Shown: positions 1 through 64,000 of the stretch, one piece after another
Numbering within the stretch: position 1 is the stretch's first letter
Layout of the letters: every line of letters begins with the position of its first letter
IMG/VR virus record: IMGVR_UViG_3300032331_003609
Coordinates: 1 to 64,000 of that record
DNA: 64,000 bases
Strand: one strand, 5' to 3'
Program-made: the position numbers and the translations under genes
Notes under the pieces: generated by a model
The model's input: the letters and a program-made list of their open reading frames with translations, nothing else
Told to the model about the DNA's origin: nothing
Database searches by the model: none

Positions 1-149
1 ACACTATCATGTTTAGGAAGAACGAGGAGTATAAATCCTCAACTTGCTCATGTGGCAAGATCAACTCCCATCCTCGGCCTGTACCGAAGAAGAGGAAAAG
101 AATTTCTCCCGCAGTTTTATCTATAAGATAGATTGATTACATTTGCCCT

Positions 150-356
150 ATGATACAAGAACATCCAATAAAACCCGTTTACAAATCCAATCCTAGTCTA
201 GCAGACTTGGAACGTGAATTGAAGAAACAAAGAGAGAAGCTAGAGATGACTTACTTCTCCCAGGAAGATAGGCATAAGACAATCTCTCAGATCCGCATGC
301 TACGCAGCAGCATAGACATGCTCCGGAGCTATATGCAGCACTTTCAAATGAATTAA
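150..356 (+). CDS. hypothetical protein (68 aa, coiled-coil-like)
   Basis: ORF with ATG, followed by a strong terminator. Confidence 0.55.
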   Translation: MIQEHPIKPVYKSNPSLADLERELKKQREKLEMTYFSQEDRHKTISQIRMLRSSIDMLRSYMQHFQMN

Positions 357-396
357 GAATTGTGATTTAATGTGTGAATAGTTGATAATGATAAAG

Positions 397-422
397 ATCT
401 CTCCTTCGGGAGAGATTTTTTT
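397..422 (+). terminator. intrinsic terminator
   Basis: ATCTCTCC-TTCG-GGAGAGAT perfect 8-bp stem with C(UUCG)G loop, followed by a T-run. Confidence 0.85.
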
Positions 423-472
423 GTGGACCTGGTCTAAAAAGACCTTTTTTCACGTCAAACAGAGAGCAGCGG

Positions 473-758
473 TGAGGGCACCCACATCTGATGCATAAAA
501 GATGCATTATAGAGATGCTGCTGCGGGAGGAGGTGCCCTCATTCTGATAATGTCAGAATACATGTTTTTCTAAAGAAGGTGCCCTCATCTGGTTTTGGAG
601 AGAAAACTGAAAACTCTCTGGATTACAAGTTAGGGCGCCCTCATCCCGGAAAAGCCAAAAAACGGAAAACACCTTGCTTTCCTAGAGGAGGTGCCCTCAT
701 CCCGGATTTGGGGCATGAAACGGAAAACGCTTGGATTACAAGTTAGGGCGCCCTCATC
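473..758. repeat. iteron-like repeats GG(T/C)GCCCTCAT in a degenerate ~56-bp tandem unit
   Basis: Direct copies start at 532, 578, 634, 690 and 747, with one inverted copy at 473-482. TGGATTACAAGTTAGGGCGCCCTCATC occurs twice (619, 732) and C(G/T)GAAAAC recurs at 607, 663 and 721. Confidence 0.8.
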
Positions 759-789
759 AGGAAATCGGTAGGAATAGGTGCTTTCTGAA

Positions 790-910
790 CCCCCCGTGGG
801 ATCCCCCAGAAAAGGGAGGGGGAGAAGGGCTATAGGGAGCCTAGGGGGACACCGGCCCTAAAAGGCCCCTAAAATAGGGGGGTAAAAGGGGGGCTTTTAA
901 AGGGGGGCCG
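790..910 (+). other. G/C homopolymer tract, potential G-quadruplex
   Basis: GGG-A-GGGGG-AGAA-GGG-CTATA-GGG-AGCCTA-GGGGG, then three G6 runs (877-907), in an otherwise AT-rich genome. Confidence 0.55.
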
Positions 911-1039
911 TATATGCTCATATTCTTACATTTATAGAGATATGGTTCTTGAGATGATTGATTAAATATAGAGCTAGGGTTTCCCGCGGGGGTCCCTTCT
1001 TCCTTCTCGTTTTTCTTTTCCGGAGGCCTTAGCCTAACT

Positions 1040-1157
1040 ATGCGCGTACGCTCATTAGAACTAACGACATATTATAATTTTAGTACGACGCGTTATTATA
1101 ATTTAAGTACGAACCCGCGCATATAGTAAGCTTCTACCAATGCGCGTACGCGTCATT
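1040..1157. repeat. paired direct repeats with palindromic cores
   Basis: ATGCGCGTACGC at 1040 and 1140 (100 bp apart), bracketing TATTATAATTT(T/A)AGTACGA at 1070 and 1094. Confidence 0.7.
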
Positions 1158-1178
1158 GATAGCCTATCCATTCGGATA

Positions 1179-1212
1179 AAAATAAAAAGATCCAGCTTAT
1201 TAGGGCTGGATC
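1179..1212 (-). terminator. probable intrinsic terminator for the minus-strand oxygenase gene
   Basis: GATCCAGC/GCTGGATC 8-bp stem with a T-rich tail on the minus strand. Confidence 0.6.
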
Positions 1213-1245
1213 ACAGGATCACAGGATCACAGGATCACAAGATCA
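1208..1245. repeat. tandem repeat (GGATCACA)x4 plus partial copy
   Basis: Read directly; gives a GATC every 8 bp. Confidence 0.9.
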
Positions 1246-1322
1246 TTCATAAAGGAATTCATTAATGGGTGTTTATAAGACATCTAGAAAGAGATCTGAC
1301 CCGATGTTCCTAACCGCGTGCC

Positions 1323-2144
1323 CTATAAGGGCTTGATATCTGCGAAGGTCTGAATGGCTATTCTTTCAAAGCCTAGATTGACTCTCTCGATTGAGTGTCC
1401 CACATTCCACTTTGTGAAGTCCATGATAGCATAGTTGCCATAGATAGGCGGACACTGCTCATAAGGCTCTAAGAAGTACTGGATCTGATCATCACCCTTG
1501 GCTATCTCGTGTCCTACTACTAGTTCGCCACCCTTAGTCGCATCCCAGGTAGCAGGATCTGCTAGATAGATGATCATGACACAGATCCGGCCTGGATTGA
1601 TCCCATCATAGTGGACTTCTGAGAAGTCTCCTTCTGTATAGAGACTATAGGCAGGATGCATGTCAAAGGTTCCTTCTGCCTCCCCTAATTCAGGATAGAC
1701 CAGAGCTAGTTGCTTGCGGATTAGACCCTTGAAGTAAAGATCCATCTCTGAGATCTTGTTACCATCCCCTGGTAGGTTGTTCAGCATCAGTCTTCCCCAC
1801 TGCTGGGTTGTTCTGATTCCTCCTCCGCCCTCCTGGACTGCCTGGACGTATTCTTTACGATGAGCTACTCTATTGTACGGGATATCATCCAGAGCTTCTT
1901 CCTCTGTCGGGGTCGGTCCGGTGTATCCTGGCTTAGTTAAGTAAACATCAGAATCATGCTGAGCTGTGAAGTTATGGCGGTAGTTATACCTGTCCACCTT
2001 CTGCGAGACGGTGTCCCTGAACGTCTGAGCGTGAGTGTTAAATAGTTCTAGTTCATATCCAGTAGCTGGATTGAGTAGCTCGTCTAGGGTACCTATATGG
2101 TAGCCTTGATCGATTAATTGGGTGTAGATCTGGTTGTGTGTCAT
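1323..2144 (-). CDS. 2OG-Fe(II) oxygenase
   Basis: HxD (VHYD), IIYL, GGEL, distal His (GHSI) and Arg (ERIAI) motifs. Confidence 0.8.
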   Translation of the reverse strand: MTHNQIYTQLIDQGYHIGTLDELLNPATGYELELFNTHAQTFRDTVSQKVDRYNYRHNFTAQHDSDVYLTKPGYTGPTPTEEEALDDIPYNRVAHRKEYVQAVQEGGGGIRTTQQWGRLMLNNLPGDGNKISEMDLYFKGLIRKQLALVYPELGEAEGTFDMHPAYSLYTEGDFSEVHYDGINPGRICVMIIYLADPATWDATKGGELVVGHEIAKGDDQIQYFLEPYEQCPPIYGNYAIMDFTKWNVGHSIERVNLGFERIAIQTFADIKPL

Positions 2145-2303
2145 AGCTCTTATATATGATCGGATCTCTCGGGTCTTCTTTTATTCTGAATATGAGGCGG
2201 TTTCTGAGATTATCCTCGCTATTTCTATAGGCGCGCTTTCCAGTGGACTGGAGATTCGGCCCCCAGCCCCCTTTCTGAATCAGAATGAAGATAAATAAGG
2301 GAT

Positions 2304-2894
2304 ATGCGAATTCTTATTCTCACCCATCCTCGCTCAGGAGGATTTAGTCTGCTTTCTTGGATCTCTAGGGAACTCGGATATACCTCCTATCATGAACCTC
2401 TGCAGACAGGATTTAGAGAAATCTGTCAAATAGCACCTAATGCGGTGGTGAAAGAGGATGTGTCATCTGTGCTTCACTGCTTTCCTGATCTAGACACCTT
2501 TATAGCTAAGTTTGATCTGGTTATCTTTCATACAAGAGTGAATCTTAGGGATTGTGCTATTAGCAGAGTGAGACAGCTGGAAACAGGGGAGTCTCACAAG
2601 TTCTATAAGATAGATGCTCTCTGGTTAGCAGCTCATGAGGCTGAGATCTCTCACACAGAGATGGAATTCAGAGGTATTCAAGGTGCTATTCTGAGTGCTG
2701 CTGCTAGACGCAAGGGACTTCGGATTACCACCTCTTATGAAGGTGTTTATGACACAGGAGTTGACGTCCAGAGAATCTGCCAATTGATAGGAGTGAATGA
2801 TCCTCAATGGACGGACATGCTCCATCCTAAGCGACGTCTCCAAGGTGGAGATCCGGATCAATTGCCTGCTCATAAAAAGGCTAAGATTCTTTGA
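2304..2894 (+). CDS. sulfotransferase-like protein
   Basis: N-terminal ILTHPRSGG PAPS-binding loop and a later R-x-x-x-D-x-x-I-S motif; resembles the ORFs at 53-54 kb. Confidence 0.7.
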   Translation: MRILILTHPRSGGFSLLSWISRELGYTSYHEPLQTGFREICQIAPNAVVKEDVSSVLHCFPDLDTFIAKFDLVIFHTRVNLRDCAISRVRQLETGESHKFYKIDALWLAAHEAEISHTEMEFRGIQGAILSAAARRKGLRITTSYEGVYDTGVDVQRICQLIGVNDPQWTDMLHPKRRLQGGDPDQLPAHKKAKIL

Positions 2895-2921
2895 TAAATA
2901 TCCTATAATCTTTCCAGACCT

Positions 2922-3044
2922 ATGTGGCATCTAGCATGGCTTTACTTCTTATTAGGTGTGGATCTGACCCTGCTTTGGCAAATCTGGTCTAGATTCCGGC
3001 AGCATCCTGAAAATATTGGGGGTTCTTTGGAATCTCCAGATTAA
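2922..3044 (+). CDS. small membrane peptide (40 aa)
   Basis: Translated by hand: MWHLAWLYFLLGVDLTLLWQIW... Confidence 0.3.
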   Translation: MWHLAWLYFLLGVDLTLLWQIWSRFRQHPENIGGSLESPD

Positions 3045-3101
3045 TTAATTTTTTTTTGGAATATCCCTGACCATTCTAGCTATAAAAGATAAATTAGCTT
3101 T

Positions 3102-3266
3102 ATGTGGATATTATTTGGTATTTGTTCAGTCATTCTAGTGCTTGCCTTCCATGCTTTAGGAGAGGTAGCAGATCAAGAGACCCGCATCGATGAATTAGAA
3201 GAGAGATTAACCCGCTTAGAACAAGATGCAGTTAAAATCACATTCGATAGAGACAGAGTTATTTAA
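3102..3266 (+). CDS. small membrane/coiled-coil protein (54 aa)
   Basis: Translated by hand: MWILFGICSVILVLAFHALGEVADQETRIDELEERLTRLE... Confidence 0.55.
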   Translation: MWILFGICSVILVLAFHALGEVADQETRIDELEERLTRLEQDAVKITFDRDRVI

Positions 3267-3284
3267 TCTAAATAAAAAACAAAA

Positions 3285-3716
3285 ATGAGTCAAGTTAAAA
3301 TTTCAACAAGTGGCGGTGATATGATCGCAGACCTTTATGATGAGGCAACACCAGGCACGGTGGCGAATTTCTTAAAATTAGCAAATAGTGGATTCTATAA
3401 TGGACTCAACTTCCATCGGGTGATTCCTGGATTTATGGCTCAGGGTGGATGTCCTAACAAGAGAGGTGACGGCGGACCAGGTTGGACTATTCCGTGTGAG
3501 ACCGGAGGTGACAAACAATATCACGACCAAGGCGTGTTAAGTATGGCGCATGCTGGGCGTAATACAGGAGGCTCTCAATTCTTTATCTGCTTCAATCGCC
3601 AGGGAACCCAGCACCTAGATCGTAACCACACTTGCTTTGGCAAAGTGACGGAAGGATTGGACGTATTAAGCCAAATCACACAGGGTGATGACATACTTTC
3701 CATCTCGGTGATTTAG
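3285..3716 (+). CDS. ppiA: cyclophilin-type peptidyl-prolyl cis-trans isomerase
   Basis: FHRVIPGFMAQGG, GVLSMAHAG, GGSQFFIC and HTCFGKV motifs. Confidence 0.95.
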   Translation: MSQVKISTSGGDMIADLYDEATPGTVANFLKLANSGFYNGLNFHRVIPGFMAQGGCPNKRGDGGPGWTIPCETGGDKQYHDQGVLSMAHAGRNTGGSQFFICFNRQGTQHLDRNHTCFGKVTEGLDVLSQITQGDDILSISVI

Positions 3717-3725
3717 ATATATAAA
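3716..3725 (+). promoter_or_regulatory. putative late promoter GATATATAAA (one example of a recurring motif)
   Basis: The same motif precedes starts at 7422, 10093, 14879, 16992, 20609, 23483, 24150, 32265, 43420, 48911, 49835, 51183 and 63757, and on the minus strand at 21799 and 56455. Confidence 0.7.
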
Positions 3726-3741
3726 TGAAATAATAAAAAGA

Positions 3742-4425
3742 ATGAAGTATATTAAAATTTTTGAAGATTTCTCTACAGGCACATCTCTAAACGAAGAAGC
3801 TATGAAGGAAGTAACTCTTCCTGGGGGATTCATCAATCGTAATACCACTGATACGAACGCTAATGAAGGATCCCCAGATAAGCCTGGTGTGATTTATTTT
3901 GATACAAACACGACAACTCCTAGCAAAGCTACTGGATCCCCTGGTACTTTAACTGTTCATAGTGATGATGGTACCAAAGGAAGAAAGCAATTAGAATTTG
4001 CTGATAATAATTTTGTTGATAGTGATAGAATCATAAGCTATCATTATAAAGATTATGCTAAGATGCAATCCGGTGGTAATGAGCCTGATCCTACAATTTT
4101 AGCTAAGAACCCTGGTGAGGCAAAGGCTAAAGCGTACGAGATCCTAGGATGGGGTACTTTTGTTACTCCCACTTCAGGTGATCCTAAAGTTCTAGGAAAC
4201 ATGCTAAGATCCTATTTTGAAATTCGTAAGATGTATCCAGAATACGTAACCAAGAATTCCTTGTTTAAAGGATTTCTAGATGGCATCATCGAGGGGTATC
4301 CTAACGGGGATTTCGGTAGATTAAATCAGGTTGAAAGTTTTTCTGTTAATGTCAAGAATAAAAAATTCATGACAGAGGTCGGAGCAGTTCTAAGAGAAGT
4401 TGGTGTTATTAAAGACGCTAAATAA
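3742..4425 (+). CDS. hypothetical protein with N-terminal MKYIKIFEDF tag (putative virion-internal)
   Basis: Shared N-terminal motif; GATATATAAA upstream. Confidence 0.65.
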   Translation: MKYIKIFEDFSTGTSLNEEAMKEVTLPGGFINRNTTDTNANEGSPDKPGVIYFDTNTTTPSKATGSPGTLTVHSDDGTKGRKQLEFADNNFVDSDRIISYHYKDYAKMQSGGNEPDPTILAKNPGEAKAKAYEILGWGTFVTPTSGDPKVLGNMLRSYFEIRKMYPEYVTKNSLFKGFLDGIIEGYPNGDFGRLNQVESFSVNVKNKKFMTEVGAVLREVGVIKDAK

Positions 4426-4444
4426 TTATCCTTAATTATATTAC

Positions 4445-4474
4445 AAAAAAGGATCTGCTATCAGATCCTTTTTT
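4445..4474. terminator. bidirectional intrinsic terminator
   Basis: AAAAAAGGATCTG-CTAT-CAGATCCTTTTTT between convergent genes. Confidence 0.85.
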
Positions 4475-4877
4475 ATTTTAGGTCTAGCCAAACGTGGCTG
4501 ATTTCGTCGTTATGAAAAACAACGACTAAACCACATGGATAAACCTCAGTTCTTTCTTTATGATCTGCCCACTGAAAGAAATTCACCTCTGGGATTTCAT
4601 TCTTAGCTGATTCAAGTTTATTCTTAAACATCGAAATCTGATCCTTGATCTCTTCAATGGATCCTTCTTTGACCCTGGAAGTATTTTCATATGCTACAAT
4701 AACACCTTCTGGAAGAGTAGCAGAAAAACGAGCAAAAATAGGGGATTGAAAGACATCTGACATTTCTTTGTCAGAAGCAATTACCAAAAATTCAGGCACT
4801 TTACCGAATAGGCTTTTACTCTGTGCATGACAGACTGTTGCAGTCATTAGTGCTAATAGAAGAACAACTTTACTCAT
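4473..4877 (-). CDS. exported hypothetical protein
   Basis: Start moved to MSKVVLLLALMTATVCHAQ (signal peptide), which removes the overlap with the divergent gene. Confidence 0.65.
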   Translation of the reverse strand: MSKVVLLLALMTATVCHAQSKSLFGKVPEFLVIASDKEMSDVFQSPIFARFSATLPEGVIVAYENTSRVKEGSIEEIKDQISMFKNKLESAKNEIPEVNFFQWADHKERTEVYPCGLVVVFHNDEISHVWLDLK

Positions 4878-4950
4878 TTTGATTATTTTAGTGTCTAAAT
4901 GTATAGGAATTACCCGAAACAAAAAAATGCACCACAATATATAGGGCAAG

Positions 4951-5703
4951 ATGTCAAAATTATATTTAGCAATATTTGGTGATAAGGGTCCACAAAAAGA
5001 CATGACCCTTACAAAATATAGACTTGCAAAGCAAGCAGACGAGACTGGATGGTTCGATGGTATTTTCACTTATGACCGAAATGATATTCAAATAACTAAT
5101 AATGAAGCAGGGGAGACCGGATTTGGGTGGTGGAGATTCAAGCATCAAATAGTAAAATTAACATTTGATAAAATAGAATATGGTGATATTGTTTTATATC
5201 TGGATGCTGGGTGTAGTTTAAATAAGGGGGGTGAAAAAAGATTTTTAGAATATGTTGAAATTTGCAAAAGCGGTGCAGGATTTCTTGGATTCGAAATTGG
5301 GAATACATTAGAAAAAACCCACACGAAAAGGGATTTATTTTTGTTCATGAATTGTGATTCTTTGAAATACACTCATACATTTCAAATTGCTGGGGGAATA
5401 TTTTTTATCAGGAAAAATAAATTTGGAAAGGATCTAATAGAGGAATTTGGTCATTTGTGTGGTATTGATCATCTTGTCAATAATGCTCCTTCAGTTGAAA
5501 AAAATTACGGGGGATTTAAACAACATAGTAATGATCAATCCATTTTAAGTTTAGTAGTCAAAAAAAATTTACCAGCAGAAGGACATCATCTCATTAAGGG
5601 TCCAGAACTTAATAATTATTATACGAAAGAGTATATGTCACATCCAATTAAAGTTAGTAGGATAAAAGACGGGATGTTTAATAATCCGGGTGCTATTAGA
5701 TAA
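4951..5703 (+). CDS. glycosyltransferase-like (nucleotide-diphospho-sugar transferase fold) protein
   Basis: WWRFKHQIV, YLDAG (DxD-like), GGIFFIRK and HSNDQSILSL motifs. Confidence 0.6.
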   Translation: MSKLYLAIFGDKGPQKDMTLTKYRLAKQADETGWFDGIFTYDRNDIQITNNEAGETGFGWWRFKHQIVKLTFDKIEYGDIVLYLDAGCSLNKGGEKRFLEYVEICKSGAGFLGFEIGNTLEKTHTKRDLFLFMNCDSLKYTHTFQIAGGIFFIRKNKFGKDLIEEFGHLCGIDHLVNNAPSVEKNYGGFKQHSNDQSILSLVVKKNLPAEGHHLIKGPELNNYYTKEYMSHPIKVSRIKDGMFNNPGAIR

Positions 5704-5705
5704 AT

Positions 5706-5969
5706 ATGATTATGAAAAAGATAATCTTATTTTTGTTTTTGTTTGTAAGTATGCCTTCATGTATCAGATACAAGATTAGGGTGATTCAATATGATAATAC
5801 AGGATATAATCTTTATCTGCCTATGAAAAAATATAGGGTTGGAAAATGGTATGATGGAGATATTATATATTATTCAGAGGAGATGGCAAGGTTTAAAATC
5901 CAAAAATGGAAAAATGGTGAATCTTTTTTAAATCCATATAAACAACCTACATATATTAGAATAAAATAG
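5706..5969 (+). CDS. hypothetical lipoprotein
   Basis: MKKIILFLFLFVSMPSC lipobox-like signal. Confidence 0.55.
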   Translation: MIMKKIILFLFLFVSMPSCIRYKIRVIQYDNTGYNLYLPMKKYRVGKWYDGDIIYYSEEMARFKIQKWKNGESFLNPYKQPTYIRIK

Positions 5970-6038
5970 CATAAGTGGTAATTGAAACTTTCTTATGAAA
6001 CATTTTATTTTTTGAAGAAATACCTGTATATTTAGGAT

Positions 6039-7415
6039 ATGAAAAAGATCATTCCGTTTCTTCTTATTCTCCTTGTCTCTTGTACCAAAGAGGATATTCA
6101 GCCGCAGGCAAAACAAACAATAGTTTCAGATAGCGCTATCACAGGATATAAAGTTTCATCCAATGCTATATCCGATGGCCAATCTTACTGGGAAAATACA
6201 GGTGTTCCCCTAGATTTAATTGTTGACATCTTTCAAAGGGGTACACAGCCATTAAAAGACGGTGTATATGCTTATGCATCGACAACTCAAGCTCTGAGTG
6301 CTGGTGATTTCAATCTGGATGGATACATTGATGTTTTTAATGCCGGCACTCTGTGTAACGGATCGGGATCTAATCTTAGTTTTTTAATTTGGAACACTAA
6401 GACATTAACCTATGATGAGAAAAATCTTATTAATAACGGAACACGTAATATTGGAGGGCCAACAAAGACAGTTCCTGTCTATTTAAATGGCGATGCCTAC
6501 GTTGATCTAGTTATCTTTGGACATGTTGATGATTGTGCAGGATTTGGACCTAATGAGCCTACTACGATCTGTCTTAGCGATGGTAAAGGAGGCTATGATT
6601 TAACCTCATTAGTATTAGAACCTATCGCTCTCTCAAATAGATTCACCCACGAGGGCGGAGATATTGGAGATTTAAATGGAGACGGATTACCGGATCTTTT
6701 GATAGTTGCAAATTCACATTCGTATATTTTCTGGGGAATTAAAAATTATCCGTATTTTACCAATACCGGATATGCTCATTTTTCTTCGGATCAAAAGAAT
6801 TATCCTAGTAATAATGGATTTGGCGAGTCAGTGACAGAAGGGGCAGGATTTGTTTATACTGCTCATATTGCAGACGTAAACGGGGATGGTAAAAATGACC
6901 TTCTATTAGGATCTTCAGAAGGTTCTACGTCTCAAAATAGAATCATGCTTAATAAAGGAAATGGTAGATTTAACGATGCTGTTAAATTGCCTTACTATTC
7001 TAATAATTTTATTGGCATTGGTAACAAGGATTTCATAGTTGATGATATTAATAGTGATGGACTTCGTGATATTATAGTAGTTAACGACGAAGCATATAAA
7101 TCATGGAATCTAGTTCTTTACCTACAACAAAAGGATGGTTCATTTATTATAGACAAAACAGCCTTTGAATACACTATCAATAAATCATTTCCGAGAGGGG
7201 GAGATTGGAAATGCAATCTAATTTATAAAGATTTTAACGGGGACGGTAAAAAAGACATATCATATACAGATGCAGGTGTTTCTGCGTGGAATATCGCAGG
7301 AAATGGATTATCCACAAAAACCGTCTTTATCCGTTCAGGAAATGCATTTAAAGAACAATCCCTATATGATTTAGACCCGTATGCTAAATCCCTAAGCTCT
7401 AAGTTTCCAAAGTAG
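6039..7415 (+). CDS. FG-GAP/VCBS repeat lipoprotein (beta-propeller)
   Basis: LLVSC lipobox; repeated GD(F/L)NxDGxxD motifs (GDFNLDGYID, GDLNGDGLPD, ADVNGDGKND, DDINSDGLRD, KDFNGDGKKD). Confidence 0.85.
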   Translation: MKKIIPFLLILLVSCTKEDIQPQAKQTIVSDSAITGYKVSSNAISDGQSYWENTGVPLDLIVDIFQRGTQPLKDGVYAYASTTQALSAGDFNLDGYIDVFNAGTLCNGSGSNLSFLIWNTKTLTYDEKNLINNGTRNIGGPTKTVPVYLNGDAYVDLVIFGHVDDCAGFGPNEPTTICLSDGKGGYDLTSLVLEPIALSNRFTHEGGDIGDLNGDGLPDLLIVANSHSYIFWGIKNYPYFTNTGYAHFSSDQKNYPSNNGFGESVTEGAGFVYTAHIADVNGDGKNDLLLGSSEGSTSQNRIMLNKGNGRFNDAVKLPYYSNNFIGIGNKDFIVDDINSDGLRDIIVVNDEAYKSWNLVLYLQQKDGSFIIDKTAFEYTINKSFPRGGDWKCNLIYKDFNGDGKKDISYTDAGVSAWNIAGNGLSTKTVFIRSGNAFKEQSLYDLDPYAKSLSSKFPK

Positions 7416-7433
7416 CCCTAGCATATATAGAAT

Positions 7434-7646
7434 ATGCACGTCATTAAATTAAAGAACTTTTTGAATGAATGGCTTGATTACAACCAGCAAGAAATGGTGG
7501 ATGGGATTATTGATATCCTTGTTCAGGTAAACGATGAGCAAAATCGAATGGAGATTGCTCAGAAGATGCTAAAACAATTCAAGGATGAGAACATTCCCGT
7601 GGATGCTAAGTGGTTTATAAGCAAGTGTAATTTGTCAATGGAATAA
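7434..7646 (+). CDS. hypothetical protein with MHVIKLKNFLNE tag
   Basis: N-terminal tag variant; CATATATAGA upstream. Confidence 0.6.
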   Translation: MHVIKLKNFLNEWLDYNQQEMVDGIIDILVQVNDEQNRMEIAQKMLKQFKDENIPVDAKWFISKCNLSME

Positions 7647-7726
7647 TAGATAAATCCTCATTATCATTATTCAGACCTGGGAAAAGTCTCAGGCATAAAG
7701 ATCTTTTTTAAAAAATAATGAAATAA

Positions 7727-8008
7727 ATGAAAAACATGGAAGACGCTAAGAAAGGATTTACTGAGGTATTCTTAGATAAATTAAAAGAACAATCATTCAC
7801 AATTGTTCTCATGGTAGGTATACTGGTTTACCAAACCATCAATAAGAATGCGGAGATTGAAAAATTAGAAAAACAAATAGGTGTTAAACAAGAATACATC
7901 GATAAGATGGTAGAGGATCAGAGGCAAAGATGGCAGGTAAGAGAGCAATATCTTATGCAGCAGAGGGATACATATATAGAGGATCTTTTAAAACAAAATA
8001 CAAAATAG
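7727..8008 (+). CDS. single-TM coiled-coil protein
   Basis: Hydrophobic FTIVLMVGILVY followed by heptad-rich tail. Confidence 0.6.
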   Translation: MKNMEDAKKGFTEVFLDKLKEQSFTIVLMVGILVYQTINKNAEIEKLEKQIGVKQEYIDKMVEDQRQRWQVREQYLMQQRDTYIEDLLKQNTK

Positions 8009-8011
8009 AAT

Positions 8012-9085
8012 ATGACAAACGAACAAATTCCTACAGGATGGCAGGGTGGATTTCCCTCTAAAGATCAAAAGAAAATGCTATATCCTACTACAGATTTAAC
8101 TGCATTACCTATGTTGGGTAATATGGATAACATTAATTTACTACAAAGACAATGGGGTGTTAAATGGCCAATGTTTAGTTGGAATACCCTAAATGGGGAA
8201 AAGGACCCAAAACGTTGTTATGTACAATTCGCTCCTTATATTTCAAGAATAGGATATACCAATGAAGGTAGAATTTATTCCATAATCTGTCCTCAACAAG
8301 GAATGTGGATTGGAGATGAGATTTGTATCAATGTGGAAGTAACAGTTACGGGACAAAGAGGATGGGTTAACGAAGACACAAAAGAGATTGCTGCTGATAT
8401 GATGGTTGAGGGAAAAATTTGGTTAACACCAGGTGAAAATCAAGGTGGTCTATTAAGAGCAATTTGGCCATTATTAAAATATAGTTCTCGCAAATACCCT
8501 ATTGACAAAGATAATGCTATTCGTGTTTTAACACATCTACCAGGAAATCCTAAAGAACCTATATTTCAACTCGGAAAGGGTTTATCACCAAGATTTAAAA
8601 ATCCACAATTTGCTGTACAGGAAGAAGCATATACAACAGGACATATCAATGTAGAAATAGGAGGAATGGTACCAACAAATGATCACAAATTAGATAAGTT
8701 TAATCAATACTTTTTAAATCTTTTTAACTTAGGTACGGGTAATATGTTACAAAAGGGTAATGTATTATCGTGGAATTTATTTTTTGATTCGCCTGAATTG
8801 GTTTCAGTTCCTGAATGGCAAAATCACGCTGACTATTGGCGTACTTCCATAGGTGCACATCACGGTTCACCCGGTGGGGAAGGAACAAGTCCAAGATATT
8901 TTGATGGAACATACTTTGACACTAAAAATTTCGCCATTAAAGAGGTTATTAAAGATATTTTAAACCACGTTGTAAAAAACCCCACGTTGAGGAAGGGTTT
9001 AATATTACTTGTAGAATATTGTCCTAAAACAATATTTGATATATTTTTAAAGAAGGGTGATCAATCTAAAACAAAAACACAATAA
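8012..9085 (+). CDS. hypothetical protein (357 aa)
   Basis: Long ORF rich in W, P and G; no family recognised. Confidence 0.7.
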   Translation: MTNEQIPTGWQGGFPSKDQKKMLYPTTDLTALPMLGNMDNINLLQRQWGVKWPMFSWNTLNGEKDPKRCYVQFAPYISRIGYTNEGRIYSIICPQQGMWIGDEICINVEVTVTGQRGWVNEDTKEIAADMMVEGKIWLTPGENQGGLLRAIWPLLKYSSRKYPIDKDNAIRVLTHLPGNPKEPIFQLGKGLSPRFKNPQFAVQEEAYTTGHINVEIGGMVPTNDHKLDKFNQYFLNLFNLGTGNMLQKGNVLSWNLFFDSPELVSVPEWQNHADYWRTSIGAHHGSPGGEGTSPRYFDGTYFDTKNFAIKEVIKDILNHVVKNPTLRKGLILLVEYCPKTIFDIFLKKGDQSKTKTQ

Positions 9086-9088
9086 ACT

Positions 9089-9325
9089 ATGGAAGAAGAA
9101 TTAATTGGGACAATTAAATTATTTGCAGGAGACTACGTTCCTCGGGGATATGCGGAATGCAACGGACAATTATTAGACATTAGTCAAAATCAGGCGTTAT
9201 ATGTATTACTGCAAGATAGATACGGGGCAACACCAAATTTATTTGCGGTACCTAAAATGACACCACCTATGGATGGTATGAAATACATAATAGCCACTAG
9301 TGGTATATGGCCAGCAAGACAGTAA
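9089..9325 (+). CDS. phage tail collar domain protein (microcystin-dependent protein-like)
   Basis: IGTIKLFAGDYVPRGYAECNGQLLDISQNQALYVLL...YG signature. Confidence 0.85.
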   Translation: MEEELIGTIKLFAGDYVPRGYAECNGQLLDISQNQALYVLLQDRYGATPNLFAVPKMTPPMDGMKYIIATSGIWPARQ

Positions 9326-9349
9326 TAATATAACAAAAACAAATACAAA

Positions 9350-10090
9350 ATGACAAAAGACGAAATAGTTTACAATGTTTCATTATCGGATATTGTATAC
9401 AAAGAAGTGTCTGATATAAATTTTAAAGATTTAGGACTTTCTCTTATTAAATGGATAGACCACAAAAAATCCGACACACAAGGATTTGTAGCAATAAAAG
9501 ATAATATGGTCTATGTTGTATGGAGAGGAAGTTCTAGCAAGAAAGATTTCCAGAATGATGCTTCCGTTGATAAAGTTCCTTTTTTAAAAGAAGGTGAGAA
9601 AGTTCATATAGGATTTTTATCATCCTGGGATAGTGTGAAAGATATTACATTCAGTAGTTTAGATGCTGCAATTAAAAAAATTAAGTCCGACGAGATTAAT
9701 ATAACTGTATGTGGACATAGTTTAGGTGCTGCGGTTTCTACCCTATCTGCATATGCTATCAAGTACAAATATCCGGATGCTGATATTAAATGCTGCAATA
9801 TTGGATCTCCGAGGGTTGGAAATAAAAAATTCAAAGAGAATTACAATTCGTCAGGAATTAAAACTATGAGGATAGTCCATAATAATGATGTTGTAACAAG
9901 ATCCCCTAAAATTGGATATCATCACGTTGACACGGAATTAAGAATTGATAGTGACGGGAATGTTAAAAAATGGATGATTGATTGGCAAAGAGCTTGGGGT
10001 TTTATTAAAGATCTATTTAGAGGCCAAACAATTAAAGATCATATGACGGGAGGTTACATAAGTTCTGTTAATAAATGGAGCAGTAAATAA
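9350..10090 (+). CDS. class 3 lipase
   Basis: VVWRGS, VHIGF, GHSLGAA nucleophile elbow, GSPRVGN and NDVVT motifs. Confidence 0.9.
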   Translation: MTKDEIVYNVSLSDIVYKEVSDINFKDLGLSLIKWIDHKKSDTQGFVAIKDNMVYVVWRGSSSKKDFQNDASVDKVPFLKEGEKVHIGFLSSWDSVKDITFSSLDAAIKKIKSDEINITVCGHSLGAAVSTLSAYAIKYKYPDADIKCCNIGSPRVGNKKFKENYNSSGIKTMRIVHNNDVVTRSPKIGYHHVDTELRIDSDGNVKKWMIDWQRAWGFIKDLFRGQTIKDHMTGGYISSVNKWSSK

Positions 10091-10118
10091 AGAATATATA
10101 GATAAAATTATTATAAAG

Positions 10119-11339
10119 ATGAAGTATTTAGCAGAATTTGAATCTTGGAAATCTGGATTTGCCACAACTATTAATGAGCAAGAAACTGGGACAGGTAAAG
10201 GATTTATCGTGGTTTTCGGATCAACTGATAACGACAATCTTAAAGCAGGAGCAGCAGAACCATTAGGATTCAAAGAAAACGAGGTTATAACTGGATCTAT
10301 TAAAGGTATTGATAGCATGCTTAAAATTGGTTCTGCTAAATCGTTCGAAAATGCTAACCATCCCGGAAAAACTGTTAAGCCTGGGTATGATTATCTTAAT
10401 GTGAGTGCGGATGGCAAGAAATACTCAATTAAAGAAAGAGGTGCATTAAAGATTCCTTTCACTAAAGATACTGTGTTAGAAATAGAAGGAGCGGGCAATG
10501 GATTATTAGCTTTAATGAGAGCTCTTTATTATTTAAATGTTTCAGTTACTCAAAACAAATTCGATTATAATGTTCCATTCGATGGTACGCTGTTCATTAA
10601 AATAGGTGAGACTACAAGAAAAGGTTTATCATTAAGCGTCAACGGAAAATATACCGGGCCGGCTGGAATTAGAATGAGCGAGGGGTATGCTGATATTGCG
10701 AAAAAATTTATTAAAGAATCGGTGGATTTAGGCGAAGCACCCAAGCAGGATAATTCGGTAGAACAGATAATAACCGTTGCAGATACTATTGCTGATGCAA
10801 TCAAAGCATCCCATTTTTATAAAATGAAACAGCAATATAAGTCATTCTTCAGTGCTTATAATGGATTTCGCGATATGTATGATATTTCTAAAGATTATAC
10901 ATGGACAAAAGGTAACGAATTTCAAGAAAAGGGATCATTCTTTCTTGCGGTTGCTTTCCAATATTGTATAGCTACGCTTTCTTACTATTATCCAATGGAT
11001 CTTTCTAAGATCTATAAAATAGATCTTGAGCCATATGCAAAGAAAATAATGGATGGTCAGGGATCGGATCTAACTAAATTCGATGAACAATCGATCAGAA
11101 CCCAGATTGCTGCGATGTTTAAACAGTTTGAACCTAAGGAATTAAAGGATTACCCCGAATTTAAAGACCAATTACCTAAATACTGGGCAGTTGTTACTAA
11201 TGCAGTAATAGATAGAATAATCCTCACCATGCCGTCTACATATAAAGCGGCAATGAGTCCAAATAGAATCGGAACAAGAGTACCAGCTAAAGGGGGAATA
11301 CAAACAGGTAAAACTGAATTCGGATCAGGTAAGATCTAA
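10119..11339 (+). CDS. hypothetical protein with MKYLAEFESW tag
   Basis: 406-aa ORF, shared N-terminal motif, AATATATAGA upstream. Confidence 0.7.
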   Translation: MKYLAEFESWKSGFATTINEQETGTGKGFIVVFGSTDNDNLKAGAAEPLGFKENEVITGSIKGIDSMLKIGSAKSFENANHPGKTVKPGYDYLNVSADGKKYSIKERGALKIPFTKDTVLEIEGAGNGLLALMRALYYLNVSVTQNKFDYNVPFDGTLFIKIGETTRKGLSLSVNGKYTGPAGIRMSEGYADIAKKFIKESVDLGEAPKQDNSVEQIITVADTIADAIKASHFYKMKQQYKSFFSAYNGFRDMYDISKDYTWTKGNEFQEKGSFFLAVAFQYCIATLSYYYPMDLSKIYKIDLEPYAKKIMDGQGSDLTKFDEQSIRTQIAAMFKQFEPKELKDYPEFKDQLPKYWAVVTNAVIDRIILTMPSTYKAAMSPNRIGTRVPAKGGIQTGKTEFGSGKI

Positions 11340-11343
11340 TTGA

Positions 11344-11604
11344 TTAATATCTAGACCCTGTGGTTAAAACCTGTTCCAAACCATTTTCATCCTTAGATCT
11401 GTATGTCACTATTTCTTTCGGGGTTTTTCCAAAAGATTCCGCGTGAATAGCACCTGCATCTATATAGTAAGCTATCTTTCTTTTATCAAGATCCTTACGG
11501 ATTTCTCTAAATTTTTGGATAGAAACCTCAATCACCTTAGTCTCTGCAGAGAATGCAAGGGTGAAAATAAATGCAAACATTAGGGTAAGAAGATACTTTT
11601 TCAT
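11344..11604 (-). CDS. exported hypothetical protein
   Basis: Signal peptide MKKYLLTLMFAFIFTLAFSA. Confidence 0.6.
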   Translation of the reverse strand: MKKYLLTLMFAFIFTLAFSAETKVIEVSIQKFREIRKDLDKRKIAYYIDAGAIHAESFGKTPKEIVTYRSKDENGLEQVLTTGSRY

Positions 11605-11699
11605 TTATTATAATTTAGGAAGTAAATGTACGAGAAATCCTCGAAACAAAAAAATGTAACATTTAAGGAAATTAATTTTCTATTCCCTCTATAATATAC

Positions 11700-12671
11700 A
11701 TGAAAATTCTAATCACAGGGGGAGCTGGTTATTTAGGCTCTGTTATCACTGGAAAAATGCTAAACGCGGGGCACGAAGTTGTCGTTTTAGATAAATTGAT
11801 ATTCAATCAAACATCTCTGCTGGTTTACACCTCAAACCCTAATTTTAGATTCATTCACGGAGATGTTAGGAATGAGTCATTATTTGAAAGACTTTGCAAC
11901 GAGGCTGATGCAATTATTCCATTAGCTGCAATTGTAGGATTTCCTGCTTGCGATGCTGAACCTGAATTAGCCGAGGAAATTAACTTTAACCAAATATCCA
12001 ATATTGTTAGATTTACCAAGGATAAAGGTAAAAAAATATTATACCCTAATACTAATAGCGGATACGGCATCGGTGTGGGACAAACAGAATGTACAGAGGA
12101 ATCCCCATTAAACCCTATATCGATTTACGGTAAAACAAAATGCCATGCTGAAGATTTATTAAAATCAAGTACCGATGCTATCATTTTTAGATTAGCAACG
12201 GTATTTGGAGTTTCTCCAAGAATGAGAACTGATTTATTAGTTAACGATTTCACGTACAAGGCTATTACTGACAAATACATTGTGGTTTTTGAGAAGAACT
12301 TTAAAAGAAATTTTATTCATATCCAAGACGTTGCAAACGTGTTCTTGTTTATGTTAGAAAATTATGAGAAATATAAAGGCGAGATTTATAATGTTGGATT
12401 GACTACTGCAAATCTAAGCAAACAAGAATTGCTTGAAAAAATACAAAATCACGTTAAGAACTTTGCTGTTTCGTATAATGACTATTATGAGGATCCAGAT
12501 AAAAGAGATTATATAGTATCAAATGCAAAAATTGAATCAACTGGCTGGTCTCCCGAGTGGGATATAGATAGAGGAATAAAAGAATTGATAATGGGTTACC
12601 AGATGATTGTACCAAAAATGGGCGCAGAATTCCGAAATGGCTTTCCATTGGGATACGCAAATAATATGTAG
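11700..12671 (+). CDS. NAD-dependent NDP-sugar epimerase/dehydratase (extended SDR)
   Basis: TGGAGYLGS Rossmann motif, YGKTK catalytic YxxxK, RLATVFG, RNFIHIQD. Confidence 0.9.
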   Translation: MKILITGGAGYLGSVITGKMLNAGHEVVVLDKLIFNQTSLLVYTSNPNFRFIHGDVRNESLFERLCNEADAIIPLAAIVGFPACDAEPELAEEINFNQISNIVRFTKDKGKKILYPNTNSGYGIGVGQTECTEESPLNPISIYGKTKCHAEDLLKSSTDAIIFRLATVFGVSPRMRTDLLVNDFTYKAITDKYIVVFEKNFKRNFIHIQDVANVFLFMLENYEKYKGEIYNVGLTTANLSKQELLEKIQNHVKNFAVSYNDYYEDPDKRDYIVSNAKIESTGWSPEWDIDRGIKELIMGYQMIVPKMGAEFRNGFPLGYANNM

Positions 12672-12672
12672 T

Positions 12673-13218
12673 ATGAGCAACAAGTGGGACGAGTTTATAG
12701 AAACTCCATCAAAAAAATTCGGATATGAAGTTCCGATCTTTACACCTTCAATCTATAGAGAATATAGGGGAGAAATCTTTACTACGTTTCATAGTGAAGA
12801 ACATCCAGTAATGAGCCACATTCATTATGAGAAAAACGAAATTAGCATTCATGGAAGATTCTCGAAATCTTATAAGGGTGTATTAAGGGGATTGCACTAC
12901 GATAATAAAACTTGGAAATTAGTTCAAGCTGCAGTTGGAGACATTTATTTAATCGTGTTGGATATGAGAAAGCAATCCTCAACATTTGGAGATTGGGAAT
13001 CATTTATGATCACGGAGAAAGATCGTAATCAAGTTCTAGTTCCTCCAGGATTTGCTAATGGACATTATGCTTTAACTGATTGTATGTTCCATTATAATCT
13101 ATTTTATAAAGATGGATACGTTGATGCTGACGAACAAGGAGTGATTAAATGGAATGATCCCGAATACCAAATGGAATGGCCAACAGATAAACCAATATTA
13201 CAAAAAAGAGATCGATGA
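12673..13218 (+). CDS. rmlC: dTDP-4-dehydrorhamnose 3,5-epimerase-like cupin
   Basis: EYRGEIF, GVLRGLHY, VLDMRKQSSTFG, VPPGFANGH, IKWNDP; start moved to MSNKW. Confidence 0.85.
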   Translation: MSNKWDEFIETPSKKFGYEVPIFTPSIYREYRGEIFTTFHSEEHPVMSHIHYEKNEISIHGRFSKSYKGVLRGLHYDNKTWKLVQAAVGDIYLIVLDMRKQSSTFGDWESFMITEKDRNQVLVPPGFANGHYALTDCMFHYNLFYKDGYVDADEQGVIKWNDPEYQMEWPTDKPILQKRDR

Positions 13219-13847
13219 TAAAAAATTTAGACAAATACCCAATAGTCAACGATGGGATTTACACCAAAGAAGAATTATCAAAATTTGAAAGATTAATTGC
13301 TGATCATTGGGAAGCAGGGAGAATTAAAGGACCCGTACATCTTAGCGGTGGAAACGAAGATCAACTAATAGAGATAGGTAAAAGAATTAAACCTACTGAT
13401 TGGGTTTTTTCCACATGGAGATCTCACTATCATGCTTTGATTAAAGGTGTATGTCCAGTTTGGTTGGAGGAAGAAATTATTGCTGGAAGATCTATCACAA
13501 TAGTAAGTCAGGAAGAAAGATTTTATGCATCCGCTATAGTTGGTGCAATAATTCCTATAGCAACCGGTGTTGCTCTTTCTAATAAAAGAGAAAAAAGAAA
13601 CAATAAGGTTTGGTGCTTCGTTGGTGATATGGCTTTTGAGACTGGAGGATTTTACGAGATGCATAAGTATGCTAAAAACCTAAATCTCCCAATCGTATTT
13701 GTTATAGAAGATAATCACGTTTCAACTAATACACCAACAATAGAAACCTGGGGAGGAATCAAAAGAGAAATTCCAGATAATGTTATCTGGTATGAATATG
13801 AAAAAGAATGGCCACATTACGGAACAGGAAAATGGGTAGTTTTTTAA
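13215..13847 (+). CDS. ThDP-dependent enzyme, E1-alpha-like subunit
   Basis: GPVHLSGGNE, WRSHYHAL and the GDMAFETG...VIEDN ThDP-binding motif. Confidence 0.85.
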   Translation: MIKNLDKYPIVNDGIYTKEELSKFERLIADHWEAGRIKGPVHLSGGNEDQLIEIGKRIKPTDWVFSTWRSHYHALIKGVCPVWLEEEIIAGRSITIVSQEERFYASAIVGAIIPIATGVALSNKREKRNNKVWCFVGDMAFETGGFYEMHKYAKNLNLPIVFVIEDNHVSTNTPTIETWGGIKREIPDNVIWYEYEKEWPHYGTGKWVVF

Positions 13848-13865
13848 ATTTAATAAAATAAGAAT

Positions 13866-14414
13866 ATGAGTCAACCAGAATATACACCTTACAAAGATGC
13901 CCTAACCAATTCAATGACATTTCTTGGGGAACAACCAGATACTGTTTTTATCGGACAACAGCTTCTCTGGCACGGAAATCCGATGAGTACTACAATCGGT
14001 AATGTCTCAAAGGACAAGATGATTGAAGTTCCTGTAATGGAAGAATCACAAATGGGAATGTCATTAGGAATGGCAATGGCAGGGGATTTTGTTATCACAT
14101 TTTATCCTAGATGGGATTTTTTAATCTGTGCAACAAATCAATTGGTAAACCATGTTGATAAGATAAATTTAATGAGCCAGGGAAAATGGGATGCTAATAT
14201 GATTATTAGGTTAGGAAAAGGATCAGATAAGCCTTTAGATCCTGGGCATCAGCATAGAGGTAATTATTTGACAGAATTTAAATCGATGTGTCCGAATATT
14301 AATTTCCACAATCTTAATAAATGGAATGATATTGAAGAGATCTACAAGAATGCATACGAAAATGGGGGTATCCACGTTATAGTAGAATACCCCGAGCTAT
14401 ATTACATTCAATAA
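13866..14414 (+). CDS. ThDP-dependent enzyme, E1-beta/transketolase pyrimidine-binding subunit (short)
   Basis: IEVPVMEESQMGMSLGMAMAG, DFLICATNQLVNHVDK and GHQH motifs; lacks the C-terminal E1-beta domain. Confidence 0.8.
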   Translation: MSQPEYTPYKDALTNSMTFLGEQPDTVFIGQQLLWHGNPMSTTIGNVSKDKMIEVPVMEESQMGMSLGMAMAGDFVITFYPRWDFLICATNQLVNHVDKINLMSQGKWDANMIIRLGKGSDKPLDPGHQHRGNYLTEFKSMCPNINFHNLNKWNDIEEIYKNAYENGGIHVIVEYPELYYIQ

Positions 14415-14816
14415 TTACCAGCTAATTTCCCAATCACTGAAGTCTGCGGCTAAGCAATCGATTTTATAATCTTTTCTTCCTCCGACTATTTCTTGGATCT
14501 TGTTCTTTGCAGTATTTCTTATCCCGTTTAATCCGTGTGTAAGTTCTAGATTATTTCCGTCCTTTATCCCCTTTCGGTAATTTGATTCATTGTGCCAGAT
14601 GTGAAGATTCATTTGTGAAAGAACCACTATAGCTCTGATTGTATCTGCATTTACCTTTTCGCTGGAATCTAGCAAAACCTGAATATCATGGACAATGTCC
14701 TTAATCTCCTCTGAATATTCATCCTTATGTTGCGGTATAAAGACCTCTTTTAATTGTGAAATGCTTAACCTGTCGACCAATTCTGCCAATGTGGGTAGAT
14801 ATTTTCTTTCTGCCAT
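14415..14816 (-). CDS. hypothetical helical protein
   Basis: 133-aa ORF convergent with the sugar operon. Confidence 0.65.
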   Translation of the reverse strand: MAERKYLPTLAELVDRLSISQLKEVFIPQHKDEYSEEIKDIVHDIQVLLDSSEKVNADTIRAIVVLSQMNLHIWHNESNYRKGIKDGNNLELTHGLNGIRNTAKNKIQEIVGGRKDYKIDCLAADFSDWEISW

Positions 14817-14894
14817 GTTTTTTTATTATTTTAGTTTATTTGAGATCCTTTGTTTCTAAAAGATTAATTTATGTATCTGATATATAGAATCACT

Positions 14895-15209
14895 ATGAAA
14901 CATCTAAAAGTGTACGAATCATATTCAGACGGAGAGAATATAACATTAACTTCCAGACAGAACAGAGAAATAACTTTCTCTGTTAAAGGGGGAAGAATAG
15001 AATCCATAGAAAATAACTCAGGAATTAGATTCCCTTATTCTGTTGGTCAATCTTATAATATGGGAATGAAAACCTGGGCATGCAATAATGGATTTAAATG
15101 GAACGGCAAAGATCCTTGCCCAGAAGAGAAAATATTTGGAATTAAAAAAGAAGATATACCACAGGGACACGAACTAAGAATGATGTTCCCACACAAATTT
15201 AGAAATTAA
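14895..15209 (+). CDS. hypothetical protein with MKHLKVYESY tag
   Basis: Shared motif; GATATATAGA at 14879. Confidence 0.65.
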   Translation: MKHLKVYESYSDGENITLTSRQNREITFSVKGGRIESIENNSGIRFPYSVGQSYNMGMKTWACNNGFKWNGKDPCPEEKIFGIKKEDIPQGHELRMMFPHKFRN

Positions 15210-15210
15210 T

Positions 15211-16164
15211 ATGAAACACCTTAAATTATTTACCCCGTTCATTAACGAGCAAGAGTCCAATAAAAAGATTGTTGCAGGACAAGATACTACGGGAACAACT
15301 AAGGATGTTGCTGCATCGCTGGCTGGTGTTGGTGATCTATTTAAAAAGTATGGGTTCGAGGATTGGATCGGTGGAGGCGGAGCTACTGGAGCTGGGAGTG
15401 TATCGGGAACTGGAGCAGCAGCTTCTAATAGAAAAGTACCAACAGAAGCGGAAAAGCAAGAAAACATTAAAATCCTAAATGATACACTTCAAAAGAATGG
15501 ATTTACTGATCAAAATATAAGAGCAGCGATAATTGGAATAATAGGGAACGAAACTGGCTGGGCACCTTCAATGGAAGAATCATACTACAGAACGGGATTC
15601 CCTAGAATGAGAGAAATGTTTACATCCAGAGTTGATGGACATGAGGCAGAAATAGAATCATGGAAAAAATTAAATCAAGTTGAATTTGATAAAAATTTCT
15701 GGGAATTAGTGTATGGATATCAAACTAAAGTTGGACAATCATTAGGAAACACATCTCCTGGTGATGCTTCGAAATATCGAGGAGGAGGATTTAATGGAAT
15801 AACAGGGAAGGGAGGATATCAAAGAATGCAGGATCTTTACAATGGATACAAATCAACGAATCCTGATGCAGTAAAAGATCTGCCTAATATAGACATCCTT
15901 TCTAATCCTGAACAAATAAACGATCCTAAAATTGCTGCGCAAATCGCTGCTATGTATTTCCTGTCAGGTGTGCAATCTAATCTTTTCAAACAAAAATATC
16001 CAGACGTAACCCCACAAGGACCTAACGATAGGGATAAAGCAGTTATGGCAGTTGCCAACGTTAATGCGGGTTTAGGAAATAATATGAACTCTGGTCCTTT
16101 TGTTGCTTATGTTTCTAACGGTAAAGGTTATGCTAACGATTTAGTATCTAAAAATATGGTCTAA
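15211..16164 (+). CDS. GH19-like lysozyme/chitinase with MKHLKLFTPFINE tag
   Basis: GNETG...MEE acidic pair, GNTSPGDASKYRGGGFNGITGK (compare GDGxxYRGRGxIQLTG), then NPEQINDPKIAAQIAAMYF. Confidence 0.7.
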   Translation: MKHLKLFTPFINEQESNKKIVAGQDTTGTTKDVAASLAGVGDLFKKYGFEDWIGGGGATGAGSVSGTGAAASNRKVPTEAEKQENIKILNDTLQKNGFTDQNIRAAIIGIIGNETGWAPSMEESYYRTGFPRMREMFTSRVDGHEAEIESWKKLNQVEFDKNFWELVYGYQTKVGQSLGNTSPGDASKYRGGGFNGITGKGGYQRMQDLYNGYKSTNPDAVKDLPNIDILSNPEQINDPKIAAQIAAMYFLSGVQSNLFKQKYPDVTPQGPNDRDKAVMAVANVNAGLGNNMNSGPFVAYVSNGKGYANDLVSKNMV

Positions 16165-16165
16165 T

Positions 16166-16714
16166 ATGAATCATTCTTTAAATAGACAAAATATATCAGA
16201 GCATTTACAATTTCATGTTGATAACAGAATTTGTATTGCCGAATCAATATTCAGACCTGGTAGCGATTCTCATATTGGCTTATTAAAAGAAGCCAGAGAA
16301 TTATACCTTTCAGGGGATCTTTATGTCGACAAATCAACATCACTTCTTTTTGAGGCAACTGACCTTGGTTTAATTGGCGTATACGAAGGCCAAACAGTTC
16401 CTCTTGATATGCCATTAGAAATTCTATATGAAGCAGAATACCATGGAAAGAATGTCAAATTGGGATATCCAATGAGGGGAGGTACTAAAAAATTCTACGT
16501 TTATGTTAAAAACCCGAATGGCAGGGTAATTAAGGTTCAATTTGGAATACATGGTATGTCATCTAAGGTTAGCGACCCTGATCGTAGAAGAAGCTTTGCA
16601 GCAAGACATAAATGCAAGGAGAAGAAGGATAAAACTAAAGCAGGTTATTGGGCTTGCAGAATTAATAGGTATGCCCATATATGGGGAGGTAAAACATATC
16701 CAGGATTTTGGTAG
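16166..16714 (+). CDS. hypothetical phage protein with basic C-terminal domain
   Basis: EAEYHG...KKFYVYV...SFAARHKC...AGYWAC, a pattern recalled from freshwater phage hypotheticals. Confidence 0.65.
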   Translation: MNHSLNRQNISEHLQFHVDNRICIAESIFRPGSDSHIGLLKEARELYLSGDLYVDKSTSLLFEATDLGLIGVYEGQTVPLDMPLEILYEAEYHGKNVKLGYPMRGGTKKFYVYVKNPNGRVIKVQFGIHGMSSKVSDPDRRRSFAARHKCKEKKDKTKAGYWACRINRYAHIWGGKTYPGFW

Positions 16715-16974
16715 AAGAAAAACCATACACAGAAACATTTACGATCGATTCTACGATTCGTTCATTCTCTCAGGAAATAGATCCAATAGAACTTATGTGG
16801 CATAGAGATCTAAAAAATAGATCTGTAAAATTATTAGAAGGATCCGGGTGGAGGATTCAATTAGAAAATACATTACCCTCTGATTTTAACGAAATCATAA
16901 TTCCAAAATTAACATGGCATCGTGTTATTAAAGGATTTGGAGATCTTACTGTGGAGATTAAAGAGTGGGATTAG
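16708..16974 (+). CDS. small cupin-like protein
   Basis: WHRD...IPKLTWHRVIKG two-His pattern. Confidence 0.55.
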   Translation: MVEEKPYTETFTIDSTIRSFSQEIDPIELMWHRDLKNRSVKLLEGSGWRIQLENTLPSDFNEIIIPKLTWHRVIKGFGDLTVEIKEWD

Positions 16975-17004
16975 CGCGTATTCGCATTGTTGATATATAG
17001 GGAT

Positions 17005-17211
17005 ATGAAAGAAGAAAAATCTATCAATCCCTTTTTAAGTGGTGAAAAAAATCCGAACTCTAAATTAACAGAATCACAGGTTCAAGAAATCAGAGCTCTC
17101 TATAAAAGTGGATCATTCACTATGGTCCAGCTTGGAGAAAAATTTAGTATGTCCAGAAGGAGTATTTCCGCTATTATTAATAAGGATAGATGGAAACATA
17201 TAGAATCTTAA
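17005..17211 (+). CDS. stand-alone HTH of the type found C-terminal to HNH homing endonucleases
   Basis: GEKNPNSKLTESQVQEIR...LGEKFSMSRRSISAII...WKHI. Confidence 0.75.
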   Translation: MKEEKSINPFLSGEKNPNSKLTESQVQEIRALYKSGSFTMVQLGEKFSMSRRSISAIINKDRWKHIES

Positions 17212-17227
17212 CGGATAGAACTTTAAT

Positions 17228-18907
17228 ATGTACATACTAGGTATATCAGCTTATTACCATGACTCTGCTGCGTGTCTATTCAGAAACGGAACTCTGATCG
17301 GTGCAGCTGAGGAAGAAAGATTTACTGGAATAAAGGGAGACAAAGCATTTCCAAATAAAACAATAGATTGGCTTTTGAGCTCCAATGGAATTAACATCTC
17401 TGACGTATCAACAGTTTGCTGGTATGAAAATCCGGATCTAAAGAGGGATAGGGTATTAAAAACATTTAAAAGAAACCCGATTAAAAATTGGAAAAGAATA
17501 ATCAAGCATTTTACGTGGGGTAATTTTCCAAAGCTTTGGAAGATACTCAACGAGGAAATAGGATTTTTTGGAAAAATTCACGTTGTCGATCATCATCTAT
17601 CTCATGCATCCCTTGCATATTTCACATCATATTTTGAAGAATGTAATATAGTAACCGTAGACGGCGTAGGAGAACATGAGACAATTACAATATCTAAGGC
17701 TTCCCAAAATAAAATAACCAAATTAGCATCAATAAATTATCCACATTCATTGGGTCTATTCTACTCTGCATTCACAGCATACCTTGGATTTAAACCCAAT
17801 GAGGGGGAATACAAGCTTATGGGCCTAGCAGCATACGGGGACCCTGACATATACAGAGAAAGAATTAAAAAAACAATAGCATTTAAAGAAGGCGAATTAT
17901 ATGTTGATATGAAATATTTTTCATGGGATTATTCTGATGAGATAATGTTCAATGAAAATCTTTGCGAGCTTTTAGAAATCCCGCCAAGAATTAGTACAGA
18001 CCCTTTAGATGATCAATATAAGCACATAGCGGCTGCCGTTCAGAAGATCTATGAAGAAATATTGTTTGATGTATTAAACCACAGCTACGAGCTTAATAGG
18101 AGCAGTAATCTTTGTTTAGGTGGGGGATGTGCTTATAACGGAGTAGCTAATGCTGGTATTCAAAAAAATACACCTTACAAAAAGATTTGGATACCGCTTT
18201 CCCCCTCTGATAGCGGATCAGCTATAGGTGCCTGCCTCCATTACATTAATATCAAAAAAGGGCAAAAAAGAAAAGGTGCATTCGAAGCATATCAGGGTCC
18301 ATCTTTTGGAATTAATGAAATAAGATCTGCTCTTTTGAAATATGGTAACAAAGTAGATTGGGAACACATGGAAACCTCAGCTCTTATAAAAAAATCTGCC
18401 AATCTTCTGAACAATGGAAATGTCTTTGGTTGGTTCCAGGGAAAAATGGAATTTGGTGCTAGAGCATTGGGAAACAGATCTATATTGGCTTCTCCTATAT
18501 TTCCAGGTATGCAAGATAGAATAAATTCTGTTATTAAGAAGAGAGAACTTTTTAGACCATTTGCACCATCCGTTTCTTTTGACAAAGCAAATCTTTATTT
18601 CGATATAGATTCGCCCGTCCCGTATATGAATATGGTGGTTAAAGTTAAACCCGGGTGGAATCTGCCTGCTATAACACACGTAGATGGTACTGCAAGGGTA
18701 CAGACTGTTACATCATTCGAAAATCCAAGATATCACAGATTACTAAAAGAAATGGAAGAATTATCAGGGTATCCAATATTATTAAATACCTCTTTTAATT
18801 TTAAGGATCAGACCATTACCCTTTATCCCGAGGATGCAATTATAAGATTTTTAGATTCAGAAATGGACTACTTAGTCTTGGGTAATTTCTTCGTTTCCAA
18901 AAAATAG
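17228..18907 (+). CDS. carbamoyltransferase, NodU/CmcH/TobZ family
   Basis: HDSAA, EEERF, HHLSHA, DGVGE, GEYKLMGLAAYG, GGCAYNG, EFGARALGNRSIL, RPFAPS, HVDGTARVQTV and LNTSFN motifs. Confidence 0.95.
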   Translation: MYILGISAYYHDSAACLFRNGTLIGAAEEERFTGIKGDKAFPNKTIDWLLSSNGINISDVSTVCWYENPDLKRDRVLKTFKRNPIKNWKRIIKHFTWGNFPKLWKILNEEIGFFGKIHVVDHHLSHASLAYFTSYFEECNIVTVDGVGEHETITISKASQNKITKLASINYPHSLGLFYSAFTAYLGFKPNEGEYKLMGLAAYGDPDIYRERIKKTIAFKEGELYVDMKYFSWDYSDEIMFNENLCELLEIPPRISTDPLDDQYKHIAAAVQKIYEEILFDVLNHSYELNRSSNLCLGGGCAYNGVANAGIQKNTPYKKIWIPLSPSDSGSAIGACLHYINIKKGQKRKGAFEAYQGPSFGINEIRSALLKYGNKVDWEHMETSALIKKSANLLNNGNVFGWFQGKMEFGARALGNRSILASPIFPGMQDRINSVIKKRELFRPFAPSVSFDKANLYFDIDSPVPYMNMVVKVKPGWNLPAITHVDGTARVQTVTSFENPRYHRLLKEMEELSGYPILLNTSFNFKDQTITLYPEDAIIRFLDSEMDYLVLGNFFVSKK

Positions 18908-18946
18908 ACCGAAACTTTCGATAGAAATTAAAATAATATATACATC

Positions 18947-19141
18947 ATGATAATTATAGACGTAACTAAATATGGGTCAATTGACCAGGCCTTGAAGGTG
19001 TATAAGAATAAGGTTAATAAGACCAAAATGATTAACAATCTAAGAGAAAGACAGGCTTACACGAAGCCTTCGGTTGTAAGAAGAAAGGAAGTACTTGGTG
19101 CAATTTACAAGCAGCAGGTTATTGATTCCGCAGGTGAATAG
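18947..19141 (+). CDS. rpsU: ribosomal protein bS21 (phage-encoded)
   Basis: IDQALKVYKNKV...LRERQAYTKPSVVRRKE matches the bS21 ALKxFKxK...YxKPS.RR consensus; 64 aa. Confidence 0.85.
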   Translation: MIIIDVTKYGSIDQALKVYKNKVNKTKMINNLRERQAYTKPSVVRRKEVLGAIYKQQVIDSAGE

Positions 19142-19166
19142 CAATTGAAACCAACATTCAAAATAT

Positions 19167-19445
19167 ATGACCAAAACCGCTAAGGAAAAATGTGTTATGT
19201 GCGGGGGAGAAACTCCATATAACATATACGATCATATCGATTTAAGATATGGATACGTTGAAGGAATGGGCCAATTGTGTTCTCCCTGCTATCAAGGATC
19301 TTCAAGATCCTCATTACTTGTGGATCATAGAACTATAATGGACACCCCAAATGATATGGAACTTGGGATGAAGGTAAGACAAGCTTATCATGAGTCTCTT
19401 AACATTAAGCCTCCAATAAAATGGGAATCAATAGGTAGGGGATAA
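19167..19445 (+). CDS. hypothetical Zn-binding protein
   Basis: CVMC...YVEGMGQLCSPC; TPNDMELG tail. Confidence 0.6.
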   Translation: MTKTAKEKCVMCGGETPYNIYDHIDLRYGYVEGMGQLCSPCYQGSSRSSLLVDHRTIMDTPNDMELGMKVRQAYHESLNIKPPIKWESIGRG

Positions 19446-19453
19446 ATAAAAAA

Positions 19454-20617
19454 ATGCCTAGAAAATTATCAGCGGAGTCGCTTAGATTTTTAAAAAAGTT
19501 TGTTTCGGGATCCTGGGATATAGATGGAAATAATTCTGTCGTTATAGAAGGAGATCTGGATTGTGCAAGAGGACTTTGGCCAGACCAAAAAGAACTTCCG
19601 CGACTAAATATTGAAAGGATCTCTGGAAATTTTGATTGTTCGAATAATGGATTAGAGTCTCTTGTAAACTCACCGAAGCACGTAGGAGGATCATTTAGAT
19701 GTTCAGGAAATAAGCTGACTTCACTAATAGGCTCTCCACTCACTGTAGGTTCAAACTTTGATTGCATGTATAATCGAATCAAAACTTTAGAAGGATGCAC
19801 AAATGAAATACCAGGGAGCTTTATTGCAGACTTTAATGAATTAGAATCACTTGAGTATGGGCCAGAAATAGTTCTTGGAGATTATAGAATTTCTACAAAT
19901 AAGATAGTATCTTTAGAAGGATGCCCAAAGATTATTGGTGGTTCTTTTCAATGCGAGAATAATATGTTACCCTCACTTATAGGAGGACCTTCTGAAGTTG
20001 GAGGATTTTATAATTGTTCAGAAAATAGTTTAACATCATTAGAAGGATCTCCTGATCACATAAAAGGAAGGTTTATATGCTCCAATAATTCTTTGAAAAC
20101 CCTGGAATTTGGACCTAAGCTAGTAGATGGGGATTATCTTTGCCATTCCAATCTTTTAACAAATTTATTAGGTTCCCCAGCATATTTAATAAACTCTGCT
20201 TTAAACTGCTCTTCTAATTTAATAATTTCTCTTGAGGGATTACCCATAATGTATGCAGAAAACCTAGTCATATCCTCTAATAAAATATCCGAAAAAACAT
20301 CAGCAATGCTAGCTAAAGATGTTTGTACTGGAATACCTTTTAGTGTATCCCTTGCTCTTTCGTGGGATCTAATAGATTATAGGGATCAAGAAAATTTAAG
20401 TTGTTTTTTAGATTTTTTAAAAGTATCAGATTACATATTTAAGACCTTTAAAAACGACCCGGTCGAAACAACAAAAATATATGATAGACTACCGGTACAC
20501 ATAAAAAATAAGGTAATAAAAGAAATATCCAAAAGATCAAAGGATTCTGGAGCATTTGAACGATCGATAGAGAATATCTCGGATCTGATGCAAGCTGGCA
20601 TCTTTGATGATATATAA
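19454..20617 (+). CDS. leucine-rich repeat protein (22-aa SLxGxPxx(V/I)xGxFxCxxN repeats)
   Basis: About ten consecutive 22-residue repeats visible. Confidence 0.8.
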   Translation: MPRKLSAESLRFLKKFVSGSWDIDGNNSVVIEGDLDCARGLWPDQKELPRLNIERISGNFDCSNNGLESLVNSPKHVGGSFRCSGNKLTSLIGSPLTVGSNFDCMYNRIKTLEGCTNEIPGSFIADFNELESLEYGPEIVLGDYRISTNKIVSLEGCPKIIGGSFQCENNMLPSLIGGPSEVGGFYNCSENSLTSLEGSPDHIKGRFICSNNSLKTLEFGPKLVDGDYLCHSNLLTNLLGSPAYLINSALNCSSNLIISLEGLPIMYAENLVISSNKISEKTSAMLAKDVCTGIPFSVSLALSWDLIDYRDQENLSCFLDFLKVSDYIFKTFKNDPVETTKIYDRLPVHIKNKVIKEISKRSKDSGAFERSIENISDLMQAGIFDDI

Positions 20618-20621
20618 TTCA

Positions 20622-21233
20622 ATGAAATATCTTAAGAACTTTAAATCTTTATTTGAATTTGATAGTACGGCGGAAACTACCAATGACATTTTTGATCTTT
20701 GGAAAAGATATAGAATGGTAGGTCCTTCTTATGTCAGTGGAATCAAAGATGATGAATGGGAGCTACAAGATATTATAGACACCCATGAATATAGTAGGGA
20801 ATGGTCAGGTATTTATATTGACGAGAATGATTTAGAATGGGAAGCTAATGTATCTGTTTCGAAGGGAAATGATGAAATAGAACAGGTTGACTATGTAGAA
20901 ATGCCGATAGAGGTTTTCGAAAAAATTCAGAAAGTTTTTTTAGAATCACTAAAATCGTTCGGATGTGAGTTTAAAACAGAAGTAATCCCGGATCAACACA
21001 AGAGAAAGAATCGATTCATTTTAACAGAAGATGAATTTGAAGATTTTACAAATAAAATACCAACTGTTCCTGCACCTAAGGATTTTCATATTAAATTTGA
21101 AGTTGGATTATTTAAATCAACCGATCTTTCCTTTAGCAGAAGAACAAACGAAGGAGAATCAATATTGGTTTATCAGTTGAGAGAGGGATCAAATTCAGAA
21201 GATAATTACTTAGTTACCAAAAAATCCAAATAG
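20622..21233 (+). CDS. hypothetical acidic protein with MKYLKNFKSLFE tag
   Basis: Shared motif; GATATATAAT at 20609. Confidence 0.65.
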   Translation: MKYLKNFKSLFEFDSTAETTNDIFDLWKRYRMVGPSYVSGIKDDEWELQDIIDTHEYSREWSGIYIDENDLEWEANVSVSKGNDEIEQVDYVEMPIEVFEKIQKVFLESLKSFGCEFKTEVIPDQHKRKNRFILTEDEFEDFTNKIPTVPAPKDFHIKFEVGLFKSTDLSFSRRTNEGESILVYQLREGSNSEDNYLVTKKSK

Positions 21234-21236
21234 TCT

Positions 21237-21437
21237 CTACAGTCTTTGGTTTTCTATGAGGCTGCTTATTTCTAATATTTTAGCTTCGTCCTCAACAATA
21301 TCTTCATCATCACCAAACGCATCTATAGAGAAGTGCCCGGAATAAAAATCCTCGGTTATCATAACAGTATAGGAATTTCCATCGTCAGTAGTGACATTAT
21401 ACGTAAGGTCGGTTTGCATTAATAATACTGATGCCAT
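21237..21437 (-). CDS. small acidic hypothetical protein
   Basis: ORF co-oriented with the upstream PAAKK gene. Confidence 0.55.
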   Translation of the reverse strand: MASVLLMQTDLTYNVTTDDGNSYTVMITEDFYSGHFSIDAFGDDEDIVEDEAKILEISSLIENQRL

Positions 21438-21497
21438 AATGAATAAAAAAAGCGATAGGAATATCCCATCGCTTTATTTGATTTTAGTAGATTCCTA

Positions 21498-21782
21498 CTA
21501 CTTTTTAGCTTTTTTAGCTTTAGATGTTTCAGCCTTAGCCGGTGCTTTTTTAGCAGCTGGTTTAGCAGCTGGCTTTTTAGCAGCTGGCTTTTTAGCAGCT
21601 GGTTTAGAAGCTTTAACAACAACTGGTGCTGCTTCAACCTGTGCAACTGGCTCTTCCACTTTTACCTCAATAATAGGCTCAGATTTAACTGGTTCAGCCT
21701 CTTGATTTTTTGGTTTTTTGCTAATCTTTGTGTAAGCAAAATAAGCTCCTAAAACTAAAATCGCTAGAAATAATACTTGCAT
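21498..21782 (-). CDS. membrane-anchored histone H1/AlgP-like protein (PAAKK repeats)
   Basis: N-terminal TM, then KPAAKKPAAKKPAAKPAAKK; GATATATAAA upstream on the minus strand. Confidence 0.75.
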   Translation of the reverse strand: MQVLFLAILVLGAYFAYTKISKKPKNQEAEPVKSEPIIEVKVEEPVAQVEAAPVVVKASKPAAKKPAAKKPAAKPAAKKAPAKAETSKAKKAKK

Positions 21783-21859
21783 ATTTTTGGTTATTTGATT
21801 TATATATCACTTGATTCTTTCGTTTTTGCATTTTTTAGGGGGATCCCGAATCTTTTCGA

Positions 21860-21867
21860 TACATTTG
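21860..21867 (+). promoter_or_regulatory. Bacteroidota-type sigma-A -7 element TAnnTTTG (one example)
   Basis: TACATTTG here and at 36551 and 50276, TATATTTG at 44355 and 46767, TATATTTA variant at 6027; each lies shortly before a start. Confidence 0.6.
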
Positions 21868-21890
21868 AGATAGAATAAAAAAACATTTCT

Positions 21891-22571
21891 ATGAAGATAA
21901 AACACCCGCTCGTTAAGGGAAAAGTTGAAATGATAAAACCTTTCATTTATTGCGTGGAAGTAAAGGATGACTATGATAGAGCAATGCTTTTTTGTAGATA
22001 CCAAGAATTTTATGAATCCCCTTATAAAAACATCAGGGGTAAGTATTTTAGCTGGGAAACCTTCATGAGAACCTATACAAAAGAAAGGGTATCCGATTTC
22101 TTTACGTACCCTTTTGATTGGTCTGGTTATAACATACCATCCAATGTTTTAGAAAGTGGTATAGATACTTTTAATAAACAAAGCGAGTATGATAAGATAA
22201 TGAGTGACATTTACTTCTATTGCGCAATAGATTCACAAAACAAAAACAAAGGGACAAGAACAAAGTGGTATTTAATAGGAGCTGATTCTAAAAAATCACA
22301 AACTATGCATCACGAAATAGCACATGGTCTTTATTACACCAATAAGAAATATAAAAAAAGAATGGACCTGATCATATCTCATATGAAGAAGCCACATTTT
22401 AAATTTATGAAAAAAGCATTGGTTAAAATGGGATATGCAGATGATGATAAAATTATATTTGATGAGATACAGGCATTTATGTCAACAGGTTTATATAAAA
22501 CATTTGATGATGAAAATACGAGATCATATCAGGACAGCTTCAAGAAGGTTTATAACGAGTTTAATATATAA
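21891..22571 (+). CDS. hypothetical protein with HExxH (zincin-like)
   Basis: HEIAHGLYY...DEIQAFM. Confidence 0.6.
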   Translation: MKIKHPLVKGKVEMIKPFIYCVEVKDDYDRAMLFCRYQEFYESPYKNIRGKYFSWETFMRTYTKERVSDFFTYPFDWSGYNIPSNVLESGIDTFNKQSEYDKIMSDIYFYCAIDSQNKNKGTRTKWYLIGADSKKSQTMHHEIAHGLYYTNKKYKKRMDLIISHMKKPHFKFMKKALVKMGYADDDKIIFDEIQAFMSTGLYKTFDDENTRSYQDSFKKVYNEFNI

Positions 22572-22574
22572 AGG

Positions 22575-22793
22575 ATGACACCGAGCAAAGAATATTTAGA
22601 TCAGATAGCAAACAAACTAGATTCTTTAAATAAGATGAATGGGGTAGATCCTGCGATGAGAAGCCAATTATTTAATGACAGCTTTGATCTTATGGATTAT
22701 ACGGGTAAGGCTGCTTTAGAATATATGAAAAATAAAAATCAGGAGGAGCCACAACCAATAGATCCTTTATTTACGGATCATAATAAATATTAA
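22575..22793 (+). CDS. hypothetical protein
   Basis: Tightly packed ORF. Confidence 0.6.
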   Translation: MTPSKEYLDQIANKLDSLNKMNGVDPAMRSQLFNDSFDLMDYTGKAALEYMKNKNQEEPQPIDPLFTDHNKY

Positions 22794-22795
22794 TT

Positions 22796-23002
22796 ATGGA
22801 TTTAAAAAAATTAGAACAAAAAACTGTAAAGAAAGGAATAGCAGATAAAGGATGGAATTTGCACCTCCCTAATCCGTTAAAAAATCAGGAGACAATTTGG
22901 GTACATTCAGACCAAGGCGGGATAGACAGCAAGCAATATTTAAGGGTTATACATTCTGATCCCCAGGTAATCTCAGTTTTTAGTAAAAGATATTTTGAAT
23001 AA
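22796..23002 (+). CDS. hypothetical protein
   Basis: Tightly packed ORF. Confidence 0.55.
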   Translation: MDLKKLEQKTVKKGIADKGWNLHLPNPLKNQETIWVHSDQGGIDSKQYLRVIHSDPQVISVFSKRYFE

Positions 23003-23015
23003 AAATATATACACT

Positions 23016-23465
23016 ATGGGATATGAAATAAATCTTATAATGGGAGAAATTGGAGGAACTGATACCTTCATAGAAATTGCTAGGGTTGATTTAGCTAAGA
23101 TAGGCAATGGTCCTTTACATAATCTTATTTCGTATGCAAAAGGGAAAGAAACACCAAATTTCATCGATTGGAAATTTTTAAAGGATGTAAAGGGAGATCA
23201 CCTAGGAGTTGATTCAGCCTCCAGTGAGATATTCGGGCTTGGGATGGACTATAAGAATGTTGATATCTGGGAAGGTGACGTTAAAACTACAGAGGATCCA
23301 TACGGAGATCCATTGCCAGCAGTTCCACTATTACATATATTATCCGCAATAAATCAGGAACTAAAGCTCGGAAATTATAGAAGATTTAGTCTAGCAAAAT
23401 CAATACTTGAAGAATTTGCAACGGACAAATGGGATAACATATTCGTAGTTCCGTACGGTCATTAG
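23016..23465 (+). CDS. hypothetical protein
   Basis: ORF; ATG start MGYEINL chosen. Confidence 0.6.
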   Translation: MGYEINLIMGEIGGTDTFIEIARVDLAKIGNGPLHNLISYAKGKETPNFIDWKFLKDVKGDHLGVDSASSEIFGLGMDYKNVDIWEGDVKTTEDPYGDPLPAVPLLHILSAINQELKLGNYRRFSLAKSILEEFATDKWDNIFVVPYGH

Positions 23466-23505
23466 AAATCTTAACGCCGGGGAATATATAGAAAAAACCC
23501 CAATT

Positions 23506-23634
23506 ATGGCAAAGGCAAAAGGATCATCAGGCAGTCAAAAGATCACCTTCGGTAAAAGAAGGAACGGTAAAGCTAAAAAGAACCACAACAAGCACGACCG
23601 CAAGGAGAGAAACTACAGAGGTCAAGGTAGATAA
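23506..23634 (+). CDS. small very basic protein (42 aa) ending YRGQGR
   Basis: Translated by hand: MAKAKGSSGSQKITFGKRRNGKAKKNHNKHDRKERNYRGQGR; AATATATAGA upstream. Confidence 0.75.
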   Translation: MAKAKGSSGSQKITFGKRRNGKAKKNHNKHDRKERNYRGQGR

Positions 23635-23687
23635 ATCATTTTTATTTTACGGCAAATGTGTTTACCTTTATATTTAAAATATAAGGG

Positions 23688-24101
23688 ATGAATAAAGTTT
23701 TGGTTTTAGTTAGGGGCCTACCTGGATCAGGTAAGTCTACGTTTGCAAATCTTGTATGGAACAATTATGCAATCTGCGAGGCAGACAAATTCTTTTATGA
23801 CAAAGAGGGTAATTATAATTTTGATGCATCTAAGTTAAAACAAGCACATGAATGGTGCCAAAATCAGGTTGAGACTAAGATGCAGGACAATCAAAACAAT
23901 CCACAATTTTACCCAGAAATTGTTGTTTCTAATACATTCACTCAAGAATGGGAGATGCAAGCATATTTTAATTTGGCTAAAAAATATGATTATAAAATTT
24001 TTTCAGTTATAGTTGAAAATAGACACGGCAGTACAAACGTGCATGGTGTTCCTGATGATACGCTTAAAAAAATGATGGATCGTTTTCAAATATCATTATA
24101 A
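23688..24101 (+). CDS. P-loop kinase (AAA_33 / N4BP2- or PNK-like)
   Basis: VRGLPGSGKST, EADKFF, AHEWCQ, IVVSNTF and HGVP motifs. Confidence 0.85.
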   Translation: MNKVLVLVRGLPGSGKSTFANLVWNNYAICEADKFFYDKEGNYNFDASKLKQAHEWCQNQVETKMQDNQNNPQFYPEIVVSNTFTQEWEMQAYFNLAKKYDYKIFSVIVENRHGSTNVHGVPDDTLKKMMDRFQISL

Positions 24102-24162
24102 ATTTACATTTATTTTTTTTATAAGGAGGTAATTTTTCGGTATCGGTTAGATATATAAACTG

Positions 24163-24294
24163 AAAAAATCCTCATTCCGTGAAAAAGATACGACCTTTTA
24201 CGCGAAATAATTACAGTCTTTCAGGTACGGGACCACGACCCCCGATCAGAAAGACTTTATATTTGTCCCAATACAGGGAAAGTGTGGATTTTTT
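24163..24294 (+). ncRNA. structured RNA leader / sRNA, copy 1
   Basis: AAAAAATCC (24163) pairs with GGATTTTTT (24286); inner hairpins CGT..AAAAG/CTTTTACG, AGTCTTTC/GAAAGACT and TCCC/GGGA; late-type promoter directly upstream. Confidence 0.55.
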
Positions 24295-24311
24295 CCAATC
24301 TAATTGGAAAA

Positions 24312-24818
24312 ATGTTAAAACCACTTAAATTCTTATCTATAGCAATTATAGCTATTCTGTTCTCTTTCCAATCGTTTGGACAAGGAAAATCTATCCTAAT
24401 AGGAGACATCACAAATAAAATTCAGATCGGTAATTTAGCTGGGTCTAGACCTCTAACATTTGGATTCAAAAATATGTTAGAAGAATATCTCCAAGAAAAC
24501 AATTTTGACATCATAGAAGATGAGACCAAATTTGATTATAAAATCAATATAGATCTTCTATTCTTTGATGTAGAAACAACAAAGTCAAGCGTTGCAATAT
24601 TTCATAAAAACAATGCAGAGACAGTATTAAAAATAAAAGCATATCTTTTAGATAATAAAGGGAAGAAAATAAAAGAATGTTTAATAACGGAAAAAGCTTC
24701 CGAAATTTCCACGTCAACGTTGATAGTCGATGAAGGCGGGAAGATGAATCAGCAATCGGTGTCTACTGTTATTAAAAAGGTGTGCGGAACAGCAATAAAA
24801 CAATTACTAACACCATGA
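24312..24818 (+). CDS. exported CsgG/TolB-N-like alpha/beta protein
   Basis: Signal peptide; same layout as the clearer CsgG-like ORF at 34219 (ends STVIKKVC vs STSTKKAL). Confidence 0.5.
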   Translation: MLKPLKFLSIAIIAILFSFQSFGQGKSILIGDITNKIQIGNLAGSRPLTFGFKNMLEEYLQENNFDIIEDETKFDYKINIDLLFFDVETTKSSVAIFHKNNAETVLKIKAYLLDNKGKKIKECLITEKASEISTSTLIVDEGGKMNQQSVSTVIKKVCGTAIKQLLTP

Positions 24819-26488
24819 AAAAACTAATTCTACTCACCACACTCTTATTCTTTGTGGGAGTCTCGTGCTTTGCACAATTAACTGTAAATCAATCAGTATC
24901 ACCAACGACCGGATTGAAGGTCGGAGATACAATCTCGGTAAAGTATACGGTTGCTAAGGGAACTACAACACCTCGTTATTTTTGGTTAAGATACCAATAC
25001 AATAATAAAGCATTGGCTTATGTTTCAACCACATGGTCGCAAGGAACCTCTGTTCAAACTTACTATACGGGTTGGACTGGATATAAATTCACTGCAAGTA
25101 CAGCTAATAGTATTACCGCTACAAGTTTGTATGCACAATATCTAGCATCTCCTTGGGGATATGCAGCTAATGCTGATTGGAACGCAGGCCAACTTACTGT
25201 TCAAAGAACAGATGCATCGGTCGATGGCGACATTGCGACACAAAAATATGTTATTAAGGATCTCGGAGCTTATAACGATATTCATAAATTAGATCTATCA
25301 TATGCTATTGATGCTACTGGTGCCAATATTTCTCCGATTACAACAACAACAGGCTTAGCTTCATTATCTAACGTTATTGGAAATACGTCACAATTTAAAG
25401 TAAGAGTTCTATTTCCAACCGGATATGATATAGCTTCACATAGTGTCTCTTTAATACCGCTAACAACCAACGGAGATGTTAATTGGACAGCTCAAGCAAT
25501 TGCAACAAAATCACTAGATGCATCAGGGGAAGCTATATTTACGACAGAGACAAAGGTCGGTGATTCATTTGCAGTTTTTGTAAACGCAGCAATGCAAAAA
25601 ACTTTCATGAATAATATAGTAACAGTTTCAGATGCTTATAAAGCTTTCCTTGGAGTATCCCAAACAGATATTGCAGGAGCATCTACTTATTTCACATATC
25701 CTGTATTAGAGAAAAAAGTTGGTCTAGTAACTAAAAATAAAACAGCATTCAGCGAGAGCGATTCGTATCACTTATTTGCTAGTGTTATGGGTACGGACGT
25801 TTCTAGTAGTGCAATGATTCCTTCTAATGCTGCTCCTGTTAATGGGGTAGTTAATTTCAAATGGTATAATGGTCTATTAAATCAAAGTTGGCTGGATGGA
25901 ACACCAACATATAAAACCAAAGTAACAGCTTCTAATCAAGCAGTGGATATGGTATTTGCCTGGGGTGGTGATTTAGATTGGTCACACTCTTCTTTACCAA
26001 CAGAAATTTCATCAAGAATAGCCACAGGAAATTATGCAAATTCAATCAATCCTGGTTCTTCAACTGCAACTGCATATAGAACAATGTCAAACACATCAAT
26101 GGCATATACTGCAGCTCCTTTGGAGAATGCAACTCTGAGTGTATCCTCTAAATTAGAAAACGGTAAAGTTATATTAACAACAAATTTAACTAGAGCGGAT
26201 CTAGCAGGTTTACAGGTTATTATGAATTATGACGAATCTAAATTAACACTAGATAACGTGATATTTGATGCGGGAAGTACAATAACAAACTTCTCAACAC
26301 ATAACAATGGCAGATTAACATTTGGTTCTATAGATCAATTAAAAACAGCAAGAATTAAACCAGGTACACCATACACATTGGTGTTTACCCCTAAATCAGC
26401 TTTAACAAACACTGCTGGCTTATTCTATTTTGTTCTATCCGATGCAGTTGATGCAAAAGGTAACAAGATAAATTTAGTTGTAGAATAA
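24815..26488 (+). CDS. exported cohesin/dockerin-like scaffold protein
   Basis: Signal peptide; IVTVSDAYKAF dockerin-like helix; GGDLDWSHS; C-terminal cohesin LQVIMNYDESKL; C-terminal half parallels the next ORF. Confidence 0.65.
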   Translation: MKKLILLTTLLFFVGVSCFAQLTVNQSVSPTTGLKVGDTISVKYTVAKGTTTPRYFWLRYQYNNKALAYVSTTWSQGTSVQTYYTGWTGYKFTASTANSITATSLYAQYLASPWGYAANADWNAGQLTVQRTDASVDGDIATQKYVIKDLGAYNDIHKLDLSYAIDATGANISPITTTTGLASLSNVIGNTSQFKVRVLFPTGYDIASHSVSLIPLTTNGDVNWTAQAIATKSLDASGEAIFTTETKVGDSFAVFVNAAMQKTFMNNIVTVSDAYKAFLGVSQTDIAGASTYFTYPVLEKKVGLVTKNKTAFSESDSYHLFASVMGTDVSSSAMIPSNAAPVNGVVNFKWYNGLLNQSWLDGTPTYKTKVTASNQAVDMVFAWGGDLDWSHSSLPTEISSRIATGNYANSINPGSSTATAYRTMSNTSMAYTAAPLENATLSVSSKLENGKVILTTNLTRADLAGLQVIMNYDESKLTLDNVIFDAGSTITNFSTHNNGRLTFGSIDQLKTARIKPGTPYTLVFTPKSALTNTAGLFYFVLSDAVDAKGNKINLVVE

Positions 26489-26489
26489 T

Positions 26490-29069
26490 ATGAAGAAATT
26501 ACTAACAGTTTTATTATTATTGGTATCTTTTTTGGGGTTTGGACAGGGCGTATCTGCACCAGACCCTAAATCATTTACTGCTAGTACTAGCGGTCAAGAT
26601 GCTAGCGGATTTGAATTAACAGGATTTAGTGCAACATCAACTTTACTTACATCAATCAGTTTAGTTAATCCACCTTCCGGTACAACATTCTCTTTAGGAA
26701 CAATAACAGGTTTAACTGCTGCAAGTGGATTTACTTTAACGGGTAATAAAACTCGTTTAGTAGTAACTGGAACAATGGCTAGTATCAATACGGCATTAGC
26801 ATCATTAAAGATAAACACAGGAACAATAACGGGAGATATTAATATTTCAGTAGCAGCAACTGTAAACCCAACGGGATATTATTTTAATGGTGTAAACGGA
26901 CACTTTTATAAACCCGTATCAACCGGAGCATATTACACAGTAGCTAGAGATGCAGCATTAGCAACAACATTCAAAGGACAGAAGGGATATTTGGTAACAA
27001 TTACTTCTGCAGATGAAGATGCATTTATTTATAATAATGTACCTCAATCAAATATTTGGTTTGCATTAACCGATGAAGTAAGTGAAGCTAGATGGATAAT
27101 AGATGCTGGACCTGAAAAAGGAACTCTGATTAAAATAAATAACGGACAAACAAACGGAAACATTCCTGGTCAATATAACAACTGGGCAGGTGGTGAACCA
27201 AACAATAGTGGTAACGAAGATTATGCAGTAACTAAATGGGGTGGTGGTACTCAATGGAATGATTTACCAAATAACTTTAGTTGTGCTTATGTGATTGAAT
27301 ATGGAACTTGGAGTAATCCTGATGATGCAACATTTACTGAATTTTACACCAATTCAGTTGCACATTCAAACGGGGAAACTATTAAGGCACTATTTGGATT
27401 TAAGTTTAATAGTTCAATTGATAAAACAAAATTTTTAGCACAAATATTCAAAAGAAATGATTCATATTCAAGCTGGACAGCAGCTGATGGTTATAAATCA
27501 TTAAGCGGATTAGGTAAGGTGTATCTTTCAAATCAAATAGACACCTCAAAAGTTTTCTCGTCGGGTATTCCGTTATCAGGAGTAAGCGATATGACACAAT
27601 TTACTACTGCCGATATTGGTAAGATTTATAGAATAACTATAACCGGTGCAAATGGCGGCGGGTGGGGAACTGACATTTATACAAATGACTCGAATATTCC
27701 AGGTATGGCGGTTCATGCAGGTATTGTGGCAATCGGACAAACAAAAGAAGTTTATATTAAAGTAGTTGAGGGCCAAACAAATTATCCGGGCACAACTCGG
27801 AATGGTATATCAACATCTGATTGGGGAGGCTGGGATTTGAGTTATCAATTTGTATCTGCCCCAACATCATACAAAGCAACGGCATCACCCGGACAAGTTG
27901 AATGGTGTGCAATTAGTAAAAATTTAAACAACGGTAAAACTAGAATTCTAATTGACATGAGACAGATAGGAACTCTGGATCCTACTAAAATATCTAATTT
28001 AAAATTATTAGATGTTTATGACGGAGTGATATCTTATGTTTCCAATGACGCAACATGGGGACAATATGATATACCTTATGATATTAGTACTAAAATATTA
28101 ACATCAGCATATCCTAATAATTTTAGAGGATATAGCGGATACTACGGGGTTAGTATTGATTTTGCATTCACACAACAAGGTGCATTCAAACAGCACAAAA
28201 TGGAATTACAAGAGTATGATGCAACCCAATTAAAAGCTTTATATAATAGTATCGTAACTGTGTCCGATGTTTATTTAGCATTTAAGGAGTTAGCAAACGG
28301 TGGAATATTTGGAAATCAAACAGGTAATGAATTCACATACGGTATTCAATATAAAAACTCGGATGTTAACGAAGATGGTGTATTCAACGAGGCGGATTGT
28401 TTTGCACTATTACAAAACTTAACAGGAGCAAAAGATCTAGTAACATCATACACGTTAGATAATACTGTTAGATTGATTCCTGATTCAATTTATAATTTGA
28501 TTGGTAAATCTACTTGGAGTTCATTTCAAGATTTTAGAGGAAAGACATATAATTTTAGCTTAATGGATAACGTGTTAAGCTATAACTATGATCTGGCGGT
28601 TAGTTGGAAAGGCGATGTTAACCTGTCACATTCTGCAACACCTCCATCGAATAACGTAACAACAATGTCAATCAGAACAGCAAGTGCTGCGATACTAAAT
28701 GAAATGAGCGCTGCTATTATGACTGAAGTAATTGGAGATAGCGTTTATGCTTATATTACTATCGATCCTTTACAGCAAAATGTAGTTGGAACACAATTTC
28801 AACTAAATTATGATAATTCAATGTTAAAATTCAATAATGTAACATTTAAAACTAAAGGTTCACCTATGAACTATGGCAATGATAAAGGTTCATATATTAA
28901 TTTAGGATCTTTAATTAGTGATGGAACAACATCTTTAGATAACACAACAGAGTATAAAATATCATTTACAGCAAAAAGTAAATTGGATAACGTATTTGGT
29001 TTAATCTCTATCGGAACAACCGATGCAGTAAATAAATCTGGGATACAATTAAAAGTTAAATTAAACTAA
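26490..29069 (+). CDS. exported multidomain adhesin: C-type lectin + LCCL + dockerin + cohesin
   Basis: WAGGEPNNSGNEDY...WNDLP (C-type lectin); WGTDIYTNDSNIPGMAVHAG...RNGISTSDWG (LCCL); DVNEDGVFNEAD (dockerin); VVGTQFQLNYDNSML (cohesin). Confidence 0.8.
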   Translation: MKKLLTVLLLLVSFLGFGQGVSAPDPKSFTASTSGQDASGFELTGFSATSTLLTSISLVNPPSGTTFSLGTITGLTAASGFTLTGNKTRLVVTGTMASINTALASLKINTGTITGDINISVAATVNPTGYYFNGVNGHFYKPVSTGAYYTVARDAALATTFKGQKGYLVTITSADEDAFIYNNVPQSNIWFALTDEVSEARWIIDAGPEKGTLIKINNGQTNGNIPGQYNNWAGGEPNNSGNEDYAVTKWGGGTQWNDLPNNFSCAYVIEYGTWSNPDDATFTEFYTNSVAHSNGETIKALFGFKFNSSIDKTKFLAQIFKRNDSYSSWTAADGYKSLSGLGKVYLSNQIDTSKVFSSGIPLSGVSDMTQFTTADIGKIYRITITGANGGGWGTDIYTNDSNIPGMAVHAGIVAIGQTKEVYIKVVEGQTNYPGTTRNGISTSDWGGWDLSYQFVSAPTSYKATASPGQVEWCAISKNLNNGKTRILIDMRQIGTLDPTKISNLKLLDVYDGVISYVSNDATWGQYDIPYDISTKILTSAYPNNFRGYSGYYGVSIDFAFTQQGAFKQHKMELQEYDATQLKALYNSIVTVSDVYLAFKELANGGIFGNQTGNEFTYGIQYKNSDVNEDGVFNEADCFALLQNLTGAKDLVTSYTLDNTVRLIPDSIYNLIGKSTWSSFQDFRGKTYNFSLMDNVLSYNYDLAVSWKGDVNLSHSATPPSNNVTTMSIRTASAAILNEMSAAIMTEVIGDSVYAYITIDPLQQNVVGTQFQLNYDNSMLKFNNVTFKTKGSPMNYGNDKGSYINLGSLISDGTTSLDNTTEYKISFTAKSKLDNVFGLISIGTTDAVNKSGIQLKVKLN

Positions 29070-29962
29070 TGAAAAAACTATTATTAATTCTGTCACTAAT
29101 TTTGACAACATTTATGGCAAATGCACAGATACAAAAACCTGATACTTTACAATTATCACCAAAAGAATTATTTGGAGCAAGTAGTGATTGGAACAATTTG
29201 GGTATTTTACAATCATATGTTGATTTTTCAAAAGATGTTTTATCATCTTCAAACTTATCTGTTGGTATAATTGGAAAACAGGTATCTACCACTTTAAATT
29301 TAGGATATAGTAAGTCATCAGCGAATGGAAGGTGGAGTCATTCATTTGCGTCATCAATAAATCCAGTATGGAAGTATTATGGTGTTGGTTATGGTTTCAG
29401 TAGAAATACGGATAGGAGGACTACTACAATACAATCATTTTATTCAACGGATTTTGATTTTCAAAAAGATATAACATTATCATTTATAGATGTATTCAGA
29501 ACTAAAAAGTTTGGAACATTTGGATATAGTTTAATTGCGTCAAAATCGTTTTGGGGACCATATGAAGGTGAGTGGGGAGGAAAATACACGGTAGATGCTA
29601 ATGGTAACTTTTTGGATTTAATATACCCGATGAATCCACCATCGTCTCAAATAACTTACAAAGGTATGGCAATGTACACATATACATTGAAAACAAAGAG
29701 GGTTAATATATCACCACAAGTATTTGTTATGAGTGACATCTACAAGGTATTTAAAGATGGTACTACATCGGATTTAGCATATGTAGATGATTTCAATTTA
29801 GACTTATATTATGGTACATCATTGGATTGGAAAATAACTAAAAGATTTATTTTGAATACTAATATTAGATTTAATAAAACCTGGGATAAACTAAGTGAGT
29901 CGGTTGGTTATAAAAAAAGTAATCCAATAATGTTTATGATAGGAACAAACTTTCAATTTTAA
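29069..29962 (+). CDS. putative outer-membrane beta-barrel protein
   Basis: Signal peptide, alternating amphipathic strands, terminal GTNFQF. Confidence 0.65.
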   Translation: MKKLLLILSLILTTFMANAQIQKPDTLQLSPKELFGASSDWNNLGILQSYVDFSKDVLSSSNLSVGIIGKQVSTTLNLGYSKSSANGRWSHSFASSINPVWKYYGVGYGFSRNTDRRTTTIQSFYSTDFDFQKDITLSFIDVFRTKKFGTFGYSLIASKSFWGPYEGEWGGKYTVDANGNFLDLIYPMNPPSSQITYKGMAMYTYTLKTKRVNISPQVFVMSDIYKVFKDGTTSDLAYVDDFNLDLYYGTSLDWKITKRFILNTNIRFNKTWDKLSESVGYKKSNPIMFMIGTNFQF

Positions 29963-29965
29963 AAT

Positions 29966-30310
29966 ATGAAACGTATTAAAATTATATTATTGTGTTTCGT
30001 GGTGTCGTGTACAAAACCCGATTTACAGGTTCCTGCTATTGCAACCGACAAAGAATTTTTTACTGTGCCCGAAAATACGGTAAAAAATGGGGACGTTATT
30101 AAATTTAATTTAACATCTGCTGGAATGTATACCTTGACAATGACGGACGCAGTCCAAAATCAAGTGGTTTCTAGAGAAAGATTTACCGGTAAGATTGGTT
30201 TAAATTCGCTTAAAATATACACAAACTCTCTTTCAACAAAATACCTAAATGTTGAACTAAAGGATCAAAATAACAACCAAATAGGTAAAACAAAAATAAT
30301 AATAAATTAA
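29966..30310 (+). CDS. lipoprotein, Ig-like (T9SS CTD-like fold)
   Basis: VVSC lipobox; GMYTLT...LKIYTNSL...KTKIII. Confidence 0.6.
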   Translation: MKRIKIILLCFVVSCTKPDLQVPAIATDKEFFTVPENTVKNGDVIKFNLTSAGMYTLTMTDAVQNQVVSRERFTGKIGLNSLKIYTNSLSTKYLNVELKDQNNNQIGKTKIIIN

Positions 30311-30311
30311 A

Positions 30312-30686
30312 ATGAAAAAATTATCTTTCCTAATTCTAAGCTTAATAGTACTTAATAGTTGTACTAAGCATGATCTTCCTGAGCCAATTTCTCAGCAAAT
30401 GGATCCAAATCTTAAAATGTCTTCTTCTTTCGGAATTAAATTACAAAATTCTTTTGTTACGAGCGAGGTGTCTATGAATGTCAAAACCGAATCAGCACAG
30501 ACCGTAACTATTAAAATATATGATATTTCTAATAGAGTTGTTTCTAAGTCAACAAGTGAAGTTAAGTCTGGCGATAATCTTTTAAACGTATACACATCAG
30601 CTCTTCCATCTTCAGCATACAGAATCGCTCTTTATGATAGTAATAATAATCTATTAGGAATAACTGATTTTAATAAAATAAACTAG
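30312..30686 (+). CDS. lipoprotein, T9SS C-terminal sorting domain-like
   Basis: LNSC lipobox; VTIKIYDISNRVVS...LPSSAYRIALYD...F.K. Confidence 0.6.
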   Translation: MKKLSFLILSLIVLNSCTKHDLPEPISQQMDPNLKMSSSFGIKLQNSFVTSEVSMNVKTESAQTVTIKIYDISNRVVSKSTSEVKSGDNLLNVYTSALPSSAYRIALYDSNNNLLGITDFNKIN

Positions 30687-30731
30687 GAGTAGTATAATCT
30701 TTAAAAAATATTTGGTGAGGAAAAAAATCAG

Positions 30732-32258
30732 ATGAAGAAATTGTTGGTGTTATTTTTATTGGTGATAGCTTCAAAAGTAAATGGTCAGGTATTTACTCAA
30801 ACGTATGTTGATAAATGTACAGGAGAAATTAAACTGGTTGTATCTACTCCATTGCCAAATGGGGGTGTAATGATTGCTTTTTACAATCAGATAAAGACAT
30901 TTGATGTATCTCAGGTAAATAACGGAACTGTTCAAAAATGGTTAAACGATGTTTATCAAGACTATAGTACAAGACCATGCCCAGTAAGTACCGTTGTTAC
31001 ACAAACTGTTCAACAAACAGTTTCTCAAGCTGCAGCTGCGGCAGCAGCTTCAGCAGCAGCTTCAGCAGCTTCAGCAGCAGCTTCTTCTGCAGCAAGTGGT
31101 GCAGCATCATCTGCAGCAAGCTCAGCAGCTAGCGGAGCAGCTAGCGGAGCAGCATCATCTGCAGCATCGGGAGCAGCAAGTGGTGCGGCAAGCGGAGCAG
31201 CATCGGGAGCAGCAAGTGGTGCAGCAACAGGGGGTGCTAGTTCTCCGCCTCCTGCATCAAGTGGCGGATCATCTGGGGGTGGTTCTTCGTCAGGTGGTAG
31301 TTCTTCAGGGGGTAGTTCTTCATCTTCAGAAAGTAAAAGTAGTGGTGGATCTACGGAACAAAAATCCGAATCTAAGGCAGAAACTAAATCAGAATCAAAA
31401 TCGGAAAGTAAATCCGAAAGCAAAACCGAAGAAAAGAAAGAGGAAAGTAAATCTGAAACAAAAAAAGAAGAAAAAAAGGAGGAAAGCAAATCAGAAGAAA
31501 AAAAGAAAGAGGAAAGTAAGAAAGAAGAAGAGAAAAAGAAAGAAGAGGATAAGAAAAAAGAGGAAGAGAAAAAGAAAGAAGAAGAGAAAAAGAAAAAGCA
31601 ATCTATCAGTAATCCTACTTTAGTTGCTTCTGATGTTGCAATAACAGAAGCTAAAGATGGAAAATATGCCGCAATGATTTCTACTGGTATAAGCAAATCT
31701 TCTATGACAGGAACAGAAAGTTGGGGATTAACATCTATGATATGGACAACCTTCGATCAATTTGCTTTAAATGGTGGATATACTAAAATGAATTTTAAGC
31801 AGGGTAAATTAAAAGATATTGACTCATATTCAATTACTGCAGCATATTTGCAAGGAAATCTAATGATTATGCAGGGTTACACGTTTATTAAGCCTGATCC
31901 AAAAATAGGAACATATGGATATAATATAGGTGTCGTAAGTTTATTATTAAAAAATGGTAATAGTTATGATTATTCAGCATCTGTGTCTGCTATTGGATTC
32001 TGGACAAAGATTTATCCATTAAATAAGAAATCATCTTTGGCCCCTCAGGTTTTTATAACAAGTTCCCCAATTTCTTGGAATCCTTCAACCAATCAAACTC
32101 TTGTTAATAGACAGTATGGATTTATGACTGGATTCTCTTACGATTTTAAATTGACTGGAAGATTCGGTCTTAACTTCAATTATAAGTTTTCTGGATCTAC
32201 TCAACCAGAAACCCCAATATTGCACAATTTTATGATAGGATCGAGAATTATGCTATAA
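30732..32258 (+). CDS. exported protein with Ala/Ser/Gly and Glu/Lys low-complexity linker and C-terminal beta-barrel
   Basis: Signal peptide; AASSAASGA and KKEEEK repeats; amphipathic strands in the last ~210 aa. Confidence 0.7.
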   Translation: MKKLLVLFLLVIASKVNGQVFTQTYVDKCTGEIKLVVSTPLPNGGVMIAFYNQIKTFDVSQVNNGTVQKWLNDVYQDYSTRPCPVSTVVTQTVQQTVSQAAAAAAASAAASAASAAASSAASGAASSAASSAASGAASGAASSAASGAASGAASGAASGAASGAATGGASSPPPASSGGSSGGGSSSGGSSSGGSSSSSESKSSGGSTEQKSESKAETKSESKSESKSESKTEEKKEESKSETKKEEKKEESKSEEKKKEESKKEEEKKKEEDKKKEEEKKKEEEKKKKQSISNPTLVASDVAITEAKDGKYAAMISTGISKSSMTGTESWGLTSMIWTTFDQFALNGGYTKMNFKQGKLKDIDSYSITAAYLQGNLMIMQGYTFIKPDPKIGTYGYNIGVVSLLLKNGNSYDYSASVSAIGFWTKIYPLNKKSSLAPQVFITSSPISWNPSTNQTLVNRQYGFMTGFSYDFKLTGRFGLNFNYKFSGSTQPETPILHNFMIGSRIML

Positions 32259-32278
32259 AAAAAAGATATATAAAGTTG

Positions 32279-32396
32279 AAAAAAATCCTCATTCCGTTCG
32301 AAAGAAATTTACGTTTCTTCGTTCACTTTTTCAAATTTGATGGCTTAATGCCTGAAACTTACATGAAAAGTGAATTTCAAGTTTGAGTATTTTTTT
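32279..32396 (+). ncRNA. structured RNA leader / sRNA, copy 2
   Basis: Same 5-prime AAAAAATCCTCATTCCGT as copy 1; pairs with GAGTATTTTTTT; inner hairpins CGAAAGAAA/TTTCTTCG and TTCACTTTT/AAAAGTGAA. Confidence 0.55.
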
Positions 32397-32432
32397 CTAG
32401 TAGCTAAAACTAGAATATAAAAATAAAACAAA

Positions 32433-32744
32433 ATGAGCGAAGAAACACAAAACGACGGATCCTGGTCAGGTTTAAAAAAGACAATCGTAGGAGTATTAGG
32501 AACTGTAGTAACAGCAGGAGGAGTATTTTTAACTACTCTATTAGGCGGGGGAGATAAAGAAGCAGCACAGCCTGCTGCAGCACCCGTAATCAACATTACA
32601 AATTCAAATCAACAACAATCTGCAGGTAAAACCGTGATTATTCAAGGCGGAGGTAATGCAGGAGCAGCTAAACCCGCTGCACCAGCACCAAAGCCAAAGA
32701 AGAAAGAAGGTGACGAATTTAAAGAGGAAGCACCAAAATGGTAA
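32433..32744 (+). CDS. single-TM protein with Pro/Ala-rich tail
   Basis: IVGVLGTVVTAGGVFLTTLL. Confidence 0.7.
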   Translation: MSEETQNDGSWSGLKKTIVGVLGTVVTAGGVFLTTLLGGGDKEAAQPAAAPVINITNSNQQQSAGKTVIIQGGGNAGAAKPAAPAPKPKKKEGDEFKEEAPKW

Positions 32745-32842
32745 TAACCGGATATCAAATAGGTACCGTATTATTTTTTATGGTACTGATTGGATGGGTG
32801 ATTAATTGGAGTACAAAAATAAAGAACAAGAAAGATGAGTAA
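32738..32842 (+). CDS. small TM peptide (34 aa)
   Basis: Translated by hand: MVITGYQIGTVLFFMVLIGWVINWSTKIKNKKDE; overlaps both neighbours. Confidence 0.45.
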   Translation: MVITGYQIGTVLFFMVLIGWVINWSTKIKNKKDE

Positions 32843-33401
32843 ACAAGAAACACCAAGCGGATTTAAAGACCTATTAAATGCAATGATGACACGTAGATGG
32901 TACATCACTGCATTAGTATTGGGAGGATTCATGTTAATAATAGCAGGAATGTTTGCAGCTATAGGGGTAGGTACAAAAATGGCAGGAGAATGGAAAGAAC
33001 TTCTTCTATTATTACTAGGAGCTTTCATCGGCTCTTATGGTAAAATTATTGACTACTGGTTTTCTGATACTGATAAAGATAAAATGCTAGTTCAGAAAAT
33101 GGACGAGGAGGATGGTACTACTTTATCTCACACTAATGATATGAAGGAAACAAATAAGCCATATGCCCCAACCATTCCTGATGCATTTATTGTGGGAGCA
33201 CAAGCTGCTAGAGAATTAGCTGTAGTAGAAAATAATCAAAATTTTGAACTAGTTAAAGATCAACAAGAGCATGAGCAAGAAATGGAAAAGCTTGAATATG
33301 AATCACACAGACAATGCGAGCATGAGTGGGGTGATTCAGATCATGACGGACACGAAGAATGTCAAAAATGCGGATTATTAAGAGAAAATTTCGAGGGATA
33401 A
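32835..33401 (+). CDS. two-TM membrane protein with coiled coil and C-terminal Cys/His cluster
   Basis: Two hydrophobic helices; CEHEW..SDHDGHEECQKCG. Confidence 0.7.
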   Translation: MSKQETPSGFKDLLNAMMTRRWYITALVLGGFMLIIAGMFAAIGVGTKMAGEWKELLLLLLGAFIGSYGKIIDYWFSDTDKDKMLVQKMDEEDGTTLSHTNDMKETNKPYAPTIPDAFIVGAQAARELAVVENNQNFELVKDQQEHEQEMEKLEYESHRQCEHEWGDSDHDGHEECQKCGLLRENFEG

Positions 33402-33427
33402 TCCCAACAATAATATAAAAAAACAAC

Positions 33428-33688
33428 ATGACTTTTAAAGAATGGATTATTGATTTATTCAAAGACGAAAGAGGTGCAATATCAGTTAAACCTGTAATTG
33501 CATTCATCGGAGCATTATTCCTTTGCGGAACTATGCTAGCAAATTCCTTTACAGAAGAGCATTTTAAACCAGCTAATGAATTGGTAAATGCTGTAATGGT
33601 TATAACAGCAATTGGCATGGGTGCTGATACCTTAGATAAATTTACTAAGAAAGCACCTGCTGATAAAAAAGAAGAAGAAGAAGCTTAA
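33428..33688 (+). CDS. small two-TM protein (holin-like)
   Basis: Two hydrophobic segments and a charged C-terminus. Confidence 0.6.
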   Translation: MTFKEWIIDLFKDERGAISVKPVIAFIGALFLCGTMLANSFTEEHFKPANELVNAVMVITAIGMGADTLDKFTKKAPADKKEEEEA

Positions 33689-33694
33689 AGTCGA

Positions 33695-33717
33695 GGAACG
33701 GGTTAATCTCCCGTTCC
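33695..33717 (+). terminator. hairpin, possible terminator or processing site
   Basis: GGAACGGG/CCCGTTCC 8-bp stem; weak U-tail. Confidence 0.4.
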
Positions 33718-33748
33718 CTTCAAATATAAATAAAACACGACAACCCCC

Positions 33749-33982
33749 ATGAAAAAAAGATTAACACAAGCAAGCGAATTTCTGTTTCACGTCTATCTAA
33801 GACTTTGTATATGCTGGATAGTTCTAGCATTAGGAACTCAACTATTTTTTGTTTATTTAATGGTCTCTAATCAAGAAGAAAGAGCTGCAGGATACGCAAA
33901 CGAATTTGAATGGAAATTTGACGGAACATTCAAAGACTATCCTGGTAACATTATGTATGAAGAGCCAGTAGCTAAAAAGTAA
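33749..33982 (+). CDS. membrane hypothetical protein
   Basis: Hydrophobic N-terminal half. Confidence 0.6.
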   Translation: MKKRLTQASEFLFHVYLRLCICWIVLALGTQLFFVYLMVSNQEERAAGYANEFEWKFDGTFKDYPGNIMYEEPVAKK

Positions 33983-33985
33983 ATC

Positions 33986-34222
33986 ATGAAAATATTTGAC
34001 GTCATTGATGTTCCGCAACCAGAAGACTGTAAGAAATGCACACCGTGCCTACGTTTAAGAATGATGGAAATGGGATTTATATCAGGGCAAAGAATAGAAA
34101 TAAGTGATAAAAAATTAGGTCTATGGTTGGTTAACATTTTATCCGATAATGATAGTGTTGATTCAACCATAGCTTTAAGACAAGAAGAATTAGATAGAAT
34201 ATGTTTAAAAGAAATAGAATGA
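33986..34222 (+). CDS. feoA: FeoA-domain (SH3-like) protein
   Basis: LRLRMMEMGFISGQRIEI...IALRQEE matches the FeoA LxxMGxxxG...ALRxxE pattern. Confidence 0.7.
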   Translation: MKIFDVIDVPQPEDCKKCTPCLRLRMMEMGFISGQRIEISDKKLGLWLVNILSDNDSVDSTIALRQEELDRICLKEIE

Positions 34223-34956
34223 AAAAGCAGATATACAACATCACAATATTGACAATCATTTTTATGATTGGATTTGTTTTGACCACAGAGGCTCAAACGA
34301 TAGGCAGAACAAAAACCGAAGACTTCAAGGCAGATTTTGAAAAGAAGAAAGACATATCTGCTTATCTTGATTATGATGGTCCAAAGAAAAATATCCAATT
34401 ACTTAAATGTGGTATTAATGACGAAACCTATGAGGCATATCCTGAATTAAAAGAAAAGAGAGTAGGTCTCGGTGTTACTAATATAGTATTGGAATATCTT
34501 GATAATCTTAATCGATTTGAATTCACTGAGGATAAAACTGAGATTAAGAATAGAATGGTTAAGCAATTCCAAGCTTCTCAGTCAGGAATTTCGGAAAACA
34601 AATTAGACGGAAGAGGAAAGATAAAATTAGCTCACTATTTTGTTGAGATTGAGGTTTATGATTACTCTGTGTCTGAAGACGAGTCTATAAGCTTAAAAGA
34701 TGGTATTAAAGACAATTTAGTAACTAGACTAGGACTTCAAGTTAGATTTACTAATGCTGAGACTGGAGCGATCATAGCAGCATCAGGTTTGGGAGAAGCT
34801 AAGACAACAAGGGAATTAAGTTTAGTTGCAGATGCTTCGCTTGATCCTATTAAATTTAATCAATCAACTATAAGTACATCAACAAAAAAAGCATTAGATA
34901 TAGCATGTGCAAATATTCTTGACAAAATGATTAAAAAGGGAGTATTCCCAAAATAA
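34219..34956 (+). CDS. CsgG/HfaB family curli-secretion-channel-like protein
   Basis: Signal peptide; GLGVTNIVLEYL...RFEFTE, GLQVRFTNAETGAIIAA, STSTKKAL. Confidence 0.75.
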   Translation: MKKQIYNITILTIIFMIGFVLTTEAQTIGRTKTEDFKADFEKKKDISAYLDYDGPKKNIQLLKCGINDETYEAYPELKEKRVGLGVTNIVLEYLDNLNRFEFTEDKTEIKNRMVKQFQASQSGISENKLDGRGKIKLAHYFVEIEVYDYSVSEDESISLKDGIKDNLVTRLGLQVRFTNAETGAIIAASGLGEAKTTRELSLVADASLDPIKFNQSTISTSTKKALDIACANILDKMIKKGVFPK

Positions 34957-35003
34957 GTATAGACTTAAAACCTATACTTTAGTTACACGACCTAAAGTAT
35001 AAA

Positions 35004-35651
35004 ATGAATTTAAAACACGACAATTCCACATCAAGCATCATAGTAGTGGTGCTATTCTTAGTAATTTCCCAGTTCTTGTATAGCTGTAAGAATAATAGCT
35101 CACCAAGAAAAATATCAGGCAAAGAAAGGGATTCGATTGGAAAAATATCTTCGGATACAGCATTTATACACGACACCCTATATGTCGATGTTCCATTTCC
35201 ATTCCAAGTTTTAAAAGACACTATAATTTACAGAGATATTCCTGCTGTTGTTGATACGATGGCAATATTAAGCATTTATAATGCAAAAAAAGTTAAGATC
35301 GATACTCTTAAAATTGATTACGGGTATATTACAGTCACTGATACTATATCAGGAGGTGATATTATTTCTAGAAAATACCTTTCTAAGATTAAAGTACCGG
35401 TTAAAGAGAAAATTCAAAAGATAAAAGAAGAACCTAGGGGTAATCTATATTTGGGTCTGAATGGGGGTTTAGATAAACCTAATTATGTTTATTCCCTGGG
35501 AACTTCTTTTCTATATAAAACACCGCAAGATAAGATTTTTGAGCTTGGGTTTGGTGTTTGGAATAAGACAGCAAATGGAATAGATGGTGAATTTGTTCCG
35601 TATATAAAAGGTGGTGTTTATTGGAAGATCAACCTTAAAGGTAAGAAATAA
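35004..35651 (+). CDS. lipoprotein with DTxx beta-rich stalk and C-terminal beta-strands (spanin-like or OMP)
   Basis: LYSC lipobox; DTLYV, DTIIY, DTLKI repeats; YLGLNGG...GGVYWKI. Confidence 0.6.
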   Translation: MNLKHDNSTSSIIVVVLFLVISQFLYSCKNNSSPRKISGKERDSIGKISSDTAFIHDTLYVDVPFPFQVLKDTIIYRDIPAVVDTMAILSIYNAKKVKIDTLKIDYGYITVTDTISGGDIISRKYLSKIKVPVKEKIQKIKEEPRGNLYLGLNGGLDKPNYVYSLGTSFLYKTPQDKIFELGFGVWNKTANGIDGEFVPYIKGGVYWKINLKGKK

Positions 35652-35695
35652 CTTAGCCTACTTATGTCGAATTATTTCCATGATATTGATCTATA

Positions 35696-35959
35696 ATGAT
35701 TAAAAAATGTATGGAAATTAAATCAAGTCCTCAGCATTGCACAATAGTTTTTGATTTTAAAATTGGTGATAATGATTTTATTGTTTCCCTTTATCAAGAC
35801 TTAACCACGAACGATAAGGTCGTGAACGTGCTAAATACCGACGGAAGTAGCGTCGATGATGCAAATCTCTGCGATCTTATTGTTAAATATGCTATAGATA
35901 AATATAGTATTACGTACGATCCTGGAACCGATGATAATTCCTTAGATCCTGTAATTTAA
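35696..35959 (+). CDS. hypothetical protein
   Basis: ORF. Confidence 0.55.
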   Translation: MIKKCMEIKSSPQHCTIVFDFKIGDNDFIVSLYQDLTTNDKVVNVLNTDGSSVDDANLCDLIVKYAIDKYSITYDPGTDDNSLDPVI

Positions 35960-35968
35960 TGTTAATCT

Positions 35969-36523
35969 ATGATTTTAGAGAAAGAAGATTTTTTATCAGA
36001 ACAAGACTGTAAAGACCTGATAGAATTAGCGCAACCCCAGCTTTTTAAAACGACAACACTAGGTAAACCTGTAGACGGATACAGAACAGCAGAAGGTGCT
36101 TGGCTTACTCCAACCCATGATGTTGTTTGTAAATTTAGATGTGCAGTTTCTGAGCTAATTGGAATACCAGAAGAAAACATGGAAGGAACCCACGTTGTTA
36201 AGTATGAAATAGGAGGAGAGTATAAGGTTCATCATGATTTTTTCCATCCTAATGAGGGTTATTACGACAACGAGGTAACTAAAAGGGGAGGTCAAAGAGT
36301 TAAGACTGCTTTGGTGTATCTTAATGAAGGGTACAAAGGTGGATCCACGGATTTCCCACAAATGGAAAGAACGATAACACCCAAAATGGGAAAATTGGTA
36401 GTGTGGGATAATACAAATCAAGACGGAACATTAGATTTCACAAGCATGCATGCAGGACTTCCTGTCGAGGAAGGAATCAAATATATTGCAGTTATCTGGG
36501 TCAGGGAAAATAAATTCAGATAA
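35969..36523 (+). CDS. prolyl 4-hydroxylase-like 2OG-Fe(II) oxygenase
   Basis: YRTAEGAWL, YKVHHDFF, GGQRVKTALVYLN, GGSTDFP, HAGLPVEEGIKY. Confidence 0.9.
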   Translation: MILEKEDFLSEQDCKDLIELAQPQLFKTTTLGKPVDGYRTAEGAWLTPTHDVVCKFRCAVSELIGIPEENMEGTHVVKYEIGGEYKVHHDFFHPNEGYYDNEVTKRGGQRVKTALVYLNEGYKGGSTDFPQMERTITPKMGKLVVWDNTNQDGTLDFTSMHAGLPVEEGIKYIAVIWVRENKFR

Positions 36524-36575
36524 ACATTTTTTTACTGCACATACTATTTTTACATTTGTAAAAAATTACCATCTT

Positions 36576-36998
36576 TTGGGTCACGACATAACAGCAACAG
36601 CAAAAAAATCAGGCGAGAGATTATCCTATATTAGTATAGGGGCGTTCAATCAGTGCAAATCATGGATCCTATATGAATCCTTAAACTGCAACGAATTCAA
36701 TGCTGGTGTTTCCGGAAACGGAGGATCTAAAGTAATTTCAGAGACCGATATAAAAACGTCTCTTTCCAAATTTAGGTATCTTGCTGGAGAGCCATCCCAC
36801 GAGATGGAATCTGCAGTATCATCATATAAACCCTGCAATTCAGCATCTGGTGTATTAAAAAAGGTATTAACCTCCTTAGGGTATAAACCTAGCAGGGAAG
36901 ATATAAGGGTTACCCCCGATCCAGAGTCACTTGCTGACGTTGAAAGATTCTTAAAAGATATACAGGAATATGGGGAAATAGTAATAGATTTCCTCTAA
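36576..36998 (+). CDS. hypothetical protein
   Basis: TTG start (MGHDITA) chosen downstream of TACATTTG. Confidence 0.6.
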   Translation: MGHDITATAKKSGERLSYISIGAFNQCKSWILYESLNCNEFNAGVSGNGGSKVISETDIKTSLSKFRYLAGEPSHEMESAVSSYKPCNSASGVLKKVLTSLGYKPSREDIRVTPDPESLADVERFLKDIQEYGEIVIDFL

Positions 36999-37083
36999 AC
37001 CTCCGTTTTTACCCCATTTTTGAAACCTTTTTGTTTAATTGTACTATAATATGTATATTTTAAACAAACTAAATTTAACAAAA

Positions 37084-37275
37084 ATGGCAAAAGCTACAAA
37101 AAACAAAAACATGGTACCTGTTGTACAAATGACACCAGGGGGAAGAAAACTTAAGAAGTATTCTTCAATTCGCGAAGCAGCAGCATCAACTGGTGCAGAT
37201 CCAAGTAACATTTCAAAAGTTACTAGAGGAGTTTATAAAACTGCAGGTGGATTCCGCTGGCAAACTTCAAAGTAG
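37084..37275 (+). CDS. stand-alone NUMOD1 DNA-binding domain protein
   Basis: VVQM...KKYSSIREAAASTG...SNISKV...KTAGGFRW. Confidence 0.8.
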   Translation: MAKATKNKNMVPVVQMTPGGRKLKKYSSIREAAASTGADPSNISKVTRGVYKTAGGFRWQTSK

Positions 37276-37285
37276 TTTAAACTTA

Positions 37286-37321
37286 AATACAGGACTTCAT
37301 TATTTTTTGGAGTCCTGTATT
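37286..37321 (+). terminator. stem-loop terminator
   Basis: AATACAGGACT/AGTCCTGTATT 11-bp stem. Confidence 0.7.
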
Positions 37322-37338
37322 GTTTACATCAGAATCAA

Positions 37339-38037
37339 ATGATATACGATTTTCACGGTAATTTTTCAGAGATCTATCCTATACCTAAGGATTCATTAAA
37401 ATCCCCGGATAGAGACAAATGGGGATATTACTGGGATTTTGAAGATTATTTAATAGAGAATGAGTCAGGGAGAGGGCTATCTCTACAAGGAATTCTTTTA
37501 TCGAACCCTAATGATTTTGAATTATTTTCAGGTTTATTTCAGAGAGCATTTAGAATGTCAACTATAAATGCAAAGCTGAAAAATTTCCATGTTGTAAATT
37601 TTAAAGATTTTATAGATTCATCAGAATTTGAATCCTCATACGTGAAGGAATCTGTTGAAGTTTTAAGCTCTGAGGTGGATCAAAAAATAGAAAGAATGAA
37701 TAATCTATTTAGTGAAATTAAGAACTTAATCAAAAGAAGAAACGGGGTATGGATATCGCTTTGCCCATATTCGACGGATCTAATTCACGAGGAGATCCAA
37801 AAATTCTGGGGTGAAGATATATTTGTTTTAAGACTTCCTGTTGAATATTCCCCGATGAACTACAAAGGGCTCTGGGAAGAGCTTGACACCTTAGGAGGTA
37901 TGAAATTTGACAAGGATATGATGTGGGAGGACTTTTCCTACATGTATCCAGAATATGTCAAATATATGGATCAAGGGATAAGCAAAAGAATAGACACAGG
38001 ATTTCTTGGAACAAGTTCAGAATACGGACTGTTGTAA
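37339..38037 (+). CDS. hypothetical protein
   Basis: 232-aa ORF. Confidence 0.7.
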   Translation: MIYDFHGNFSEIYPIPKDSLKSPDRDKWGYYWDFEDYLIENESGRGLSLQGILLSNPNDFELFSGLFQRAFRMSTINAKLKNFHVVNFKDFIDSSEFESSYVKESVEVLSSEVDQKIERMNNLFSEIKNLIKRRNGVWISLCPYSTDLIHEEIQKFWGEDIFVLRLPVEYSPMNYKGLWEELDTLGGMKFDKDMMWEDFSYMYPEYVKYMDQGISKRIDTGFLGTSSEYGLL

Positions 38038-38242
38038 AAGAAAGGATAGATACAGTAAGATGGGAGGGATATAGCATTGGTTGGACTGCTATTTAACAAT
38101 CAGTTAGGTGATTTTTAATGAATGTTTTATCCTAAAAATTTCCATCTACCTCAAATTTATTGACTGTCATAATAGTATTTGAACCAAAAATACGGGGATT
38201 GCTATAAATAATGGCCTTTAAGAGGTTTATATAAAATAATAA

Positions 38243-38680
38243 ATGGAAGAGAAAGAATTAGGAGGGGCTGGAATAGCTACCACAGAAAGGGATGAAAGTG
38301 CAGAACTGTCACAAGAAAATGGATCAAGCAGAGGAAAATTAACAGATTTAGACGTTGCTAAGAAAATGATCAATTTAAAACAGAGTGCAGATGCTAGAAA
38401 CATTAAATTTGATTTATCATTTACTACATTAAAGAAATTAATGGAGCAAAAGAAATGTTTTTACACAGGAAGAACATTGGATCCTAGAGGAGATTATGCC
38501 TTAAGCATAGATAGGATCGATAATAAATTGGGATATCTTGAGGGCAATGTTGTTTCATGTACAGTGGAAATAAACAGAAAAAAAACTGACATTACCCTGG
38601 ATGAAATAGAAATGATCTATAAAGCTATAAAGAAAGCTAAGAAAGGAATTTTCGAGTCAGAAGATAATGGAGATAACTAG
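38243..38680 (+). CDS. HNH/His-Me finger nuclease-like protein
   Basis: CFYTG...SIDRIDNKLGYLEGNVVSC...NRKK. Confidence 0.7.
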   Translation: MEEKELGGAGIATTERDESAELSQENGSSRGKLTDLDVAKKMINLKQSADARNIKFDLSFTTLKKLMEQKKCFYTGRTLDPRGDYALSIDRIDNKLGYLEGNVVSCTVEINRKKTDITLDEIEMIYKAIKKAKKGIFESEDNGDN

Positions 38681-39089
38681 AGAAAATATTGAAAAATCAT
38701 TTTTGGATATGCTAGGATTAATTCCTGGTGAAATGTTATTTGAATCCCTCTGGAATCATTTTGTTGATCGGGGGGATTTTAATAATGTTATCCTGCTTGA
38801 TGGAAAGCCTCTCTATAATAACGACGGATATCACATAAAGCCTATTTACTTAGACCCAGATGCTAGCGATAGTGTATATGACATATTTTATACTCCCAAC
38901 GAGATTCCTGATAATTTCAGAAAGAAAATAGGGAATTATTATCTCATTACTGGTAAAATAAGATTTATGGACGATTTAGCTTCCGATCTCATAGTGTATG
39001 CAAGAAGAAAGAATAAGAATGGGGAATGGAAGAAATCCCACAATCAATTATTAGTTTATAAGATAAGACCTAAAGAAGAAGAAGAATAG
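38667..39089 (+). CDS. hypothetical protein
   Basis: ORF overlapping the upstream stop. Confidence 0.65.
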   Translation: MEITRENIEKSFLDMLGLIPGEMLFESLWNHFVDRGDFNNVILLDGKPLYNNDGYHIKPIYLDPDASDSVYDIFYTPNEIPDNFRKKIGNYYLITGKIRFMDDLASDLIVYARRKNKNGEWKKSHNQLLVYKIRPKEEEE

Positions 39090-39093
39090 TAAT

Positions 39094-39465
39094 ATGAATA
39101 CTTCAGACATTAATTTAAAAAATGCGAGGATTATTCTAGATTGGTGCTACCAAAATCTGGGTGGTTCAAAGTACAGGCCATATTCTAAACTTAAAGTCTC
39201 AATATCAAGAAGTATCAATTGCAGAGGTCTATACGAAGAAGATAGTGACTCTAGCATAATATACGTCAACCCAAAAAGACATAGAAGTTTTAACGAGTTT
39301 ATAGATACAATGATACATGAGTATATTCATTTTTTACAAAGTCTAAGATATTATGACCAGATCATGGAAATAACAGGGTATGACAAACATCCGATGGAGC
39401 ATACATCAAATCTTGTTGCGTACATACTTAAGTACAAATGCAGAAAAGAGCTTTTTCCCAACTAA
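39094..39465 (+). CDS. SprT-like HExxH metalloprotein
   Basis: TMIHEYIHFLQ...HPME. Confidence 0.65.
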   Translation: MNTSDINLKNARIILDWCYQNLGGSKYRPYSKLKVSISRSINCRGLYEEDSDSSIIYVNPKRHRSFNEFIDTMIHEYIHFLQSLRYYDQIMEITGYDKHPMEHTSNLVAYILKYKCRKELFPN

Positions 39466-39517
39466 TTTTTTTATACCGCTAAATTCCCTTATATTTACTT
39501 TCTAAAAGTAATAATTT

Positions 39518-39934
39518 ATGGAAATAAAGGGGAAGCAATGGTCATCCGAGGAGATAAAGTTCCTTAGAGATAATTACGAGCAAATGGGGTTTAAAGATCT
39601 GTCAGGAAGCTTAGAAAGAAGTATAGAAAGTATTAGATCTAAATTGAAAAGAATGGGACTTTCTAAAGAGTCAAAAATCCCTGCCAGCCCAAAAAATTCT
39701 ATCATAGTAAAAAGTCCTATAGGAAAAGCTGCTAAACCTGCACATAAGGGTGGAAGGCCTCCAAAGGTTAGAAAGCAATTCGAGACCCTGAATCATGACA
39801 CCAAAAAGATGATACGGGTAATTATTGATTCAAAAACGACTATTTATATTAAGGAAGGTGAAGATCCTGAATTAGCTAGAGAAAAATATTTCACTAGAAT
39901 GGCAGAGAGAACCCAGCCTATTGTTCATTTTTAA
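39518..39934 (+). CDS. Myb/SANT-like HTH protein with AT-hook-like motif
   Basis: WSSEEIKFLRDNY...RSIESIRSKLKRMGL; KGGRPPK. Confidence 0.65.
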   Translation: MEIKGKQWSSEEIKFLRDNYEQMGFKDLSGSLERSIESIRSKLKRMGLSKESKIPASPKNSIIVKSPIGKAAKPAHKGGRPPKVRKQFETLNHDTKKMIRVIIDSKTTIYIKEGEDPELAREKYFTRMAERTQPIVHF

Positions 39935-39965
39935 TTTACGAGATATTTCTGTATTCTTACATTAT

Positions 39966-40307
39966 ATGAAGGTCTATCACATTTCGCCTAAGAGTTTAAG
40001 AAAATACATTTTAAAAGAAGGATTAAAACCCAGCTTAGGTCCTAGATCTAAGAGATTCGGGGAAAATGAAGAAAAGCTTTTTTTCACAAAAGAATTAAAA
40101 CATTCTATTGATCTTTCAAAAAATAAAAGATTTAATAGACACCCGGATTTTTCTAAAGGACTAGACATATGGGAAATAAAATTATCAGATAAAACTAAAA
40201 TAGAAAATGATATGAAATTTAACGATGGATTTTATACCAAAGAAATTATAGGAGCTCTTGATATAGAGCTAGTTAAATCGTTTGAATGGATGGATCACCA
40301 AAATTAA
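39966..40307 (+). CDS. ADP-ribosyltransferase / Tpt1-fold-like protein
   Basis: VYHIS...ILKEGLKP...LFFT, typical of the ART/KptA NAD-binding fold. Confidence 0.55.
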   Translation: MKVYHISPKSLRKYILKEGLKPSLGPRSKRFGENEEKLFFTKELKHSIDLSKNKRFNRHPDFSKGLDIWEIKLSDKTKIENDMKFNDGFYTKEIIGALDIELVKSFEWMDHQN

Positions 40308-40311
40308 TATT

Positions 40312-40545
40312 ATGGCTAGCTGGATAAAACATAATGATATTATTATTAATCTTAGTAATGTTTTCTTTTATGAAAAAAAGACTTTCGAAAGAAGACTAGA
40401 TGGCGGAAAGGCCAAAACAGTATATTCGATACAATTCGATTCTACGGGTAATAATTACACCTCTTTAGAATTTGATTCGGAGGAGGAAAGAGAAAAATGC
40501 ATGTCTAGATTAGGGGATAAGACCGGACCCGAAACTTTGGTATGA
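40312..40545 (+). CDS. hypothetical protein
   Basis: ORF. Confidence 0.55.
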   Translation: MASWIKHNDIIINLSNVFFYEKKTFERRLDGGKAKTVYSIQFDSTGNNYTSLEFDSEEEREKCMSRLGDKTGPETLV

Positions 40546-40579
40546 TCTTTTAATATAATAAAGCATATAACATGCTGAA

Positions 40580-40945
40580 TTGAAAAGATCAGAACACTAC
40601 AGGGATTACCCCCAACCAGTATCGGAATTAACAGAAAAATTATTGGACGGATTAGAGGAAGAAAAATTCTTCGAGACAGAGCATGCTGATTATAATATCA
40701 CTTTCCGAAGATTTGCTGATGCTTCTTTGAAAAAATGGATCAAAGGAGATAATATGGATGATTTTTCGGAAGACGAATTCTCTCAAATACTTAGATTCTC
40801 TATGGTTGAAACTGATCTTGATAGAATGAGCAAAAAGGGGCTATTAGATTCTATAGAGGATGCCAACGGAGAATCGGTCTATTTCTTAACAGACAAAGGC
40901 AAAAAAGAAGTAGGAAACTTCGTAGGAAAAAAAGAACTACAATAA
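40580..40945 (+). CDS. hypothetical protein (winged-helix-like C-terminus)
   Basis: KKGLLD...VYFLTDKGK. Confidence 0.55.
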   Translation: MKRSEHYRDYPQPVSELTEKLLDGLEEEKFFETEHADYNITFRRFADASLKKWIKGDNMDDFSEDEFSQILRFSMVETDLDRMSKKGLLDSIEDANGESVYFLTDKGKKEVGNFVGKKELQ

Positions 40946-41009
40946 ATTAATTCCCCAGGTTTACTGAAATAAAACTCACTCTTTGTACTAATATAAGGAA
41001 AAGTAAAGA

Positions 41010-41231
41010 ATGAATAATTTATCATGGTCTGGCGAAAGTTCCGAAAAGAAGACCTCAGTTAAAAAAGAAGATCCCAAGAAGAAAAAGATAGATTATAAGA
41101 AAGAGATAGAAGACTTAGAAAAAATCTATCAAAGGATATCAGTGAAGTATGAATTGCATGCACACAGTAAGGTATCTAATGCAATGATTGATATCATGGG
41201 TTCATTGGAGAATTTAAAGAAGTTCGAATAA
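41010..41231 (+). CDS. hypothetical protein
   Basis: ORF. Confidence 0.55.
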   Translation: MNNLSWSGESSEKKTSVKKEDPKKKKIDYKKEIEDLEKIYQRISVKYELHAHSKVSNAMIDIMGSLENLKKFE

Positions 41232-41235
41232 AAAG

Positions 41236-41466
41236 ATGAAGATACCCCATAAAATATCACAAAGCGATATTAAGGCTGCATCTTTGAAGTTTGTTAAAGA
41301 AAGATTTGGATTTACTAACCTGAAATCTGCTGAGAAATATGACTTGGATCTTAGATCACATAGAATATCATACGAAGTAGGTATGATACAAACTATAGAA
41401 AAAATTGGATATAGGAAAGAGGGGAACTCTTACATATATGATACGGAATATAATACATCTAAATGA
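41236..41466 (+). CDS. hypothetical protein
   Basis: ORF, ATGA-coupled to the next gene. Confidence 0.55.
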   Translation: MKIPHKISQSDIKAASLKFVKERFGFTNLKSAEKYDLDLRSHRISYEVGMIQTIEKIGYRKEGNSYIYDTEYNTSK

Positions 41467-41870
41467 GCGAATCAAAGTTCAAAGTTCTTTCAAAAGAAAA
41501 ATTACTTTCATATAGGGAAAGCCACTATCTAACCGTCGGAAGACTTTTAGAATTCATCAAAGAAAATAACATTCCGGAAGATGCTATCGTTGTAGCTCAA
41601 AGAGTGGAAGATATCTATTATGAAACACACAGCTGGGGTGTTTACCAGAAAGAAGGAGAGCATACACATTGGATGAGAAACATGAACGAGAAGATAGATT
41701 CTGGTGTTTTTGATGATAAAGAAAAATTTCCCATGATTACTGAGGAGATGAAAAAGAAATTCACAGAGGATGATATAAATGAAGCAATGGATCAATATCA
41801 TCCAGTTTGGAGTCCGGTTTTGCACAGGGACGATAAAGATGATATACTTTTTTTGGATTTACATTATTAA
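41463..41870 (+). CDS. hypothetical protein
   Basis: ORF. Confidence 0.6.
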   Translation: MSESKFKVLSKEKLLSYRESHYLTVGRLLEFIKENNIPEDAIVVAQRVEDIYYETHSWGVYQKEGEHTHWMRNMNEKIDSGVFDDKEKFPMITEEMKKKFTEDDINEAMDQYHPVWSPVLHRDDKDDILFLDLHY

Positions 41871-41873
41871 TTT

Positions 41874-42602
41874 ATGTCCAAGAAAAAAGTCTGCATAATC
41901 ATACCTGCTAGATTGGGTAGTTCTAGATTTCCTAATAAACCTTTGGTTGATATAGGAGGTAGGAGCATGATACAAAGGGTATATGAAAGATGTAAGGAAT
42001 CATATGCTAACGAAGTAATAGTATCAACGGAAGATCAATTAATATACGATCATGTAAAGAAATTTGGTAAATGCGATTTGACCCCAAAATTTGAAAACGG
42101 AACACTAAGAGTTTGCCACACAGCTTCTTCTTTAATTAACGAATTCAGCCACATCATAAACGTACAAGGCGATGAGCCATTCATAGATCTTGCATTTCTC
42201 AATAGATTTATTAGGGATCTTTCCGACATAACACCAGGAAACGTATTGACAGGTGCTGAGGATAATTCTATATTATCTGAGGCTCAAAGAAAAAATCCAA
42301 ATGCCGTTAAATTTATTTCTGCAAAAGATAAATTTATTTCAGGATTTACCCGAAGTCCATTCTTTGTACATGTAAGCGGAATCTATAAGCACATCGGGGT
42401 ATATGGATTTTGCTCTGAGGATATAGAATCTATATCATTAATGGAGACAACAGAATTATCAAAAAGAGATTCTTTAGAGCAGATAACATGGATGGAAAGA
42501 GGCTTTAATATTAAGTATACTGTCTCTTATAATAAATCCATATCTATAGATACACCAGAGGATTTAAGCTTAGCTACGAGCATCTTTTTATCCAATAAGT
42601 AA
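41874..42602 (+). CDS. kdsB: 3-deoxy-manno-octulosonate cytidylyltransferase (CMP-Kdo synthetase)
   Basis: IPARLGSSRFPNKPL, NVQGDEPFI, YKHIGVYGF, SLEQITW, SIDTPEDL. Confidence 0.9.
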   Translation: MSKKKVCIIIPARLGSSRFPNKPLVDIGGRSMIQRVYERCKESYANEVIVSTEDQLIYDHVKKFGKCDLTPKFENGTLRVCHTASSLINEFSHIINVQGDEPFIDLAFLNRFIRDLSDITPGNVLTGAEDNSILSEAQRKNPNAVKFISAKDKFISGFTRSPFFVHVSGIYKHIGVYGFCSEDIESISLMETTELSKRDSLEQITWMERGFNIKYTVSYNKSISIDTPEDLSLATSIFLSNK

Positions 42603-42630
42603 AGAATTTTTCTTTATATTTAGGATAAAT

Positions 42631-43113
42631 ATGGGAGTGAGAATTTACATAGATCTTGATGGAACTGTATGCGACCTTAAAGGTGCAGTTATTAAATACA
42701 GGGAAAGAAATTCAGATGCTATTGAAAATATCAATTATAAATACCCCTGGTCCATTTCTGGATTTTTTTTAGATCTAGATCCGTTACCATTAGCAATAGA
42801 ATCCGTTAATTTTTTAAATGAGAATCATGACGTCTGGTTCTTGAGCAGACCTTCGTTTAAGAATACAAATTCCTACACAGAAAAAGCAGAATGGGTTAAA
42901 AAACATTTCGGTTATGAAATGCAAAAAAAATTAATACTCTGCGGGGATAAATCATTACTAAAAGGAAAGATACTAATAGACGATGCACAAAATGCTAATC
43001 AAGATAAGTTCGAAGGTATTTGGCTAAAGATAGGATCTGAGCAATATCCAGGATGGGAAAGTATCATAAAAAGGGTTCAAGAAATATCAGAATTAGGGAT
43101 AAATAGCTTATAG
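42631..43113 (+). CDS. 5'(3')-deoxyribonucleotidase (NT5C, HAD)
   Basis: YIDLDGTV, EKAEWVKKHFG, DKSLLKGKILIDD. Confidence 0.85.
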   Translation: MGVRIYIDLDGTVCDLKGAVIKYRERNSDAIENINYKYPWSISGFFLDLDPLPLAIESVNFLNENHDVWFLSRPSFKNTNSYTEKAEWVKKHFGYEMQKKLILCGDKSLLKGKILIDDAQNANQDKFEGIWLKIGSEQYPGWESIIKRVQEISELGINSL

Positions 43114-43122
43114 GATTTACTT

Positions 43123-43428
43123 ATGGCTAGAATGATAAGAAGATTTGATTTTAATTCAGAAGACATCACAGTTGATGCCCTAGTCAGTGTGAAAGATCCA
43201 GAAATAATCTATGAAATTTTAAGAGGTATATTTTACGGTATAGCATCAGGACACGATTCTGTAGATTTATTTGAAATTAGAACAGCTTGCGGTGATCAAA
43301 CCTTCTCTATAGGTAGAAAACAATGGAAAAAAGCTCTAGATAAATGTATGATATCTCTAATAGAAGAGGAAGATTATGAAACATGTTCTGAGATTCAGAA
43401 AGCTTTAGATATAGTTAAGAATATATAA
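43123..43428 (+). CDS. hypothetical protein with UVR-like C-terminal motif
   Basis: LIEEEDYETCSEIQK. Confidence 0.6.
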   Translation: MARMIRRFDFNSEDITVDALVSVKDPEIIYEILRGIFYGIASGHDSVDLFEIRTACGDQTFSIGRKQWKKALDKCMISLIEEEDYETCSEIQKALDIVKNI

Positions 43429-43432
43429 ATCT

Positions 43433-43675
43433 ATGAACCATATTAAAATCTTTGAAGAATACGACCCAAATTATAATCCATATCCTTATAAGGTACTTAA
43501 CCCTGGGCAAATTCAGCACTATCGTCAGGTTTTTAGGCTTAGACAGGCTAAAGACGTTGATTATGCCTGGAAAATATTGGATACAGTAGAGAAGAACGAG
43601 GGTAAGATATCTCTTAAACAATGGAATGTTATCCAAAAGACCTATCATGGTGGAAATTATCCAGTTAATTATTAA
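43433..43675 (+). CDS. hypothetical protein with MNHIKIFEEY tag
   Basis: Shared motif; AATATATAAA upstream. Confidence 0.65.
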   Translation: MNHIKIFEEYDPNYNPYPYKVLNPGQIQHYRQVFRLRQAKDVDYAWKILDTVEKNEGKISLKQWNVIQKTYHGGNYPVNY

Positions 43676-44328
43676 TGAGACATCTATTAGAATATCTTGA
43701 CTTTAGTGATCTTTCAGGCGAAGCTGCAGAAAGGGCAATTCAAAAAATCAGGGAGAAAAAATACGAAGGATCTTATGGAGGTTATGATACTGCGGAAGAT
43801 GCAATAGATGATGATGCATTGTTCGAACCCGATCATCAGGAGATGTCACAAATGTTCGGCGACGACTATTACGAGGATAATGGCAATAATTTTATGATAG
43901 CTAATGATAGAACCGATATAGGTTTTGTTGGGATGCAGGATCAGAACTATTACCTTCACTGTGCAAAGGCTTTAAATGTTACTAATGATAATCTTTTCTT
44001 TAGATGGTTAGGAATACCTACTAGATTTTGGCCATATATTTCTTACACATTTAAAGATAGCAGGGGATCATCTTCTAATACATCTATAGAATTTGCTGCT
44101 GACGAAACATGGGTAATAGATTACCTTGGGGAGGAATCGTTAAAACAATTGGACGACAGTTATTTACCAAAAGCAGAGGAAAAATTCAATAAACACATCA
44201 GGAATATTCTTTTTAAGATATCTGATAGAATAGACGATGCATACGAAGATGATGGTATAATTGATACTATAGAAAGATTCGACCTCAAATTCACCGAAGA
44301 TGGTGAAATAGACACATCCAAAGAATAG
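43675..44328 (+). CDS. acidic hypothetical protein with MRHLLEYLDF tag
   Basis: Tag variant; TAATG-coupled. Confidence 0.65.
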   Translation: MRHLLEYLDFSDLSGEAAERAIQKIREKKYEGSYGGYDTAEDAIDDDALFEPDHQEMSQMFGDDYYEDNGNNFMIANDRTDIGFVGMQDQNYYLHCAKALNVTNDNLFFRWLGIPTRFWPYISYTFKDSRGSSSNTSIEFAADETWVIDYLGEESLKQLDDSYLPKAEEKFNKHIRNILFKISDRIDDAYEDDGIIDTIERFDLKFTEDGEIDTSKE

Positions 44329-44372
44329 CATTTAATAATCTCGGGAAATTATTTTATATTTGTAAGTATAAA

Positions 44373-45128
44373 ATGTTAAACTTAGACCCATTGAGCCAAA
44401 AAGAGATAAATTTTGATAGATTAAAATTGGATCCCAGCGATGGGATTTTAAAAATAACAAAATCCAAAAAATTTAAAGAACTTTCCTATATTGATGTTAA
44501 TCAACACATCGAAGAATCCGTTATTTGGGCAATTAAGAACGAATTTCAGAGTAACGGAAGGACGATTGATAAAGTAATAAGAAATTCAATTATCGGAAAA
44601 CTTGGCGAATTTGTGATCTATCATTTTTTAGATCGTATGGGGTATCTTCCAGCATATCCAGATCTTAGGGTAATAGAAAAAGGAGAGAAGAAGAATGATG
44701 GAGGATACGATCTAAAAATTCTTGATAAGTATTGGATAAATGTAAAAACATCAACCGGTGCATCTAATACGTTGTTATTGAAAAAAGATCATTTCGATTC
44801 TCTAGGAAATTGTGTATATCGAAGGGATCCAAAAGATCCGCCATGTCAATATTTTTTTCTGTGCAGATTAAACCAAGATATCAATAAAATTAAGCTCGAG
44901 AATTGGACCGATGTTGATTACGTTGTTAGTGAATTATCCCAATTGAGATTCGGATGCGACATCCCTGGATTTTTGACGATATCAGATTTCAGAAAAATTA
45001 TCTCAGAGAATATTACAATAGAGTCCGGACAAATGCTAGCAGTCAAAGATTTTAAATTTGATGTTGATACGTATTACTGCCAAGCAGGAAATCTTAGAGA
45101 CATAGAAGAAATTAAAAAACATGATTGA
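44373..45128 (+). CDS. PD-(D/E)xK restriction-endonuclease-like protein
   Basis: GKLGEFVIY, DGGYDL, INVKT. Confidence 0.55.
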   Translation: MLNLDPLSQKEINFDRLKLDPSDGILKITKSKKFKELSYIDVNQHIEESVIWAIKNEFQSNGRTIDKVIRNSIIGKLGEFVIYHFLDRMGYLPAYPDLRVIEKGEKKNDGGYDLKILDKYWINVKTSTGASNTLLLKKDHFDSLGNCVYRRDPKDPPCQYFFLCRLNQDINKIKLENWTDVDYVVSELSQLRFGCDIPGFLTISDFRKIISENITIESGQMLAVKDFKFDVDTYYCQAGNLRDIEEIKKHD

Positions 45129-45825
45129 TATAGTAATACTTAGTTGTTCTGCAAATGATGAATTAAAAAAGCAAACCACCGATTGTCTCGATTCATTATT
45201 CTCCTCAGAAGAGAACTCTGAAGATTTATTTAATGTTATAATACTAGAATCTGATGATTTTGTTAATTGGGATTCATACCCAAATACAAAAACATATAAA
45301 TCTCCTGAACCTTATGGATACCATAAATACATGAACTATGGCAGAAAACTTGGCAACAACGAATACGTCTGCTTATGTAATAACGATCTGATATTTTATA
45401 AAGGATGGGCTTCACACATTCTAGAATTATCCAAAGAGCATTCAGAAATACTTTCATTTTCCCCAATTTGTCCAAGAACACAACCGATGTATGGGATTGG
45501 TTTAAATACTCAGAACTATATTGGATATGAGGTAAGGAAACATATTTCGGGATGGTGCATTTTTCAGAAGAGAAAAATATATGATATTATTGGGGATCTT
45601 GACGAGAGATTTACTCATTGGTTTTCTGATAATGATTATGCTTTAACGCTATACACAAAAAATATATTACACTGTTTAGTTACTCATTCTATAGTAGAGC
45701 ATCATGACAAGAATGTAGGAAAAACCGGACCGGCAGTTTTGAATGAAGATGAGATGTACAGCATGACCAACGGAAGCCAAGATATTTTCACCCAAAAATG
45801 GGATTCATACTTTCCCAATAAATAA
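45121..45825 (+). CDS. glycosyltransferase family 2
   Basis: IDIVILS, CLCNNDLIF (DxD-like), ISGWCIF, DERFTHWFSDND. Confidence 0.8.
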   Translation: MIDIVILSCSANDELKKQTTDCLDSLFSSEENSEDLFNVIILESDDFVNWDSYPNTKTYKSPEPYGYHKYMNYGRKLGNNEYVCLCNNDLIFYKGWASHILELSKEHSEILSFSPICPRTQPMYGIGLNTQNYIGYEVRKHISGWCIFQKRKIYDIIGDLDERFTHWFSDNDYALTLYTKNILHCLVTHSIVEHHDKNVGKTGPAVLNEDEMYSMTNGSQDIFTQKWDSYFPNK

Positions 45826-45893
45826 TTCAATTTTTCCCCCATTTATTGAAAATCTAAAGGGATTTTGATCTATAGTATTTAATATAGATTTTG

Positions 45894-46382
45894 ATGTTTA
45901 AGATATCCTTTAGAATCTCCCCGTTCCAAGAATTTAATATTGGATCCCTGGTTACGTATCGGGACGAAAATCTAGTGGACTATATAAAGGATACACTTTA
46001 TTCCCGATCAAATTTCTTCTATATAGAGTCAGTTAATTGGGATAAGTATGAATGTAAGATTTCAAACGGCATAGATTCTGTATTATCCACACCTGATCAA
46101 TTAATAGAGGTAGTTTCTTATATTGAAAAAATCGATGACTCTGGAATAAAATCTATGCATTTTTCAGGGAATACCGTGGAAAATGTTGCTAAGTGGCAAA
46201 ATGATTTTGATAATAGAGAATCATATATTTTAGAGAACCAAAGAATTGCAATTTTTTTAGAAAATGTATCAATTCCCAGGAATTATTTCTCATTAGAAAG
46301 CAGGATAATTAATATCAATTCTGCGATTAAAAATTATACAGTAGCAAGATTTGACGATGAAGCGATTCAGGATCTTCTCTGA
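45894..46382 (+). CDS. hypothetical protein
   Basis: ORF. Confidence 0.55.
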   Translation: MFKISFRISPFQEFNIGSLVTYRDENLVDYIKDTLYSRSNFFYIESVNWDKYECKISNGIDSVLSTPDQLIEVVSYIEKIDDSGIKSMHFSGNTVENVAKWQNDFDNRESYILENQRIAIFLENVSIPRNYFSLESRIININSAIKNYTVARFDDEAIQDLL

Positions 46383-46410
46383 GATAGATACTGATATAAA
46401 ATTTAGAAAA

Positions 46411-46710
46411 ATGACAGAATTAAAAAGCGAGAATTTTGAGAGTGCTGTTTCTTCAGCAAAGAAATGTTTGATTGATTTCTATGCAACATGGTGCGGTCCA
46501 TGTAAAGCAATGAATCCGGTTTTAGAAAGTGTAGAAAATGAATTGGGTATTGAGGTTATTTACAAAATTGATGTTGATAAAAATAGAGATCTAGTTGAAA
46601 AATACGGAATTAGATCTGTTCCGACTTTTCTATTCTTTGAAGATGGGATTGAAAAAGAAAGAAAGAGTGGGGTAATTCCTAAAAACTATTTAATAGAATC
46701 ATTATCATAA
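46411..46710 (+). CDS. trxA: thioredoxin
   Basis: DFYATWCGPCK, YGIRSVPTFLFF. Confidence 0.95.
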   Translation: MTELKSENFESAVSSAKKCLIDFYATWCGPCKAMNPVLESVENELGIEVIYKIDVDKNRDLVEKYGIRSVPTFLFFEDGIEKERKSGVIPKNYLIESLS

Positions 46711-46784
46711 TACAGAAGATCCGGAATAATTTTTATAAAACATTTTTATTTTCGGGGAAACTATTCTATATTTGCATATATAAA

Positions 46785-47238
46785 CATCTAAACAAAAAAG
46801 TTCTTTAAAATATTGGTTGTTAAAGTTGAAGCGGCAGAATTTGGTACATCAAAAATCAATTATGCAAGGAAACAGTTTGGTCTCGTATCAAATTTATCCA
46901 AACACTATCTTACCCGTTCTAATAGGGTAGATGCATCGGACGCCAAGCGACTGGTGAAAAATTTAGATATTCTGAAAAGAAATTCAGGGCGGCTGACCGG
47001 CCTTAAGGGTTAGAGAATCGTTCACTTAATGGACAACCCCAAATCTGGGGATTCTCAGCGAACAACAACTAATTAATAAAATACTATCCGATGCGGGATA
47101 GGGAGTTACATCAAGGCAAACGAAAAAAAAACTCCCTTTCAATATTCTCGGTAAGTTATTTCTAAAATGCAATTCACAAATTTGTGTTTGTTTATAATAT
47201 AGGAAGAAGCTTATCGTCAATCGGTAGGCTTTTTTTTT
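46785..47238 (+). ncRNA. structured Y-RNA-like locus upstream of Ro60
   Basis: Own promoter elements (TATATTTG 46767, CATATATAAA 46775) and terminator. Two units GA(A/T)GCGG-N10-TACATC at 46828 and 47090, whose N10 pairs downstream, flank a multi-stem central domain closed by GCATCGGA/TCCGATGC. Confidence 0.6.
47207..47238 (+). terminator. intrinsic terminator between the RNA locus and the TROVE gene
   Basis: AAGCTTATCG/CGGTAGGCTT 10-bp stem (GU pairs) plus T-run. Confidence 0.7.
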
Positions 47239-47260
47239 GTCAAAAATTAAAAACAAACAT

Positions 47261-48898
47261 ATGAGCAAGTTATCAGAATACGCAGTTAAATCCAAATCAG
47301 AAACTAGAAAATACGAGGACCTAGTGGTAGAGAATTTTATGGGGGGTAATTCCTATAAACTTTCTCCCTTGCAAACTCTTAAAATAGTGGCTGCTAGTTC
47401 TATCTTCGGTGAGCCTCAGTATTATAAGAATGGCATAAAATCTGAGGCATCTATCAAGAATCATGATACACTATTGGAATATTCTATATTTTCAGATCTT
47501 ATTAAGGATTCTACCTCTGCTGCAGATGTTTTTACGAACGCTATTGACTCATCCTTAGATTATGACTTCAAGGGAACTTTAGACTTAGCTACGGAGCTAA
47601 GAATGCTGTTTTTGATGAGGTTAAACCCTGCTGTCATTTTCATACGAGCTTCAATTCATTCAAAAAGAGCTGAATTCAATGAATCTAATCCAGGTTACAT
47701 GAAAACTGTCGGTAAATCGATAGCTCTTAGACCAGATGATCTGACAAATCAATTTGAGTATTTCATGTATGTGAATAAGACTAAAAACAAATTGAGCTCA
47801 ATCGTTAAAAGAACATGGGCAGAAAGACTTGGAGAATATTCAAAATATCAACTGAACAAATATAAAGGAAAGAGTCTAATTGATCTTGTTAGGATTTCAC
47901 ACGCTTGGAATAATAACATAGATGAGTTAATGAAGACCGGATCTATTAAGGTTGAGGAATCGGAAAGAACCTGGGAGAATTTAAAATCCAGCGGAAAGAA
48001 CTGGAAAGAAATCCTAGAGACTATCGAAATTCCGCACATGGCACTTTTAAGAAATCTAAGAGGTATTTTTAAAGAGATCGAAGATTTAGAAATTGCTAAA
48101 TCAGTCATGGAAAAATTATCTGCTGGTGTTTCTAAAGGAAATCAATTCCCTTTTAGATATTGGTCAGCATACAAAGCGGTAGAGAAAGAAGATGAGATCA
48201 ATCATAAAGGAATTATCTTAGATGGACTAGAATCTTGTATGGACATCTCAGTTTTAAATATGCCAAAGCTTGTTGGGAAAACCATATGCCTTTCTGATAA
48301 TTCAGGATCTTCTTGGGGACAATTGGCTTCCGAATACGGAAGTGTTCACGCAGCAGAGATAGCAAACCTTTCTTCCCTAATTACAGGTAAGCAGTCAGAC
48401 GAAGGTGAAATAGGATTATTCGGAGACAAACTTATCGTTGAATCAGTTTCTAAAAGAAACGGTTTACTTTCCCAATTAAAGGCAGTTAATGCGGTAGAAA
48501 GAGATGATAGTAGATTAGGTGGAAGTACAGAAAATGGTATTTGGATTTTCTTTGATCAAGCAATTAAAGAGAAAAAGCATTACGATAACATTTTCATATA
48601 TTCAGACATGCAAGCTGGGCATGGAGGTTTATATGGTAGCGACCCTAGCGAATATGAGGATTTCGTGCACAGCAAAGGAGGATGGAGATACATTGACGTT
48701 CTAGCTCTTGTTTCTAAATATAGAAAAGAGGTGAATCCGAAAGTTAATATTTTTTCAGTTCAGGTTGCAGGGTATGATAATACAGTATTACCAGAAAATA
48801 TTTATAGAGGAGCGATTTTAGCTGGATGGACAGGAAAAGAACCAGTTTTTGCTAAGGCATTAATCGATACCTGGAATGAAATAGAATCTACCAAATAG
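47261..48898 (+). CDS. rsr: Ro60 / TROVE-vWA RNA-binding protein
   Basis: NFMGGNSY, SIFGEPQYY, KYQLNKY, LIDLVRISHA, PHMALLRNLR, PFRYWSAY, and vWA SDNSGSS and IYSDMQ. Confidence 0.9.
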   Translation: MSKLSEYAVKSKSETRKYEDLVVENFMGGNSYKLSPLQTLKIVAASSIFGEPQYYKNGIKSEASIKNHDTLLEYSIFSDLIKDSTSAADVFTNAIDSSLDYDFKGTLDLATELRMLFLMRLNPAVIFIRASIHSKRAEFNESNPGYMKTVGKSIALRPDDLTNQFEYFMYVNKTKNKLSSIVKRTWAERLGEYSKYQLNKYKGKSLIDLVRISHAWNNNIDELMKTGSIKVEESERTWENLKSSGKNWKEILETIEIPHMALLRNLRGIFKEIEDLEIAKSVMEKLSAGVSKGNQFPFRYWSAYKAVEKEDEINHKGIILDGLESCMDISVLNMPKLVGKTICLSDNSGSSWGQLASEYGSVHAAEIANLSSLITGKQSDEGEIGLFGDKLIVESVSKRNGLLSQLKAVNAVERDDSRLGGSTENGIWIFFDQAIKEKKHYDNIFIYSDMQAGHGGLYGSDPSEYEDFVHSKGGWRYIDVLALVSKYRKEVNPKVNIFSVQVAGYDNTVLPENIYRGAILAGWTGKEPVFAKALIDTWNEIESTK

Positions 48899-48922
48899 AG
48901 CTTATTTCCTGATATATAAAAC

Positions 48923-49585
48923 ATGAAACACCTGAATCCGTTTGAATCTTTACTTACAGGATCGCCAGCAAAACAATCGAAATTTACAGATCCAAGGGAC
49001 GGTAAAGTATATCGGACTGTTACCATAGAGGATACTGAATGGTTTTTAGATAACCTAGATTATGATGACACTGATGATTTTGGAGGTAATTCTGCTTTGG
49101 AGATTTTTTTCACGAAGGAAGAATTACCATCGATCAAAGAAGATACTAATAGGAACACCTGCGGTAGATACTATAGATTCAATTCATTAGATAATGCATG
49201 TCCAGACGGATGGGAGATTCCAAAAAGAGAAGATTTTATAAATCTTTTTAAAAAGATCACAGGGAAAAATCCACACGAGTGGAGAGATTCCGAAAGGGGA
49301 GAGATATTCAGATCACTCTGTGGATTTAGATCTATCCTAGAATTGGAAATGTGTGGAAGCTATGAAAAACCACGTTTCGTGGGGACCTCATCACTTGCTG
49401 GCGACAGATTTAATTCTAATGGATTTAATTTTACTAGCAACAAAGATGGATATTATTGGTCAAGTACCCCAGGTTCTCTAAATAACGGAGGTGCAGTTTT
49501 TATATTCGGAGGGGAAGAAAAAAAGTATTTAGAGGATGTTGGCTATGGATATTATCAGGTTAGACCAATAAGAAAAAATATATAG
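48923..49585 (+). CDS. FISUMP (Fib_succ_major) domain protein with MKHLNPFES tag
   Basis: FTDPRDGKVYRTVTI...WFLDNL...GRYY...ACPDGWEIP...GYYWSST...VRPI; no signal peptide. Confidence 0.8.
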   Translation: MKHLNPFESLLTGSPAKQSKFTDPRDGKVYRTVTIEDTEWFLDNLDYDDTDDFGGNSALEIFFTKEELPSIKEDTNRNTCGRYYRFNSLDNACPDGWEIPKREDFINLFKKITGKNPHEWRDSERGEIFRSLCGFRSILELEMCGSYEKPRFVGTSSLAGDRFNSNGFNFTSNKDGYYWSSTPGSLNNGGAVFIFGGEEKKYLEDVGYGYYQVRPIRKNI

Positions 49586-49588
49586 GGT

Positions 49589-49831
49589 ATGGAAATTAAA
49601 AGATTTGGAGCATTTCTAAATGAAATGAAAAAAGCATACGGAGAAGATTTCTCCCTTAGAGATATCAAGGCTGGTGATAAAGTGACCTATATGGGGACTA
49701 AATACCACGTAATAGATTCTAACGAAGTGGTTTTAGAGCTTTCTAAGAACGATAAATCAAAAGTCGGGGAGAAAGGAAACTTCTTTGTGAATAGAAATAT
49801 GTTCAAACAAAACGGTGCTATTCCTGAATAA
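49589..49831 (+). CDS. small SH3-like protein with MEIKRFGAFLNE tag
   Basis: Tag variant; IKAGDKVTYMG. Confidence 0.6.
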   Translation: MEIKRFGAFLNEMKKAYGEDFSLRDIKAGDKVTYMGTKYHVIDSNEVVLELSKNDKSKVGEKGNFFVNRNMFKQNGAIPE

Positions 49832-49856
49832 ACCGATATATAAATAAACTAAAAAT

Positions 49857-50243
49857 ATGAAGTACTTAAAAGATTTTGATTCTATAGTAGAAAATTTAGA
49901 GGAGTCCGACGTTATGGATCCTACAGGGGAAATGCCTGTTATGCAGCCAGTTAAAGATGAAAGCCTTATAAACGCAGATTCTTGGGTAGCTTCTGCTAAT
50001 GAAGAAGGTGATTACGATGTTACATGGAAGAACGAGAATGGAGAAGATATAACAGCTTCGTTTAAAGATATCGGGGGTCCAATACAAAATGGGGGTGACG
50101 GCGTAGGATTCTCTGATTTTGAGACTATTCCAGGTACATCTACAGATGGAAAGGAGTATGTAGCAGAGGTTAGATATAAAGAGGGACACGGAAATTCAGA
50201 CAACGTGTTTTTAATAACCAATATAGCAATTAGTTCTAAGTAA
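49857..50243 (+). CDS. acidic hypothetical protein with MKYLKDFDS tag
   Basis: Shared motif; GATATATAAA at 49835. Confidence 0.65.
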   Translation: MKYLKDFDSIVENLEESDVMDPTGEMPVMQPVKDESLINADSWVASANEEGDYDVTWKNENGEDITASFKDIGGPIQNGGDGVGFSDFETIPGTSTDGKEYVAEVRYKEGHGNSDNVFLITNIAISSK

Positions 50244-50287
50244 TCGAAACATTTTTTTAAACCGACTGTTTTTAATACATTTGAAGG

Positions 50288-50797
50288 ATGAAACACATCC
50301 TTCTTTTTTTGCTCCTAATATTTAGTATATCTTTATACTCGCAAAGGTCAATTCCTTATGGATATGATGGGGATCGGGTTAGAGAAGCATGCTCGCTATT
50401 GAAAATGTATGCACCCGAAACATATTCATCTATAACATCGGAATCAAATATACAATCATTTCTAGACAGAGACGGGGAGAGATTCTCCAGCACTAATAGA
50501 ATAGAGGGGGGATACGAAAAGACCTACTGGATATTAACCGGATTTGGATCTATTAGAGAAAGAAGTAAATACCATCTTGCCGGAGTAATTTTTCATGAAT
50601 CAATGCACCTGTTAATGGCGGAGAAAAGAATATCAGAAGGAAGATCCGGGTATTTTTCAGATCTATCTCAAAAAGAACAGAAACAAGAAGAATTTTTTAT
50701 CTATAAAAGGGAGATAGATCTCCTTGTCAGAATGAATACTCCGATTAAGGAAATTCAAGAAATAGGAGAATGGATGGAACCCTATAAACCTCGCTAA
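50288..50797 (+). CDS. exported HExxH metalloprotein
   Basis: Signal peptide; IFHESMHL...QEE. Confidence 0.6.
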   Translation: MKHILLFLLLIFSISLYSQRSIPYGYDGDRVREACSLLKMYAPETYSSITSESNIQSFLDRDGERFSSTNRIEGGYEKTYWILTGFGSIRERSKYHLAGVIFHESMHLLMAEKRISEGRSGYFSDLSQKEQKQEEFFIYKREIDLLVRMNTPIKEIQEIGEWMEPYKPR

Positions 50798-50836
50798 AAT
50801 AAACGAGATACATAGCGGCAATATAAGTAATCAGAA

Positions 50837-51163
50837 ATGGCCCTTGTTGTCTACAGTAAATTAAAGGAATTACAAATCCAAGAAAAAGAAATTTATGAAT
50901 TTGGAAATTGGCTAAGAAGCTTTGCCAATGAATCTGCGTGGGAAGGAGACGACGAATACGAAAATTCATACGAGGAAGAAACAGAAACACCAACAAACCA
51001 CGATGGAGACGTTATGGAATATCCATGGGACGATTTTAGCTACATAGTTGTTCCTGATTCTACAGACGAAATTAATGAGGCATTGGATGTTTCTAGAATG
51101 CTGGGTGTATCGTCCAGATTTGACGTTTATGACATGGGCAGGGTATTTTTTGTTGTTAAGTAA
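50837..51163 (+). CDS. acidic hypothetical protein
   Basis: ORF. Confidence 0.6.
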   Translation: MALVVYSKLKELQIQEKEIYEFGNWLRSFANESAWEGDDEYENSYEEETETPTNHDGDVMEYPWDDFSYIVVPDSTDEINEALDVSRMLGVSSRFDVYDMGRVFFVVK

Positions 51164-51206
51164 AGGACTCGGTGTTCTTTTAGATATATAAAAAAAAGAG
51201 ATTAAA

Positions 51207-51758
51207 ATGGCTATACAAATTAATCAAGAAATTGAGACAATTAATAAGGGAATAGTAACAAATCCCTATTTAAGGATTGAAGCATATAGAATAGATAAAA
51301 TTTTAGGCTATTTTCTAGTTACCACTGCGATGTTTAGGGATAAAGCAGATGCTGATACCAATAAATTTGTTTATCACGAGGATTATGCACAGCCTATTGA
51401 CAGAGCACCTCAAACCGGTCCAATAGCAACCCTTATCACATATAATGATAACTCTTTTGAATATCCGGTAGTTATAGAATTTCCTTTAGTTGTACCAGAG
51501 GTTGTAACCGAGGATATTTACGAAGATCAGGAGATAACAAAAACTATCACATATAATGATTTTGATGAAAATGGTGACATTGTAGAAAAAACAAGAGTAG
51601 AAACCACCATCGAAAAAGTTAAAACAGGTACACACGAAGTAACAAAATCCAAGATAGATATTACCTTAATAGGAGCAGATCCTTATGGATGGGCTTACTC
51701 AAAATTAAAAACGCACTACGAAGGAATCTTCGGGGCCGGAAATGTAATTGATTGTTAA
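51207..51758 (+). CDS. hypothetical protein (possible fibre-associated/chaperone)
   Basis: Late-type promoter; YGWAYSKLK tail; family call is inference. Confidence 0.55.
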   Translation: MAIQINQEIETINKGIVTNPYLRIEAYRIDKILGYFLVTTAMFRDKADADTNKFVYHEDYAQPIDRAPQTGPIATLITYNDNSFEYPVVIEFPLVVPEVVTEDIYEDQEITKTITYNDFDENGDIVEKTRVETTIEKVKTGTHEVTKSKIDITLIGADPYGWAYSKLKTHYEGIFGAGNVIDC

Positions 51759-51761
51759 GAT

Positions 51762-52241
51762 ATGAGTGTAGTTGCTTTCGTTTCTAGTAATATTACATTT
51801 GGTAATCAGGGTACCTTCGGTGGAACTGGCCAATTGTCCAATCTATGGATGGGAACAACTAACGTTTCCTTACAGACAATATACACCGCAAGAATATATC
51901 CAAGGGGTCCTGCTTTAGGAGCTAACCTTTCAACCTTCAGATCCTCAAAATGGCGTGTTATAAGATTAAACAGTAATGATTATGCAAAGGGAAATGTTTC
52001 TTTTACGTATCCTATCACTATTTCATCAGCAGGAAATCCAGTAGGGGATAACTATACATTTAGTAATCTGGACTATTCTTTTGTTACTATAACAGCAACT
52101 CCGACTTATCCATACACGTTTCAAAGATGGGAAACATTAACTCCCCTGCCAGCCGGAACTAATATTAGCAGTACTGCATCAACGAATCTTTATTTCACAG
52201 ACTGGACAGGATATTACACAGTTAAAGCGATATTCGCATAA
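51762..52241 (+). CDS. Thr/Ser-rich beta protein with InlB B-repeat-like C-terminal domain
   Basis: VTITATPTYPYTFQRW...YTVKAIF. Confidence 0.55.
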   Translation: MSVVAFVSSNITFGNQGTFGGTGQLSNLWMGTTNVSLQTIYTARIYPRGPALGANLSTFRSSKWRVIRLNSNDYAKGNVSFTYPITISSAGNPVGDNYTFSNLDYSFVTITATPTYPYTFQRWETLTPLPAGTNISSTASTNLYFTDWTGYYTVKAIFA

Positions 52242-52244
52242 TTT

Positions 52245-53141
52245 ATGAAAGTAATTTGGGTCCTAGAAAATATTAAAAAGGGACATAAATTTTTTTTACC
52301 AGAAATAGAGCTTCTTGGATTAATTGCTTCTGTATCTAACTGGAAGATCCTGTATCCAAAAACATCCACCCATCTTTATTGCGATTCATCAGTTTTAGAA
52401 TATCTAGATAAAATAGAGATATCAGATCTTTGGGAAACAATACACACGAATGAATTAGATTCCCCGGATCTAATAGACAGAAACCCATTCTGGGCAGCTT
52501 CAAAAATTAAAGTCATAAAGGAAATAGAAGCTCCATTTATAATAATGGATTGCGATCTTTATTTCAAAGATCAATGTTTAGATCTTGATTCATTTTCAGA
52601 ATTTGATATAATTACAAACCAAATAGAGGATGGGATAGGATACTATCCTACAAAAAGGGATTCAGTTATAAAAGACATGATAGATCCATTCGGATACAAA
52701 TCAAGCCATGCATTCAATGTTGCATTTCTTTATATAGGAGATGAAAGGATCAGAAAAGAATATACAGATCTGGCATATTCCTGGATGGAGGATCTTTCTA
52801 TGAAGAACGAAGAATCTTTAAGTGGAAAGTATATGATTTTTTGTGAGCAAAAAATGCTAAAGGAATTTGCTGATCTTTATGATGCTAAAATAATATGTCT
52901 AGCAGATCATTCGATAAAAGGAGCTGAGGAAAAGATCCCTATAATAAATGGGTATAAAACATTGAATCTTAATGATTCTAATTATGTTCATTTGCATAGA
53001 CTAAAATCAAGGGTTAAATCAAATACAGGTTTGTTCCTTGATACCAGAAGTGATGTTATTAAATCAATTTATAATTTAGATAAACTGATGGCTAAGCGAT
53101 CTTTTTCTGCTCTTAAGCTTTCTAATGAGGATCTATTCTAA
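52245..53141 (+). CDS. glycosyltransferase-like protein (DUF6734-like)
   Basis: FWAASKIKVI...PFIIMDCDLY (DxD), FNVAFLYI, IFCEQKML, YVHL. Confidence 0.6.
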   Translation: MKVIWVLENIKKGHKFFLPEIELLGLIASVSNWKILYPKTSTHLYCDSSVLEYLDKIEISDLWETIHTNELDSPDLIDRNPFWAASKIKVIKEIEAPFIIMDCDLYFKDQCLDLDSFSEFDIITNQIEDGIGYYPTKRDSVIKDMIDPFGYKSSHAFNVAFLYIGDERIRKEYTDLAYSWMEDLSMKNEESLSGKYMIFCEQKMLKEFADLYDAKIICLADHSIKGAEEKIPIINGYKTLNLNDSNYVHLHRLKSRVKSNTGLFLDTRSDVIKSIYNLDKLMAKRSFSALKLSNEDLF

Positions 53142-53760
53142 CCTTTCTTTTGTCTGATATGATAAAATCATAAACTTTTTTATCATCCATTTCTACCCCA
53201 ATATAATCAAGCATTCTTTTTATCTCTTCTATATTATGATCTACATATAGATCTTCATAATAAAAAATTGGCCATGATTTTTCTTCGGCTATTAACTTCA
53301 TTCTTTCCGAGAAGTGTAAAAACGAATTTGTTTCCTTCTCTATTCTTACTTTATCTATTTTATCTATTTCGTATATCTTAGGGATATCCCATCCCATTTT
53401 AGAATCTGCATTTACTAAAAGACTTTCAGCCTGTAGTCTTTTGTCTCTCCTATCCAGAACTATAACTCTTTCAAAAAATCCATCCATCCAATTTATGAAT
53501 TCTATTTCTTCTAGCCCTAAAGATTTTACCGGATGTTGACTACATCCAAAAAGTGTTTTTATTAAGATCTTATCGAATTTTAAAAGAGGATTTATGTGAT
53601 CAAAATCAAATCCTTTTCTATAATAGTCCACATAATTTCTTGGGTTAAATGGCTCATAGAAGCATTCAAAGCCTTCTGAATAGAGTTGTGATTCTAGCAT
53701 CCTATATAAAGAAGTTGAGCCAGTTCTGGGTCTAGCCAGTATTGCTATTTTATTAAACAT
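53122..53760 (-). CDS. sulfotransferase-like protein
   Basis: ILARPRTGSTSL, YEPFN, LDRRD...AES, YYEDLY. Confidence 0.75.
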   Translation of the reverse strand: MFNKIAILARPRTGSTSLYRMLESQLYSEGFECFYEPFNPRNYVDYYRKGFDFDHINPLLKFDKILIKTLFGCSQHPVKSLGLEEIEFINWMDGFFERVIVLDRRDKRLQAESLLVNADSKMGWDIPKIYEIDKIDKVRIEKETNSFLHFSERMKLIAEEKSWPIFYYEDLYVDHNIEEIKRMLDYIGVEMDDKKVYDFIISDKRKVRIDPH

Positions 53761-54318
53761 TTATAATAATTTATTGACATCTTTATTTTTTCTAAGCCTT
53801 TGACCATACGGAAATTGTTTGTTTTCTAATTCTGGTATATTTAAATAATCCAGTATTCTTTCAAATCCGTTGTTATAATATAATTCTTCGTATGATATAT
53901 TAAAATAACCTTTATCTAAATAATTATCTTTTATTCCTAGTTTTATCTCGTTAAAATATGATGTATCAGCATCTTTGATCAGTTCTTCTTTAAATACCCA
54001 ATTTCTATCCCAATTATTTGTTTTATTAGCATTTAACCATGATTCGATTTGTTCTGTTGCATTCTCTCTATATAGTATAATCGTTTTATCACACACTGAT
54101 AATAATTCAGAAAAGTCTACTTCTGGGTAATATGTTTCTTTAATTAAAAGATGTTGTGTACTATATTCCCAAGATTTAGGGGATGTTCCGTTCTTAAACC
54201 ATTCTTTATCGGAACTAGTTATTGGTTCGAATAGTGTTGTAAATTTTTTATTAAAATAAAACCAATTTGCTAAATTTGTTGAACCACTTCTTGGCTCTGC
54301 TAAGATTGTGATTATCAT
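53761..54318 (-). CDS. sulfotransferase-like protein
   Basis: ILAEPRSGSTNL, FEP, LYREN..EQIES, SYEELY. Confidence 0.75.
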   Translation of the reverse strand: MIITILAEPRSGSTNLANWFYFNKKFTTLFEPITSSDKEWFKNGTSPKSWEYSTQHLLIKETYYPEVDFSELLSVCDKTIILYRENATEQIESWLNANKTNNWDRNWVFKEELIKDADTSYFNEIKLGIKDNYLDKGYFNISYEELYYNNGFERILDYLNIPELENKQFPYGQRLRKNKDVNKLL

Positions 54319-54320
54319 GT

Positions 54321-54762
54321 TTAAATTATTTTATTTATAATTTTAGATTTAATTAACGTATATCTTTCAATATCAAACATCTCAGGTTTAAAATCTAAAT
54401 ATTCCTTCCATTGCCATTGGTGACCTGTTATGTTATAAGAGCTATTCATATAAAAATTATAAAGCTCGTCACAATAGACTGGTTCGGGTAATTTTCCGCC
54501 TACCCTTTTATTTGTTTAATTAATCCGGTAGAGTTGTTATAGACAATAACAATGTGAGATTTATTTAAATCCGGTGTTGCTTCTCTTAGTTCTATTAATG
54601 TGTCTTCATAATTACATCGGCCACAATTACCCATTCTTGCAATCATTTCGATAGAATAATGCTTTTCTAAATCAACCCAATAATATCCAATAAGATAGAG
54701 CCTATTTTATTTCCAACGATACTATCAATTATTTTTAATTGATGTGATCGAGATGATGCCAT
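54321..54762 (-). pseudogene. frameshifted gene (or homopolymer assembly error)
   Basis: Three consecutive reading segments join by -1 shifts in A4 runs (54705-54708, 54506-54509) into a 147-aa ORF that begins TAATG-coupled and ends ...KIINKII like its neighbours. Confidence 0.5.
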
Positions 54763-54902
54763 TAATTCAAGTGTTTATCTTTTATAGCATTCACAAAAGC
54801 TTGAAATGCAGTAGCAACCTTTGCTTTTAAATCTGCAGATACCGGTGTTACCGTTGTCTTAATTATTTGTAAGGGTCTTTCTATTCTTTCTTTCTTTGCC
54901 AT
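54762..54902 (-). CDS. small hypothetical protein (46 aa)
   Basis: Translated by hand: MAKKERIERPLQIIKTTVTPVSADLKAKVATAFQAFVNAIKDKHLN. Confidence 0.65.
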   Translation of the reverse strand: MAKKERIERPLQIIKTTVTPVSADLKAKVATAFQAFVNAIKDKHLN

Positions 54903-54932
54903 ATTTTTTATTTTATATTTTTATTAAAACTA

Positions 54933-56435
54933 TTAAGGCTCAAATTTTTGGTTACCACCCCATCTACATGTTGGACACCATGTTTCATAACACCAGTTTC
55001 CGCAATACGTAGAACTACACCAGCATGTTGGATTGTGCATTATACTGTATAGTCCTTCTCCGATATCAACTAAGAATAAATCGGAAGGTTCAAAATCTAA
55101 ACCATAGATTGTTTTGATTGCATATTCCATTTCTAATCCGGTAATTGCTACTGTTGTCAATTCGTTTGTCTCGGAATCTGTTATTACTAATTTATCCCCG
55201 ATGTAAAAATTGTTTACATTTTCAAATCTTGTTTCGGTTGATCCTAATTCTTCAATAAAATATTTACAGCTTGGTGTATCTACCCAAGAAAGTCCATTTT
55301 CTAACGTGATTCTAATATGTATGGTGTCAACTTGTGCTGAAACAATTTCTTGTAAAGATGTGCTTAATTTTGTTAAAGTAGCATTTGCTTGGGCTAAATC
55401 GCAATCCCATCCATAGGTTTGCAAATTCTCTAGATTTGGGGTACCCCCAAGATTCCCATTTAAATCCGTGAATTGTATGGATCTCATATAATCACCTATT
55501 TGAATCGTACTTAAATCCGCTAAAGTTCCGTCATATTTTAAAATTTTGCTATCTTCTTCTAAGTGATAATTCACAAGACCAAATTTTCCTAAGGCCTTTG
55601 TAATGTATTTATATCTGCTCTTCTGCTTAAATTCTCTAGATCCATCTTTAAATTCATTCTGTGAAAATGAAACAGGAAGAACAGCAGATTGCTTATAGCA
55701 GCCCATGTTGATAATATCAATTTCTGAACCATATAGAATATCTATACTCCTGATAACACTATATTTTCCTTCTTCCAGATTCTGAACATCATATACAAAT
55801 TCTTGTAGCATGTTATTTTCCGGAAGATTAAGATTTGATTTCATTGCTCCAAATTCGGTTTCATTCTGGATAGAATAAATCGCGGGAAGTTGCATTGGAT
55901 CATATTGAGGATATCTGTGTTTTTTAATGAGATTTGGTTCATCCACGTTTGAATAGTCAAGAACATCTAATGTATCCAAAGATAATTCTCCTCCAAAGTA
56001 TGTTTTAGGTATAAATTCAGACCCTTCCATTAACTTAAAAAACTCAAATTTGTCTGCACAGTATGTTTCGTCTATTAGTGCTGTTGTATCAAAAGATTGT
56101 CTAAGAATGAATTTATGGTCAGCATCTTCTATATAAGGAACAGTAACGGAATTAGCGCTAACAATATGCGGAATATATGTTATTTCATTCTCCTCACATT
56201 TTTCCTTCAATATTTCCTCAAATCTGTGGGGGAAATTGAGAGGTAGAAATGCTTCGGTATCTGTGTATATGTAATGAAATTCTGTGATGTTATTCAGAAC
56301 CAGCATAGAGAATAAGGGCGCATAATCTAATAAATCTGCACCATTATTATAAATAGTTGTGTTTGTGTTAATCTCTAGAATTTTTACATCTTCCCCTGTT
56401 TGTAATAAATCGCTACCAATTATAGTTGCTTTCAT
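54933..56435 (-). CDS. circularly permuted ATP-grasp-like domain + Hint domain + Cys/Trp-rich C-terminal peptide
   Basis: N-terminal GSDLL...ILEINTN (ATP-grasp D..E.N), then LIKK and MLQEF; Hint-like LEEDSKILKYDG..IQIGDYMRS ... IYGLDFEPSDLFLV...IMHN; then PTCWCSSTYCGNWCYETWCPTCRWGGNQKFEP. Confidence 0.7.
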   Translation of the reverse strand: MKATIIGSDLLQTGEDVKILEINTNTTIYNNGADLLDYAPLFSMLVLNNITEFHYIYTDTEAFLPLNFPHRFEEILKEKCEENEITYIPHIVSANSVTVPYIEDADHKFILRQSFDTTALIDETYCADKFEFFKLMEGSEFIPKTYFGGELSLDTLDVLDYSNVDEPNLIKKHRYPQYDPMQLPAIYSIQNETEFGAMKSNLNLPENNMLQEFVYDVQNLEEGKYSVIRSIDILYGSEIDIINMGCYKQSAVLPVSFSQNEFKDGSREFKQKSRYKYITKALGKFGLVNYHLEEDSKILKYDGTLADLSTIQIGDYMRSIQFTDLNGNLGGTPNLENLQTYGWDCDLAQANATLTKLSTSLQEIVSAQVDTIHIRITLENGLSWVDTPSCKYFIEELGSTETRFENVNNFYIGDKLVITDSETNELTTVAITGLEMEYAIKTIYGLDFEPSDLFLVDIGEGLYSIMHNPTCWCSSTYCGNWCYETWCPTCRWGGNQKFEP

Positions 56436-56467
56436 ATTTTTTTATCTATTTATATTATATATCTGTC

Positions 56468-56773
56468 TTATAAAATCGTCCTAAAATCCTTTATTTTTAT
56501 AATTTTACCATATTTAGCATCGACTTCTTTCCATTTGCCCTTTGGACATGGTTCAGATTCCATACTAAATATCTTCCTATTTATGGGACATCCACAGCTT
56601 CCACAAATTGCTGACCATGATTTTTTTTTAAGTATTTCAGTGTAATGTTCACACCCCGAATTATCTGCATCTCCCTGACATATTAGCAACCTTTCCTGTG
56701 AGTTTGCCCTTTCGATCTCTGTTGGGTTTTTAGACCTTTTCCAAGCATTGAATATCTCTATAAAATTTATCAT
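56468..56773 (-). CDS. small Cys-rich (Zn/Fe-S) protein
   Basis: RLLIC...GCEH...ICGSCGC...K...CPKGKW. Confidence 0.7.
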   Translation of the reverse strand: MINFIEIFNAWKRSKNPTEIERANSQERLLICQGDADNSGCEHYTEILKKKSWSAICGSCGCPINRKIFSMESEPCPKGKWKEVDAKYGKIIKIKDFRTIL

Positions 56774-57498
56774 ATTAATGTTCTATTAGATTTGACGATG
56801 TCATACCTATCATAGATAGAATTATAGCGCGTGATGAATTCGTCATCTAGTTTTAGATTACATTCGAAATGTTGGCTTCCGTTTGATTTTTCCATTTTAA
56901 AAGGCTTACCAATTTTATTAGATACCCATTTTTCTAATTCGTCAAATTTTCCAAATTCGAACCAAGTTATATTAGGGTCGTTGTTGTGCCAATATGAAGT
57001 TGGTCTAAATATAATTTCGAACATATTTCCTAAATATGTATCATATTTTTCATCCATCCCAATTTTTTTTATGAATTCACTGACTGTATTACGTAATGCT
57101 TCTGTAGTAAAAATATCGGTATCTTTATAAAATAGAATATCATTTACGTTTAATTTTTGTAATATAGTACTATATTTTTCCCCATGCTCAAAGTGTATCA
57201 TGTCAATTAAATGCTTCCAGACTGAAATGAATCGTTCATGTCTATTTCTCCTTATTGCAATTATTTCATATTGATCTCCAAAGTGTCTTTTTAGATTTAA
57301 TATACCCTCATGCAGATGAAGCATGATGTCTGCAAGATATTCATTATCCAATTTTAAATCGATGTTAGCATTGTGCTTATCTATGATCTTTTGTTCGCCA
57401 TGCTTTACGTCCAATTCACTACGCAAACAAGATATGTAAAAAGAAGTAGATGCACATCTAGGTAAACTAATAAATAAAAAATTGTTTTCTATTAACAT
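56770..57498 (-). CDS. sulfotransferase-like protein (Sulfotransfer_2 type)
   Basis: FISLPRCASTSF, HLH, IRRNRHERFISVW. Confidence 0.7.
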   Translation of the reverse strand: MLIENNFLFISLPRCASTSFYISCLRSELDVKHGEQKIIDKHNANIDLKLDNEYLADIMLHLHEGILNLKRHFGDQYEIIAIRRNRHERFISVWKHLIDMIHFEHGEKYSTILQKLNVNDILFYKDTDIFTTEALRNTVSEFIKKIGMDEKYDTYLGNMFEIIFRPTSYWHNNDPNITWFEFGKFDELEKWVSNKIGKPFKMEKSNGSQHFECNLKLDDEFITRYNSIYDRYDIVKSNRTLI

Positions 57499-58722
57499 CT
57501 ATATTAAAGATTTTTGTTTTTGTTTGATTCCTTTATTTATTATGTCGTAGGAGAATTTACCAAATGTAATACTAGCTTCATCTGCAAATATATCGGCTAG
57601 ATCTTTTTTTGGTTTAAAATTATACGAAGAATCTATTATTAAATCTAAAGGATGTGGCAAATCCCCTGCTAAATCATTCACTTTTTTCCAAAAATTGGTA
57701 TCTGTTCTATTTGTCAAATAATGATAATAAATAAAAATCATATTTTGTGTATTGATAGAATTAACAAATTTATTATATTTTTCTAAAGTAATTTTTTTGG
57801 AAATAACCTCATTGAATACTTCTAGTTGTAAAATTACAGTCATTATTGAAGTGGCCTCTAATGGCTCTAAAAATCCGGTGCTTAATCCTATTGCCAAGCA
57901 ATTTTCAATCCATACATTTTCGTATGATCCTGGTTTAAATTTAATTTGTCTATTAAATTCAACAGAATGTCCTACCCATTCTATTATTTCTTTTTTGGCA
58001 TCATCTTCAGTAATTTCAGTTGAGTCAAATATGTAGCCACACCCCATTCTTGTCTGGAGTGGTATCTGCCACATCCATCCATGTTTCATAGCGATAGATT
58101 TGGTTGTTGTTTTTATGTCAGTAATCTTGTTTGGTAAAAAAAACGGAATTGCGGTATTTACTTTTAAATGAGATTCGTACGAAATCCAATTTGATTTATA
58201 ATGATTACCGATTAATAATCTTTTAAAACCGGAGCAATCAATAACAAATGATGCATCAATCGTTGAATCTGTTGTCTTAAGCCCAATAATTCTGTTTTCG
58301 TCACTTGCTACTGTTTCGGTTACAATACCTTCGATCCAATTAACCCCCCGTTCGATCGATAAGGATTTAAGGTATTTTGCTAATAATCTAGCATTAAAAT
58401 GGTACGCATATCCTTGGCCTTTTACTTTATAATCAATCGGATGATGATACGCAAGATTAGGCTCTGTCCAATTTTCAAAATCAATACCTGTTTTAAATGT
58501 TGCCTCGCAATTTTTGATCATATCATCAGATGTGATCCCTAGCTCATTTAAAAATTTTACAATATTACCAGTAGTTCCTTCACCCGCACCCAATATTCCG
58601 ATCTCATCACTTTCGATTAATGTTATTTTTGAATTTTTAAATTTACTATTTAAATACAACGCTGACAACCATCCTGCTGTACCCCCGCCAACTATAACAA
58701 TATTATCTAAATTATATTTCAT
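57499..58722 (-). CDS. tryptophan halogenase-like flavin-dependent enzyme (PrnA family)
   Basis: GGGTAGW, GAGEGT, ATFKTGIDF, YHFNA, IDCSGF, GWMWQIPL, GLSTGFLEPLEATSI. Confidence 0.9.
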   Translation of the reverse strand: MKYNLDNIVIVGGGTAGWLSALYLNSKFKNSKITLIESDEIGILGAGEGTTGNIVKFLNELGITSDDMIKNCEATFKTGIDFENWTEPNLAYHHPIDYKVKGQGYAYHFNARLLAKYLKSLSIERGVNWIEGIVTETVASDENRIIGLKTTDSTIDASFVIDCSGFKRLLIGNHYKSNWISYESHLKVNTAIPFFLPNKITDIKTTTKSIAMKHGWMWQIPLQTRMGCGYIFDSTEITEDDAKKEIIEWVGHSVEFNRQIKFKPGSYENVWIENCLAIGLSTGFLEPLEATSIMTVILQLEVFNEVISKKITLEKYNKFVNSINTQNMIFIYYHYLTNRTDTNFWKKVNDLAGDLPHPLDLIIDSSYNFKPKKDLADIFADEASITFGKFSYDIINKGIKQKQKSLI

Positions 58723-58723
58723 A

Positions 58724-59368
58724 CTATATTAACGATTTTTGTTTTTTGATAAATTCAAATCCAACATTTCCAGCTAAAACCATCCTATCCTTTGTTGAAT
58801 CCAGCGCGTGCTGTGGAGAGTGAGGTAGATCTGATTTCATTATTATAAAATCCCCTTCTTTTGGTAATATAAAATATTCGCAATCATCTTCACCTTTAAT
58901 ATACAAAGTGCCATCATCATCTTTTAAATTGTCAGGCATTTGAATATAATATATCCACGTAAAATGAGGTATAAATGTATTTCTTTTTTGATTTATTTCT
59001 GTATGTATGTGGTATTGGCGTAATTCGCTTTCGATATTATAGAATTGTACAGGATTTTTAGCTCTAACTACGTTTACCCAGCAATCTGTACTTATTTTAT
59101 TAAATGGTAAATTATACTCCATTTCGAAGATCTTAATGCATGATTGGATTCCAAAAATTAAAATTTCGTCTAATTTATTTTCAATCTTAATTTCTCCAAC
59201 AAAATTTAAATCATTACTTTCCTCGAAATAACCATAGCCATCTTGTGTGACATTAGGTAAGCCTTCAATAATTTCGTTGCACTTTTTTAAAATGTCATTT
59301 TTAAAATCCAGGAGATTTAATACATCTTTATATAAATACGTGATCCTATCATAGATTATCTTTTCCAT
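58724..59368 (-). CDS. putative 2OG-Fe(II) oxygenase
   Basis: YHIH, WIYYIQMP, GTLYI, PKEGDFIIMKSDLPHSP, RMVLAGN. Confidence 0.7.
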   Translation of the reverse strand: MEKIIYDRITYLYKDVLNLLDFKNDILKKCNEIIEGLPNVTQDGYGYFEESNDLNFVGEIKIENKLDEILIFGIQSCIKIFEMEYNLPFNKISTDCWVNVVRAKNPVQFYNIESELRQYHIHTEINQKRNTFIPHFTWIYYIQMPDNLKDDDGTLYIKGEDDCEYFILPKEGDFIIMKSDLPHSPQHALDSTKDRMVLAGNVGFEFIKKQKSLI

Positions 59369-59373
59369 AAAAA

Positions 59374-59838
59374 TTAAATAATAGATTTGGTTGTATGTGG
59401 TTCTAAAACATTATTTACATTAATTTTTAAATAATATTTTGTACCACTGAGAATTTTATTATTTCCGCATTTAATGTTAGGAAAAAAAGTTATCATATCT
59501 CCTGGTAGATTATTCATATGTAAATTTTTATTAGTTTCCTCATTTAGAAATATAAAATTCCCTCCCTTAAAATCTGAATTTAATACTAGCAATAATGTAA
59601 GATCATACCCGGGTTGGCTTAAAAAAACAGGTTCAGTATTTTCTGTAGATATGCTGTAAAATTTTATATCATTTATAGACATACCGCTCCCGTTGTATTT
59701 CATCTTATTCAAATGCTCTTTTAATTTTTGAGCCAAGAAATCATTGCTGGTGGATAATTCATTTTTAAAATCATACAAAAGACTATTACATTCCTCAGAT
59801 GATATAAAATTTTTTAAACATGTAACTCGTTTTTCCAT
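59374..59838 (-). CDS. degenerate 2OG-Fe(II) oxygenase-fold protein
   Basis: LTLLLVLNSDFKGGNFIF...PGDMITF...GTKY; the metal-ligand His residues appear absent. Confidence 0.65.
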   Translation of the reverse strand: MEKRVTCLKNFISSEECNSLLYDFKNELSTSNDFLAQKLKEHLNKMKYNGSGMSINDIKFYSISTENTEPVFLSQPGYDLTLLLVLNSDFKGGNFIFLNEETNKNLHMNNLPGDMITFFPNIKCGNNKILSGTKYYLKINVNNVLEPHTTKSII

Positions 59839-60401
59839 TATATTAAGTTCTGTTTACCTAATTTTGTTTTAACTAACCCGATCCAATTTACCAAAGAATA
59901 TCGCACACCTTTTTGAATAGGGGTTACTCTATGTACCAATCTTGAATTAAACACATATAATGTTCCAATTTTGTTTTCTATTGTTACATGTTCTCCTTTA
60001 ATATTTTTAATCTCTAATATACCCCCCGTATACATTTCGTTTAGTTGAATTACTATTGACATAAACCTGTCTTTATATACTAAATCCGTGCTATCTGTGT
60101 GCCAATCAAAGTATTCCCCCTCTTTATATTCGGTAAATTGATATTGCCCCAATTTGGTAGCTTCCATACCGTTTATATCGAGAGAGTTCCTTAATTTGCT
60201 TGTTAATCTTTTATTTAAAAATCCCAAATCAGATATCCAACCAACCGACGATTTTCTGTTTATTTTATTAAGGGGTTTTTTAGCTGTCTCACCATATACA
60301 GTGGCAGGTGATAAAATTAATTCTTCCTTGCATTTATTTAAAATGAAATCACATTCTTCTTTAGAAAGAAAATTTTTGAAAATACCGATATAATCGTTCA
60401 T
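59838..60401 (-). CDS. 2OG-Fe(II) oxygenase (PKHD type)
   Basis: QFTEY..GEYFDWHTD, SIVIQLN..YTGG, HRVTPIQKGVRYSLVNW. Confidence 0.9.
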   Translation of the reverse strand: MNDYIGIFKNFLSKEECDFILNKCKEELILSPATVYGETAKKPLNKINRKSSVGWISDLGFLNKRLTSKLRNSLDINGMEATKLGQYQFTEYKEGEYFDWHTDSTDLVYKDRFMSIVIQLNEMYTGGILEIKNIKGEHVTIENKIGTLYVFNSRLVHRVTPIQKGVRYSLVNWIGLVKTKLGKQNLI

Positions 60402-60415
60402 TATTGAATGTAATT

Positions 60416-60748
60416 TTATGTGATATTTCTAATTATTATTGTTAGAGATATGCAAATCCATATGGTATTAAAAGCAACTAATGTTGGCAGATTTTTTTTC
60501 ATAGAAGCCCATATCAAAAGAGAAGAAGTGAGAAGTGTTAAAAAGTGCATATACCAAAGTTCTATTCCAAAAACTAATCCGGGTATAATGATCATGGCCT
60601 TTGTAAGCCACGCTGCAAACTCTATTGTATTATAATCCGTCCAGTAATTCTTATCAAGAAACATTTTATACCTATCAAGTATCTTCCCCCACCCTATTAT
60701 GTAATAGAGTAATATATTAAAAGCAGCAAAGACCAGCACGTATTTCAT
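60416..60748 (-). CDS. multi-TM membrane protein
   Basis: About four hydrophobic segments. Confidence 0.7.
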   Translation of the reverse strand: MKYVLVFAAFNILLYYIIGWGKILDRYKMFLDKNYWTDYNTIEFAAWLTKAMIIIPGLVFGIELWYMHFLTLLTSSLLIWASMKKNLPTLVAFNTIWICISLTIIIRNIT

Positions 60749-60772
60749 TTTTAAACGATATTTAATTATATC

Positions 60773-61252
60773 CTATATTAGGGTTTTTTCTTTCTTTTCT
60801 ATTCCTATATAGAATGAAATTAAACTAAATCTACTTCCCCTGATAACATTTAAAACCCGATGCTTTATTTTTTTATGCAGCATTATGCTATAATTCATTT
60901 GAGGCGTTATTTTTATTTTTTGATTCTTAAAAATATACTCAAATTCACCGCCATCAAAATCTTCATTAATATATGTAACAATGGTTAAATCTGCTTTATC
61001 GTTATGAAAATCGTCATTAATATTTGTTTTATCGGTTACCTTGTTAATCCATAAGCCGCTTAACTCGTAGCCGTTTGGTAAATATTTTGAGCATTTTTCC
61101 TGATATTCTAGCAGATCTTTTTCCGCGTTTAATATTTTTCTAACGTAGTAATTATTTCCATCAGGTACCTGGGTTTCTACAAAATCCGAGCATATCAAAC
61201 CTAAAAAAAGCAGATCCTTCTCTGACAACAGATTTTGGTGTGTGTTAATCAT
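60773..61252 (-). CDS. 2OG-Fe(II) oxygenase
   Basis: FHND, IVTYINEDFDGGEF, HRVLNVIRGSRFSLISF. Confidence 0.85.
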   Translation of the reverse strand: MINTHQNLLSEKDLLFLGLICSDFVETQVPDGNNYYVRKILNAEKDLLEYQEKCSKYLPNGYELSGLWINKVTDKTNINDDFHNDKADLTIVTYINEDFDGGEFEYIFKNQKIKITPQMNYSIMLHKKIKHRVLNVIRGSRFSLISFYIGIEKKEKTLI

Positions 61253-61264
61253 AACAGCTTTTTA

Positions 61265-61474
61265 CTATTTCTTAAGTCCGTACTTAATCCATCTATACCA
61301 AATTCTCTCATGTAAGTAATATTGAATTGGTTTATAGATTAATTCTGCTACCCCAAATGCTGCTCCTACTTTAATGGAACCGCTTATTAACCACATTAAT
61401 AAGAATCCAATCACCGTACTTACTATGCGATATGAGATTGTTTTTGCTATATGTCTTTTTCTTTCTACTATCAT
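61265..61474 (-). CDS. DUF2061-like small membrane protein
   Basis: RHIAKTISYRIVST...YYLHERIW. Confidence 0.75.
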   Translation of the reverse strand: MIVERKRHIAKTISYRIVSTVIGFLLMWLISGSIKVGAAFGVAELIYKPIQYYLHERIWYRWIKYGLKK

Positions 61475-61851
61475 TATCCTTTTGTTTCGTCATAGGTAAT
61501 AGATCCGTCTGGTGTCATATGTCCGGTTCTGATTGCAGTTCCGCTTATCGCCGCAACATCTACTGGTGGTTCATGGTAGATCACGTCATATCCAACCCCA
61601 CGTCCGTAGTTTACACTCTCAATGTCAGGAATTACCGAAATTAGAAGTCTCCCTGTTTGTATGTAATCATTTAAAGCAACCTTTAGTTCGTCAAAAACTT
61701 GTTGGGAAGATTTAGGATTGTTCTCATCCTGCGGGACATCCCTGATTGCAACCCAAACGTTTTTTCCCTGGCTGAATTGTTGGTCTATTAACCACTGATG
61801 GCCTTTATGCCAGTTCTGCCATCTCCCGATATAAAGTGAGTATTTTTTCAT
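61474..61851 (-). CDS. HIGH-superfamily nucleotidyltransferase (NadM/cytidylyltransferase-like)
   Basis: YIGRWQNWHKGH and ISGTAIR motifs. Confidence 0.8.
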   Translation of the reverse strand: MKKYSLYIGRWQNWHKGHQWLIDQQFSQGKNVWVAIRDVPQDENNPKSSQQVFDELKVALNDYIQTGRLLISVIPDIESVNYGRGVGYDVIYHEPPVDVAAISGTAIRTGHMTPDGSITYDETKG

Positions 61852-62285
61852 ATAGATTCTAGATTTAGAAGTGAGATAAGTTCCTCGAGGGATTCTTCAG
61901 GATTATCCCCATTTGTGAAAGTTTTATGATTGCTTACAGGGAATTCAAATGTTCCTACGTGGAATTTTTCTTTCCCCGAGAAATGTGGCCGATTGAAAAG
62001 AACTTCTATCACCTCATTATTCGCTTTTAGATCCTCCCTAATTGCACGATAAGGACAAACCATACTTATCACTACATCATGTCCCTTTTGGCTCATAAAG
62101 CGAGCTATAGTGAACGATTTTTCGATGTTTCTGATCCTTCCAGAGTATGAATAATCGGTATTTGGGAAGATCTCTCTTAGATCATCTCCATCTATCCAAA
62201 TAGTGCTATTCCCAAGTTTTTTTACCAGCCTGCTAGCCATCTCGGTCTTTCCCGTTCCTGGCTGTCCGATGAATAAATAAATCAT
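61848..62285 (-). CDS. cysC: adenylyl-sulfate (APS) kinase
   Basis: GQPGTGKT, IDGDDLRE, DYSYSGRIRNI, VISMVCPY. Confidence 0.8.
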   Translation of the reverse strand: MIYLFIGQPGTGKTEMASRLVKKLGNSTIWIDGDDLREIFPNTDYSYSGRIRNIEKSFTIARFMSQKGHDVVISMVCPYRAIREDLKANNEVIEVLFNRPHFSGKEKFHVGTFEFPVSNHKTFTNGDNPEESLEELISLLNLESI

Positions 62286-62296
62286 ATGCTTAAAAT

Positions 62297-62413
62297 TTAA
62301 TGGTTATATGTAAATGGATCTCTTTTTCTAATTTCTTCTATTTTTTTTAGAAATTCTTTCTTTTTTTTCCTTTTTTGGAAGTAATTTTTAATCCAGTTGA
62401 TTAGTTTTCTCAT
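62297..62413 (-). CDS. small basic peptide (38 aa)
   Basis: MRKLINWIKNYFQKRKKKKEFLKKIEEIRKRDPFTYNH; first gene of the minus-strand operon. Confidence 0.55.
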   Translation of the reverse strand: MRKLINWIKNYFQKRKKKKEFLKKIEEIRKRDPFTYNH

Positions 62414-62514
62414 TGCATTTATTATATTAATTATATATTTTAAGTTTCCCACCCTATATGGCATATTATTTCGGAATTTTATTGCATTTTGCTCTAAAAT
62501 ATTAAAATATAAAT

Positions 62515-63741
62515 ATGGTCTGGAATTACAAAGACACATTGCTAGTTCACGTTGAGCTTTCTAATATGTGTAATGCTGCTTGTCCGCTTTGTCCAAGATA
62601 CGTGAATAACTCATTAAGAGTCAATCCCGAGCTTGATTTGGGTAGTGTTTCATTAGAAGATTTTAAAAAATGGTTCCCCTTAGATTTTGTTCAGAAAAGT
62701 AAAAGCTGGATATTTTGCGGAACCAATGGTGATCCTATAATGGCAAGGGATGTTTACGAAATACTGGAATATGTACTTCGCAATTCGGAAGCGAAGGTTC
62801 AGGTAAACACTAACGGATCCATCAGAGATGGGGAATTTTGGGAAAAAATGGGAGCATTATTTGCAGAACCCTGTGTCAATAGTAGATACGTTGTTTTTTC
62901 AGTCGATGGATTGGAAGACACAAATCACATCTATAGAAGAAACGTCAAATGGGATAGGGTGATGGAAAATATGGGAGCATATTCCAAATCGGGTTCTACC
63001 GGAATTTGGGATTTTTTAATATTTAAACACAACGAACATCAGTTAGATGAGGCAGAGGCACTTTGTAAAAAAATAGGATTAGCGTTTTCTCCAAAAAGAC
63101 CTTTCGGGTTTGAGACAGGAAACCCAGATGAATATCAGGATCTAATGGTTTATGATTTAGATGGCAATTTTTTATACAGGATAGAACCTGCTAGCGAAGA
63201 GTGGAGATTAAACAGATCCCTCAATAAATTTCAAAAAGGGGAAGAAAAAATATGGGTTCCCGGGAAGGAGAAAAAAAGTAAGGATCAGACAGAAGAAAAA
63301 TGGAACGGATTAATAGAAAGAGATCTTCCTAAATATCAATTTCCAGAAAGATTCAAGGGAAAATCTGTTAGCTGTAAATCATGCCATCCTATAGGAAAGG
63401 AAATATACGTTGACTGTAAGGGTAATGTTATGCCTTGCTGTTTTGTAGGAACAATGTACAATAGTGATTTTCAACACCACGAAGCATTGCAGATCAAAAA
63501 GCACTTACAAGATTGGGGGTTAGATAAAATAAATTTAAACAACCATTCTCTTGAAGAAATATTAGACAGCAAGTATTTAGACGATGTATTTGCAAATAGA
63601 TGGGATGGTGCTAAAAAGGATGAGGATAAAATGGGATATTGTTTCAATACATGTTCGGTTGATCATATGAAAGACCTTTTCGTTAGAAAGGAGGAATTAC
63701 CTATATCCCCGGAAAAACACGAGATAAAAAGTCTTATATAG
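62515..63741 (+). CDS. radical SAM protein with SPASM/twitch domain
   Basis: CNAACPLC (CxxxCxxC), GTNGDP, SVDGL; C-terminal C...IYVDCKGNVMPCC...CFNTC. Confidence 0.9.
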   Translation: MVWNYKDTLLVHVELSNMCNAACPLCPRYVNNSLRVNPELDLGSVSLEDFKKWFPLDFVQKSKSWIFCGTNGDPIMARDVYEILEYVLRNSEAKVQVNTNGSIRDGEFWEKMGALFAEPCVNSRYVVFSVDGLEDTNHIYRRNVKWDRVMENMGAYSKSGSTGIWDFLIFKHNEHQLDEAEALCKKIGLAFSPKRPFGFETGNPDEYQDLMVYDLDGNFLYRIEPASEEWRLNRSLNKFQKGEEKIWVPGKEKKSKDQTEEKWNGLIERDLPKYQFPERFKGKSVSCKSCHPIGKEIYVDCKGNVMPCCFVGTMYNSDFQHHEALQIKKHLQDWGLDKINLNNHSLEEILDSKYLDDVFANRWDGAKKDEDKMGYCFNTCSVDHMKDLFVRKEELPISPEKHEIKSLI

Positions 63742-63769
63742 AGGTATTTTTTAGTCGATATATAAAAAT

Positions 63770-64000
63770 ATGAACAATACTATAAATTTAGTTTATGATG
63801 ATTGGCCATTAGATCAGGATCATCCCAATCCTAATGGTGATAAATATTTTCCCGAACCTAATGCGTGGATGACAGGAGATGGTCCGATGGAAACCCTTAG
63901 ATATGATAATTATGTTCACAGAAGAATGGAGGACGTTGATAAGTATCAAGAGGAAAATTTCTTCTATGTTGTTTGGCATAGGCATTCTCTATACAATAGA
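63770..64000 (+). CDS. hypothetical protein, truncated by window edge
   Basis: ATG after GATATATAAA; open to the end of the window. Confidence 0.6.
   Translation, partial: MNNTINLVYDDWPLDQDHPNPNGDKYFPEPNAWMTGDGPMETLRYDNYVHRRMEDVDKYQEENFFYVVWHRHSLYNR

What the first reader, a model, noticed from the sequence alone, without database searches (positions are those of the whole stretch)
11700..14816. Phage operon for a branched-chain NDP-sugar rather than pyruvate dehydrogenase
Seen: SDR epimerase, RmlC, a short E1-alpha-like and a truncated E1-beta-like gene are abutting or overlapping, with no E2/E3. Established: ThDP enzymes in NDP-sugar clusters (YerE for yersiniose; two-component E1-like systems for acetyl-branched sugars) transfer a C2 unit from pyruvate to a 4-keto sugar. 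Inference: the phage makes an unusual C-branched sugar for virion, host-surface or DNA glycosylation. Automated annotation would mislabel this as a PDH auxiliary metabolic gene.
Basis: partly seen in the sequence, partly recalled or inferred. Interest (0 to 1): 0.6.

Follow-up and report, generated by a model that had tools for sequence, protein, structure and literature searches.

The report
Phage mini-E1 sugar-branching gene cassette
A freshwater jumbo phage carries four tightly packed genes that most likely oxidise a host GDP-sugar to a 4-keto form, epimerise it and add a carbon branch with a stripped-down thiamine enzyme; the pair looks like pyruvate dehydrogenase E1 but is not one.

Summary
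Window 11700-14414 (+) holds four packed genes: an SDR (323 aa), an RmlC-like cupin (true start 12673, 181 aa), a 210-aa E1-alpha-like protein (ThDP diphosphate-binding, PP, domain only) and a 182-aa E1-beta-like protein (pyrimidine-binding, PYR, domain only). 14415-14816 is a separate convergent gene. The 245-kb phage record has no E2, lipoyl or Transketolase_C domain.

The "not PDH, but sugar pathway" reading is well supported:
- The SDR is 57% identical to PDB 6VO6, which I recall as C. jejuni Cj1427, a GDP-heptose C4-dehydrogenase.
- The cupin is closest to GDP-4-keto-heptose 3/5-epimerases.
- Alpha and beta travel together in 49 viral loci and in 75 of 80 bacterial or archaeal loci.
- They sit beside either a Cj1427-like or a GDP-mannose-dehydratase-like gene, and in cells beside GDP-heptose genes.
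- They are fused in cyanophages S-SM2 and P-TIM68.
- They form a clade apart from canonical E1-alpha.

C-acyl branching at C4 is inferred, not shown. The likely nucleotide is GDP, not dTDP or CDP. This "mini-E1" architecture differs from the full-length AviB1/Pau11 type and appears uncharacterised.

The parts
11700..12671 (+). Extended SDR, 323 aa: predicted GDP-sugar C4-dehydrogenase (Cj1427/MlghA-like) that makes the 4-keto intermediate
   Evidence: PF01370, E 1e-35. It is 57% identical over residues 2-310 to PDB 6VO6, E 3e-104; the next best PDB hit is E 1e-23. Homologues of about 50% identity sit between GmhA and GmhB, next to an HddC-like gene, in Herbaspirillum. dN/dS is 0.02-0.11.
12673..13218 (+). 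RmlC-like cupin, 181 aa: predicted GDP-4-keto-sugar 3- or 3,5-epimerase
   Evidence: PF00908, E 2e-32. The best PDB hits are C. jejuni GDP-4-keto-heptose epimerases (DdahB, MlghB, Cj1430 types) at E 4e-34, against 5e-23 for dTDP RmlC. H75, K82, N129, H131, Y141 and D180 match DdahB H67, K74, N121, H123, Y134 and D173. Y132 is F139 here and I56 is S64. The start at ATG 12673 is supported by gene calls in relatives.
13215..13847 (+). Mini-E1 alpha, 210 aa: the ThDP diphosphate-binding (PP) domain only
   Evidence: PF00676 positions 7-170 of 300. TIGR03182 scores 94 bits against a cut-off of 394. G137-D138-M139...N167 aligns to the Mg-ThDP motif of human E1-alpha and is conserved in 66 sequences (position 138 is D or E); H42, E48, R69, H71, Y72 and H201 are invariant. 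AF2 pLDDT is 91.8; the best fold match is human E1-alpha, covering about 40% of the target.
13866..14414 (+). Mini-E1 beta, 182 aa: the ThDP pyrimidine-binding (PYR) domain only, without the C-terminal domain
   Evidence: PF02779 only. E59 aligns with the cofactor-activating Glu and H130 with the active-site His region of E1-beta. E59, Q129 and H130 are invariant in 60 sequences. AF2 pLDDT is 92.6; TM-score is 0.86 normalised to the query and 0.49 to human E1-beta.
14415..14816 (-). Convergent 133-aa ORF of unknown function; a conserved neighbour of beta whose membership in the system is uncertain
   Evidence: Weak PF25006 hit, below the cut-off. It is 66-98% identical and lies next to beta in many viral loci, and it is present in a few cellular loci (L059, L067). 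The Atlas returns only viral hypothetical proteins.
17228..18907 (+). NodU/CmcH-type carbamoyltransferase; a possible tailoring enzyme with an uncertain link to the cassette
   Evidence: PF02543 and PF16861; phrog_1601. A homologue lies within 10 kb of alpha in about 25 of the viral loci.
62515..63741 (+). Radical SAM/SPASM protein immediately upstream of the relocated tailoring module
   Evidence: PF04055 and PF13186. Its link to the pathway rests on adjacency alone.
63770..64000 (+). Start of an 831-aa ORF that runs past the window end. It is the first gene of a tailoring module that in related phages lies between alpha and beta.
   Evidence: tblastn of the relatives' insert genes against the phage record gives, in genome coordinates:
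- 63770-66265: 45% identity to the relatives' 850-aa insert gene (cluster c14)
- 66262-67959: SDR + 2OG-oxygenase fusion, 52%
- 67956-68930: SDR, 81%
- 68923-69834: unknown protein, 43%
- 69827-71272 (-) and 71850-73235 (-): radical SAM
- 73235-74677 (-): family-7 glycosyltransferase

Best explanation
The four genes form a translationally coupled cassette that remodels a host-supplied GDP-sugar (GDP-D-glycero-D-manno-heptose or GDP-mannose).
1. The Cj1427-like SDR oxidises C4 to a ketone without removing O6.
2. The cupin epimerises C3, or C3 and C5, next to that ketone.
3. The two mini-E1 proteins assemble into a minimal PP+PYR ThDP enzyme. It decarboxylates a 2-oxo acid (pyruvate is the default guess) and adds the resulting acyl-anion equivalent to the C4 carbonyl.

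The product would be a 4-C-acyl-branched (for example 4-C-acetyl) GDP-sugar with a tertiary alcohol. In the minimal cassette this takes the place of the C4-reductase step of the Campylobacter heptose pathways. Tailoring genes 50 kb away would finish and transfer the sugar to a virion or cell-surface acceptor. These genes are SDRs, a 2OG oxygenase fusion, radical SAM enzymes and a family-7 glycosyltransferase.

Shown: gene identities, conserved cofactor residues, co-occurrence, fusion, and separation from canonical E1.
Inferred: subunit assembly, the acceptor (C4 keto), the donor, the product and its biological use.
For: Gene identities.

Not a PDH:
- Alpha lacks the C-terminal 40% of E1-alpha, and beta lacks Transketolase_C.
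- There is no E2 or lipoyl domain in the record.
- Herbaspirillum and nine other genomes hold full-length canonical E1-alpha (205-346 bits) besides the mini form (56-74 bits).
- 66 mini-alphas form one clade, SH-aLRT 100 and branch length 3.5, apart from seven canonical E1-alphas.

Functional linkage:
- Beta lies within 0-8 kb of alpha in essentially all 49 viral loci with enough flank, and adjacent in 75 of 80 cellular loci.
- PHROG 34187 and the cyanophage S-SM2 and P-TIM68 genes are alpha-beta fusions.

Linkage to a 4-keto generator:
- 38 viral loci carry the Cj1427-like SDR.
- 8 others carry a GDP-mannose-4,6-dehydratase-family gene between alpha and beta instead. None carries both.
- 41 of 80 cellular loci carry the Cj1427-like SDR.

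GDP-heptose link:
- The Herbaspirillum cluster holds HddA-like, HddC-like, GmhA and GmhB genes around alpha and beta.
- 56 of 80 cellular loci carry at least one such gene.
- S-SM2 and P-TIM68 have GmhA, kinase and nucleotidyltransferase genes.

Other points:
- The cassette has no C4 reductase, so the ketone needs another fate.
- ThDP/Mg and catalytic residues are invariant, and dN/dS is 0.02-0.27.
- Precedent: E1-like pairs attach a pyruvate-derived C2 unit to 4-keto sugars in the paulomycin, avilamycin and everninomicin pathways (PMC4802897, PMC4425429, PMC10338323).
- The phage has no sugar nucleotidyltransferase or GmhA but does encode a bona fide GDP-mannose 4,6-dehydratase elsewhere, so it draws on host GDP-sugars.
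Against: - No member of the mini-E1 family has a measured activity that I could find.
- The precedent enzymes are full-length (Pau11 325 aa, Pau12 345 aa), and I could not obtain them for comparison.
- The alpha-beta complex test could not be run.
- That 6VO6 is Cj1427 rests on my recollection and on the deposited molecule name. No tool confirmed it.
- Many cellular clusters also carry a DegT aminotransferase and a B12-radical SAM enzyme. These could use the same 4-keto intermediate, leaving another role for alpha and beta.
- Only 17 of 80 cellular loci have an RmlC-like gene.
- Heptose-versus-hexose markers in the cupin are mixed: H131 is heptose-like and S64 is RmlC-like.
- No glycosyltransferase lies next to the cassette in the window.
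Confidence: 0.6

Rival explanations
1. The pair belongs to the same GDP-sugar pathway but performs different ThDP chemistry. It might decarboxylate a sugar-borne 2-oxo acid (for example a 6-keto-uronate made from heptose) to an aldehyde that an aminotransferase then aminates. It might instead perform a ketol-type transfer that lengthens or shortens the side chain.
For: - E1-type enzymes are by ancestry 2-oxo-acid decarboxylases.
- A DegT aminotransferase directly follows beta in Herbaspirillum and occurs in 45 of 80 cellular loci.
- A UDP-glucose/GDP-mannose dehydrogenase-family gene lies near the cassette in L003.
- The cyanophage genes are annotated as transketolase-like and sit with a class II aldolase.
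Against: - The minimal cassette in this window and in L006-L011 has only the C4-dehydrogenase and the epimerase as partners. It has no uronate-forming enzyme and no aminotransferase.
- The only partner class found in nearly all viral loci is a 4-keto generator, in two alternative forms.
- Similarity to transketolase is far weaker than to E1, and no transketolase N-terminal family was hit.
Confidence: 0.25
2. It is a genuine pyruvate, acetoin or branched-chain 2-oxo-acid dehydrogenase E1. The phage would carry it as an auxiliary metabolic gene that plugs into the host E2/E3 to redirect central carbon flow.
For: - The best Pfam, NCBIfam, PDB and fold hits are PDH or BCKDH E1 alpha and beta.
- Source databases name relatives PDH or acetoin dehydrogenase E1 alpha.
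Against: - Scores are far below the equivalog cut-offs: 94 against 394 bits for alpha, 38 against 321 for beta.
- Alpha lacks the C-terminal region, and beta lacks the E2-binding C-terminal domain.
- There is no E2 or lipoyl domain in the phage.
- The family forms a separate clade from canonical E1-alpha of the same genomes.
- It is consistently embedded in nucleotide-sugar genes.
Confidence: 0.03
3. The ThDP pair makes a small diffusible product (acetaldehyde, acetoin or an acyloin) that is unrelated to the neighbouring sugar genes. On this view the adjacency is only a shared 'moron' island.
For: - Minimal PP+PYR enzymes elsewhere (for example two-subunit decarboxylases, ranks 35 and 40) act on small molecules.
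- The region between alpha and beta is a hot spot for gene insertion.
Against: - The cupin stop overlaps the alpha start, here and in relatives.
- Co-occurrence with 4-keto generators holds across viruses, bacteria and archaea.
- The inserted genes are themselves sugar-tailoring types: SDRs, GMD-like genes and 2OG oxygenases.
Confidence: 0.07
4. The short alpha and beta genes are decaying remnants of a captured PDH operon and have no function.
For: Both are roughly half the length of canonical subunits.
Against: - More than 5,600 relatives have the same length.
- dN/dS is 0.02-0.27.
- Cofactor residues are invariant.
- AF2 models are confident and compact.
- RNA-library contigs identical to parts of the operon exist.
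Confidence: 0.02

Closest known systems
E1-like two-component enzymes of branched deoxysugar pathways (AviB1/AviB2 avilamycin, Pau11/Pau12 = Plm8/Plm9 paulomycin, EvdU5/EvdS3 everninomicin)
   Same: - A separate alpha and beta pair of PDH-E1 type, encoded inside a sugar pathway that makes a 4-keto sugar.
- They are proposed, and for Plm8/9 and AviB1/B2 genetically supported, to add a pyruvate-derived C2 unit at C4 (PMC4802897, PMC4425429, PMC10338323).
   Different: - Those subunits are full-length (325 and 345 aa), actinomycete, and act on dTDP- or UDP-linked or already-attached sugars.
- Here the subunits are 210 and 182 aa (PP-only and PYR-only) and GDP-linked by context, and they occur in phages, bacteria and archaea.
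- Sequence relationship to AviB1 or Pau11 was not tested, because the sequences were not obtainable.
YerE / ErwE / MyGE (acetolactate-synthase-type ThDP carboligases for yersiniose, erwiniose and related sugars)
   Same: The predicted chemistry is the same: ThDP-bound acyl anion added to the C4 ketone of a nucleotide sugar. Donors can be longer than pyruvate (PMC9306805).
   Different: - YerE-type enzymes are single polypeptides of the pyruvate-oxidase/AHAS superfamily and act on CDP-3,6-dideoxy-4-keto-glucose.
- The phage enzyme is a two-subunit E1/transketolase-type fold.
Campylobacter jejuni capsular heptose modification pathway (Cj1427/MlghA, Cj1430/MlghB, Cj1428/MlghC)
   Same: - The first two steps match: a C4-dehydrogenase homologue (57% identity to 6VO6) followed by a GDP-4-keto-heptose 3/5-epimerase homologue.
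- The chemistry is described in PMC10680097 and PMC7949155.
   Different: - The third enzyme, the C4 reductase, is absent from the cassette. The mini-E1 pair stands in its place.
- The phage lacks the GDP-heptose supply genes.
Heterotetrameric 2-oxo-acid dehydrogenase E1 (PDH, BCKDH, acetoin dehydrogenase)
   Same: PP and PYR domain folds, the Mg-ThDP motif, the activating Glu, and the beta-subunit His.
   Different: - There is no alpha C-terminal region, no beta C-terminal domain and no E2/E3 partner.
- The family is a separate clade with a different genomic context.
Cyanophage S-SM2 SSM2_198 and P-TIM68 'transketolase central region-containing protein' (PHROG 34187, unknown function)
   Same: Homologous at 42-44% (alpha part) and 33-34% (beta part), and embedded in a phage nucleotide-sugar/heptose cluster.
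   Different: There the two domains are fused in one polypeptide of 381-402 aa, with a Zn-alcohol dehydrogenase upstream and the phage's own GmhA, kinase and nucleotidyltransferase genes. Here they are split, and the supply genes are absent.

Membership tests
2-oxo-acid dehydrogenase E1 (PDH/BCKDH/acetoin), heterotetrameric type | Mg-ThDP binding motif (GDG...N) in alpha and the activating Glu in beta | tested here: met
   Alpha G137-D138-M139...N167 aligns to human D167...N196. Beta E59 aligns to the E1-beta Glu. Both are conserved in 66 and 60 sequences respectively (position 138 is D or E).
2-oxo-acid dehydrogenase E1 (PDH/BCKDH/acetoin), heterotetrameric type | Full-length alpha (about 320-370 aa), including the C-terminal region that carries the loops and His used in reductive acylation of lipoyl-E2 | tested here: not met
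   Alpha is 210 aa and matches only PF00676 positions 7-170 of 300. Fold matches cover about 40% of E1-alpha. An invariant H201 near the C-terminus might substitute, but this was not tested.
2-oxo-acid dehydrogenase E1 (PDH/BCKDH/acetoin), heterotetrameric type | Beta C-terminal Transketolase_C domain (the E2 docking site), with E2 and lipoyl partners | tested here: not met
   Beta has PF02779 only. There is no PF02780, PF00198 or PF00364 in the 245-kb record.
2-oxo-acid dehydrogenase E1 (PDH/BCKDH/acetoin), heterotetrameric type | Scores above the curated equivalog cut-offs and clusters with canonical E1-alpha | tested here: not met
   94 against 394 bits (TIGR03182) and 38 against 321 bits (NF006667). 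It forms a separate clade, SH-aLRT 100.
Sugar-pathway E1-like C2-branching enzymes (AviB1/B2, Pau11/12 type) | Adjacent alpha and beta E1-like genes inside a nucleotide-sugar cluster that contains a 4-keto-sugar-forming enzyme | tested here: met
Sugar-pathway E1-like C2-branching enzymes (AviB1/B2, Pau11/12 type) | Full-length E1 architecture (about 325 and 345 aa) and orthology to AviB1/AviB2 | tested here: not met
   Lengths are 210 and 182 aa, against Pau11 325 aa and Pau12 345 aa. Orthology itself was not tested, because the reference sequences were not obtainable with these tools.
Sugar-pathway E1-like C2-branching enzymes (AviB1/B2, Pau11/12 type) | Transfer of a pyruvate-derived two-carbon unit to C4 of a 4-keto sugar | not testable with these tools
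   This needs an enzyme assay.
Cj1427/MlghA-type GDP-heptose C4-dehydrogenase | Close full-length sequence similarity to the solved enzyme | tested here: met
   57% identity, E 3e-104, to 6VO6 over residues 2-310. That 6VO6 is Cj1427 is my recollection and was not confirmed by any tool.
Cj1427/MlghA-type GDP-heptose C4-dehydrogenase | Tightly bound NADH re-oxidised by 2-oxoglutarate (ping-pong), with GDP-heptose as substrate | not testable with these tools
   The property is described in PMC10680097. Context with GmhA, GmhB and HddC in cellular homologues is consistent with it.
GDP-4-keto-heptose 3/5-epimerase (DdahB/MlghB/Cj1430) within RmlC cupins | Catalytic His, Lys, Tyr and Asp of RmlC-type epimerases | tested here: met
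   H75, K82, Y141 and D180 are present, as are N129 and H131. The Y132 equivalent is Phe.
GDP-4-keto-heptose 3/5-epimerase (DdahB/MlghB/Cj1430) within RmlC cupins | Heptose-accommodating pocket (Ile56 and His123 in DdahB) | tested here: inconclusive
   His is kept (H131), but the Ile56 position is Ser (S64), as in hexose-specific RmlC.
Transketolase / split transketolase | Transketolase N-terminal PP domain family and C-terminal domain | tested here: not met
   There is no PF00456 or PF02780 hit. Only a weak transketolase NCBIfam hit was found (30 bits against 488).
YerE-type ThDP flavoenzyme carboligase | A single polypeptide of about 580 aa with TPP_enzyme_N, M and C domains | tested here: not met
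   There are two short subunits of E1 type. The only trace is a weak TPP_enzyme_C hit on the PP domain.

The most novel reading that the evidence does not exclude
The mini-E1 pair (PP-only alpha plus PYR-only beta) defines an uncharacterised, very widespread enzyme family. The word search found more than 5,600 relatives, in phages, many bacterial phyla and archaea.

Together with Cj1427-like C4-dehydrogenases, the family would build GDP-linked C4-acyl-branched higher-carbon sugars, for example a C9 sugar from heptose. These would be a glycan building block not yet described for freshwater and marine microbes or their phages.

In phages the cassette is the fixed core of a hypervariable sugar-tailoring island. 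The phage would use it to decorate its virion or to re-dress the infected cell surface.
Probability: 0.4. Interest if true: 0.75.

Novelty: new variant of a known kind. Interest (0 to 1): 0.62.

Why it matters
- Annotation: automated pipelines call these genes PDH or acetoin-dehydrogenase E1, or transketolase fragments. That would inflate counts of 'central-carbon' auxiliary metabolic genes in viromes.
- Enzymology: if the prediction holds, this is the smallest E1-type ThDP carboligase known. It would be an attractive biocatalyst for tertiary alcohols, and E1-type enzymes are absent from the 2025 review of ThDP enzymes forming tertiary alcohols that I searched.
- Glycobiology: it would point to an undescribed class of GDP-linked branched heptose or hexose sugars on abundant freshwater and marine microbes (Nitrospira, Pelagibacterales, Patescibacteria, Woesearchaeota) and their phages.
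- Phage biology: such sugars bear on phage receptors, serotype-like diversity and phage-host arms races.
- The conserved core with a swappable tailoring insert is also a neat example of modular pathway evolution in phage genomes.

Tried and rejected
- blastn of the region against 50,697 phage records found no match. Only protein-level matches exist.
- The psbA search was negative, so this is not a typical cyanomyovirus. The major capsid protein is gp23-like and 41-45% identical to Lak and other jumbo phages.
There is therefore no verdict on binding. Assembly is inferred from the fusions and from family knowledge.
- I tried to confirm that 6VO6 is Cj1427 from papers. PMC7509852 and PMC7500870 are not held, and a text search for the code gave only irrelevant hits.
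- The avilamycin paper PMC544256 is not held. AviB1 and Pau11 sequences could not be fetched, so they are missing from the tree. The tree rows were 66 mini-alphas and 7 canonical E1-alphas. Only the quick IQ-TREE search finished. One canonical row (L142) was cut short by my start-codon trimming.
- Literature searches for heptose plus ThDP, for an O-antigen E1 component, and for a cyanophage 'transketolase central region' gene found no description of this family.
- The Coxiella O-antigen lead gave nothing relevant and was dropped.
- The phosphonopyruvate or sulfopyruvate decarboxylase idea (two small ThDP subunits plus aminotransferase plus nucleotidyltransferase) was rejected. The Pfam families and domain order differ, and no PEP mutase was seen among the Herbaspirillum cluster ORFs scanned.
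- The promoter and terminator scan showed nothing above the shuffled expectation.
- Atlas and PHROG searches left the convergent ORF 14415-14816 unexplained.
- The large profile search (search of protein representatives) was deliberately not used. No alternative genetic code was needed. No read-tool refusals occurred.

Full report
OBSERVATION. The stretch 11700-14414 carries four ORFs on the + strand.
- An extended SDR, 11700-12671, 323 aa: PF01370, E 1e-35.
- An RmlC-type cupin: PF00908, E 2e-32.
- A 210-aa protein, 13215-13847, matching only positions 7-170 of the 300-position E1_dh profile.
- A 182-aa protein, 13866-14414, matching only Transket_pyr.

The cupin ORF is listed from TTG 12607. 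Gene calls in relatives start one base after the SDR stop, which corresponds to ATG 12673 here. The alpha start overlaps the cupin stop (ATGA). The alpha-beta gap is 18 bases. The whole 244,850-bp virus record has no E2 catalytic domain, no lipoyl domain and no Transketolase_C domain.

WHAT CARRIES IT. The window is the first 64 kb of an IMG/VR virus record that CheckV rates 86% complete. It has a gp23-type major capsid protein that is 41-45% identical to those of Lak and other jumbo phages, and it has no psbA. Near-identical DNA occurs in freshwater and lake metagenomes from at least seven studies. Contigs from a metatranscriptomic library match 12973-13216, 13870-14184 and 15038-15188 with 0-1 differences. 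This is compatible with transcription but does not prove it, because DNA can be present in such libraries.

THE TWO UPSTREAM ENZYMES. The SDR is 57% identical over its whole length to PDB 6VO6 (E 3e-104); the next best solved structure scores E 1e-23. I recall 6VO6/6VO8 as Cj1427 (MlghA) of Campylobacter jejuni, and the deposited molecule name fits, but I could not confirm it with the tools. [quoted passage not shown] It yields a 4-keto sugar that keeps O6.

The cupin's best solved relatives are the C. jejuni GDP-4-keto-heptose 3- and 3,5-epimerases (E 4e-34), ahead of dTDP-RmlC (5e-23). Their catalytic residues H67, K74, Y134 and D173, together with N121 and H123, are present here as H75, K82, Y141, D180, N129 and H131. 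Y132 is Phe here and Ile56 is Ser, so heptose-versus-hexose preference stays open (PMC7949155).

THE E1-LIKE PAIR.
- Alpha keeps the Mg-ThDP motif (G137-D138-M139...N167, aligned to human D167...N196) and the E1-alpha HL..G.E and R.H motifs.
- Beta keeps the cofactor-activating Glu (E59) and the Q129-H130 pair in the E1-beta active-site His region.
- Across 66 alpha and 60 beta sequences from viruses, bacteria and archaea these residues are invariant, or D/E at position 138. A C-terminal P200-H201-x-G-x-G motif of alpha is also invariant.
- AlphaFold models are confident (pLDDT 91.8 and 92.6). They match human PDH E1-alpha and E1-beta but cover only about 40% and 49% of those chains.

The pair is therefore the bare PP+PYR catalytic core. 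It lacks the alpha C-terminal region, and it lacks the beta C-terminal domain that docks E2. Scores are far below the NCBIfam equivalog cut-offs. Pairwise dN/dS of all four genes against relatives is 0.02-0.27.

COMPARATIVE GENOMICS. The word search found more than 5,600 relatives of alpha, the best 120 at 74-90% identity and 185-212 aa. Where named at all, they are called PDH or acetoin dehydrogenase E1 alpha.

Viral loci:
- In 49 IMG/VR loci, beta accompanies alpha wherever enough flank is present. The cupin usually sits directly upstream.
- Only a few loci (L006-L011) share the window's compact form. In most others, 1-8 kb of extra genes lie between alpha and beta. These are further SDRs, 2OG-Fe(II) oxygenases, radical SAM enzymes and several families without Pfam matches.
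- Eight loci lack the Cj1427-like SDR. They carry a GDP-mannose-4,6-dehydratase-family gene between alpha and beta instead. No locus has both. These are two alternative ways to make a GDP-4-keto sugar.

Cellular loci:
- The 80 best genome loci include Nitrospira, Massilia, Herbaspirillum, Methylocystis, Pelagibacterales, Verrucomicrobiota, Patescibacteria, Chloroflexota and Woesearchaeota.
- Beta is adjacent to alpha in 75 of them, and a Cj1427-like SDR (at least 40% identity) lies within the locus in 41.
- HddA-like kinase, HddC-like guanylyltransferase, GmhA and GmhB occur in 49, 44, 21 and 16 loci.
- In Herbaspirillum lusitanum the order is B12-radical SAM, GHMP kinase, SDR, alpha, beta, DegT aminotransferase, HddC-like, GmhA, Cj1427-like SDR, GmhB, GT4, methyltransferase. 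This follows an rml/O-antigen-type block.

Fusions: in cyanophages S-SM2 and P-TIM68 the two domains are fused in one protein (PHROG 34187, function unknown). That protein sits inside a cluster with GmhA, a sugar kinase, nucleotidyltransferases, epimerases and glycosyltransferases.

NOT A DEHYDROGENASE E1. Ten cellular genomes that carry the mini form were searched for E1_dh. Canonical matches score 205-346 bits over the full profile. The mini forms score 56-74 bits over positions 4-180. In a quick maximum-likelihood tree the 66 mini-alphas form one clade, SH-aLRT 100 and branch length 3.5, apart from seven canonical E1-alphas taken from those genomes. For PDH/BCKDH-type E1 of the same genomes it is not met.

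THE REST OF THE PATHWAY IN THIS PHAGE.
- The record has no sugar nucleotidyltransferase and no GmhA, so the starting GDP-sugar must come from the host.
- The tailoring genes that relatives keep between alpha and beta are present, but 50 kb away. They start at 63770, inside the window, and run to about 74.7 kb.
- That module holds an 831-aa unknown protein, an SDR-2OG oxygenase fusion, an SDR (81% identical to the relatives' copy), a 303-aa unknown protein, two radical SAM enzymes and a family-7 glycosyltransferase.
- A third sugar locus at 180-186.5 kb holds a bona fide GDP-mannose 4,6-dehydratase (463 bits), two SDRs, a GT1-like protein and a methyltransferase. This independently shows that the phage works on GDP-sugars.

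MECHANISM PROPOSED.
1. Host GDP-heptose or GDP-mannose is oxidised at C4 by the SDR.
2. The cupin epimerises it at C3, or at C3 and C5.
3. The mini-E1 heteromer captures the product. It decarboxylates a 2-oxo acid and adds the ThDP-bound acyl anion to the C4 ketone, giving a 4-C-acyl tertiary alcohol.

The Campylobacter pathway resolves the ketone with a C4 reductase. The cassette has none, and alpha/beta stand in that position.

The chemistry has precedent. YerE-type enzymes have been characterised biochemically (PMC9306805). E1-like pairs are supported genetically in paulomycin and avilamycin and proposed in everninomicin (PMC4802897, PMC4425429, PMC10338323). Those pairs are full-length (325 and 345 aa).

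Subunit assembly, acceptor, donor, product and biological use are inferences. I put the sugar-pathway assignment at about 0.85-0.9 and the specific C4-acyl-branching chemistry at about 0.55-0.6.

The sugar's destination is open. Host-surface remodelling or virion glycosylation is more likely than DNA modification, for which GDP-sugars have no precedent that I know of.

NOVELTY. Genes of this family are visible in databases and in two cultured cyanophages, but under misleading or empty names. I found no biochemical or structural study of the minimal architecture. I rate it a new variant of a known kind.

LIMITS. The identity of 6VO6 is from memory. Reference sequences of the actinomycete enzymes could not be fetched. 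The RNA evidence consists of contigs only. 

Noticed in passing
window 14415-14816 (-): A 133-aa helical ORF convergent with beta and abutting it with no spacer. It is 66-98% identical next to beta in many viral loci, about 80% identical in loci where alpha is only 48% identical (L052/L053), and present in a Flavobacteriales MAG (L059) and an archaeal MAG (L067). Only a sub-threshold DUF7783 hit was found. It may be a partner of the pathway or a conserved phage gene.
   Followed up: partly
window 17228-18907 (+): A NodU/CmcH-type carbamoyltransferase lies 2.8 kb downstream. Homologues lie within 10 kb of alpha in about half of the related viral loci, on either side. It may O-carbamoylate the sugar.
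   Followed up: partly
window 63770-64000 and beyond (genome 63770-74677): The tailoring genes that related phages keep between alpha and beta have moved about 50 kb away in this phage, next to a family-7 (beta-4-galactosyltransferase-like) glycosyltransferase. The alpha-beta gap in relatives is a hot spot for gene-cassette exchange.
   Followed up: partly
genome 180000-186530 (outside the window; locus L161): A third sugar locus: DUF5672, a GT1-like protein, a methyltransferase, two SDRs and a bona fide GDP-mannose 4,6-dehydratase (463 bits), followed by a NUDIX protein.
   Followed up: partly
window 41874-43113 (+): A CTP_transf_3 cytidylyltransferase (the family that activates Kdo and nonulosonic acids) followed by an NT5C-type 5'-nucleotidase. 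This suggests a further, CMP-linked sugar activity in the phage.
   Followed up: no
window 26490-29069 (+): An 859-aa protein with C-type lectin, LCCL and cohesin domain matches. It is possibly a carbohydrate-binding fibre or adhesin.
   Followed up: no
window 1-4000: G+C is 0.42-0.45 here against about 0.33 in the rest of the window. The stretch holds a 2OG-Fe(II) oxygenase (1323-2144, -) and a cyclophilin-type prolyl isomerase (3285-3716).
   Followed up: no
window 47237-48898, 57499-58722 (-), 62515-63741: A TROVE/Ro60-like RNA-binding protein, a tryptophan-halogenase-family flavoenzyme, and a radical SAM/SPASM protein. GC skew changes sign at about 52-62 kb, where the genes switch to the minus strand.
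   Followed up: no
window 6039-7415, 9350-10090: An FG-GAP repeat protein and a class-3 lipase lie upstream of the cassette. The upstream neighbours (8012-11339) have no homologues in the related viral loci, so that flank is variable.
   Followed up: no
L057 (contig VHCC01000006.1, labelled Candidatus Pelagibacterales MAG): This 23-kb contig carries the SDR at 82%, the cupin at 77% and alpha at 64% identity, in the phage gene order. It may be a phage contig binned with a bacterial MAG, or a hint to the host.
   Followed up: no
L086, L092, L095-L136 (Nitrospira, Massilia, Herbaspirillum and others): A conserved cassette of about ten genes recurs across distant phyla: B12-radical SAM, HddA-like kinase, SDR, mini-E1 alpha and beta, DegT aminotransferase, HddC-like, GmhA, Cj1427-like SDR and GmhB. 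It appears to encode an undescribed heptose-derived amino or branched sugar.
   Followed up: partly

What the first reader, a model, noticed from the sequence alone, without database searches (positions are those of the whole stretch)
24150..32396. Twin structured RNA elements heading the two halves of the export island
Seen: at 24150 and 32265 the same layout recurs. GATATATAAA is followed after 3-4 nt by an identical AAAAAATCCTCATTCCGT, then two internal hairpins of different sequence (the first with TACG in its loop in both copies), then a 3-prime segment that pairs back with the 5-prime end and finishes in a U-run (GGATTTTTT; GAGTATTTTTTT). I noticed this 18-mer nowhere else in the window. 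Inference: a conserved ~120-130-nt cis-regulatory leader (attenuator or translational switch) or an sRNA family that co-regulates both operons. The paired ends with a U-tail would also suit Ro60 binding.
Basis: partly seen in the sequence, partly recalled or inferred. Interest (0 to 1): 0.7.

Follow-up and report, generated by a model that had tools for sequence, protein, structure and literature searches.

The report
Paired structured RNAs in jumbo phage
Two copies of a previously undescribed, roughly 120-130-nt folded RNA sit just after phage promoters at both ends of an 8-kb secreted-protein cassette in an uncultivated freshwater jumbo phage. They most likely act as self-terminating leader or small RNAs rather than as partners of the phage's Ro60 protein.

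Summary
The 18-mer occurs exactly twice in the window and in the whole 244,850-bp phage record, each time after GATATATAAA. That 10-mer is the phage's general promoter-like motif. Its spacing to start codons puts the transcription start where the closing helix P1 begins.

I found 33 distinct relatives in viral and metagenome contigs. There are always two per phage, 7-8 kb apart, flanking the same cassette. None was found in 185,579 bacterial or archaeal species genomes, and Rfam has no match.

In all 33, the minimum-energy fold pairs the invariant 5' strand with a variable 3' strand that ends in the U-run (10-15 bp). Covariation is clear in the copy-1 type and not above shuffled controls in the copy-2 type.

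- **Copy 1** abuts its gene, and its U-run can instead pair with the A-run at the start codon.
- **Copy 2** is followed by a second promoter-like motif.

Best reading (0.4): self-terminating promoter-proximal RNAs. The invariant 5' strand would be a recognition site that decides whether P1 forms.

The Ro60 idea is not supported. The phage does encode a Ro60 homologue, but a separate ~430-nt RNA next to that gene carries a motif repeated upstream of the Bacillus phage G homologue. The twin elements lack it.

The parts
24150..24159 (+). Promoter-like motif GATATATAAA of copy 1
   Evidence: GATATATA is the most enriched 8-mer upstream of genes: 28 of 46 genomic copies lie within 45 nt of a start. 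Of 73 [GA]ATATATA sites, 43 lie within 60 nt of a same-strand gene start. The distance from motif to ATG is bimodal (12-15 and 22-31 nt) and never below 12.
24162..24295 (+). Copy 1 RNA (134 nt). P1 5' strand 24162-24176; hairpin H1 24178-24204; long hairpin H2 24205-24264; hairpin H3 24266-24279; P1 3' strand 24281-24295, including the U-run 24289-24294.
   Evidence: The minimum-energy fold is -42.9 to -43.7 kcal/mol with z about -5.5. Model R1 scores 117.6 bits. Across 11 copy-1-type sequences, 87% of cells are paired and 7 pairs changed on both sides.
24289..24312 (+). Alternative hairpin: the U-run plus CCAAU pairs with AUUGG plus the A-run, which runs into the start codon
   Evidence: Folds of read-through transcripts. 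The hairpin is kept in relatives with a changed stem (CCAAU/AUUGG versus CCUA/UAGG). In the L024 group and in lineage C the partner lies just after the AUG.
24312..24818 (+). First gene of the cassette: a 168-aa protein whose N-terminus reads like a signal peptide (by eye)
   Evidence: ORF list and translation. Homologues follow copy 1 in relatives, directly in 6 loci and after one inserted gene in lineage C.
32265..32274 (+). Promoter-like motif GATATATAAA of copy 2, 6 nt after the stop codon of the 508-aa cassette gene
32278..32397 (+). Copy 2 RNA (120 nt). P1 5' strand 32278-32291; H1 32299-32321; H2 32322-32374; P1 3' strand 32384-32397, including the U-run 32390-32396.
   Evidence: The minimum-energy fold is -25.7 to -26.9 kcal/mol. 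z is -2.3 against dinucleotide shuffles and -3.1 against mononucleotide shuffles. Model R2 scores 94.3 bits.
32413..32422 (+). Second promoter-like motif GAATATAAAA, between the copy 2 U-run and the next gene
   Evidence: Conserved in every copy-2-type relative although the spacer around it diverges. About 20 sites of the AATATAA variant lie 8-39 nt before a gene start in the genome.
32433..32744 (+). First gene after copy 2 (103 aa)
   Evidence: The homologous start (MSEET... or MAEEM...) follows copy 2 in all lineages.

Best explanation
The two elements are paralogues of a phage-specific family of 108-141-nt structured RNAs. Each is transcribed from the phage's own consensus promoter, and the transcript begins at or next to the first base of the closing helix P1. 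P1 pairs the invariant 5' strand (G, an A-run, then UCCUCAUUC) with a variable 3' strand that runs into a U-run. P1 plus the U-run acts as a long-range, intrinsic-type terminator, so the default product is a small RNA with both ends paired. RNA polymerase that reads through copy 1 transcribes the secreted-protein cassette. In those read-through transcripts the U-run can pair either with the 5' A-run or with the A-rich start region of the first gene. Copy 2 stops cassette transcripts and yields the same kind of small RNA; the next operon has its own promoter. The invariant 5' strand is the recognition site for a trans-acting factor, still unidentified, that decides whether P1 forms. Shown: the repeat, the promoter motif and its spacing, family membership, two copies per phage, P1 in every fold, covariation in the copy-1 type, and the alternative hairpin. 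Inferred: the transcription start, termination at the U-run, read-through, and the existence of a factor.
For: The promoter motif is general, and its minimum spacing to ATG (12-15 nt) equals its spacing to P1 (12-14 nt). P1 of 10-15 bp is present in the minimum-energy fold of all 33 distinct relatives, although the 3' strand varies (GGAU, GGGU, GGGGAU, GAGUAU, GAGGGU and others). All 33 have z below -2, with a mean of -4.6. Copy-1 type: 87.4% of cells are paired against 40-59% when partners are slid. Seven pairs changed on both sides against 0-2 in the slid controls. None of 500 shuffles reached the observed paired fraction or covariation score. One example is U-A changing to A-U in the upper part of P1. 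There are exactly two copies per record in 5 phage records, 7.2-8.1 kb apart. Copy 1 has no promoter motif between its U-run and the ATG, and it has a conserved alternative U-run/A-run hairpin. Gene starts are A-rich and depleted in Shine-Dalgarno motifs, so occluding the A-run could matter. The 5' strand stays invariant while the rest drifts.
Against: There are no transcript data: none of the listed runs is RNA. The end of the element is not a compact GC-rich hairpin plus U-run, and the simple terminator scan does not call it. In the L031 group the U-run is interrupted. Copy 2 has a promoter-like motif downstream, so it cannot gate the next operon. The copy-2 and lineage-C group shows no covariation above shuffled controls. 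The structure tested was derived from the same sequences. No candidate factor was identified. Folding energy does not separate the two strands: the forward strand is the more stable in only 18 of 33.
Confidence: 0.4

Rival explanations
1. The elements are stand-alone, trans-acting stable small RNAs, such as a protein-binding scaffold or a decoy. In this reading their position at operon heads is incidental, and the paired ends and U-tail only protect the RNA. One version: the loops display the ACACGAC-type motif that also marks 5' ends and a start-codon hairpin of neighbouring mRNAs, so the RNAs would titrate a factor that binds that motif.
For: P1 starts at the predicted transcription start and ends in the U-run, giving a closed molecule. 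Copy 2 is followed by its own promoter-like motif in all lineages. The pattern of a conserved stem strand with divergent inner hairpins is typical of paralogous protein-binding RNAs. ACACGAC or close variants occur in loops of many copies. The motif also occurs at three conserved 5'-UTR sites at 33.7-35.0 kb.
Against: Copy 1 lies 16 nt from its start codon with no intervening promoter, and it has a conserved competing hairpin. Complements of the 5' strand are not enriched in the phage genome: 39 sites with up to 3 mismatches (41 counted, less the elements' own two antisense sites), against 10-46 for shuffled seeds. The loop motif is absent from window copy 2 and from the L017 group. The family is never seen outside the two syntenic positions.
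Confidence: 0.3
2. The elements are Y-RNA-like partners of the phage's Ro60 (TROVE) protein.
For: The phage encodes a 545-aa TROVE protein at 47261-48898 (Pfam 27.4 bits; PDB TROVE chains E = 1.7e-13; 48% identity to Bacillus phage G gp540). It is also present in three of the five relatives' records searched. The elements are 108-141 nt with paired ends, a conserved 5' stem strand, a U-tail and two paralogues. These are Y-RNA-like traits as described in PMC4201824.
Against: They lie 15-23 kb from the gene, whereas reported bacterial and phage Y RNAs lie within 4 kb on the same strand (PMC4201824). The GNCGAA(N)G and CGAA motif is present only in part of the family and not in copy 1. No tRNA-like domain and no Rfam Y RNA hit was found. 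A better candidate exists: a conserved, structured ~430-nt RNA directly upstream of the gene, with a motif repeated 5-6 times upstream of the phage G homologue. The twin elements lack that motif.
Confidence: 0.06
3. The elements are passive structural modules. They would act as a 5' stabiliser and/or an operon-end terminator, with no regulatory switch and no trans-acting factor.
For: A paired 5' end and a closed 3' end protect against end-dependent nucleases (established knowledge). Copy 2 sits 6 nt after the cassette's last stop codon, and no compact terminator was called inside the cassette on the + strand.
Against: Protection does not need an 18-nt sequence that stays identical across lineages whose flanking proteins are 84-92% identical. 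Here the 3' strand and all inner hairpins drift freely.
Confidence: 0.12
4. The repeats act at the DNA level, as recombination or protein-binding sites bordering a mobile cassette.
For: Direct repeats flank a 7-8-kb module in every phage. In lineage C the two copies resemble each other far more than in the window. A membrane-protein gene has also moved from behind copy 2 to behind copy 1, so the copies do recombine.
Against: A DNA site does not explain the kept complementarity of a diverging 3' strand about 100 nt away. It also does not explain the inner hairpins with compensatory changes, or the fixed spacing to the promoter motif.
Confidence: 0.05

Closest known systems
Promoter-proximal terminated leader RNAs of phage operons, e.g. 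lambda PR'-6S RNA-tR' under Q antitermination (my own knowledge, not tested here)
   Same: A strong phage promoter is followed within 100-200 nt by a terminator, so a short RNA is the default product and operon expression needs read-through. A conserved sequence lies in the first transcribed bases.
   Different: Here the terminator stem is formed by the 5' end of the transcript itself and encloses 2-3 hairpins. No Q-like protein or pause element was identified. There is no sequence similarity. The phage looks Bacteroidota-associated and has its own promoter motif.
Twin cis-acting antitermination RNAs: lambda nutL/nutR and HK022 putL/putR (my own knowledge)
   Same: Two related RNA elements head two operons of one phage. 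Each has a conserved linear segment plus hairpins.
   Different: nut and put elements do not contain their own terminator and do not pair 5' end to 3' end. Nothing here shows processive antitermination.
Y RNAs / YrlA (PMC4201824; PMC12135203)
   Same: Size of about 100-130 nt, 5' and 3' ends paired in a stem, the 5' strand of the stem conserved, a U-tail, several paralogues with divergent loops, and a Ro60 homologue encoded in the same genome.
   Different: The elements are not adjacent to the Ro60 gene. The binding motif is not conserved and there is no tRNA-like domain. Another RNA next to the gene fits better.
Riboswitch and attenuator leaders whose closing helix competes with an expression platform
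   Same: A multi-branch fold is closed by P1. The 3' strand of P1 is shared with an alternative helix that covers the translation start (copy 1).
   Different: The junction and inner hairpins are not conserved between the two copy types, so a small-molecule pocket is unlikely. Only the 5' strand is invariant.

Membership tests
Any Rfam 15 family | Covariance-model score at or above the family's gathering threshold | tested here: not met
   There were no matches in the whole window at gathering thresholds. At E up to 10, nothing overlaps either element.
Y RNA / YrlA | Encoded within about 4 kb of the Ro60 gene on the same strand (PMC4201824) | tested here: not met
   The strand is the same, but the elements lie 23 kb and 15 kb upstream of 47261-48898. 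The spacing is the same in relatives.
Y RNA / YrlA | Conserved GNCGAA(N0-1)G / CGAA motif near the 5' end (PMC4201824, PMC12135203) | tested here: not met
   Copy 2 and lineage C have (U/G)CGAAAG, but the first G of the motif is missing. Copy-1-type sequences have GUGAAAAAG and the L017 group UUGAAAG.
Y RNA / YrlA | tRNA-like domain (T arm, D arm) | tested here: not met
   ARAGORN finds nothing in the window. No tRNA-clan or Y RNA hit was found. No T-loop hairpin is visible in the folds.
Y RNA / YrlA | 80-130 nt with a stem formed by the 5' and 3' ends | tested here: met
   Lengths are 108-141 nt, and P1 of 10-15 bp is present in all 33.
Y RNA / YrlA | Bound by Ro60 | not testable with these tools
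   Complex prediction did not fold the protein-RNA job, so this gives no evidence either way.
Intrinsic-terminator attenuator | Stable hairpin immediately followed by a U-run | tested here: inconclusive
   A U-run of 6-7 is present in most copies (4, interrupted, in the L031 group). The stem is the long-range P1, not a compact GC-rich hairpin, and the scan does not call it.
Intrinsic-terminator attenuator | Mutually exclusive alternative structure | tested here: inconclusive
   In copy-1 types the U-run can pair with the downstream A-run at the start codon, and one stem pair changes on both sides between lineages. No such conserved helix was found in copy-2 types.
Small-molecule riboswitch | Conserved nucleotides in junctions or loops that form a ligand pocket | tested here: not met
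   Apart from the 5' strand, only scattered columns are invariant across the 33 sequences.
nut/put-type antitermination elements | Makes RNA polymerase resistant to downstream terminators | not testable with these tools
   Only the position at two operon heads is shared.

The most novel reading that the evidence does not exclude
The invariant 5' strand is the operator of a so far unknown phage-encoded RNA-binding regulator, in phages that appear to infect Bacteroidota, where translation does not rely on Shine-Dalgarno pairing. By opening or closing a transcript-spanning helix, the regulator would set both termination at the U-run and access to the A-rich start region. It would therefore co-ordinate a secreted-protein cassette and its neighbouring operon. 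The terminated small RNAs, with ACACGAC-type loops, could additionally titrate a second factor that recognises the same motif on neighbouring mRNAs.
Probability: 0.2. Interest if true: 0.7.

Novelty: new variant of a known kind. Interest (0 to 1): 0.5.

Why it matters
Regulatory RNAs of jumbo phages, and of phages that infect Bacteroidota, are almost unexplored. This is a clean, testable case: a compact RNA family with two copies per genome, an invariant 18-nt strand, and a helix that spans the whole transcript. It also sits where Shine-Dalgarno-independent translation could be controlled by covering an A-run. The same analysis gives this phage group a promoter motif with a likely leaderless class of mRNAs. 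It also points to a separate RNA as the probable partner of a phage Ro60, shared in motif with Bacillus phage G.

Tried and rejected
- **Rfam:** searches at gathering and at permissive thresholds gave nothing on the elements. An isrG hit at L002:224-448 lies over the low-complexity stretch of the 508-aa gene and scores far below threshold.
- **tRNA/tmRNA scan of the window:** none.
- **Sequencing runs:** only DNA metagenomes hold the region, and no RNA run was listed.
- **Complex prediction (Ro60 plus copy 1):** not folded, so it gives no evidence.
- **Single-sequence AlphaFold of the TROVE protein:** pLDDT 35, unusable beyond the helical-then-alpha/beta layout.
- **Trans targets of the 5' strand in the phage genome:** not enriched.
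- **The 18-mer in 185,579 species genomes:** 44 hits. None has the promoter context, and 14 are one recombinase-like coding sequence, mostly in gut Firmicutes.
- **Third genomic hit at 176308:** it has 2 mismatches and lies in a stretch that reads as coding on the opposite strand, so I take it as chance.
- **Small peptide coding:** rejected. Copy 1 has no ATG, and the short frames in copy 2 are not shared (read).
- **Strand choice by folding energy:** not decisive. The strand rests on the promoter motif, the U-run and gene orientation.
- **Pfam, PHROGs and NCBIfam on cassette proteins:** only weak or domain-level hits.
Full report
**What the window is.** The window is the first 64 kb of a 244,850-bp IMG/VR virus record, estimated 86% complete. 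It is a jumbo phage found mainly in freshwater metagenomes. Nearly all genes around the finding lie on the + strand. Gene starts are A-rich (50-60% A at -16 to -2). Shine-Dalgarno-like motifs occur upstream of 14 of 263 genes, against 35 in an in-gene control. Together with a weak type-9-secretion sorting-domain hit, this suggests a Bacteroidota host. That is an inference.

**Check of the observation.** The 18-mer is exact at 24163 and 32280 and occurs nowhere else in the window or the genome. GATATATAAA precedes both copies. Both stretches fold with the 5' end paired to the 3' end and finish in a U-run. The description holds, with small corrections to the spacing and to the number of inner hairpins.

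**The 10-mer is the phage's general promoter-like motif.**
- GATATATAAA occurs 17 times in the genome, almost always just before an ATG.
- GATATATA is the most enriched 8-mer upstream of genes.
- Of 73 [GA]ATATATA sites, 43 lie within 60 nt of a same-strand gene start. The distance from motif start to ATG is bimodal (12-15 and 22-31 nt) and never below 12.
- This fits a transcription start about 12-13 nt from the motif start, with one class of leaderless mRNAs.
- In the twin elements and all relatives, the G that opens P1 lies 12-14 nt from the motif start. The predicted transcript therefore begins with P1. This is an inference; no transcript data exist.

**Relatives.**
- Pattern scans and searches with the flanking proteins gave 33 distinct family members from viral and metagenome contigs.
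- Covariance models built here recover exactly two copies in each of five phage records, 7.2-8.1 kb apart and nowhere else.
- Synteny is constant. A polynucleotide-kinase-like P-loop gene comes first, then copy 1, then a cassette of proteins whose N-termini read like signal peptides, then copy 2, then an operon of small, apparently membrane proteins.
- No copy with the promoter context exists in one genome each of 185,579 prokaryote species. Rfam has no match.

**Structure.**
- The minimum-energy fold of all 33 contains P1 (10-15 bp). It pairs the invariant 5' strand with a 3' strand that differs between lineages and shifts register, yet keeps pairing.
- All 33 are more stable than shuffles (z below -2, mean -4.6).
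- In the 11 copy-1-type sequences, the six-helix structure has 87.4% of cells paired, against 40-59% when partners are slid. Seven pairs changed on both sides, against 0-2 in the slid controls. None of 500 shuffles reached the observed paired fraction or covariation score. This structure was derived from the same sequences, which favours it.
- In the 22 copy-2 and lineage-C sequences, a three-helix core has 78% of cells paired, against 32-62% when slid. Neither the paired fraction nor the covariation score clearly exceeds shuffled controls. The inner hairpins differ between subgroups.
- The family is therefore defined by the invariant 5' strand, by P1, by a hairpin directly after the 5' strand, and by the U-run.

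**Differences between the two copies.**
- In copy-1 types the U-run lies 15-19 nt from the start codon with no promoter motif between. The U-run plus the next few bases can pair with a downstream complement plus A-run at the start codon. The stem differs between lineages in a way that keeps pairing. In the L024 group and lineage C the partner lies just after the AUG.
- In copy-2 types a conserved GAATATAA motif lies between the U-run and the next gene. About 20 sites of that variant lie 8-39 nt before a gene start in the genome.
- Copy 2 begins 6 nt after the stop codon of the last cassette gene. No compact terminator was called inside the cassette on the + strand.

**Interpretation.** I read the elements as self-terminating, promoter-proximal RNAs. 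The closing helix is the terminator stem, and the default product is a small closed RNA.
- Copy 1 gates the cassette and offers a three-way competition for its U-run.
- Copy 2 ends cassette transcripts and makes the same kind of RNA.
- The identity of the 5' strand contrasts with its surroundings. Flanking proteins are 84-92% identical in the closer relatives, and the rest of the RNA drifts. This argues for sequence-specific recognition by a factor I could not identify.
- A purely trans-acting small RNA is nearly as likely. The two readings are not exclusive.

**Ro60.** The phage does encode a TROVE protein at 47261-48898. It matches solved TROVE chains at E = 1.7e-13 and is 48% identical to Bacillus phage G gp540. 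The twin elements, however, fail most Y RNA criteria.
- They lie 15-23 kb from the gene, have no conserved CGAA-type motif and no tRNA-like domain (PMC4201824, PMC12135203).
- Directly upstream of the gene lies a 550-nt gap without ORFs. It holds a promoter-like motif and the same 14-nt leader that precedes the phage's tmRNA.
- The gap encodes a conserved ~430-nt RNA with 101 predicted pairs, 18 of them with compensatory changes among four sequences, followed by a compact terminator.
- That RNA holds two copies of GA(A/U)GCGG-N8-10-UAC(A/U)UC. The same motif occurs five times in the 1.06-kb unannotated gap upstream of phage G gp540, and once more further upstream.
- This RNA is the better Ro60 partner. 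The twin elements lack the motif.

**Recombination between the copies.** In lineage C the two copies share their first ~55 nt and last ~30 nt. A membrane-protein gene that follows copy 2 in the window follows copy 1 there (55% identity over 84 residues). The copies therefore exchange sequence. This alone does not explain the RNA-level conservation.

**Verdict.** This is a real, previously undescribed phage RNA family with a well-supported closing helix. Its mechanism is inferred, not shown. The Ro60 link is not supported.

Noticed in passing
window 46711-47260 (RNA about 46814-47245, + strand): A conserved, highly structured ~430-nt noncoding RNA lies directly upstream of the TROVE/Ro60 gene. 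It starts after a promoter-like motif (46774) and the leader GTTCTTTAAAATAT, and it ends in a compact hairpin plus U9. Four homologues give 101 predicted pairs, 18 with compensatory changes. Rfam has no match.
   Followed up: partly
window 46828 and 47090; L128:1762-2330 (Bacillus phage G, upstream of gp540): The motif GA(A/T)GCGG-N8-10-TAC(A/T)TC occurs twice upstream of the window's Ro60 gene. It occurs five times in the 1.06-kb unannotated gap upstream of the 48%-identical phage G gene, plus once more at L128:285. It is a candidate Ro60-associated RNA module shared by distant jumbo phages.
   Followed up: partly
window 47261-48898 (+): A 545-aa TROVE/Ro60 homologue. Pfam scores 27.4 bits against a cut-off of 23, and solved TROVE chains 9kop_A and 9l5y_A match at E = 1.7e-13. 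It is also present in three of five relatives' records.
   Followed up: yes
G000:C1:80042-80466 and 80473-95637 (outside the window): The phage encodes a tmRNA (tag ending ANAPVALAA) and 13 tRNAs. The tmRNA is preceded by a promoter-like motif and by the same 14-nt leader as the RNA upstream of Ro60. The leader ends exactly at the mature 5' end.
   Followed up: partly
whole genome; e.g. window 48911, 63757, 21808(-): The promoter-like motif [GA]ATATATA shows a bimodal distance to the ATG. The 12-15-nt class implies leaderless mRNAs. A variant, AATATAA, precedes about 20 further genes.
   Followed up: yes
window 33735, 34985, 35015, 35168; loops of many twin-element copies: ACACGAC occurs 9 times in the genome, 4 of them within 1.5 kb of the operon after copy 2. 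In relatives it is conserved at the predicted 5' end of mRNAs after AATATAAA motifs and in a conserved hairpin loop just before the ATG at 35004. It or close variants also sit in loops of copy 1 and of the lineage-C and L029-type copies. Its function is unknown.
   Followed up: partly
window 23688-24101 (+): A 137-aa P-loop kinase (AAA_33; PHROG hits to ATPase, polynucleotide kinase and an RNA ligase kinase domain) lies immediately upstream of copy 1, both in the window and in lineage C.
   Followed up: partly
L008:10540-10983 versus window 32835-33401: A membrane-protein gene lies behind copy 1 in lineage C but behind copy 2 in the window. In lineage C the two RNA copies are also much more alike. 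Both points suggest exchange between the copies.
   Followed up: yes
G000:C1:125003 (outside the window): GATATATAAA is followed at once by a hairpin plus a U-run, which may be a very short transcript.
   Followed up: no
whole genome: Gene starts are A-rich and depleted in Shine-Dalgarno motifs (14 of 263, against 35 in the in-gene control). This is the pattern known for Bacteroidota and hints at the host.
   Followed up: partly

What the first reader, a model, noticed from the sequence alone, without database searches (positions are those of the whole stretch)
46767..48898. Phage Ro60 with its own ~450-nt multi-domain Y-RNA-like locus and an intervening terminator
Seen: between trxA and the TROVE gene lies a transcription unit with overlapping host-type and late-type promoter motifs and a terminator at 47207-47238. 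It holds two equal-length units, GAAGCGG-CAGAATTTGG-TACATC (46828) and GATGCGG-GATAGGGAGT-TACATC (47090). In each, the variable 10-mer pairs with a downstream segment (ATCAAATTT; ACTCCCTTTC), so sequence differs while pairing is kept. Between them is a GC-rich domain closed by GCATCGGA/TCCGATGC, with several hairpins and a three-way junction (GAGAAT..CCCC/GGGGATTCTC). An alternative hairpin CTATCC/GGATAG overlaps the closing stem. Established: bacterial Ro60 (Rsr) genes sit beside Y RNAs (YrlA/B), and some phages carry them. Inference: these are Y RNAs, but I see no GTTCGA T-loop, so they may be a non-tRNA-mimic class or a single long scaffold RNA. Ro60 could also autoregulate read-through of the terminator.
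Basis: partly seen in the sequence, partly recalled or inferred. Interest (0 to 1): 0.8.

Follow-up and report, generated by a model that had tools for sequence, protein, structure and literature searches.

The report
Phage Ro60 gene with Y-like RNAs
A giant freshwater phage carries, just upstream of its Ro60-type RNA-binding gene, two structured non-coding RNAs built on one conserved stem-and-loop module; the family is widespread, expressed in lakes, lacks the tRNA-like part of bacterial Y RNAs, and its larger RNA may be circular.

Summary
The two repeated units, the terminator and the Ro60-type gene are real. The 550-nt gap between trxA and that gene holds a conserved structured RNA locus. 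Its homologues lie upstream of the Ro60 gene in essentially every related locus with enough flanking DNA (about 90 freshwater phage contigs, Bacillus phage G, gut and rumen MAGs).

The conserved architecture is one module used twice. It runs: closing helix, 5' loop GA(N)GCGG, 9-bp covarying helix P2, UUACUUCA, apical insert, P2 return strand, AAUAUUCUC, closing helix. Module 1 (46804-47073) encloses a ~190-nt multi-hairpin domain. Module 2 (47083-47156) has an A-rich loop.

In phage G the same module encloses an Rfam YrlA tRNA-like domain, which ties the module to Y RNAs. The window's RNAs match no Rfam family and have no tRNA-like domain.

Contigs from four lake metatranscriptomes cover about 46808-47072 at 4-27x, while the flanking genes are near zero. 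Two of them carry head-to-tail joints, which fit a circular RNA, a reverse-transcription artefact or a DNA duplication.

In related phages, stand-alone modules sit flush between tRNA genes.

Verdict: tandem, processed Y-RNA-like partners of a phage Ro60, a new variant of a known kind. Binding to Ro60 is inferred, not shown.

The parts
46411..46710 (+). Thioredoxin gene (trxA), the upstream neighbour. Context only.
   Evidence: Pfam Thioredoxin E 1.3e-27.
46767..46774 (+). TATATTTG, a Bacteroidota-type -7 promoter box (TAnnTTTG). Probable promoter of the RNA locus.
   Evidence: Read from the sequence. A TAnnTTTG box lies 17-26 nt before the leader motif in 39 of 74 unique homologous loci. Promoter function is inferred.
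46799..46808 (+). Conserved leader motif (A/C)GUUCUUUAA. The observed 5' ends of the accumulated RNA fall inside or just after it.
   Evidence: Present in 63 of 74 unique loci. RNA-contig ends and joints fall at 46804, 46808 and 46812. Its role is unknown.
46804..47073 (+). Large Y-like RNA (module 1): the species that accumulates, about 262-270 nt.
   Evidence: Contigs from 4 metatranscriptome runs cover about 46808-47072 at depth 3.7-26.8, with flanking genes near 0. At least 8 RNA runs from at least 7 studies hold 60% or more of its sampled words.
46813..46821 (+). P0 5' strand, the outer closing helix. Pairs with 47064-47072 (9 bp).
   Evidence: RNAfold. Duplex predictions show long closing helices of different sequence in all lineages.
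46825..46829 (+). P1 5' strand. Pairs with 47055-47059.
   Evidence: Anchored pair counts are 98-100% paired at offsets -1 to 3, against 0-81% in shifted registers. Second-ranked helix in the covariation scan.
46828..46834 (+). GAAGCGG, the invariant 5' loop motif of module 1 and candidate Ro60 contact. Resembles the Y RNA motif GNCGAAN0-1G.
   Evidence: Conserved in 209 unique module copies. The motif comparison is with Chen 2014 (PMC4201824).
46835..46844 (+). P2 5' strand of module 1. Pairs with 47039-47047 (9 bp, one bulged A).
   Evidence: Top-scoring covarying helix in the scan of 47 large modules. P2 is complementary at 9 of 9 positions in most loci.
46845..46851 (+). UACAUCA, the window's version of the invariant UUACUUCA motif at the top of P2.
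46852..47038 (+). Apical domain of module 1 (187 nt). Local hairpins: 46874-46881/46887-46894; 46907-46915/46925-46932; 46934-46942/46948-46956; 46970-46976/46983-46989 (loop AAGAAA); 46993-46997/47009-47013; 47020-47024/47030-47034 (loop CUUAA).
   Evidence: RNAalifold on 12 sequences: 20 of 44 pairs show double changes. Coordinates. The CNUAA hairpin covaries across all lineages. No Rfam match.
47039..47047 (+). P2 3' strand of module 1.
47048..47054 (+). GGGAUUC, the 3' loop of module 1. The family consensus AAUAUUCUC spans 47048-47056, and its last UC (47055-47056) opens the P1 3' strand.
47055..47072 (+). P1 3' strand (47055-47059) and P0 3' strand (47064-47072). The RNA 3' end is at 47072/47073.
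47083..47156 (+). Small Y-like RNA (module 2). Outer helix 47083-47085/47154-47156; P1 47088-47091/47148-47151; loop UGCGG 47092-47096; P2 47097-47105/47132-47140; ACAUCA plus an A-rich apical loop; 3' loop AAUAUUC 47141-47147.
   Evidence: Covariance model R1: 74.2 bits, E 1.8e-17. Covariation on 66 modules: 84% paired, score 0.56 against 0.23 in shuffles, 0 of 500 shuffles as high.
47209..47238 (+). Intrinsic terminator: an 8-bp stem with two G-U pairs, a 5-nt loop and a 9-U tract.
   Evidence: Homologues keep a GC-rich hairpin plus U tract with different stem sequences.
47261..48898 (+). Ro60-type gene: TROVE ring plus vWA domain with a DxSxS MIDAS motif.
   Evidence: Pfam TROVE E 2.4e-6. 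PHROG 850 E 4e-40. phmmer to phage phiLo Ro60 (9KOP) E 1.7e-13. AF2 model pLDDT 77.6, pTM 0.80. The top 13 Foldseek hits are all Ro60/Rsr structures.

Best explanation
The trxA-Ro60 gap is a small RNA operon. A host-type promoter (about 46767) drives one transcript that ends at the terminator (47238). The transcript is cut into at least one stable RNA of about 265 nt (module 1, 46804-47073) and probably a second of about 75-80 nt (module 2, 47083-47156).

Each RNA has the build of a Y RNA. Its 5' and 3' ends pair in a long stem. The stem is interrupted by an invariant asymmetric internal loop: AGCGG on the 5' side, AAUAUUC on the 3' side, plus UUACUUCA above helix P2. Beyond that comes a variable apical part.

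Inferred: the invariant loop is the docking site for the phage's Ro60-type protein. The apical part (a ~190-nt multi-hairpin domain in module 1, an A-rich loop in module 2) then gates Ro60 or tethers it to another factor such as a host exoribonuclease, as shown for bacterial Rsr-Y RNA-PNPase and for Thermus phage phiLo Ro60-Yrl-PNPase.

Shown here: conservation, covariation, synteny, the Ro60 fold of the protein, the YrlA link in phage G, and accumulation of the module-1 RNA in lake metatranscriptomes.

Inferred only: Ro60 binding, the effector, the processing enzymes and the promoter.
For: 1. The protein is Ro60-like.
2. The RNA is conserved on the same strand upstream of the gene in essentially all loci with enough flank. 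That covers 84 of 92 non-redundant loci by regular expression; the rest are truncated contigs or are picked up by the covariance model.
3. All 122 + 28 model hits in 0.9 Mb (both strands searched) lie upstream of the Ro60 gene on its strand.
4. The helices covary: small module, large module P1, P2 and the CNUAA hairpin, closing helices, apical hairpins.
5. In Bacillus phage G (Ro60 48% identical) six copies of the same module lie 5' of gp540 (five in the adjacent 1-kb gap). One encloses an Rfam YrlA tRNA-like domain (36 bits, E 1e-5) exactly in its apical insert.
6. The 5' motif YGAAGCGG resembles the Ro60-site motif GNCGAAN0-1G of bacterial Y RNAs and the CGAA motif of the phiLo Yrl RNAs.
7. 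RNA-library contigs cover about 46808-47072 in 4 of 4 runs, with flanking genes near zero. At least 8 runs from at least 7 studies hold the RNA.
8. Single modules sit flush between tRNA genes in the arrays of related phages, so a module is a free-standing small RNA gene.
Against: - No binding data exist. The link to Ro60 rests on synteny and analogy.
- The loci were fetched through the Ro60 gene, so 'Ro60 always has the RNA' was tested better than 'the RNA always has Ro60'.
- The one RNA-first search found copies in tRNA arrays. Four of those contigs also hold the Ro60 gene, but for three others its presence was not established.
- The loop motif matches the published Ro60 motif only partly: the first G is not conserved and there is no bulged-C helix.
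- Model R1 found nothing in Thermus phage phiLo or in a Desulfovibrio phage with more distant Ro60 genes.
- Module 2 is covered by only one low-depth RNA contig. Small RNAs are poorly captured in such libraries.
- Logan contigs show presence, not strand or exact ends.
Confidence: 0.7

Rival explanations
1. The whole ~450-nt transcript, with both modules, works as one long scaffold RNA that binds two Ro60 rings.
For: One promoter-like box and one terminator flank both modules. The order large module then small module is kept in 56 of 92 loci, and 23 more add a third. One low-depth RNA contig spans 47047-47266 and so links the end of module 1 to module 2.
Against: Three of four RNA runs give contigs that stop at about 46808 and 47072/47073, and two join those ends head to tail. 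The linker between the modules is A/U-rich and not conserved. Module number varies from 1 to 6. Single modules stand alone between tRNAs.
Confidence: 0.12
2. The RNA is a cis-acting leader or attenuator of the Ro60 mRNA. Ro60 or another ligand binds the modules and controls read-through of the terminator at 47209-47238.
For: The Ro60 start codon lies 22 nt after the terminator U tract with no room for a separate promoter. In most loci the gap from the last module to the gene is 71-128 nt. One RNA contig crosses the terminator into the start codon.
Against: In at least 16 non-redundant loci the RNA lies 0.5-2 kb from the Ro60 gene, with ORFs in between. Modules occur inside tRNA arrays far from the gene. 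The upstream RNA accumulates far above the mRNA. No alternative anti-terminator pairing is conserved. A secondary autoregulatory role is not excluded.
Confidence: 0.07
3. The modules are structured small RNAs of the phage tRNA system, for example decoys or substrates for tRNA-processing or tRNA-cleaving enzymes. Their partner is not Ro60, and the neighbourhood with the Ro60 gene is only shared regulation.
For: Modules sit flush between tRNA genes. Ro60 loci in L003, L014, L064, L152 and phage G adjoin tRNA arrays. Module 2 is about the size of a tRNA.
Against: The window holds the RNA and Ro60 but no tRNA in 64 kb. The tie to the Ro60 gene holds from 43% to 100% protein identity and across habitats. 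The phage G YrlA-type copy uses the same stem, and in YrlA RNAs the stem is the Ro60 site.
Confidence: 0.1
4. It is not an RNA gene at all: a small protein gene (the 66-aa ORF at 46813-47013) or DNA-level repeats such as protein-binding sites.
For: An ORF of 66 aa with a TTG start overlaps module 1. Two similar DNA units are present.
Against: The ORF is absent from the 84%-identity relative. Variation is compensatory in helices, and indels are not in threes. The region is selectively present in RNA libraries. All copies lie on one strand.
Confidence: 0.01

Closest known systems
Bacterial YrlA/YrlB Y RNAs (Rfam RF02553; Chen et al. 2014, PMC4201824)
   Same: They are encoded beside a Ro60 orthologue, on its strand and often in tandem. 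The 5' and 3' ends form a long stem with a conserved purine-rich 5' motif (GNCGAAN0-1G there, YGAAGCGG here), and a separate apical domain follows. In phage G the same stem module encloses a YrlA tRNA-like domain.
   Different: The window's RNAs have no tRNA-like T or D arms and no Rfam hit at E<=10. The stem carries a different invariant loop set (AGCGG, UUACUUCA, AAUAUUC). Module 1, at about 265 nt, is two to three times the usual 80-130 nt.
Thermus phage phiLo Ro60 with Yrl1 and Yrl2 (Hu et al. 2025, PMC12135203; PDB 9KOP, 9L5Y)
   Same: It is the closest solved protein (E 1.7e-13; TM 0.64/0.73). Two Y-like RNAs lie directly upstream of the phage Ro60 gene, and a CGAA-type motif is needed for binding. 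That work shows Ro60-Yrl-host PNPase complexes that damp PNPase.
   Different: Protein identity is only about 22-26%. Model R1 finds no module in the phiLo locus. The Yrl RNAs were defined by single-sequence folding, whereas this family has covariation support and a much larger apical domain.
Bacillus phage G gp540 locus
   Same: It is the closest cultured relative (48% identity over the full length). It carries six copies of the same module 5' of the gene, five of them in the adjacent gap.
   Different: It has six modules instead of two, and one of them has a YrlA tRNA-like insert. It lacks the ~190-nt domain of the window's module 1 (nhmmer found no match). Its host is a Bacillus rather than, presumably, a freshwater Bacteroidota.
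Metazoan Y RNAs and Deinococcus Yrn1
   Same: The overall plan is the same: a terminal stem with the Ro60 site plus a large loop or domain that binds or tethers other factors. Several Y RNAs occur per genome.
   Different: There is no GGUCCGA bulged-C helix, the size differs and there is no sequence similarity. A possible circular form has not been reported for Y RNAs in the papers searched.

Membership tests
Ro60 / TROVE protein family (for the gene at 47261-48898) | TROVE (HEAT-repeat ring) domain | tested here: met
   Pfam PF05731 at 27.4 bits against a cutoff of 23. Foldseek top 13 hits are all Ro60/Rsr structures (E 1.5e-14 to 1.9e-9), with TM 0.49-0.64 normalised by the query and 0.50-0.73 by the target.
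Ro60 / TROVE protein family (for the gene at 47261-48898) | C-terminal vWA domain with a MIDAS motif | tested here: met
   The model shows an alpha/beta domain from residue 337. A DNSGS (DxSxS) motif is visible in the alignment to 9KOP. vWA structures are the next Foldseek hits.
Y RNA (broad sense: Ro60-bound ncRNA) | Encoded near a Ro60 orthologue on the same strand | tested here: met
Y RNA (broad sense: Ro60-bound ncRNA) | The 5' and 3' ends form a long stem with a conserved site, plus a large loop or domain | tested here: met
   P0, P1 and P2 carry an invariant internal loop. Covariation. RNA ends lie at the base of P0.
Y RNA (broad sense: Ro60-bound ncRNA) | Physically bound by Ro60 | not testable with these tools
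   Needs EMSA or RIP. Only analogy to phiLo and to YrlA is available.
Y RNA (broad sense: Ro60-bound ncRNA) | Ro60-site sequence motif (GGUCCGA bulged helix, or GNCGAAN0-1G) | tested here: inconclusive
   YGAAGCGG shares the (C/U)GAAG core. The leading G is not conserved and no bulged C is present.
YrlA subfamily (Rfam RF02553) | tRNA-like domain with T and D arms | tested here: not met
   No YrlA or tRNA hit in window 46650-47320 at E<=10, none at gathering score in the whole window, and ARAGORN finds no tRNA. Positive control: a phage G module gives YrlA at 36 bits.
Cis-regulatory leader / attenuator | Constant position immediately 5' of the regulated gene | tested here: not met
   In at least 16 loci the RNA lies 0.5-2 kb away. 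Copies also occur inside tRNA arrays.
Rho-independent terminator (47209-47238) | GC-rich hairpin followed by a U tract, conserved in place | tested here: met
   The simple scan did not list it.

The most novel reading that the evidence does not exclude
The large Y-like RNA (46804-47073) exists in infected cells largely as a covalently closed circle. After excision its two ends, held together by closing helix P0, would be ligated by a host or phage RNA ligase. This would give an exonuclease-proof Ro60 partner and the first circular Y RNA. The basis is two independent metatranscriptome contigs with head-to-tail joints: 47073->46804, in a 300-nt contig that equals a 270-nt circle plus a 30-nt overlap, as a circular sequence assembled from 31-letter words (my assumption about the assembler) would give; and 47072->46812. 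Alternatives are reverse-transcriptase template switching on an abundant RNA, or tandem DNA duplication in variant strains.
Probability: 0.3. Interest if true: 0.8.

Novelty: new variant of a known kind. Interest (0 to 1): 0.62.

Why it matters
Ro60-Y RNA particles are known from animals, bacteria and a few phages. Outside the tRNA-like YrlA class, bacterial and phage Y RNAs are hard to find.

This work defines a compact stem-loop module with covariation support. The module marks Y-like RNAs for a whole clade of phage Ro60 proteins (43-100% identity) in lakes, rumen and gut, and in cultured Bacillus phage G.

The module can carry very different cargo: a tRNA-like domain, an A-rich loop, or a ~190-nt multi-hairpin domain. 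That makes the modular 'Ro60 handle plus effector domain' idea directly testable.

The RNA is abundant in lake metatranscriptomes, so it is a major product of infection. The module's presence as a unit inside tRNA arrays links Ro60 biology to phage tRNA processing.

If the head-to-tail joints reflect true circles, this would be a new way to stabilise a Y RNA. Phage G offers a laboratory system for all of these tests.

Tried and rejected
1. Known RNA families: none found at gathering score in the window or at E<=10 in the region (only terminator-like noise). The same holds for a majority-lineage locus.
2. DNA similarity to deposited phage genomes: none.
3. A GAAG/CUUC pseudoknot between the two invariant motifs: the variable positions are independent (Fisher p = 1.0, n = 209).
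5. The alternative register GAA/UUC from RNAalifold: rejected, because A47091-type positions covary with the U of CUC (A-U 61, G-C 4).
6. Whole-RNA alignments from hmmalign or MAFFT gave poor consensus folds. My first filter for the majority lineage failed and was redone.
7. A tRNA-like domain in larger modules of Bacillota MAG loci: none at E<=0.001.
8. An RtcB or RNA ligase gene in the window: none among 24 ORFs scanned with Pfam. The region holds auxiliary metabolic genes. The other 180 kb of the contig was not examined.
9. A defence-system reading of the protein: PADLOC gave only a chance-level hit. NCBIfam gave nothing.
10. A gene-neighbour analysis is uninformative about Ro60 linkage, because the loci were fetched through that gene.
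Full report
WHAT IS THERE

The window is part of a 244.8-kb IMG/VR phage contig. A thioredoxin gene lies at 46411-46710, and a 545-aa TROVE/vWA gene at 47261-48898. The 550-nt gap between them has no conserved ORF.

The protein is a Ro60-type protein:
- Pfam TROVE scores just above its cutoff, and PHROG 850 'RNA-binding protein' gives E 4e-40.
- The best PDB sequence hits are the Ro60 of Thermus phage phiLo (9KOP and 9L5Y, E 1.7e-13).
- An AlphaFold model (pLDDT 77.6, pTM 0.80) has as its top 13 Foldseek hits only Ro60/Rsr structures: phiLo, Xenopus, human and Deinococcus.

The gap folds more stably than shuffled sequence (z = -4.3). It ends in an intrinsic terminator at 47209-47238. It matches no Rfam family, and the window has no tRNA.

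CONSERVATION AND SYNTENY

Relatives of the protein were used to fetch 128 loci from viral and metagenome collections. Iterated nhmmer with the gap sequence then found a homologous RNA region, on the same strand and upstream of the Ro60 gene, in nearly all of them.

After removing duplicates, 84 of 92 loci show at least one module by a simple pattern test. The remaining 8 are truncated contigs or are detected by the covariance model. Most loci have two modules (56), many have three (23), and a few have one (5).

In at least 16 loci the RNA lies 0.5-2 kb from the gene, with ORFs in between.

THE REAL ARCHITECTURE

Alignments show one module used repeatedly. It runs: closing helix P1 (extended outward as P0), 5' loop GA(N)GCGG, 9-bp helix P2 of free sequence, invariant UUACUUCA, an apical insert, the P2 return strand, invariant AAUAUUCUC, and the P1 return strand.

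In the window, module 1 is laid out as follows:
- P0: 46813-46821 with 47064-47072
- P1: 46825-46829 with 47055-47059
- GAAGCGG: 46828-46834
- P2: 46835-46844 with 47039-47047
- Apical domain: 187 nt

Module 2 spans 47083-47156, with P1 at 47088-47091/47148-47151 and P2 at 47097-47105/47132-47140.

Covariation supports these helices:
- On 66 small modules, 84% of cells are paired. The covariation score is 0.56 against 0.23 in shuffles (0 of 500 as high) and 0.11-0.18 in slid registers. These sequences had been pre-filtered for complementarity. That inflates the percentage paired but not the many compensatory pair types.
- A pair-by-pair covariation scan over 47 large modules ranks P2, P1 and the CNUAA hairpin as the top three helices.
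- Anchored counts without any pairing filter give 98-100% pairing at the first five P1 positions.
- Duplex predictions show long closing stems of unrelated sequence in every lineage.
- Within the window's lineage, RNAalifold supports six local hairpins in the apical domain, and 20 of 44 pairs show double changes.

Right:
- The two units, their coordinates and their equal length.
- The pairing of unit 2's variable strand.
- The hairpin at 47020-47034, the terminator, and the absence of a T-loop.

Wrong:
- The segment ATCAAATTT forms a local hairpin with 46874-46881. It does not pair with unit 1.
- GCATCGGA sits in a local covarying hairpin. Its proposed partner TCCGATGC is module 2's own P1 plus motif.
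- The CCCC/GGGG hairpin and the GAGAAU/AUUCUC junction consume the P2 return strand and the invariant 3' loop.

LINK TO Y RNAs

The closest cultured relative is Bacillus phage G gp540, at 48% identity.
- Covariance model R1, built from the small modules, finds six modules 5' of gp540. Five lie in the 1-kb gap directly before the gene.
- The sixth, at L129 777-938, has a 98-nt apical insert. That insert is a significant match to the tRNA-like core of Rfam YrlA (RF02553, model positions 23-86, 36 bits, E 1e-5).
- So in this Ro60 clade the module takes the place of the YrlA stem, which in YrlA RNAs is the proposed Ro60 site (PMC4201824).

The 5' motif YGAAGCGG overlaps the published GNCGAAN0-1G motif and the CGAA motif needed for phiLo Ro60 binding (PMC12135203). 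The resemblance is partial and short.

R1 also hits upstream of Ro60 homologues (43-54% identity) in rumen and gut Bacillota and Synergistota MAG contigs. It hits nothing in the phiLo or Desulfovibrio phage loci. In about 0.9 Mb searched on both strands, all 150 hits lie upstream of the gene on its strand.

EXPRESSION AND PROCESSING

Logan contigs from four freshwater metatranscriptome runs were laid on 45800-49000.
- They cover about 46808-47072 at word depths of 26.8, 6.6, 6.0 and 3.7. trxA, the Ro60 gene and the neighbouring genes are at or near zero.
- Three of the four runs give contigs that begin at 46808-46825 and end at 47072/47073. These ends lie at the base of helix P0.
- One run also has a low-depth contig at 47047-47266. 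It covers module 2 and crosses the terminator.
- At least 8 RNA runs from at least 7 studies hold 60% or more of the sampled words of 46804-47073.

Contigs show presence, not strand or exact ends, and DNA carry-over is possible. However, uniform DNA would not give this profile.

I conclude that module 1 accumulates as a discrete RNA of about 265-270 nt. The conserved leader motif (A/C)GUUCUUUAA (46799-46808; present in 63 of 74 loci) lies at the 5' processing region. Its role is unknown.

HEAD-TO-TAIL JOINTS

Two of the four runs contain joints 47073->46804 and 47072->46812.
- One contig is 300 nt, which equals a 270-nt circle plus a 30-nt overlap. A circular sequence assembled from 31-letter words (my assumption about the assembler) would give this.
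- No repeat in the sequence explains the joint.
- Possible causes are a circular RNA, reverse-transcriptase template switching or concatenation of an abundant RNA, or a tandem DNA duplication in variant strains.
- The papers returned by my literature search did not describe circular Y RNAs. Only circular-permuted tRNA analogies appear.

MODULES AS FREE-STANDING GENES IN tRNA ARRAYS

An RNA-first pattern search of viral contigs returned 13 places. Seven are second copies away from the Ro60 locus. For four of these the same contig also carries the Ro60 locus.

In these seven places, one ~84-nt module sits on the tRNA strand flush between two tRNA genes. An example is tRNA-Tyr, then the module, then tRNA-Gln in L187.

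Several Ro60 loci themselves adjoin tRNA arrays. A module is therefore a self-contained small RNA gene that can be released by tRNA-processing enzymes. This argues against a purely cis-regulatory role.

MECHANISM

Most likely (confidence 0.7), these are tandem Y-RNA-like partners of the phage Ro60. The invariant internal loop is the Ro60 handle, and the apical part is a lineage-specific effector or gating domain.

By analogy with Rsr-Y RNA-PNPase and with phiLo Ro60-Yrl-PNPase, the particle probably redirects or restrains a host exoribonuclease, or takes part in RNA (tRNA) quality control during infection. Binding, effector and processing enzymes are all inferred.

Rivals, with confidence:
- One 450-nt scaffold: 0.12
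- A partner other than Ro60, within the tRNA system: 0.10
- A cis-acting attenuator of the Ro60 gene: 0.07
- Not an RNA gene: 0.01

NOVELTY

Phage Ro60 genes with adjacent Y-like RNAs are known (Chen 2014; Hu 2025).

New here:
- A defined, covarying stem module specific to a large phage Ro60 clade.
- Its use with a non-tRNA domain of about 190 nt.
- Its tandem and tRNA-array organisation.
- Environmental expression, with a possible circular form.

I rate it a new variant of a known kind, interest 0.62.

HOST

The TAnnTTTG box and the absence of a Shine-Dalgarno sequence suggest a Bacteroidota host. This is inference. The genome collection held no close host match.

Noticed in passing
L187:9974-10057; L185:1441-1524; L182:5133-5216(-); also L177, L178, L180, L186: In related phages a single ~84-nt module lies on the tRNA strand flush between two tRNA genes of a large array (for example tRNA-Tyr, module, tRNA-Gln), away from the Ro60 locus. 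It looks like a tRNA-sized gene released by tRNA processing.
   Followed up: partly
window 46804-47073 (joints 47073->46804 and 47072->46812): Head-to-tail joints of the large RNA occur in contigs of two independent metatranscriptome runs. One contig has the length expected for a circular 270-nt sequence. Circle, RT artefact or DNA duplication is not resolved.
   Followed up: partly
L129:777-938 (Bacillus phage G, between gp538 and gp539): One phage G module encloses an Rfam YrlA tRNA-like domain (36 bits, below the family's gathering score of 69). Five further modules without it fill the 1-kb gap upstream of gp540.
   Followed up: yes
window 46799-46808: The leader motif (A/C)GUUCUUUAA is conserved in 63 of 74 unique loci, including loci where a tRNA gene rather than a promoter lies directly upstream. 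Its function is unknown. In L064 it pairs with a downstream AAAGAAC as part of an extended closing stem.
   Followed up: partly
window 47020-47034 and homologues: A hairpin with pentaloop C-N-U-A-A is conserved with a covarying stem in all lineages of the large module, followed by R-C/G-A-A-Y-C. A second conserved loop (U/A)AGAAAU lies at 46977-46983. No known motif was assigned to either.
   Followed up: no
L003, L014, L064, L152, L129: Ro60 loci of related phages lie next to arrays of 7-11 tRNA genes. In L003, L014 and L064 a tRNA ends directly before the large RNA, so no separate promoter is likely there.
   Followed up: partly
L182:8546-9676(-): A second, very divergent TROVE-like ORF (23% identity to the window protein) lies about 3 kb from a tRNA-array module. 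The contig (that of L015) also has the main Ro60 gene.
   Followed up: no
window 11700-12671, 17228-18907, 41874-42602, 45121-45825, 57499-58722(-), 62515-63741: The window is rich in auxiliary genes: NAD-dependent epimerase, carbamoyltransferase, cytidylyltransferase, glycosyltransferase, tryptophan halogenase and a radical SAM/SPASM enzyme. Large FG-GAP and LCCL/cohesin-domain proteins are also present (6039-7415, 26490-29069).
   Followed up: no
L171:4894-5062: A cobalamin riboswitch lies about 300 nt downstream of the Ro60 homologue in an Erysipelotrichaceae MAG contig. This suggests that the locus sits in a cellular or prophage context.
   Followed up: no
L113:2304-2936: In this locus about 300 nt are inserted between the large module and two small modules. 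L033 and L035 have the order small module then large module, so module order is not absolutely fixed.
   Followed up: no
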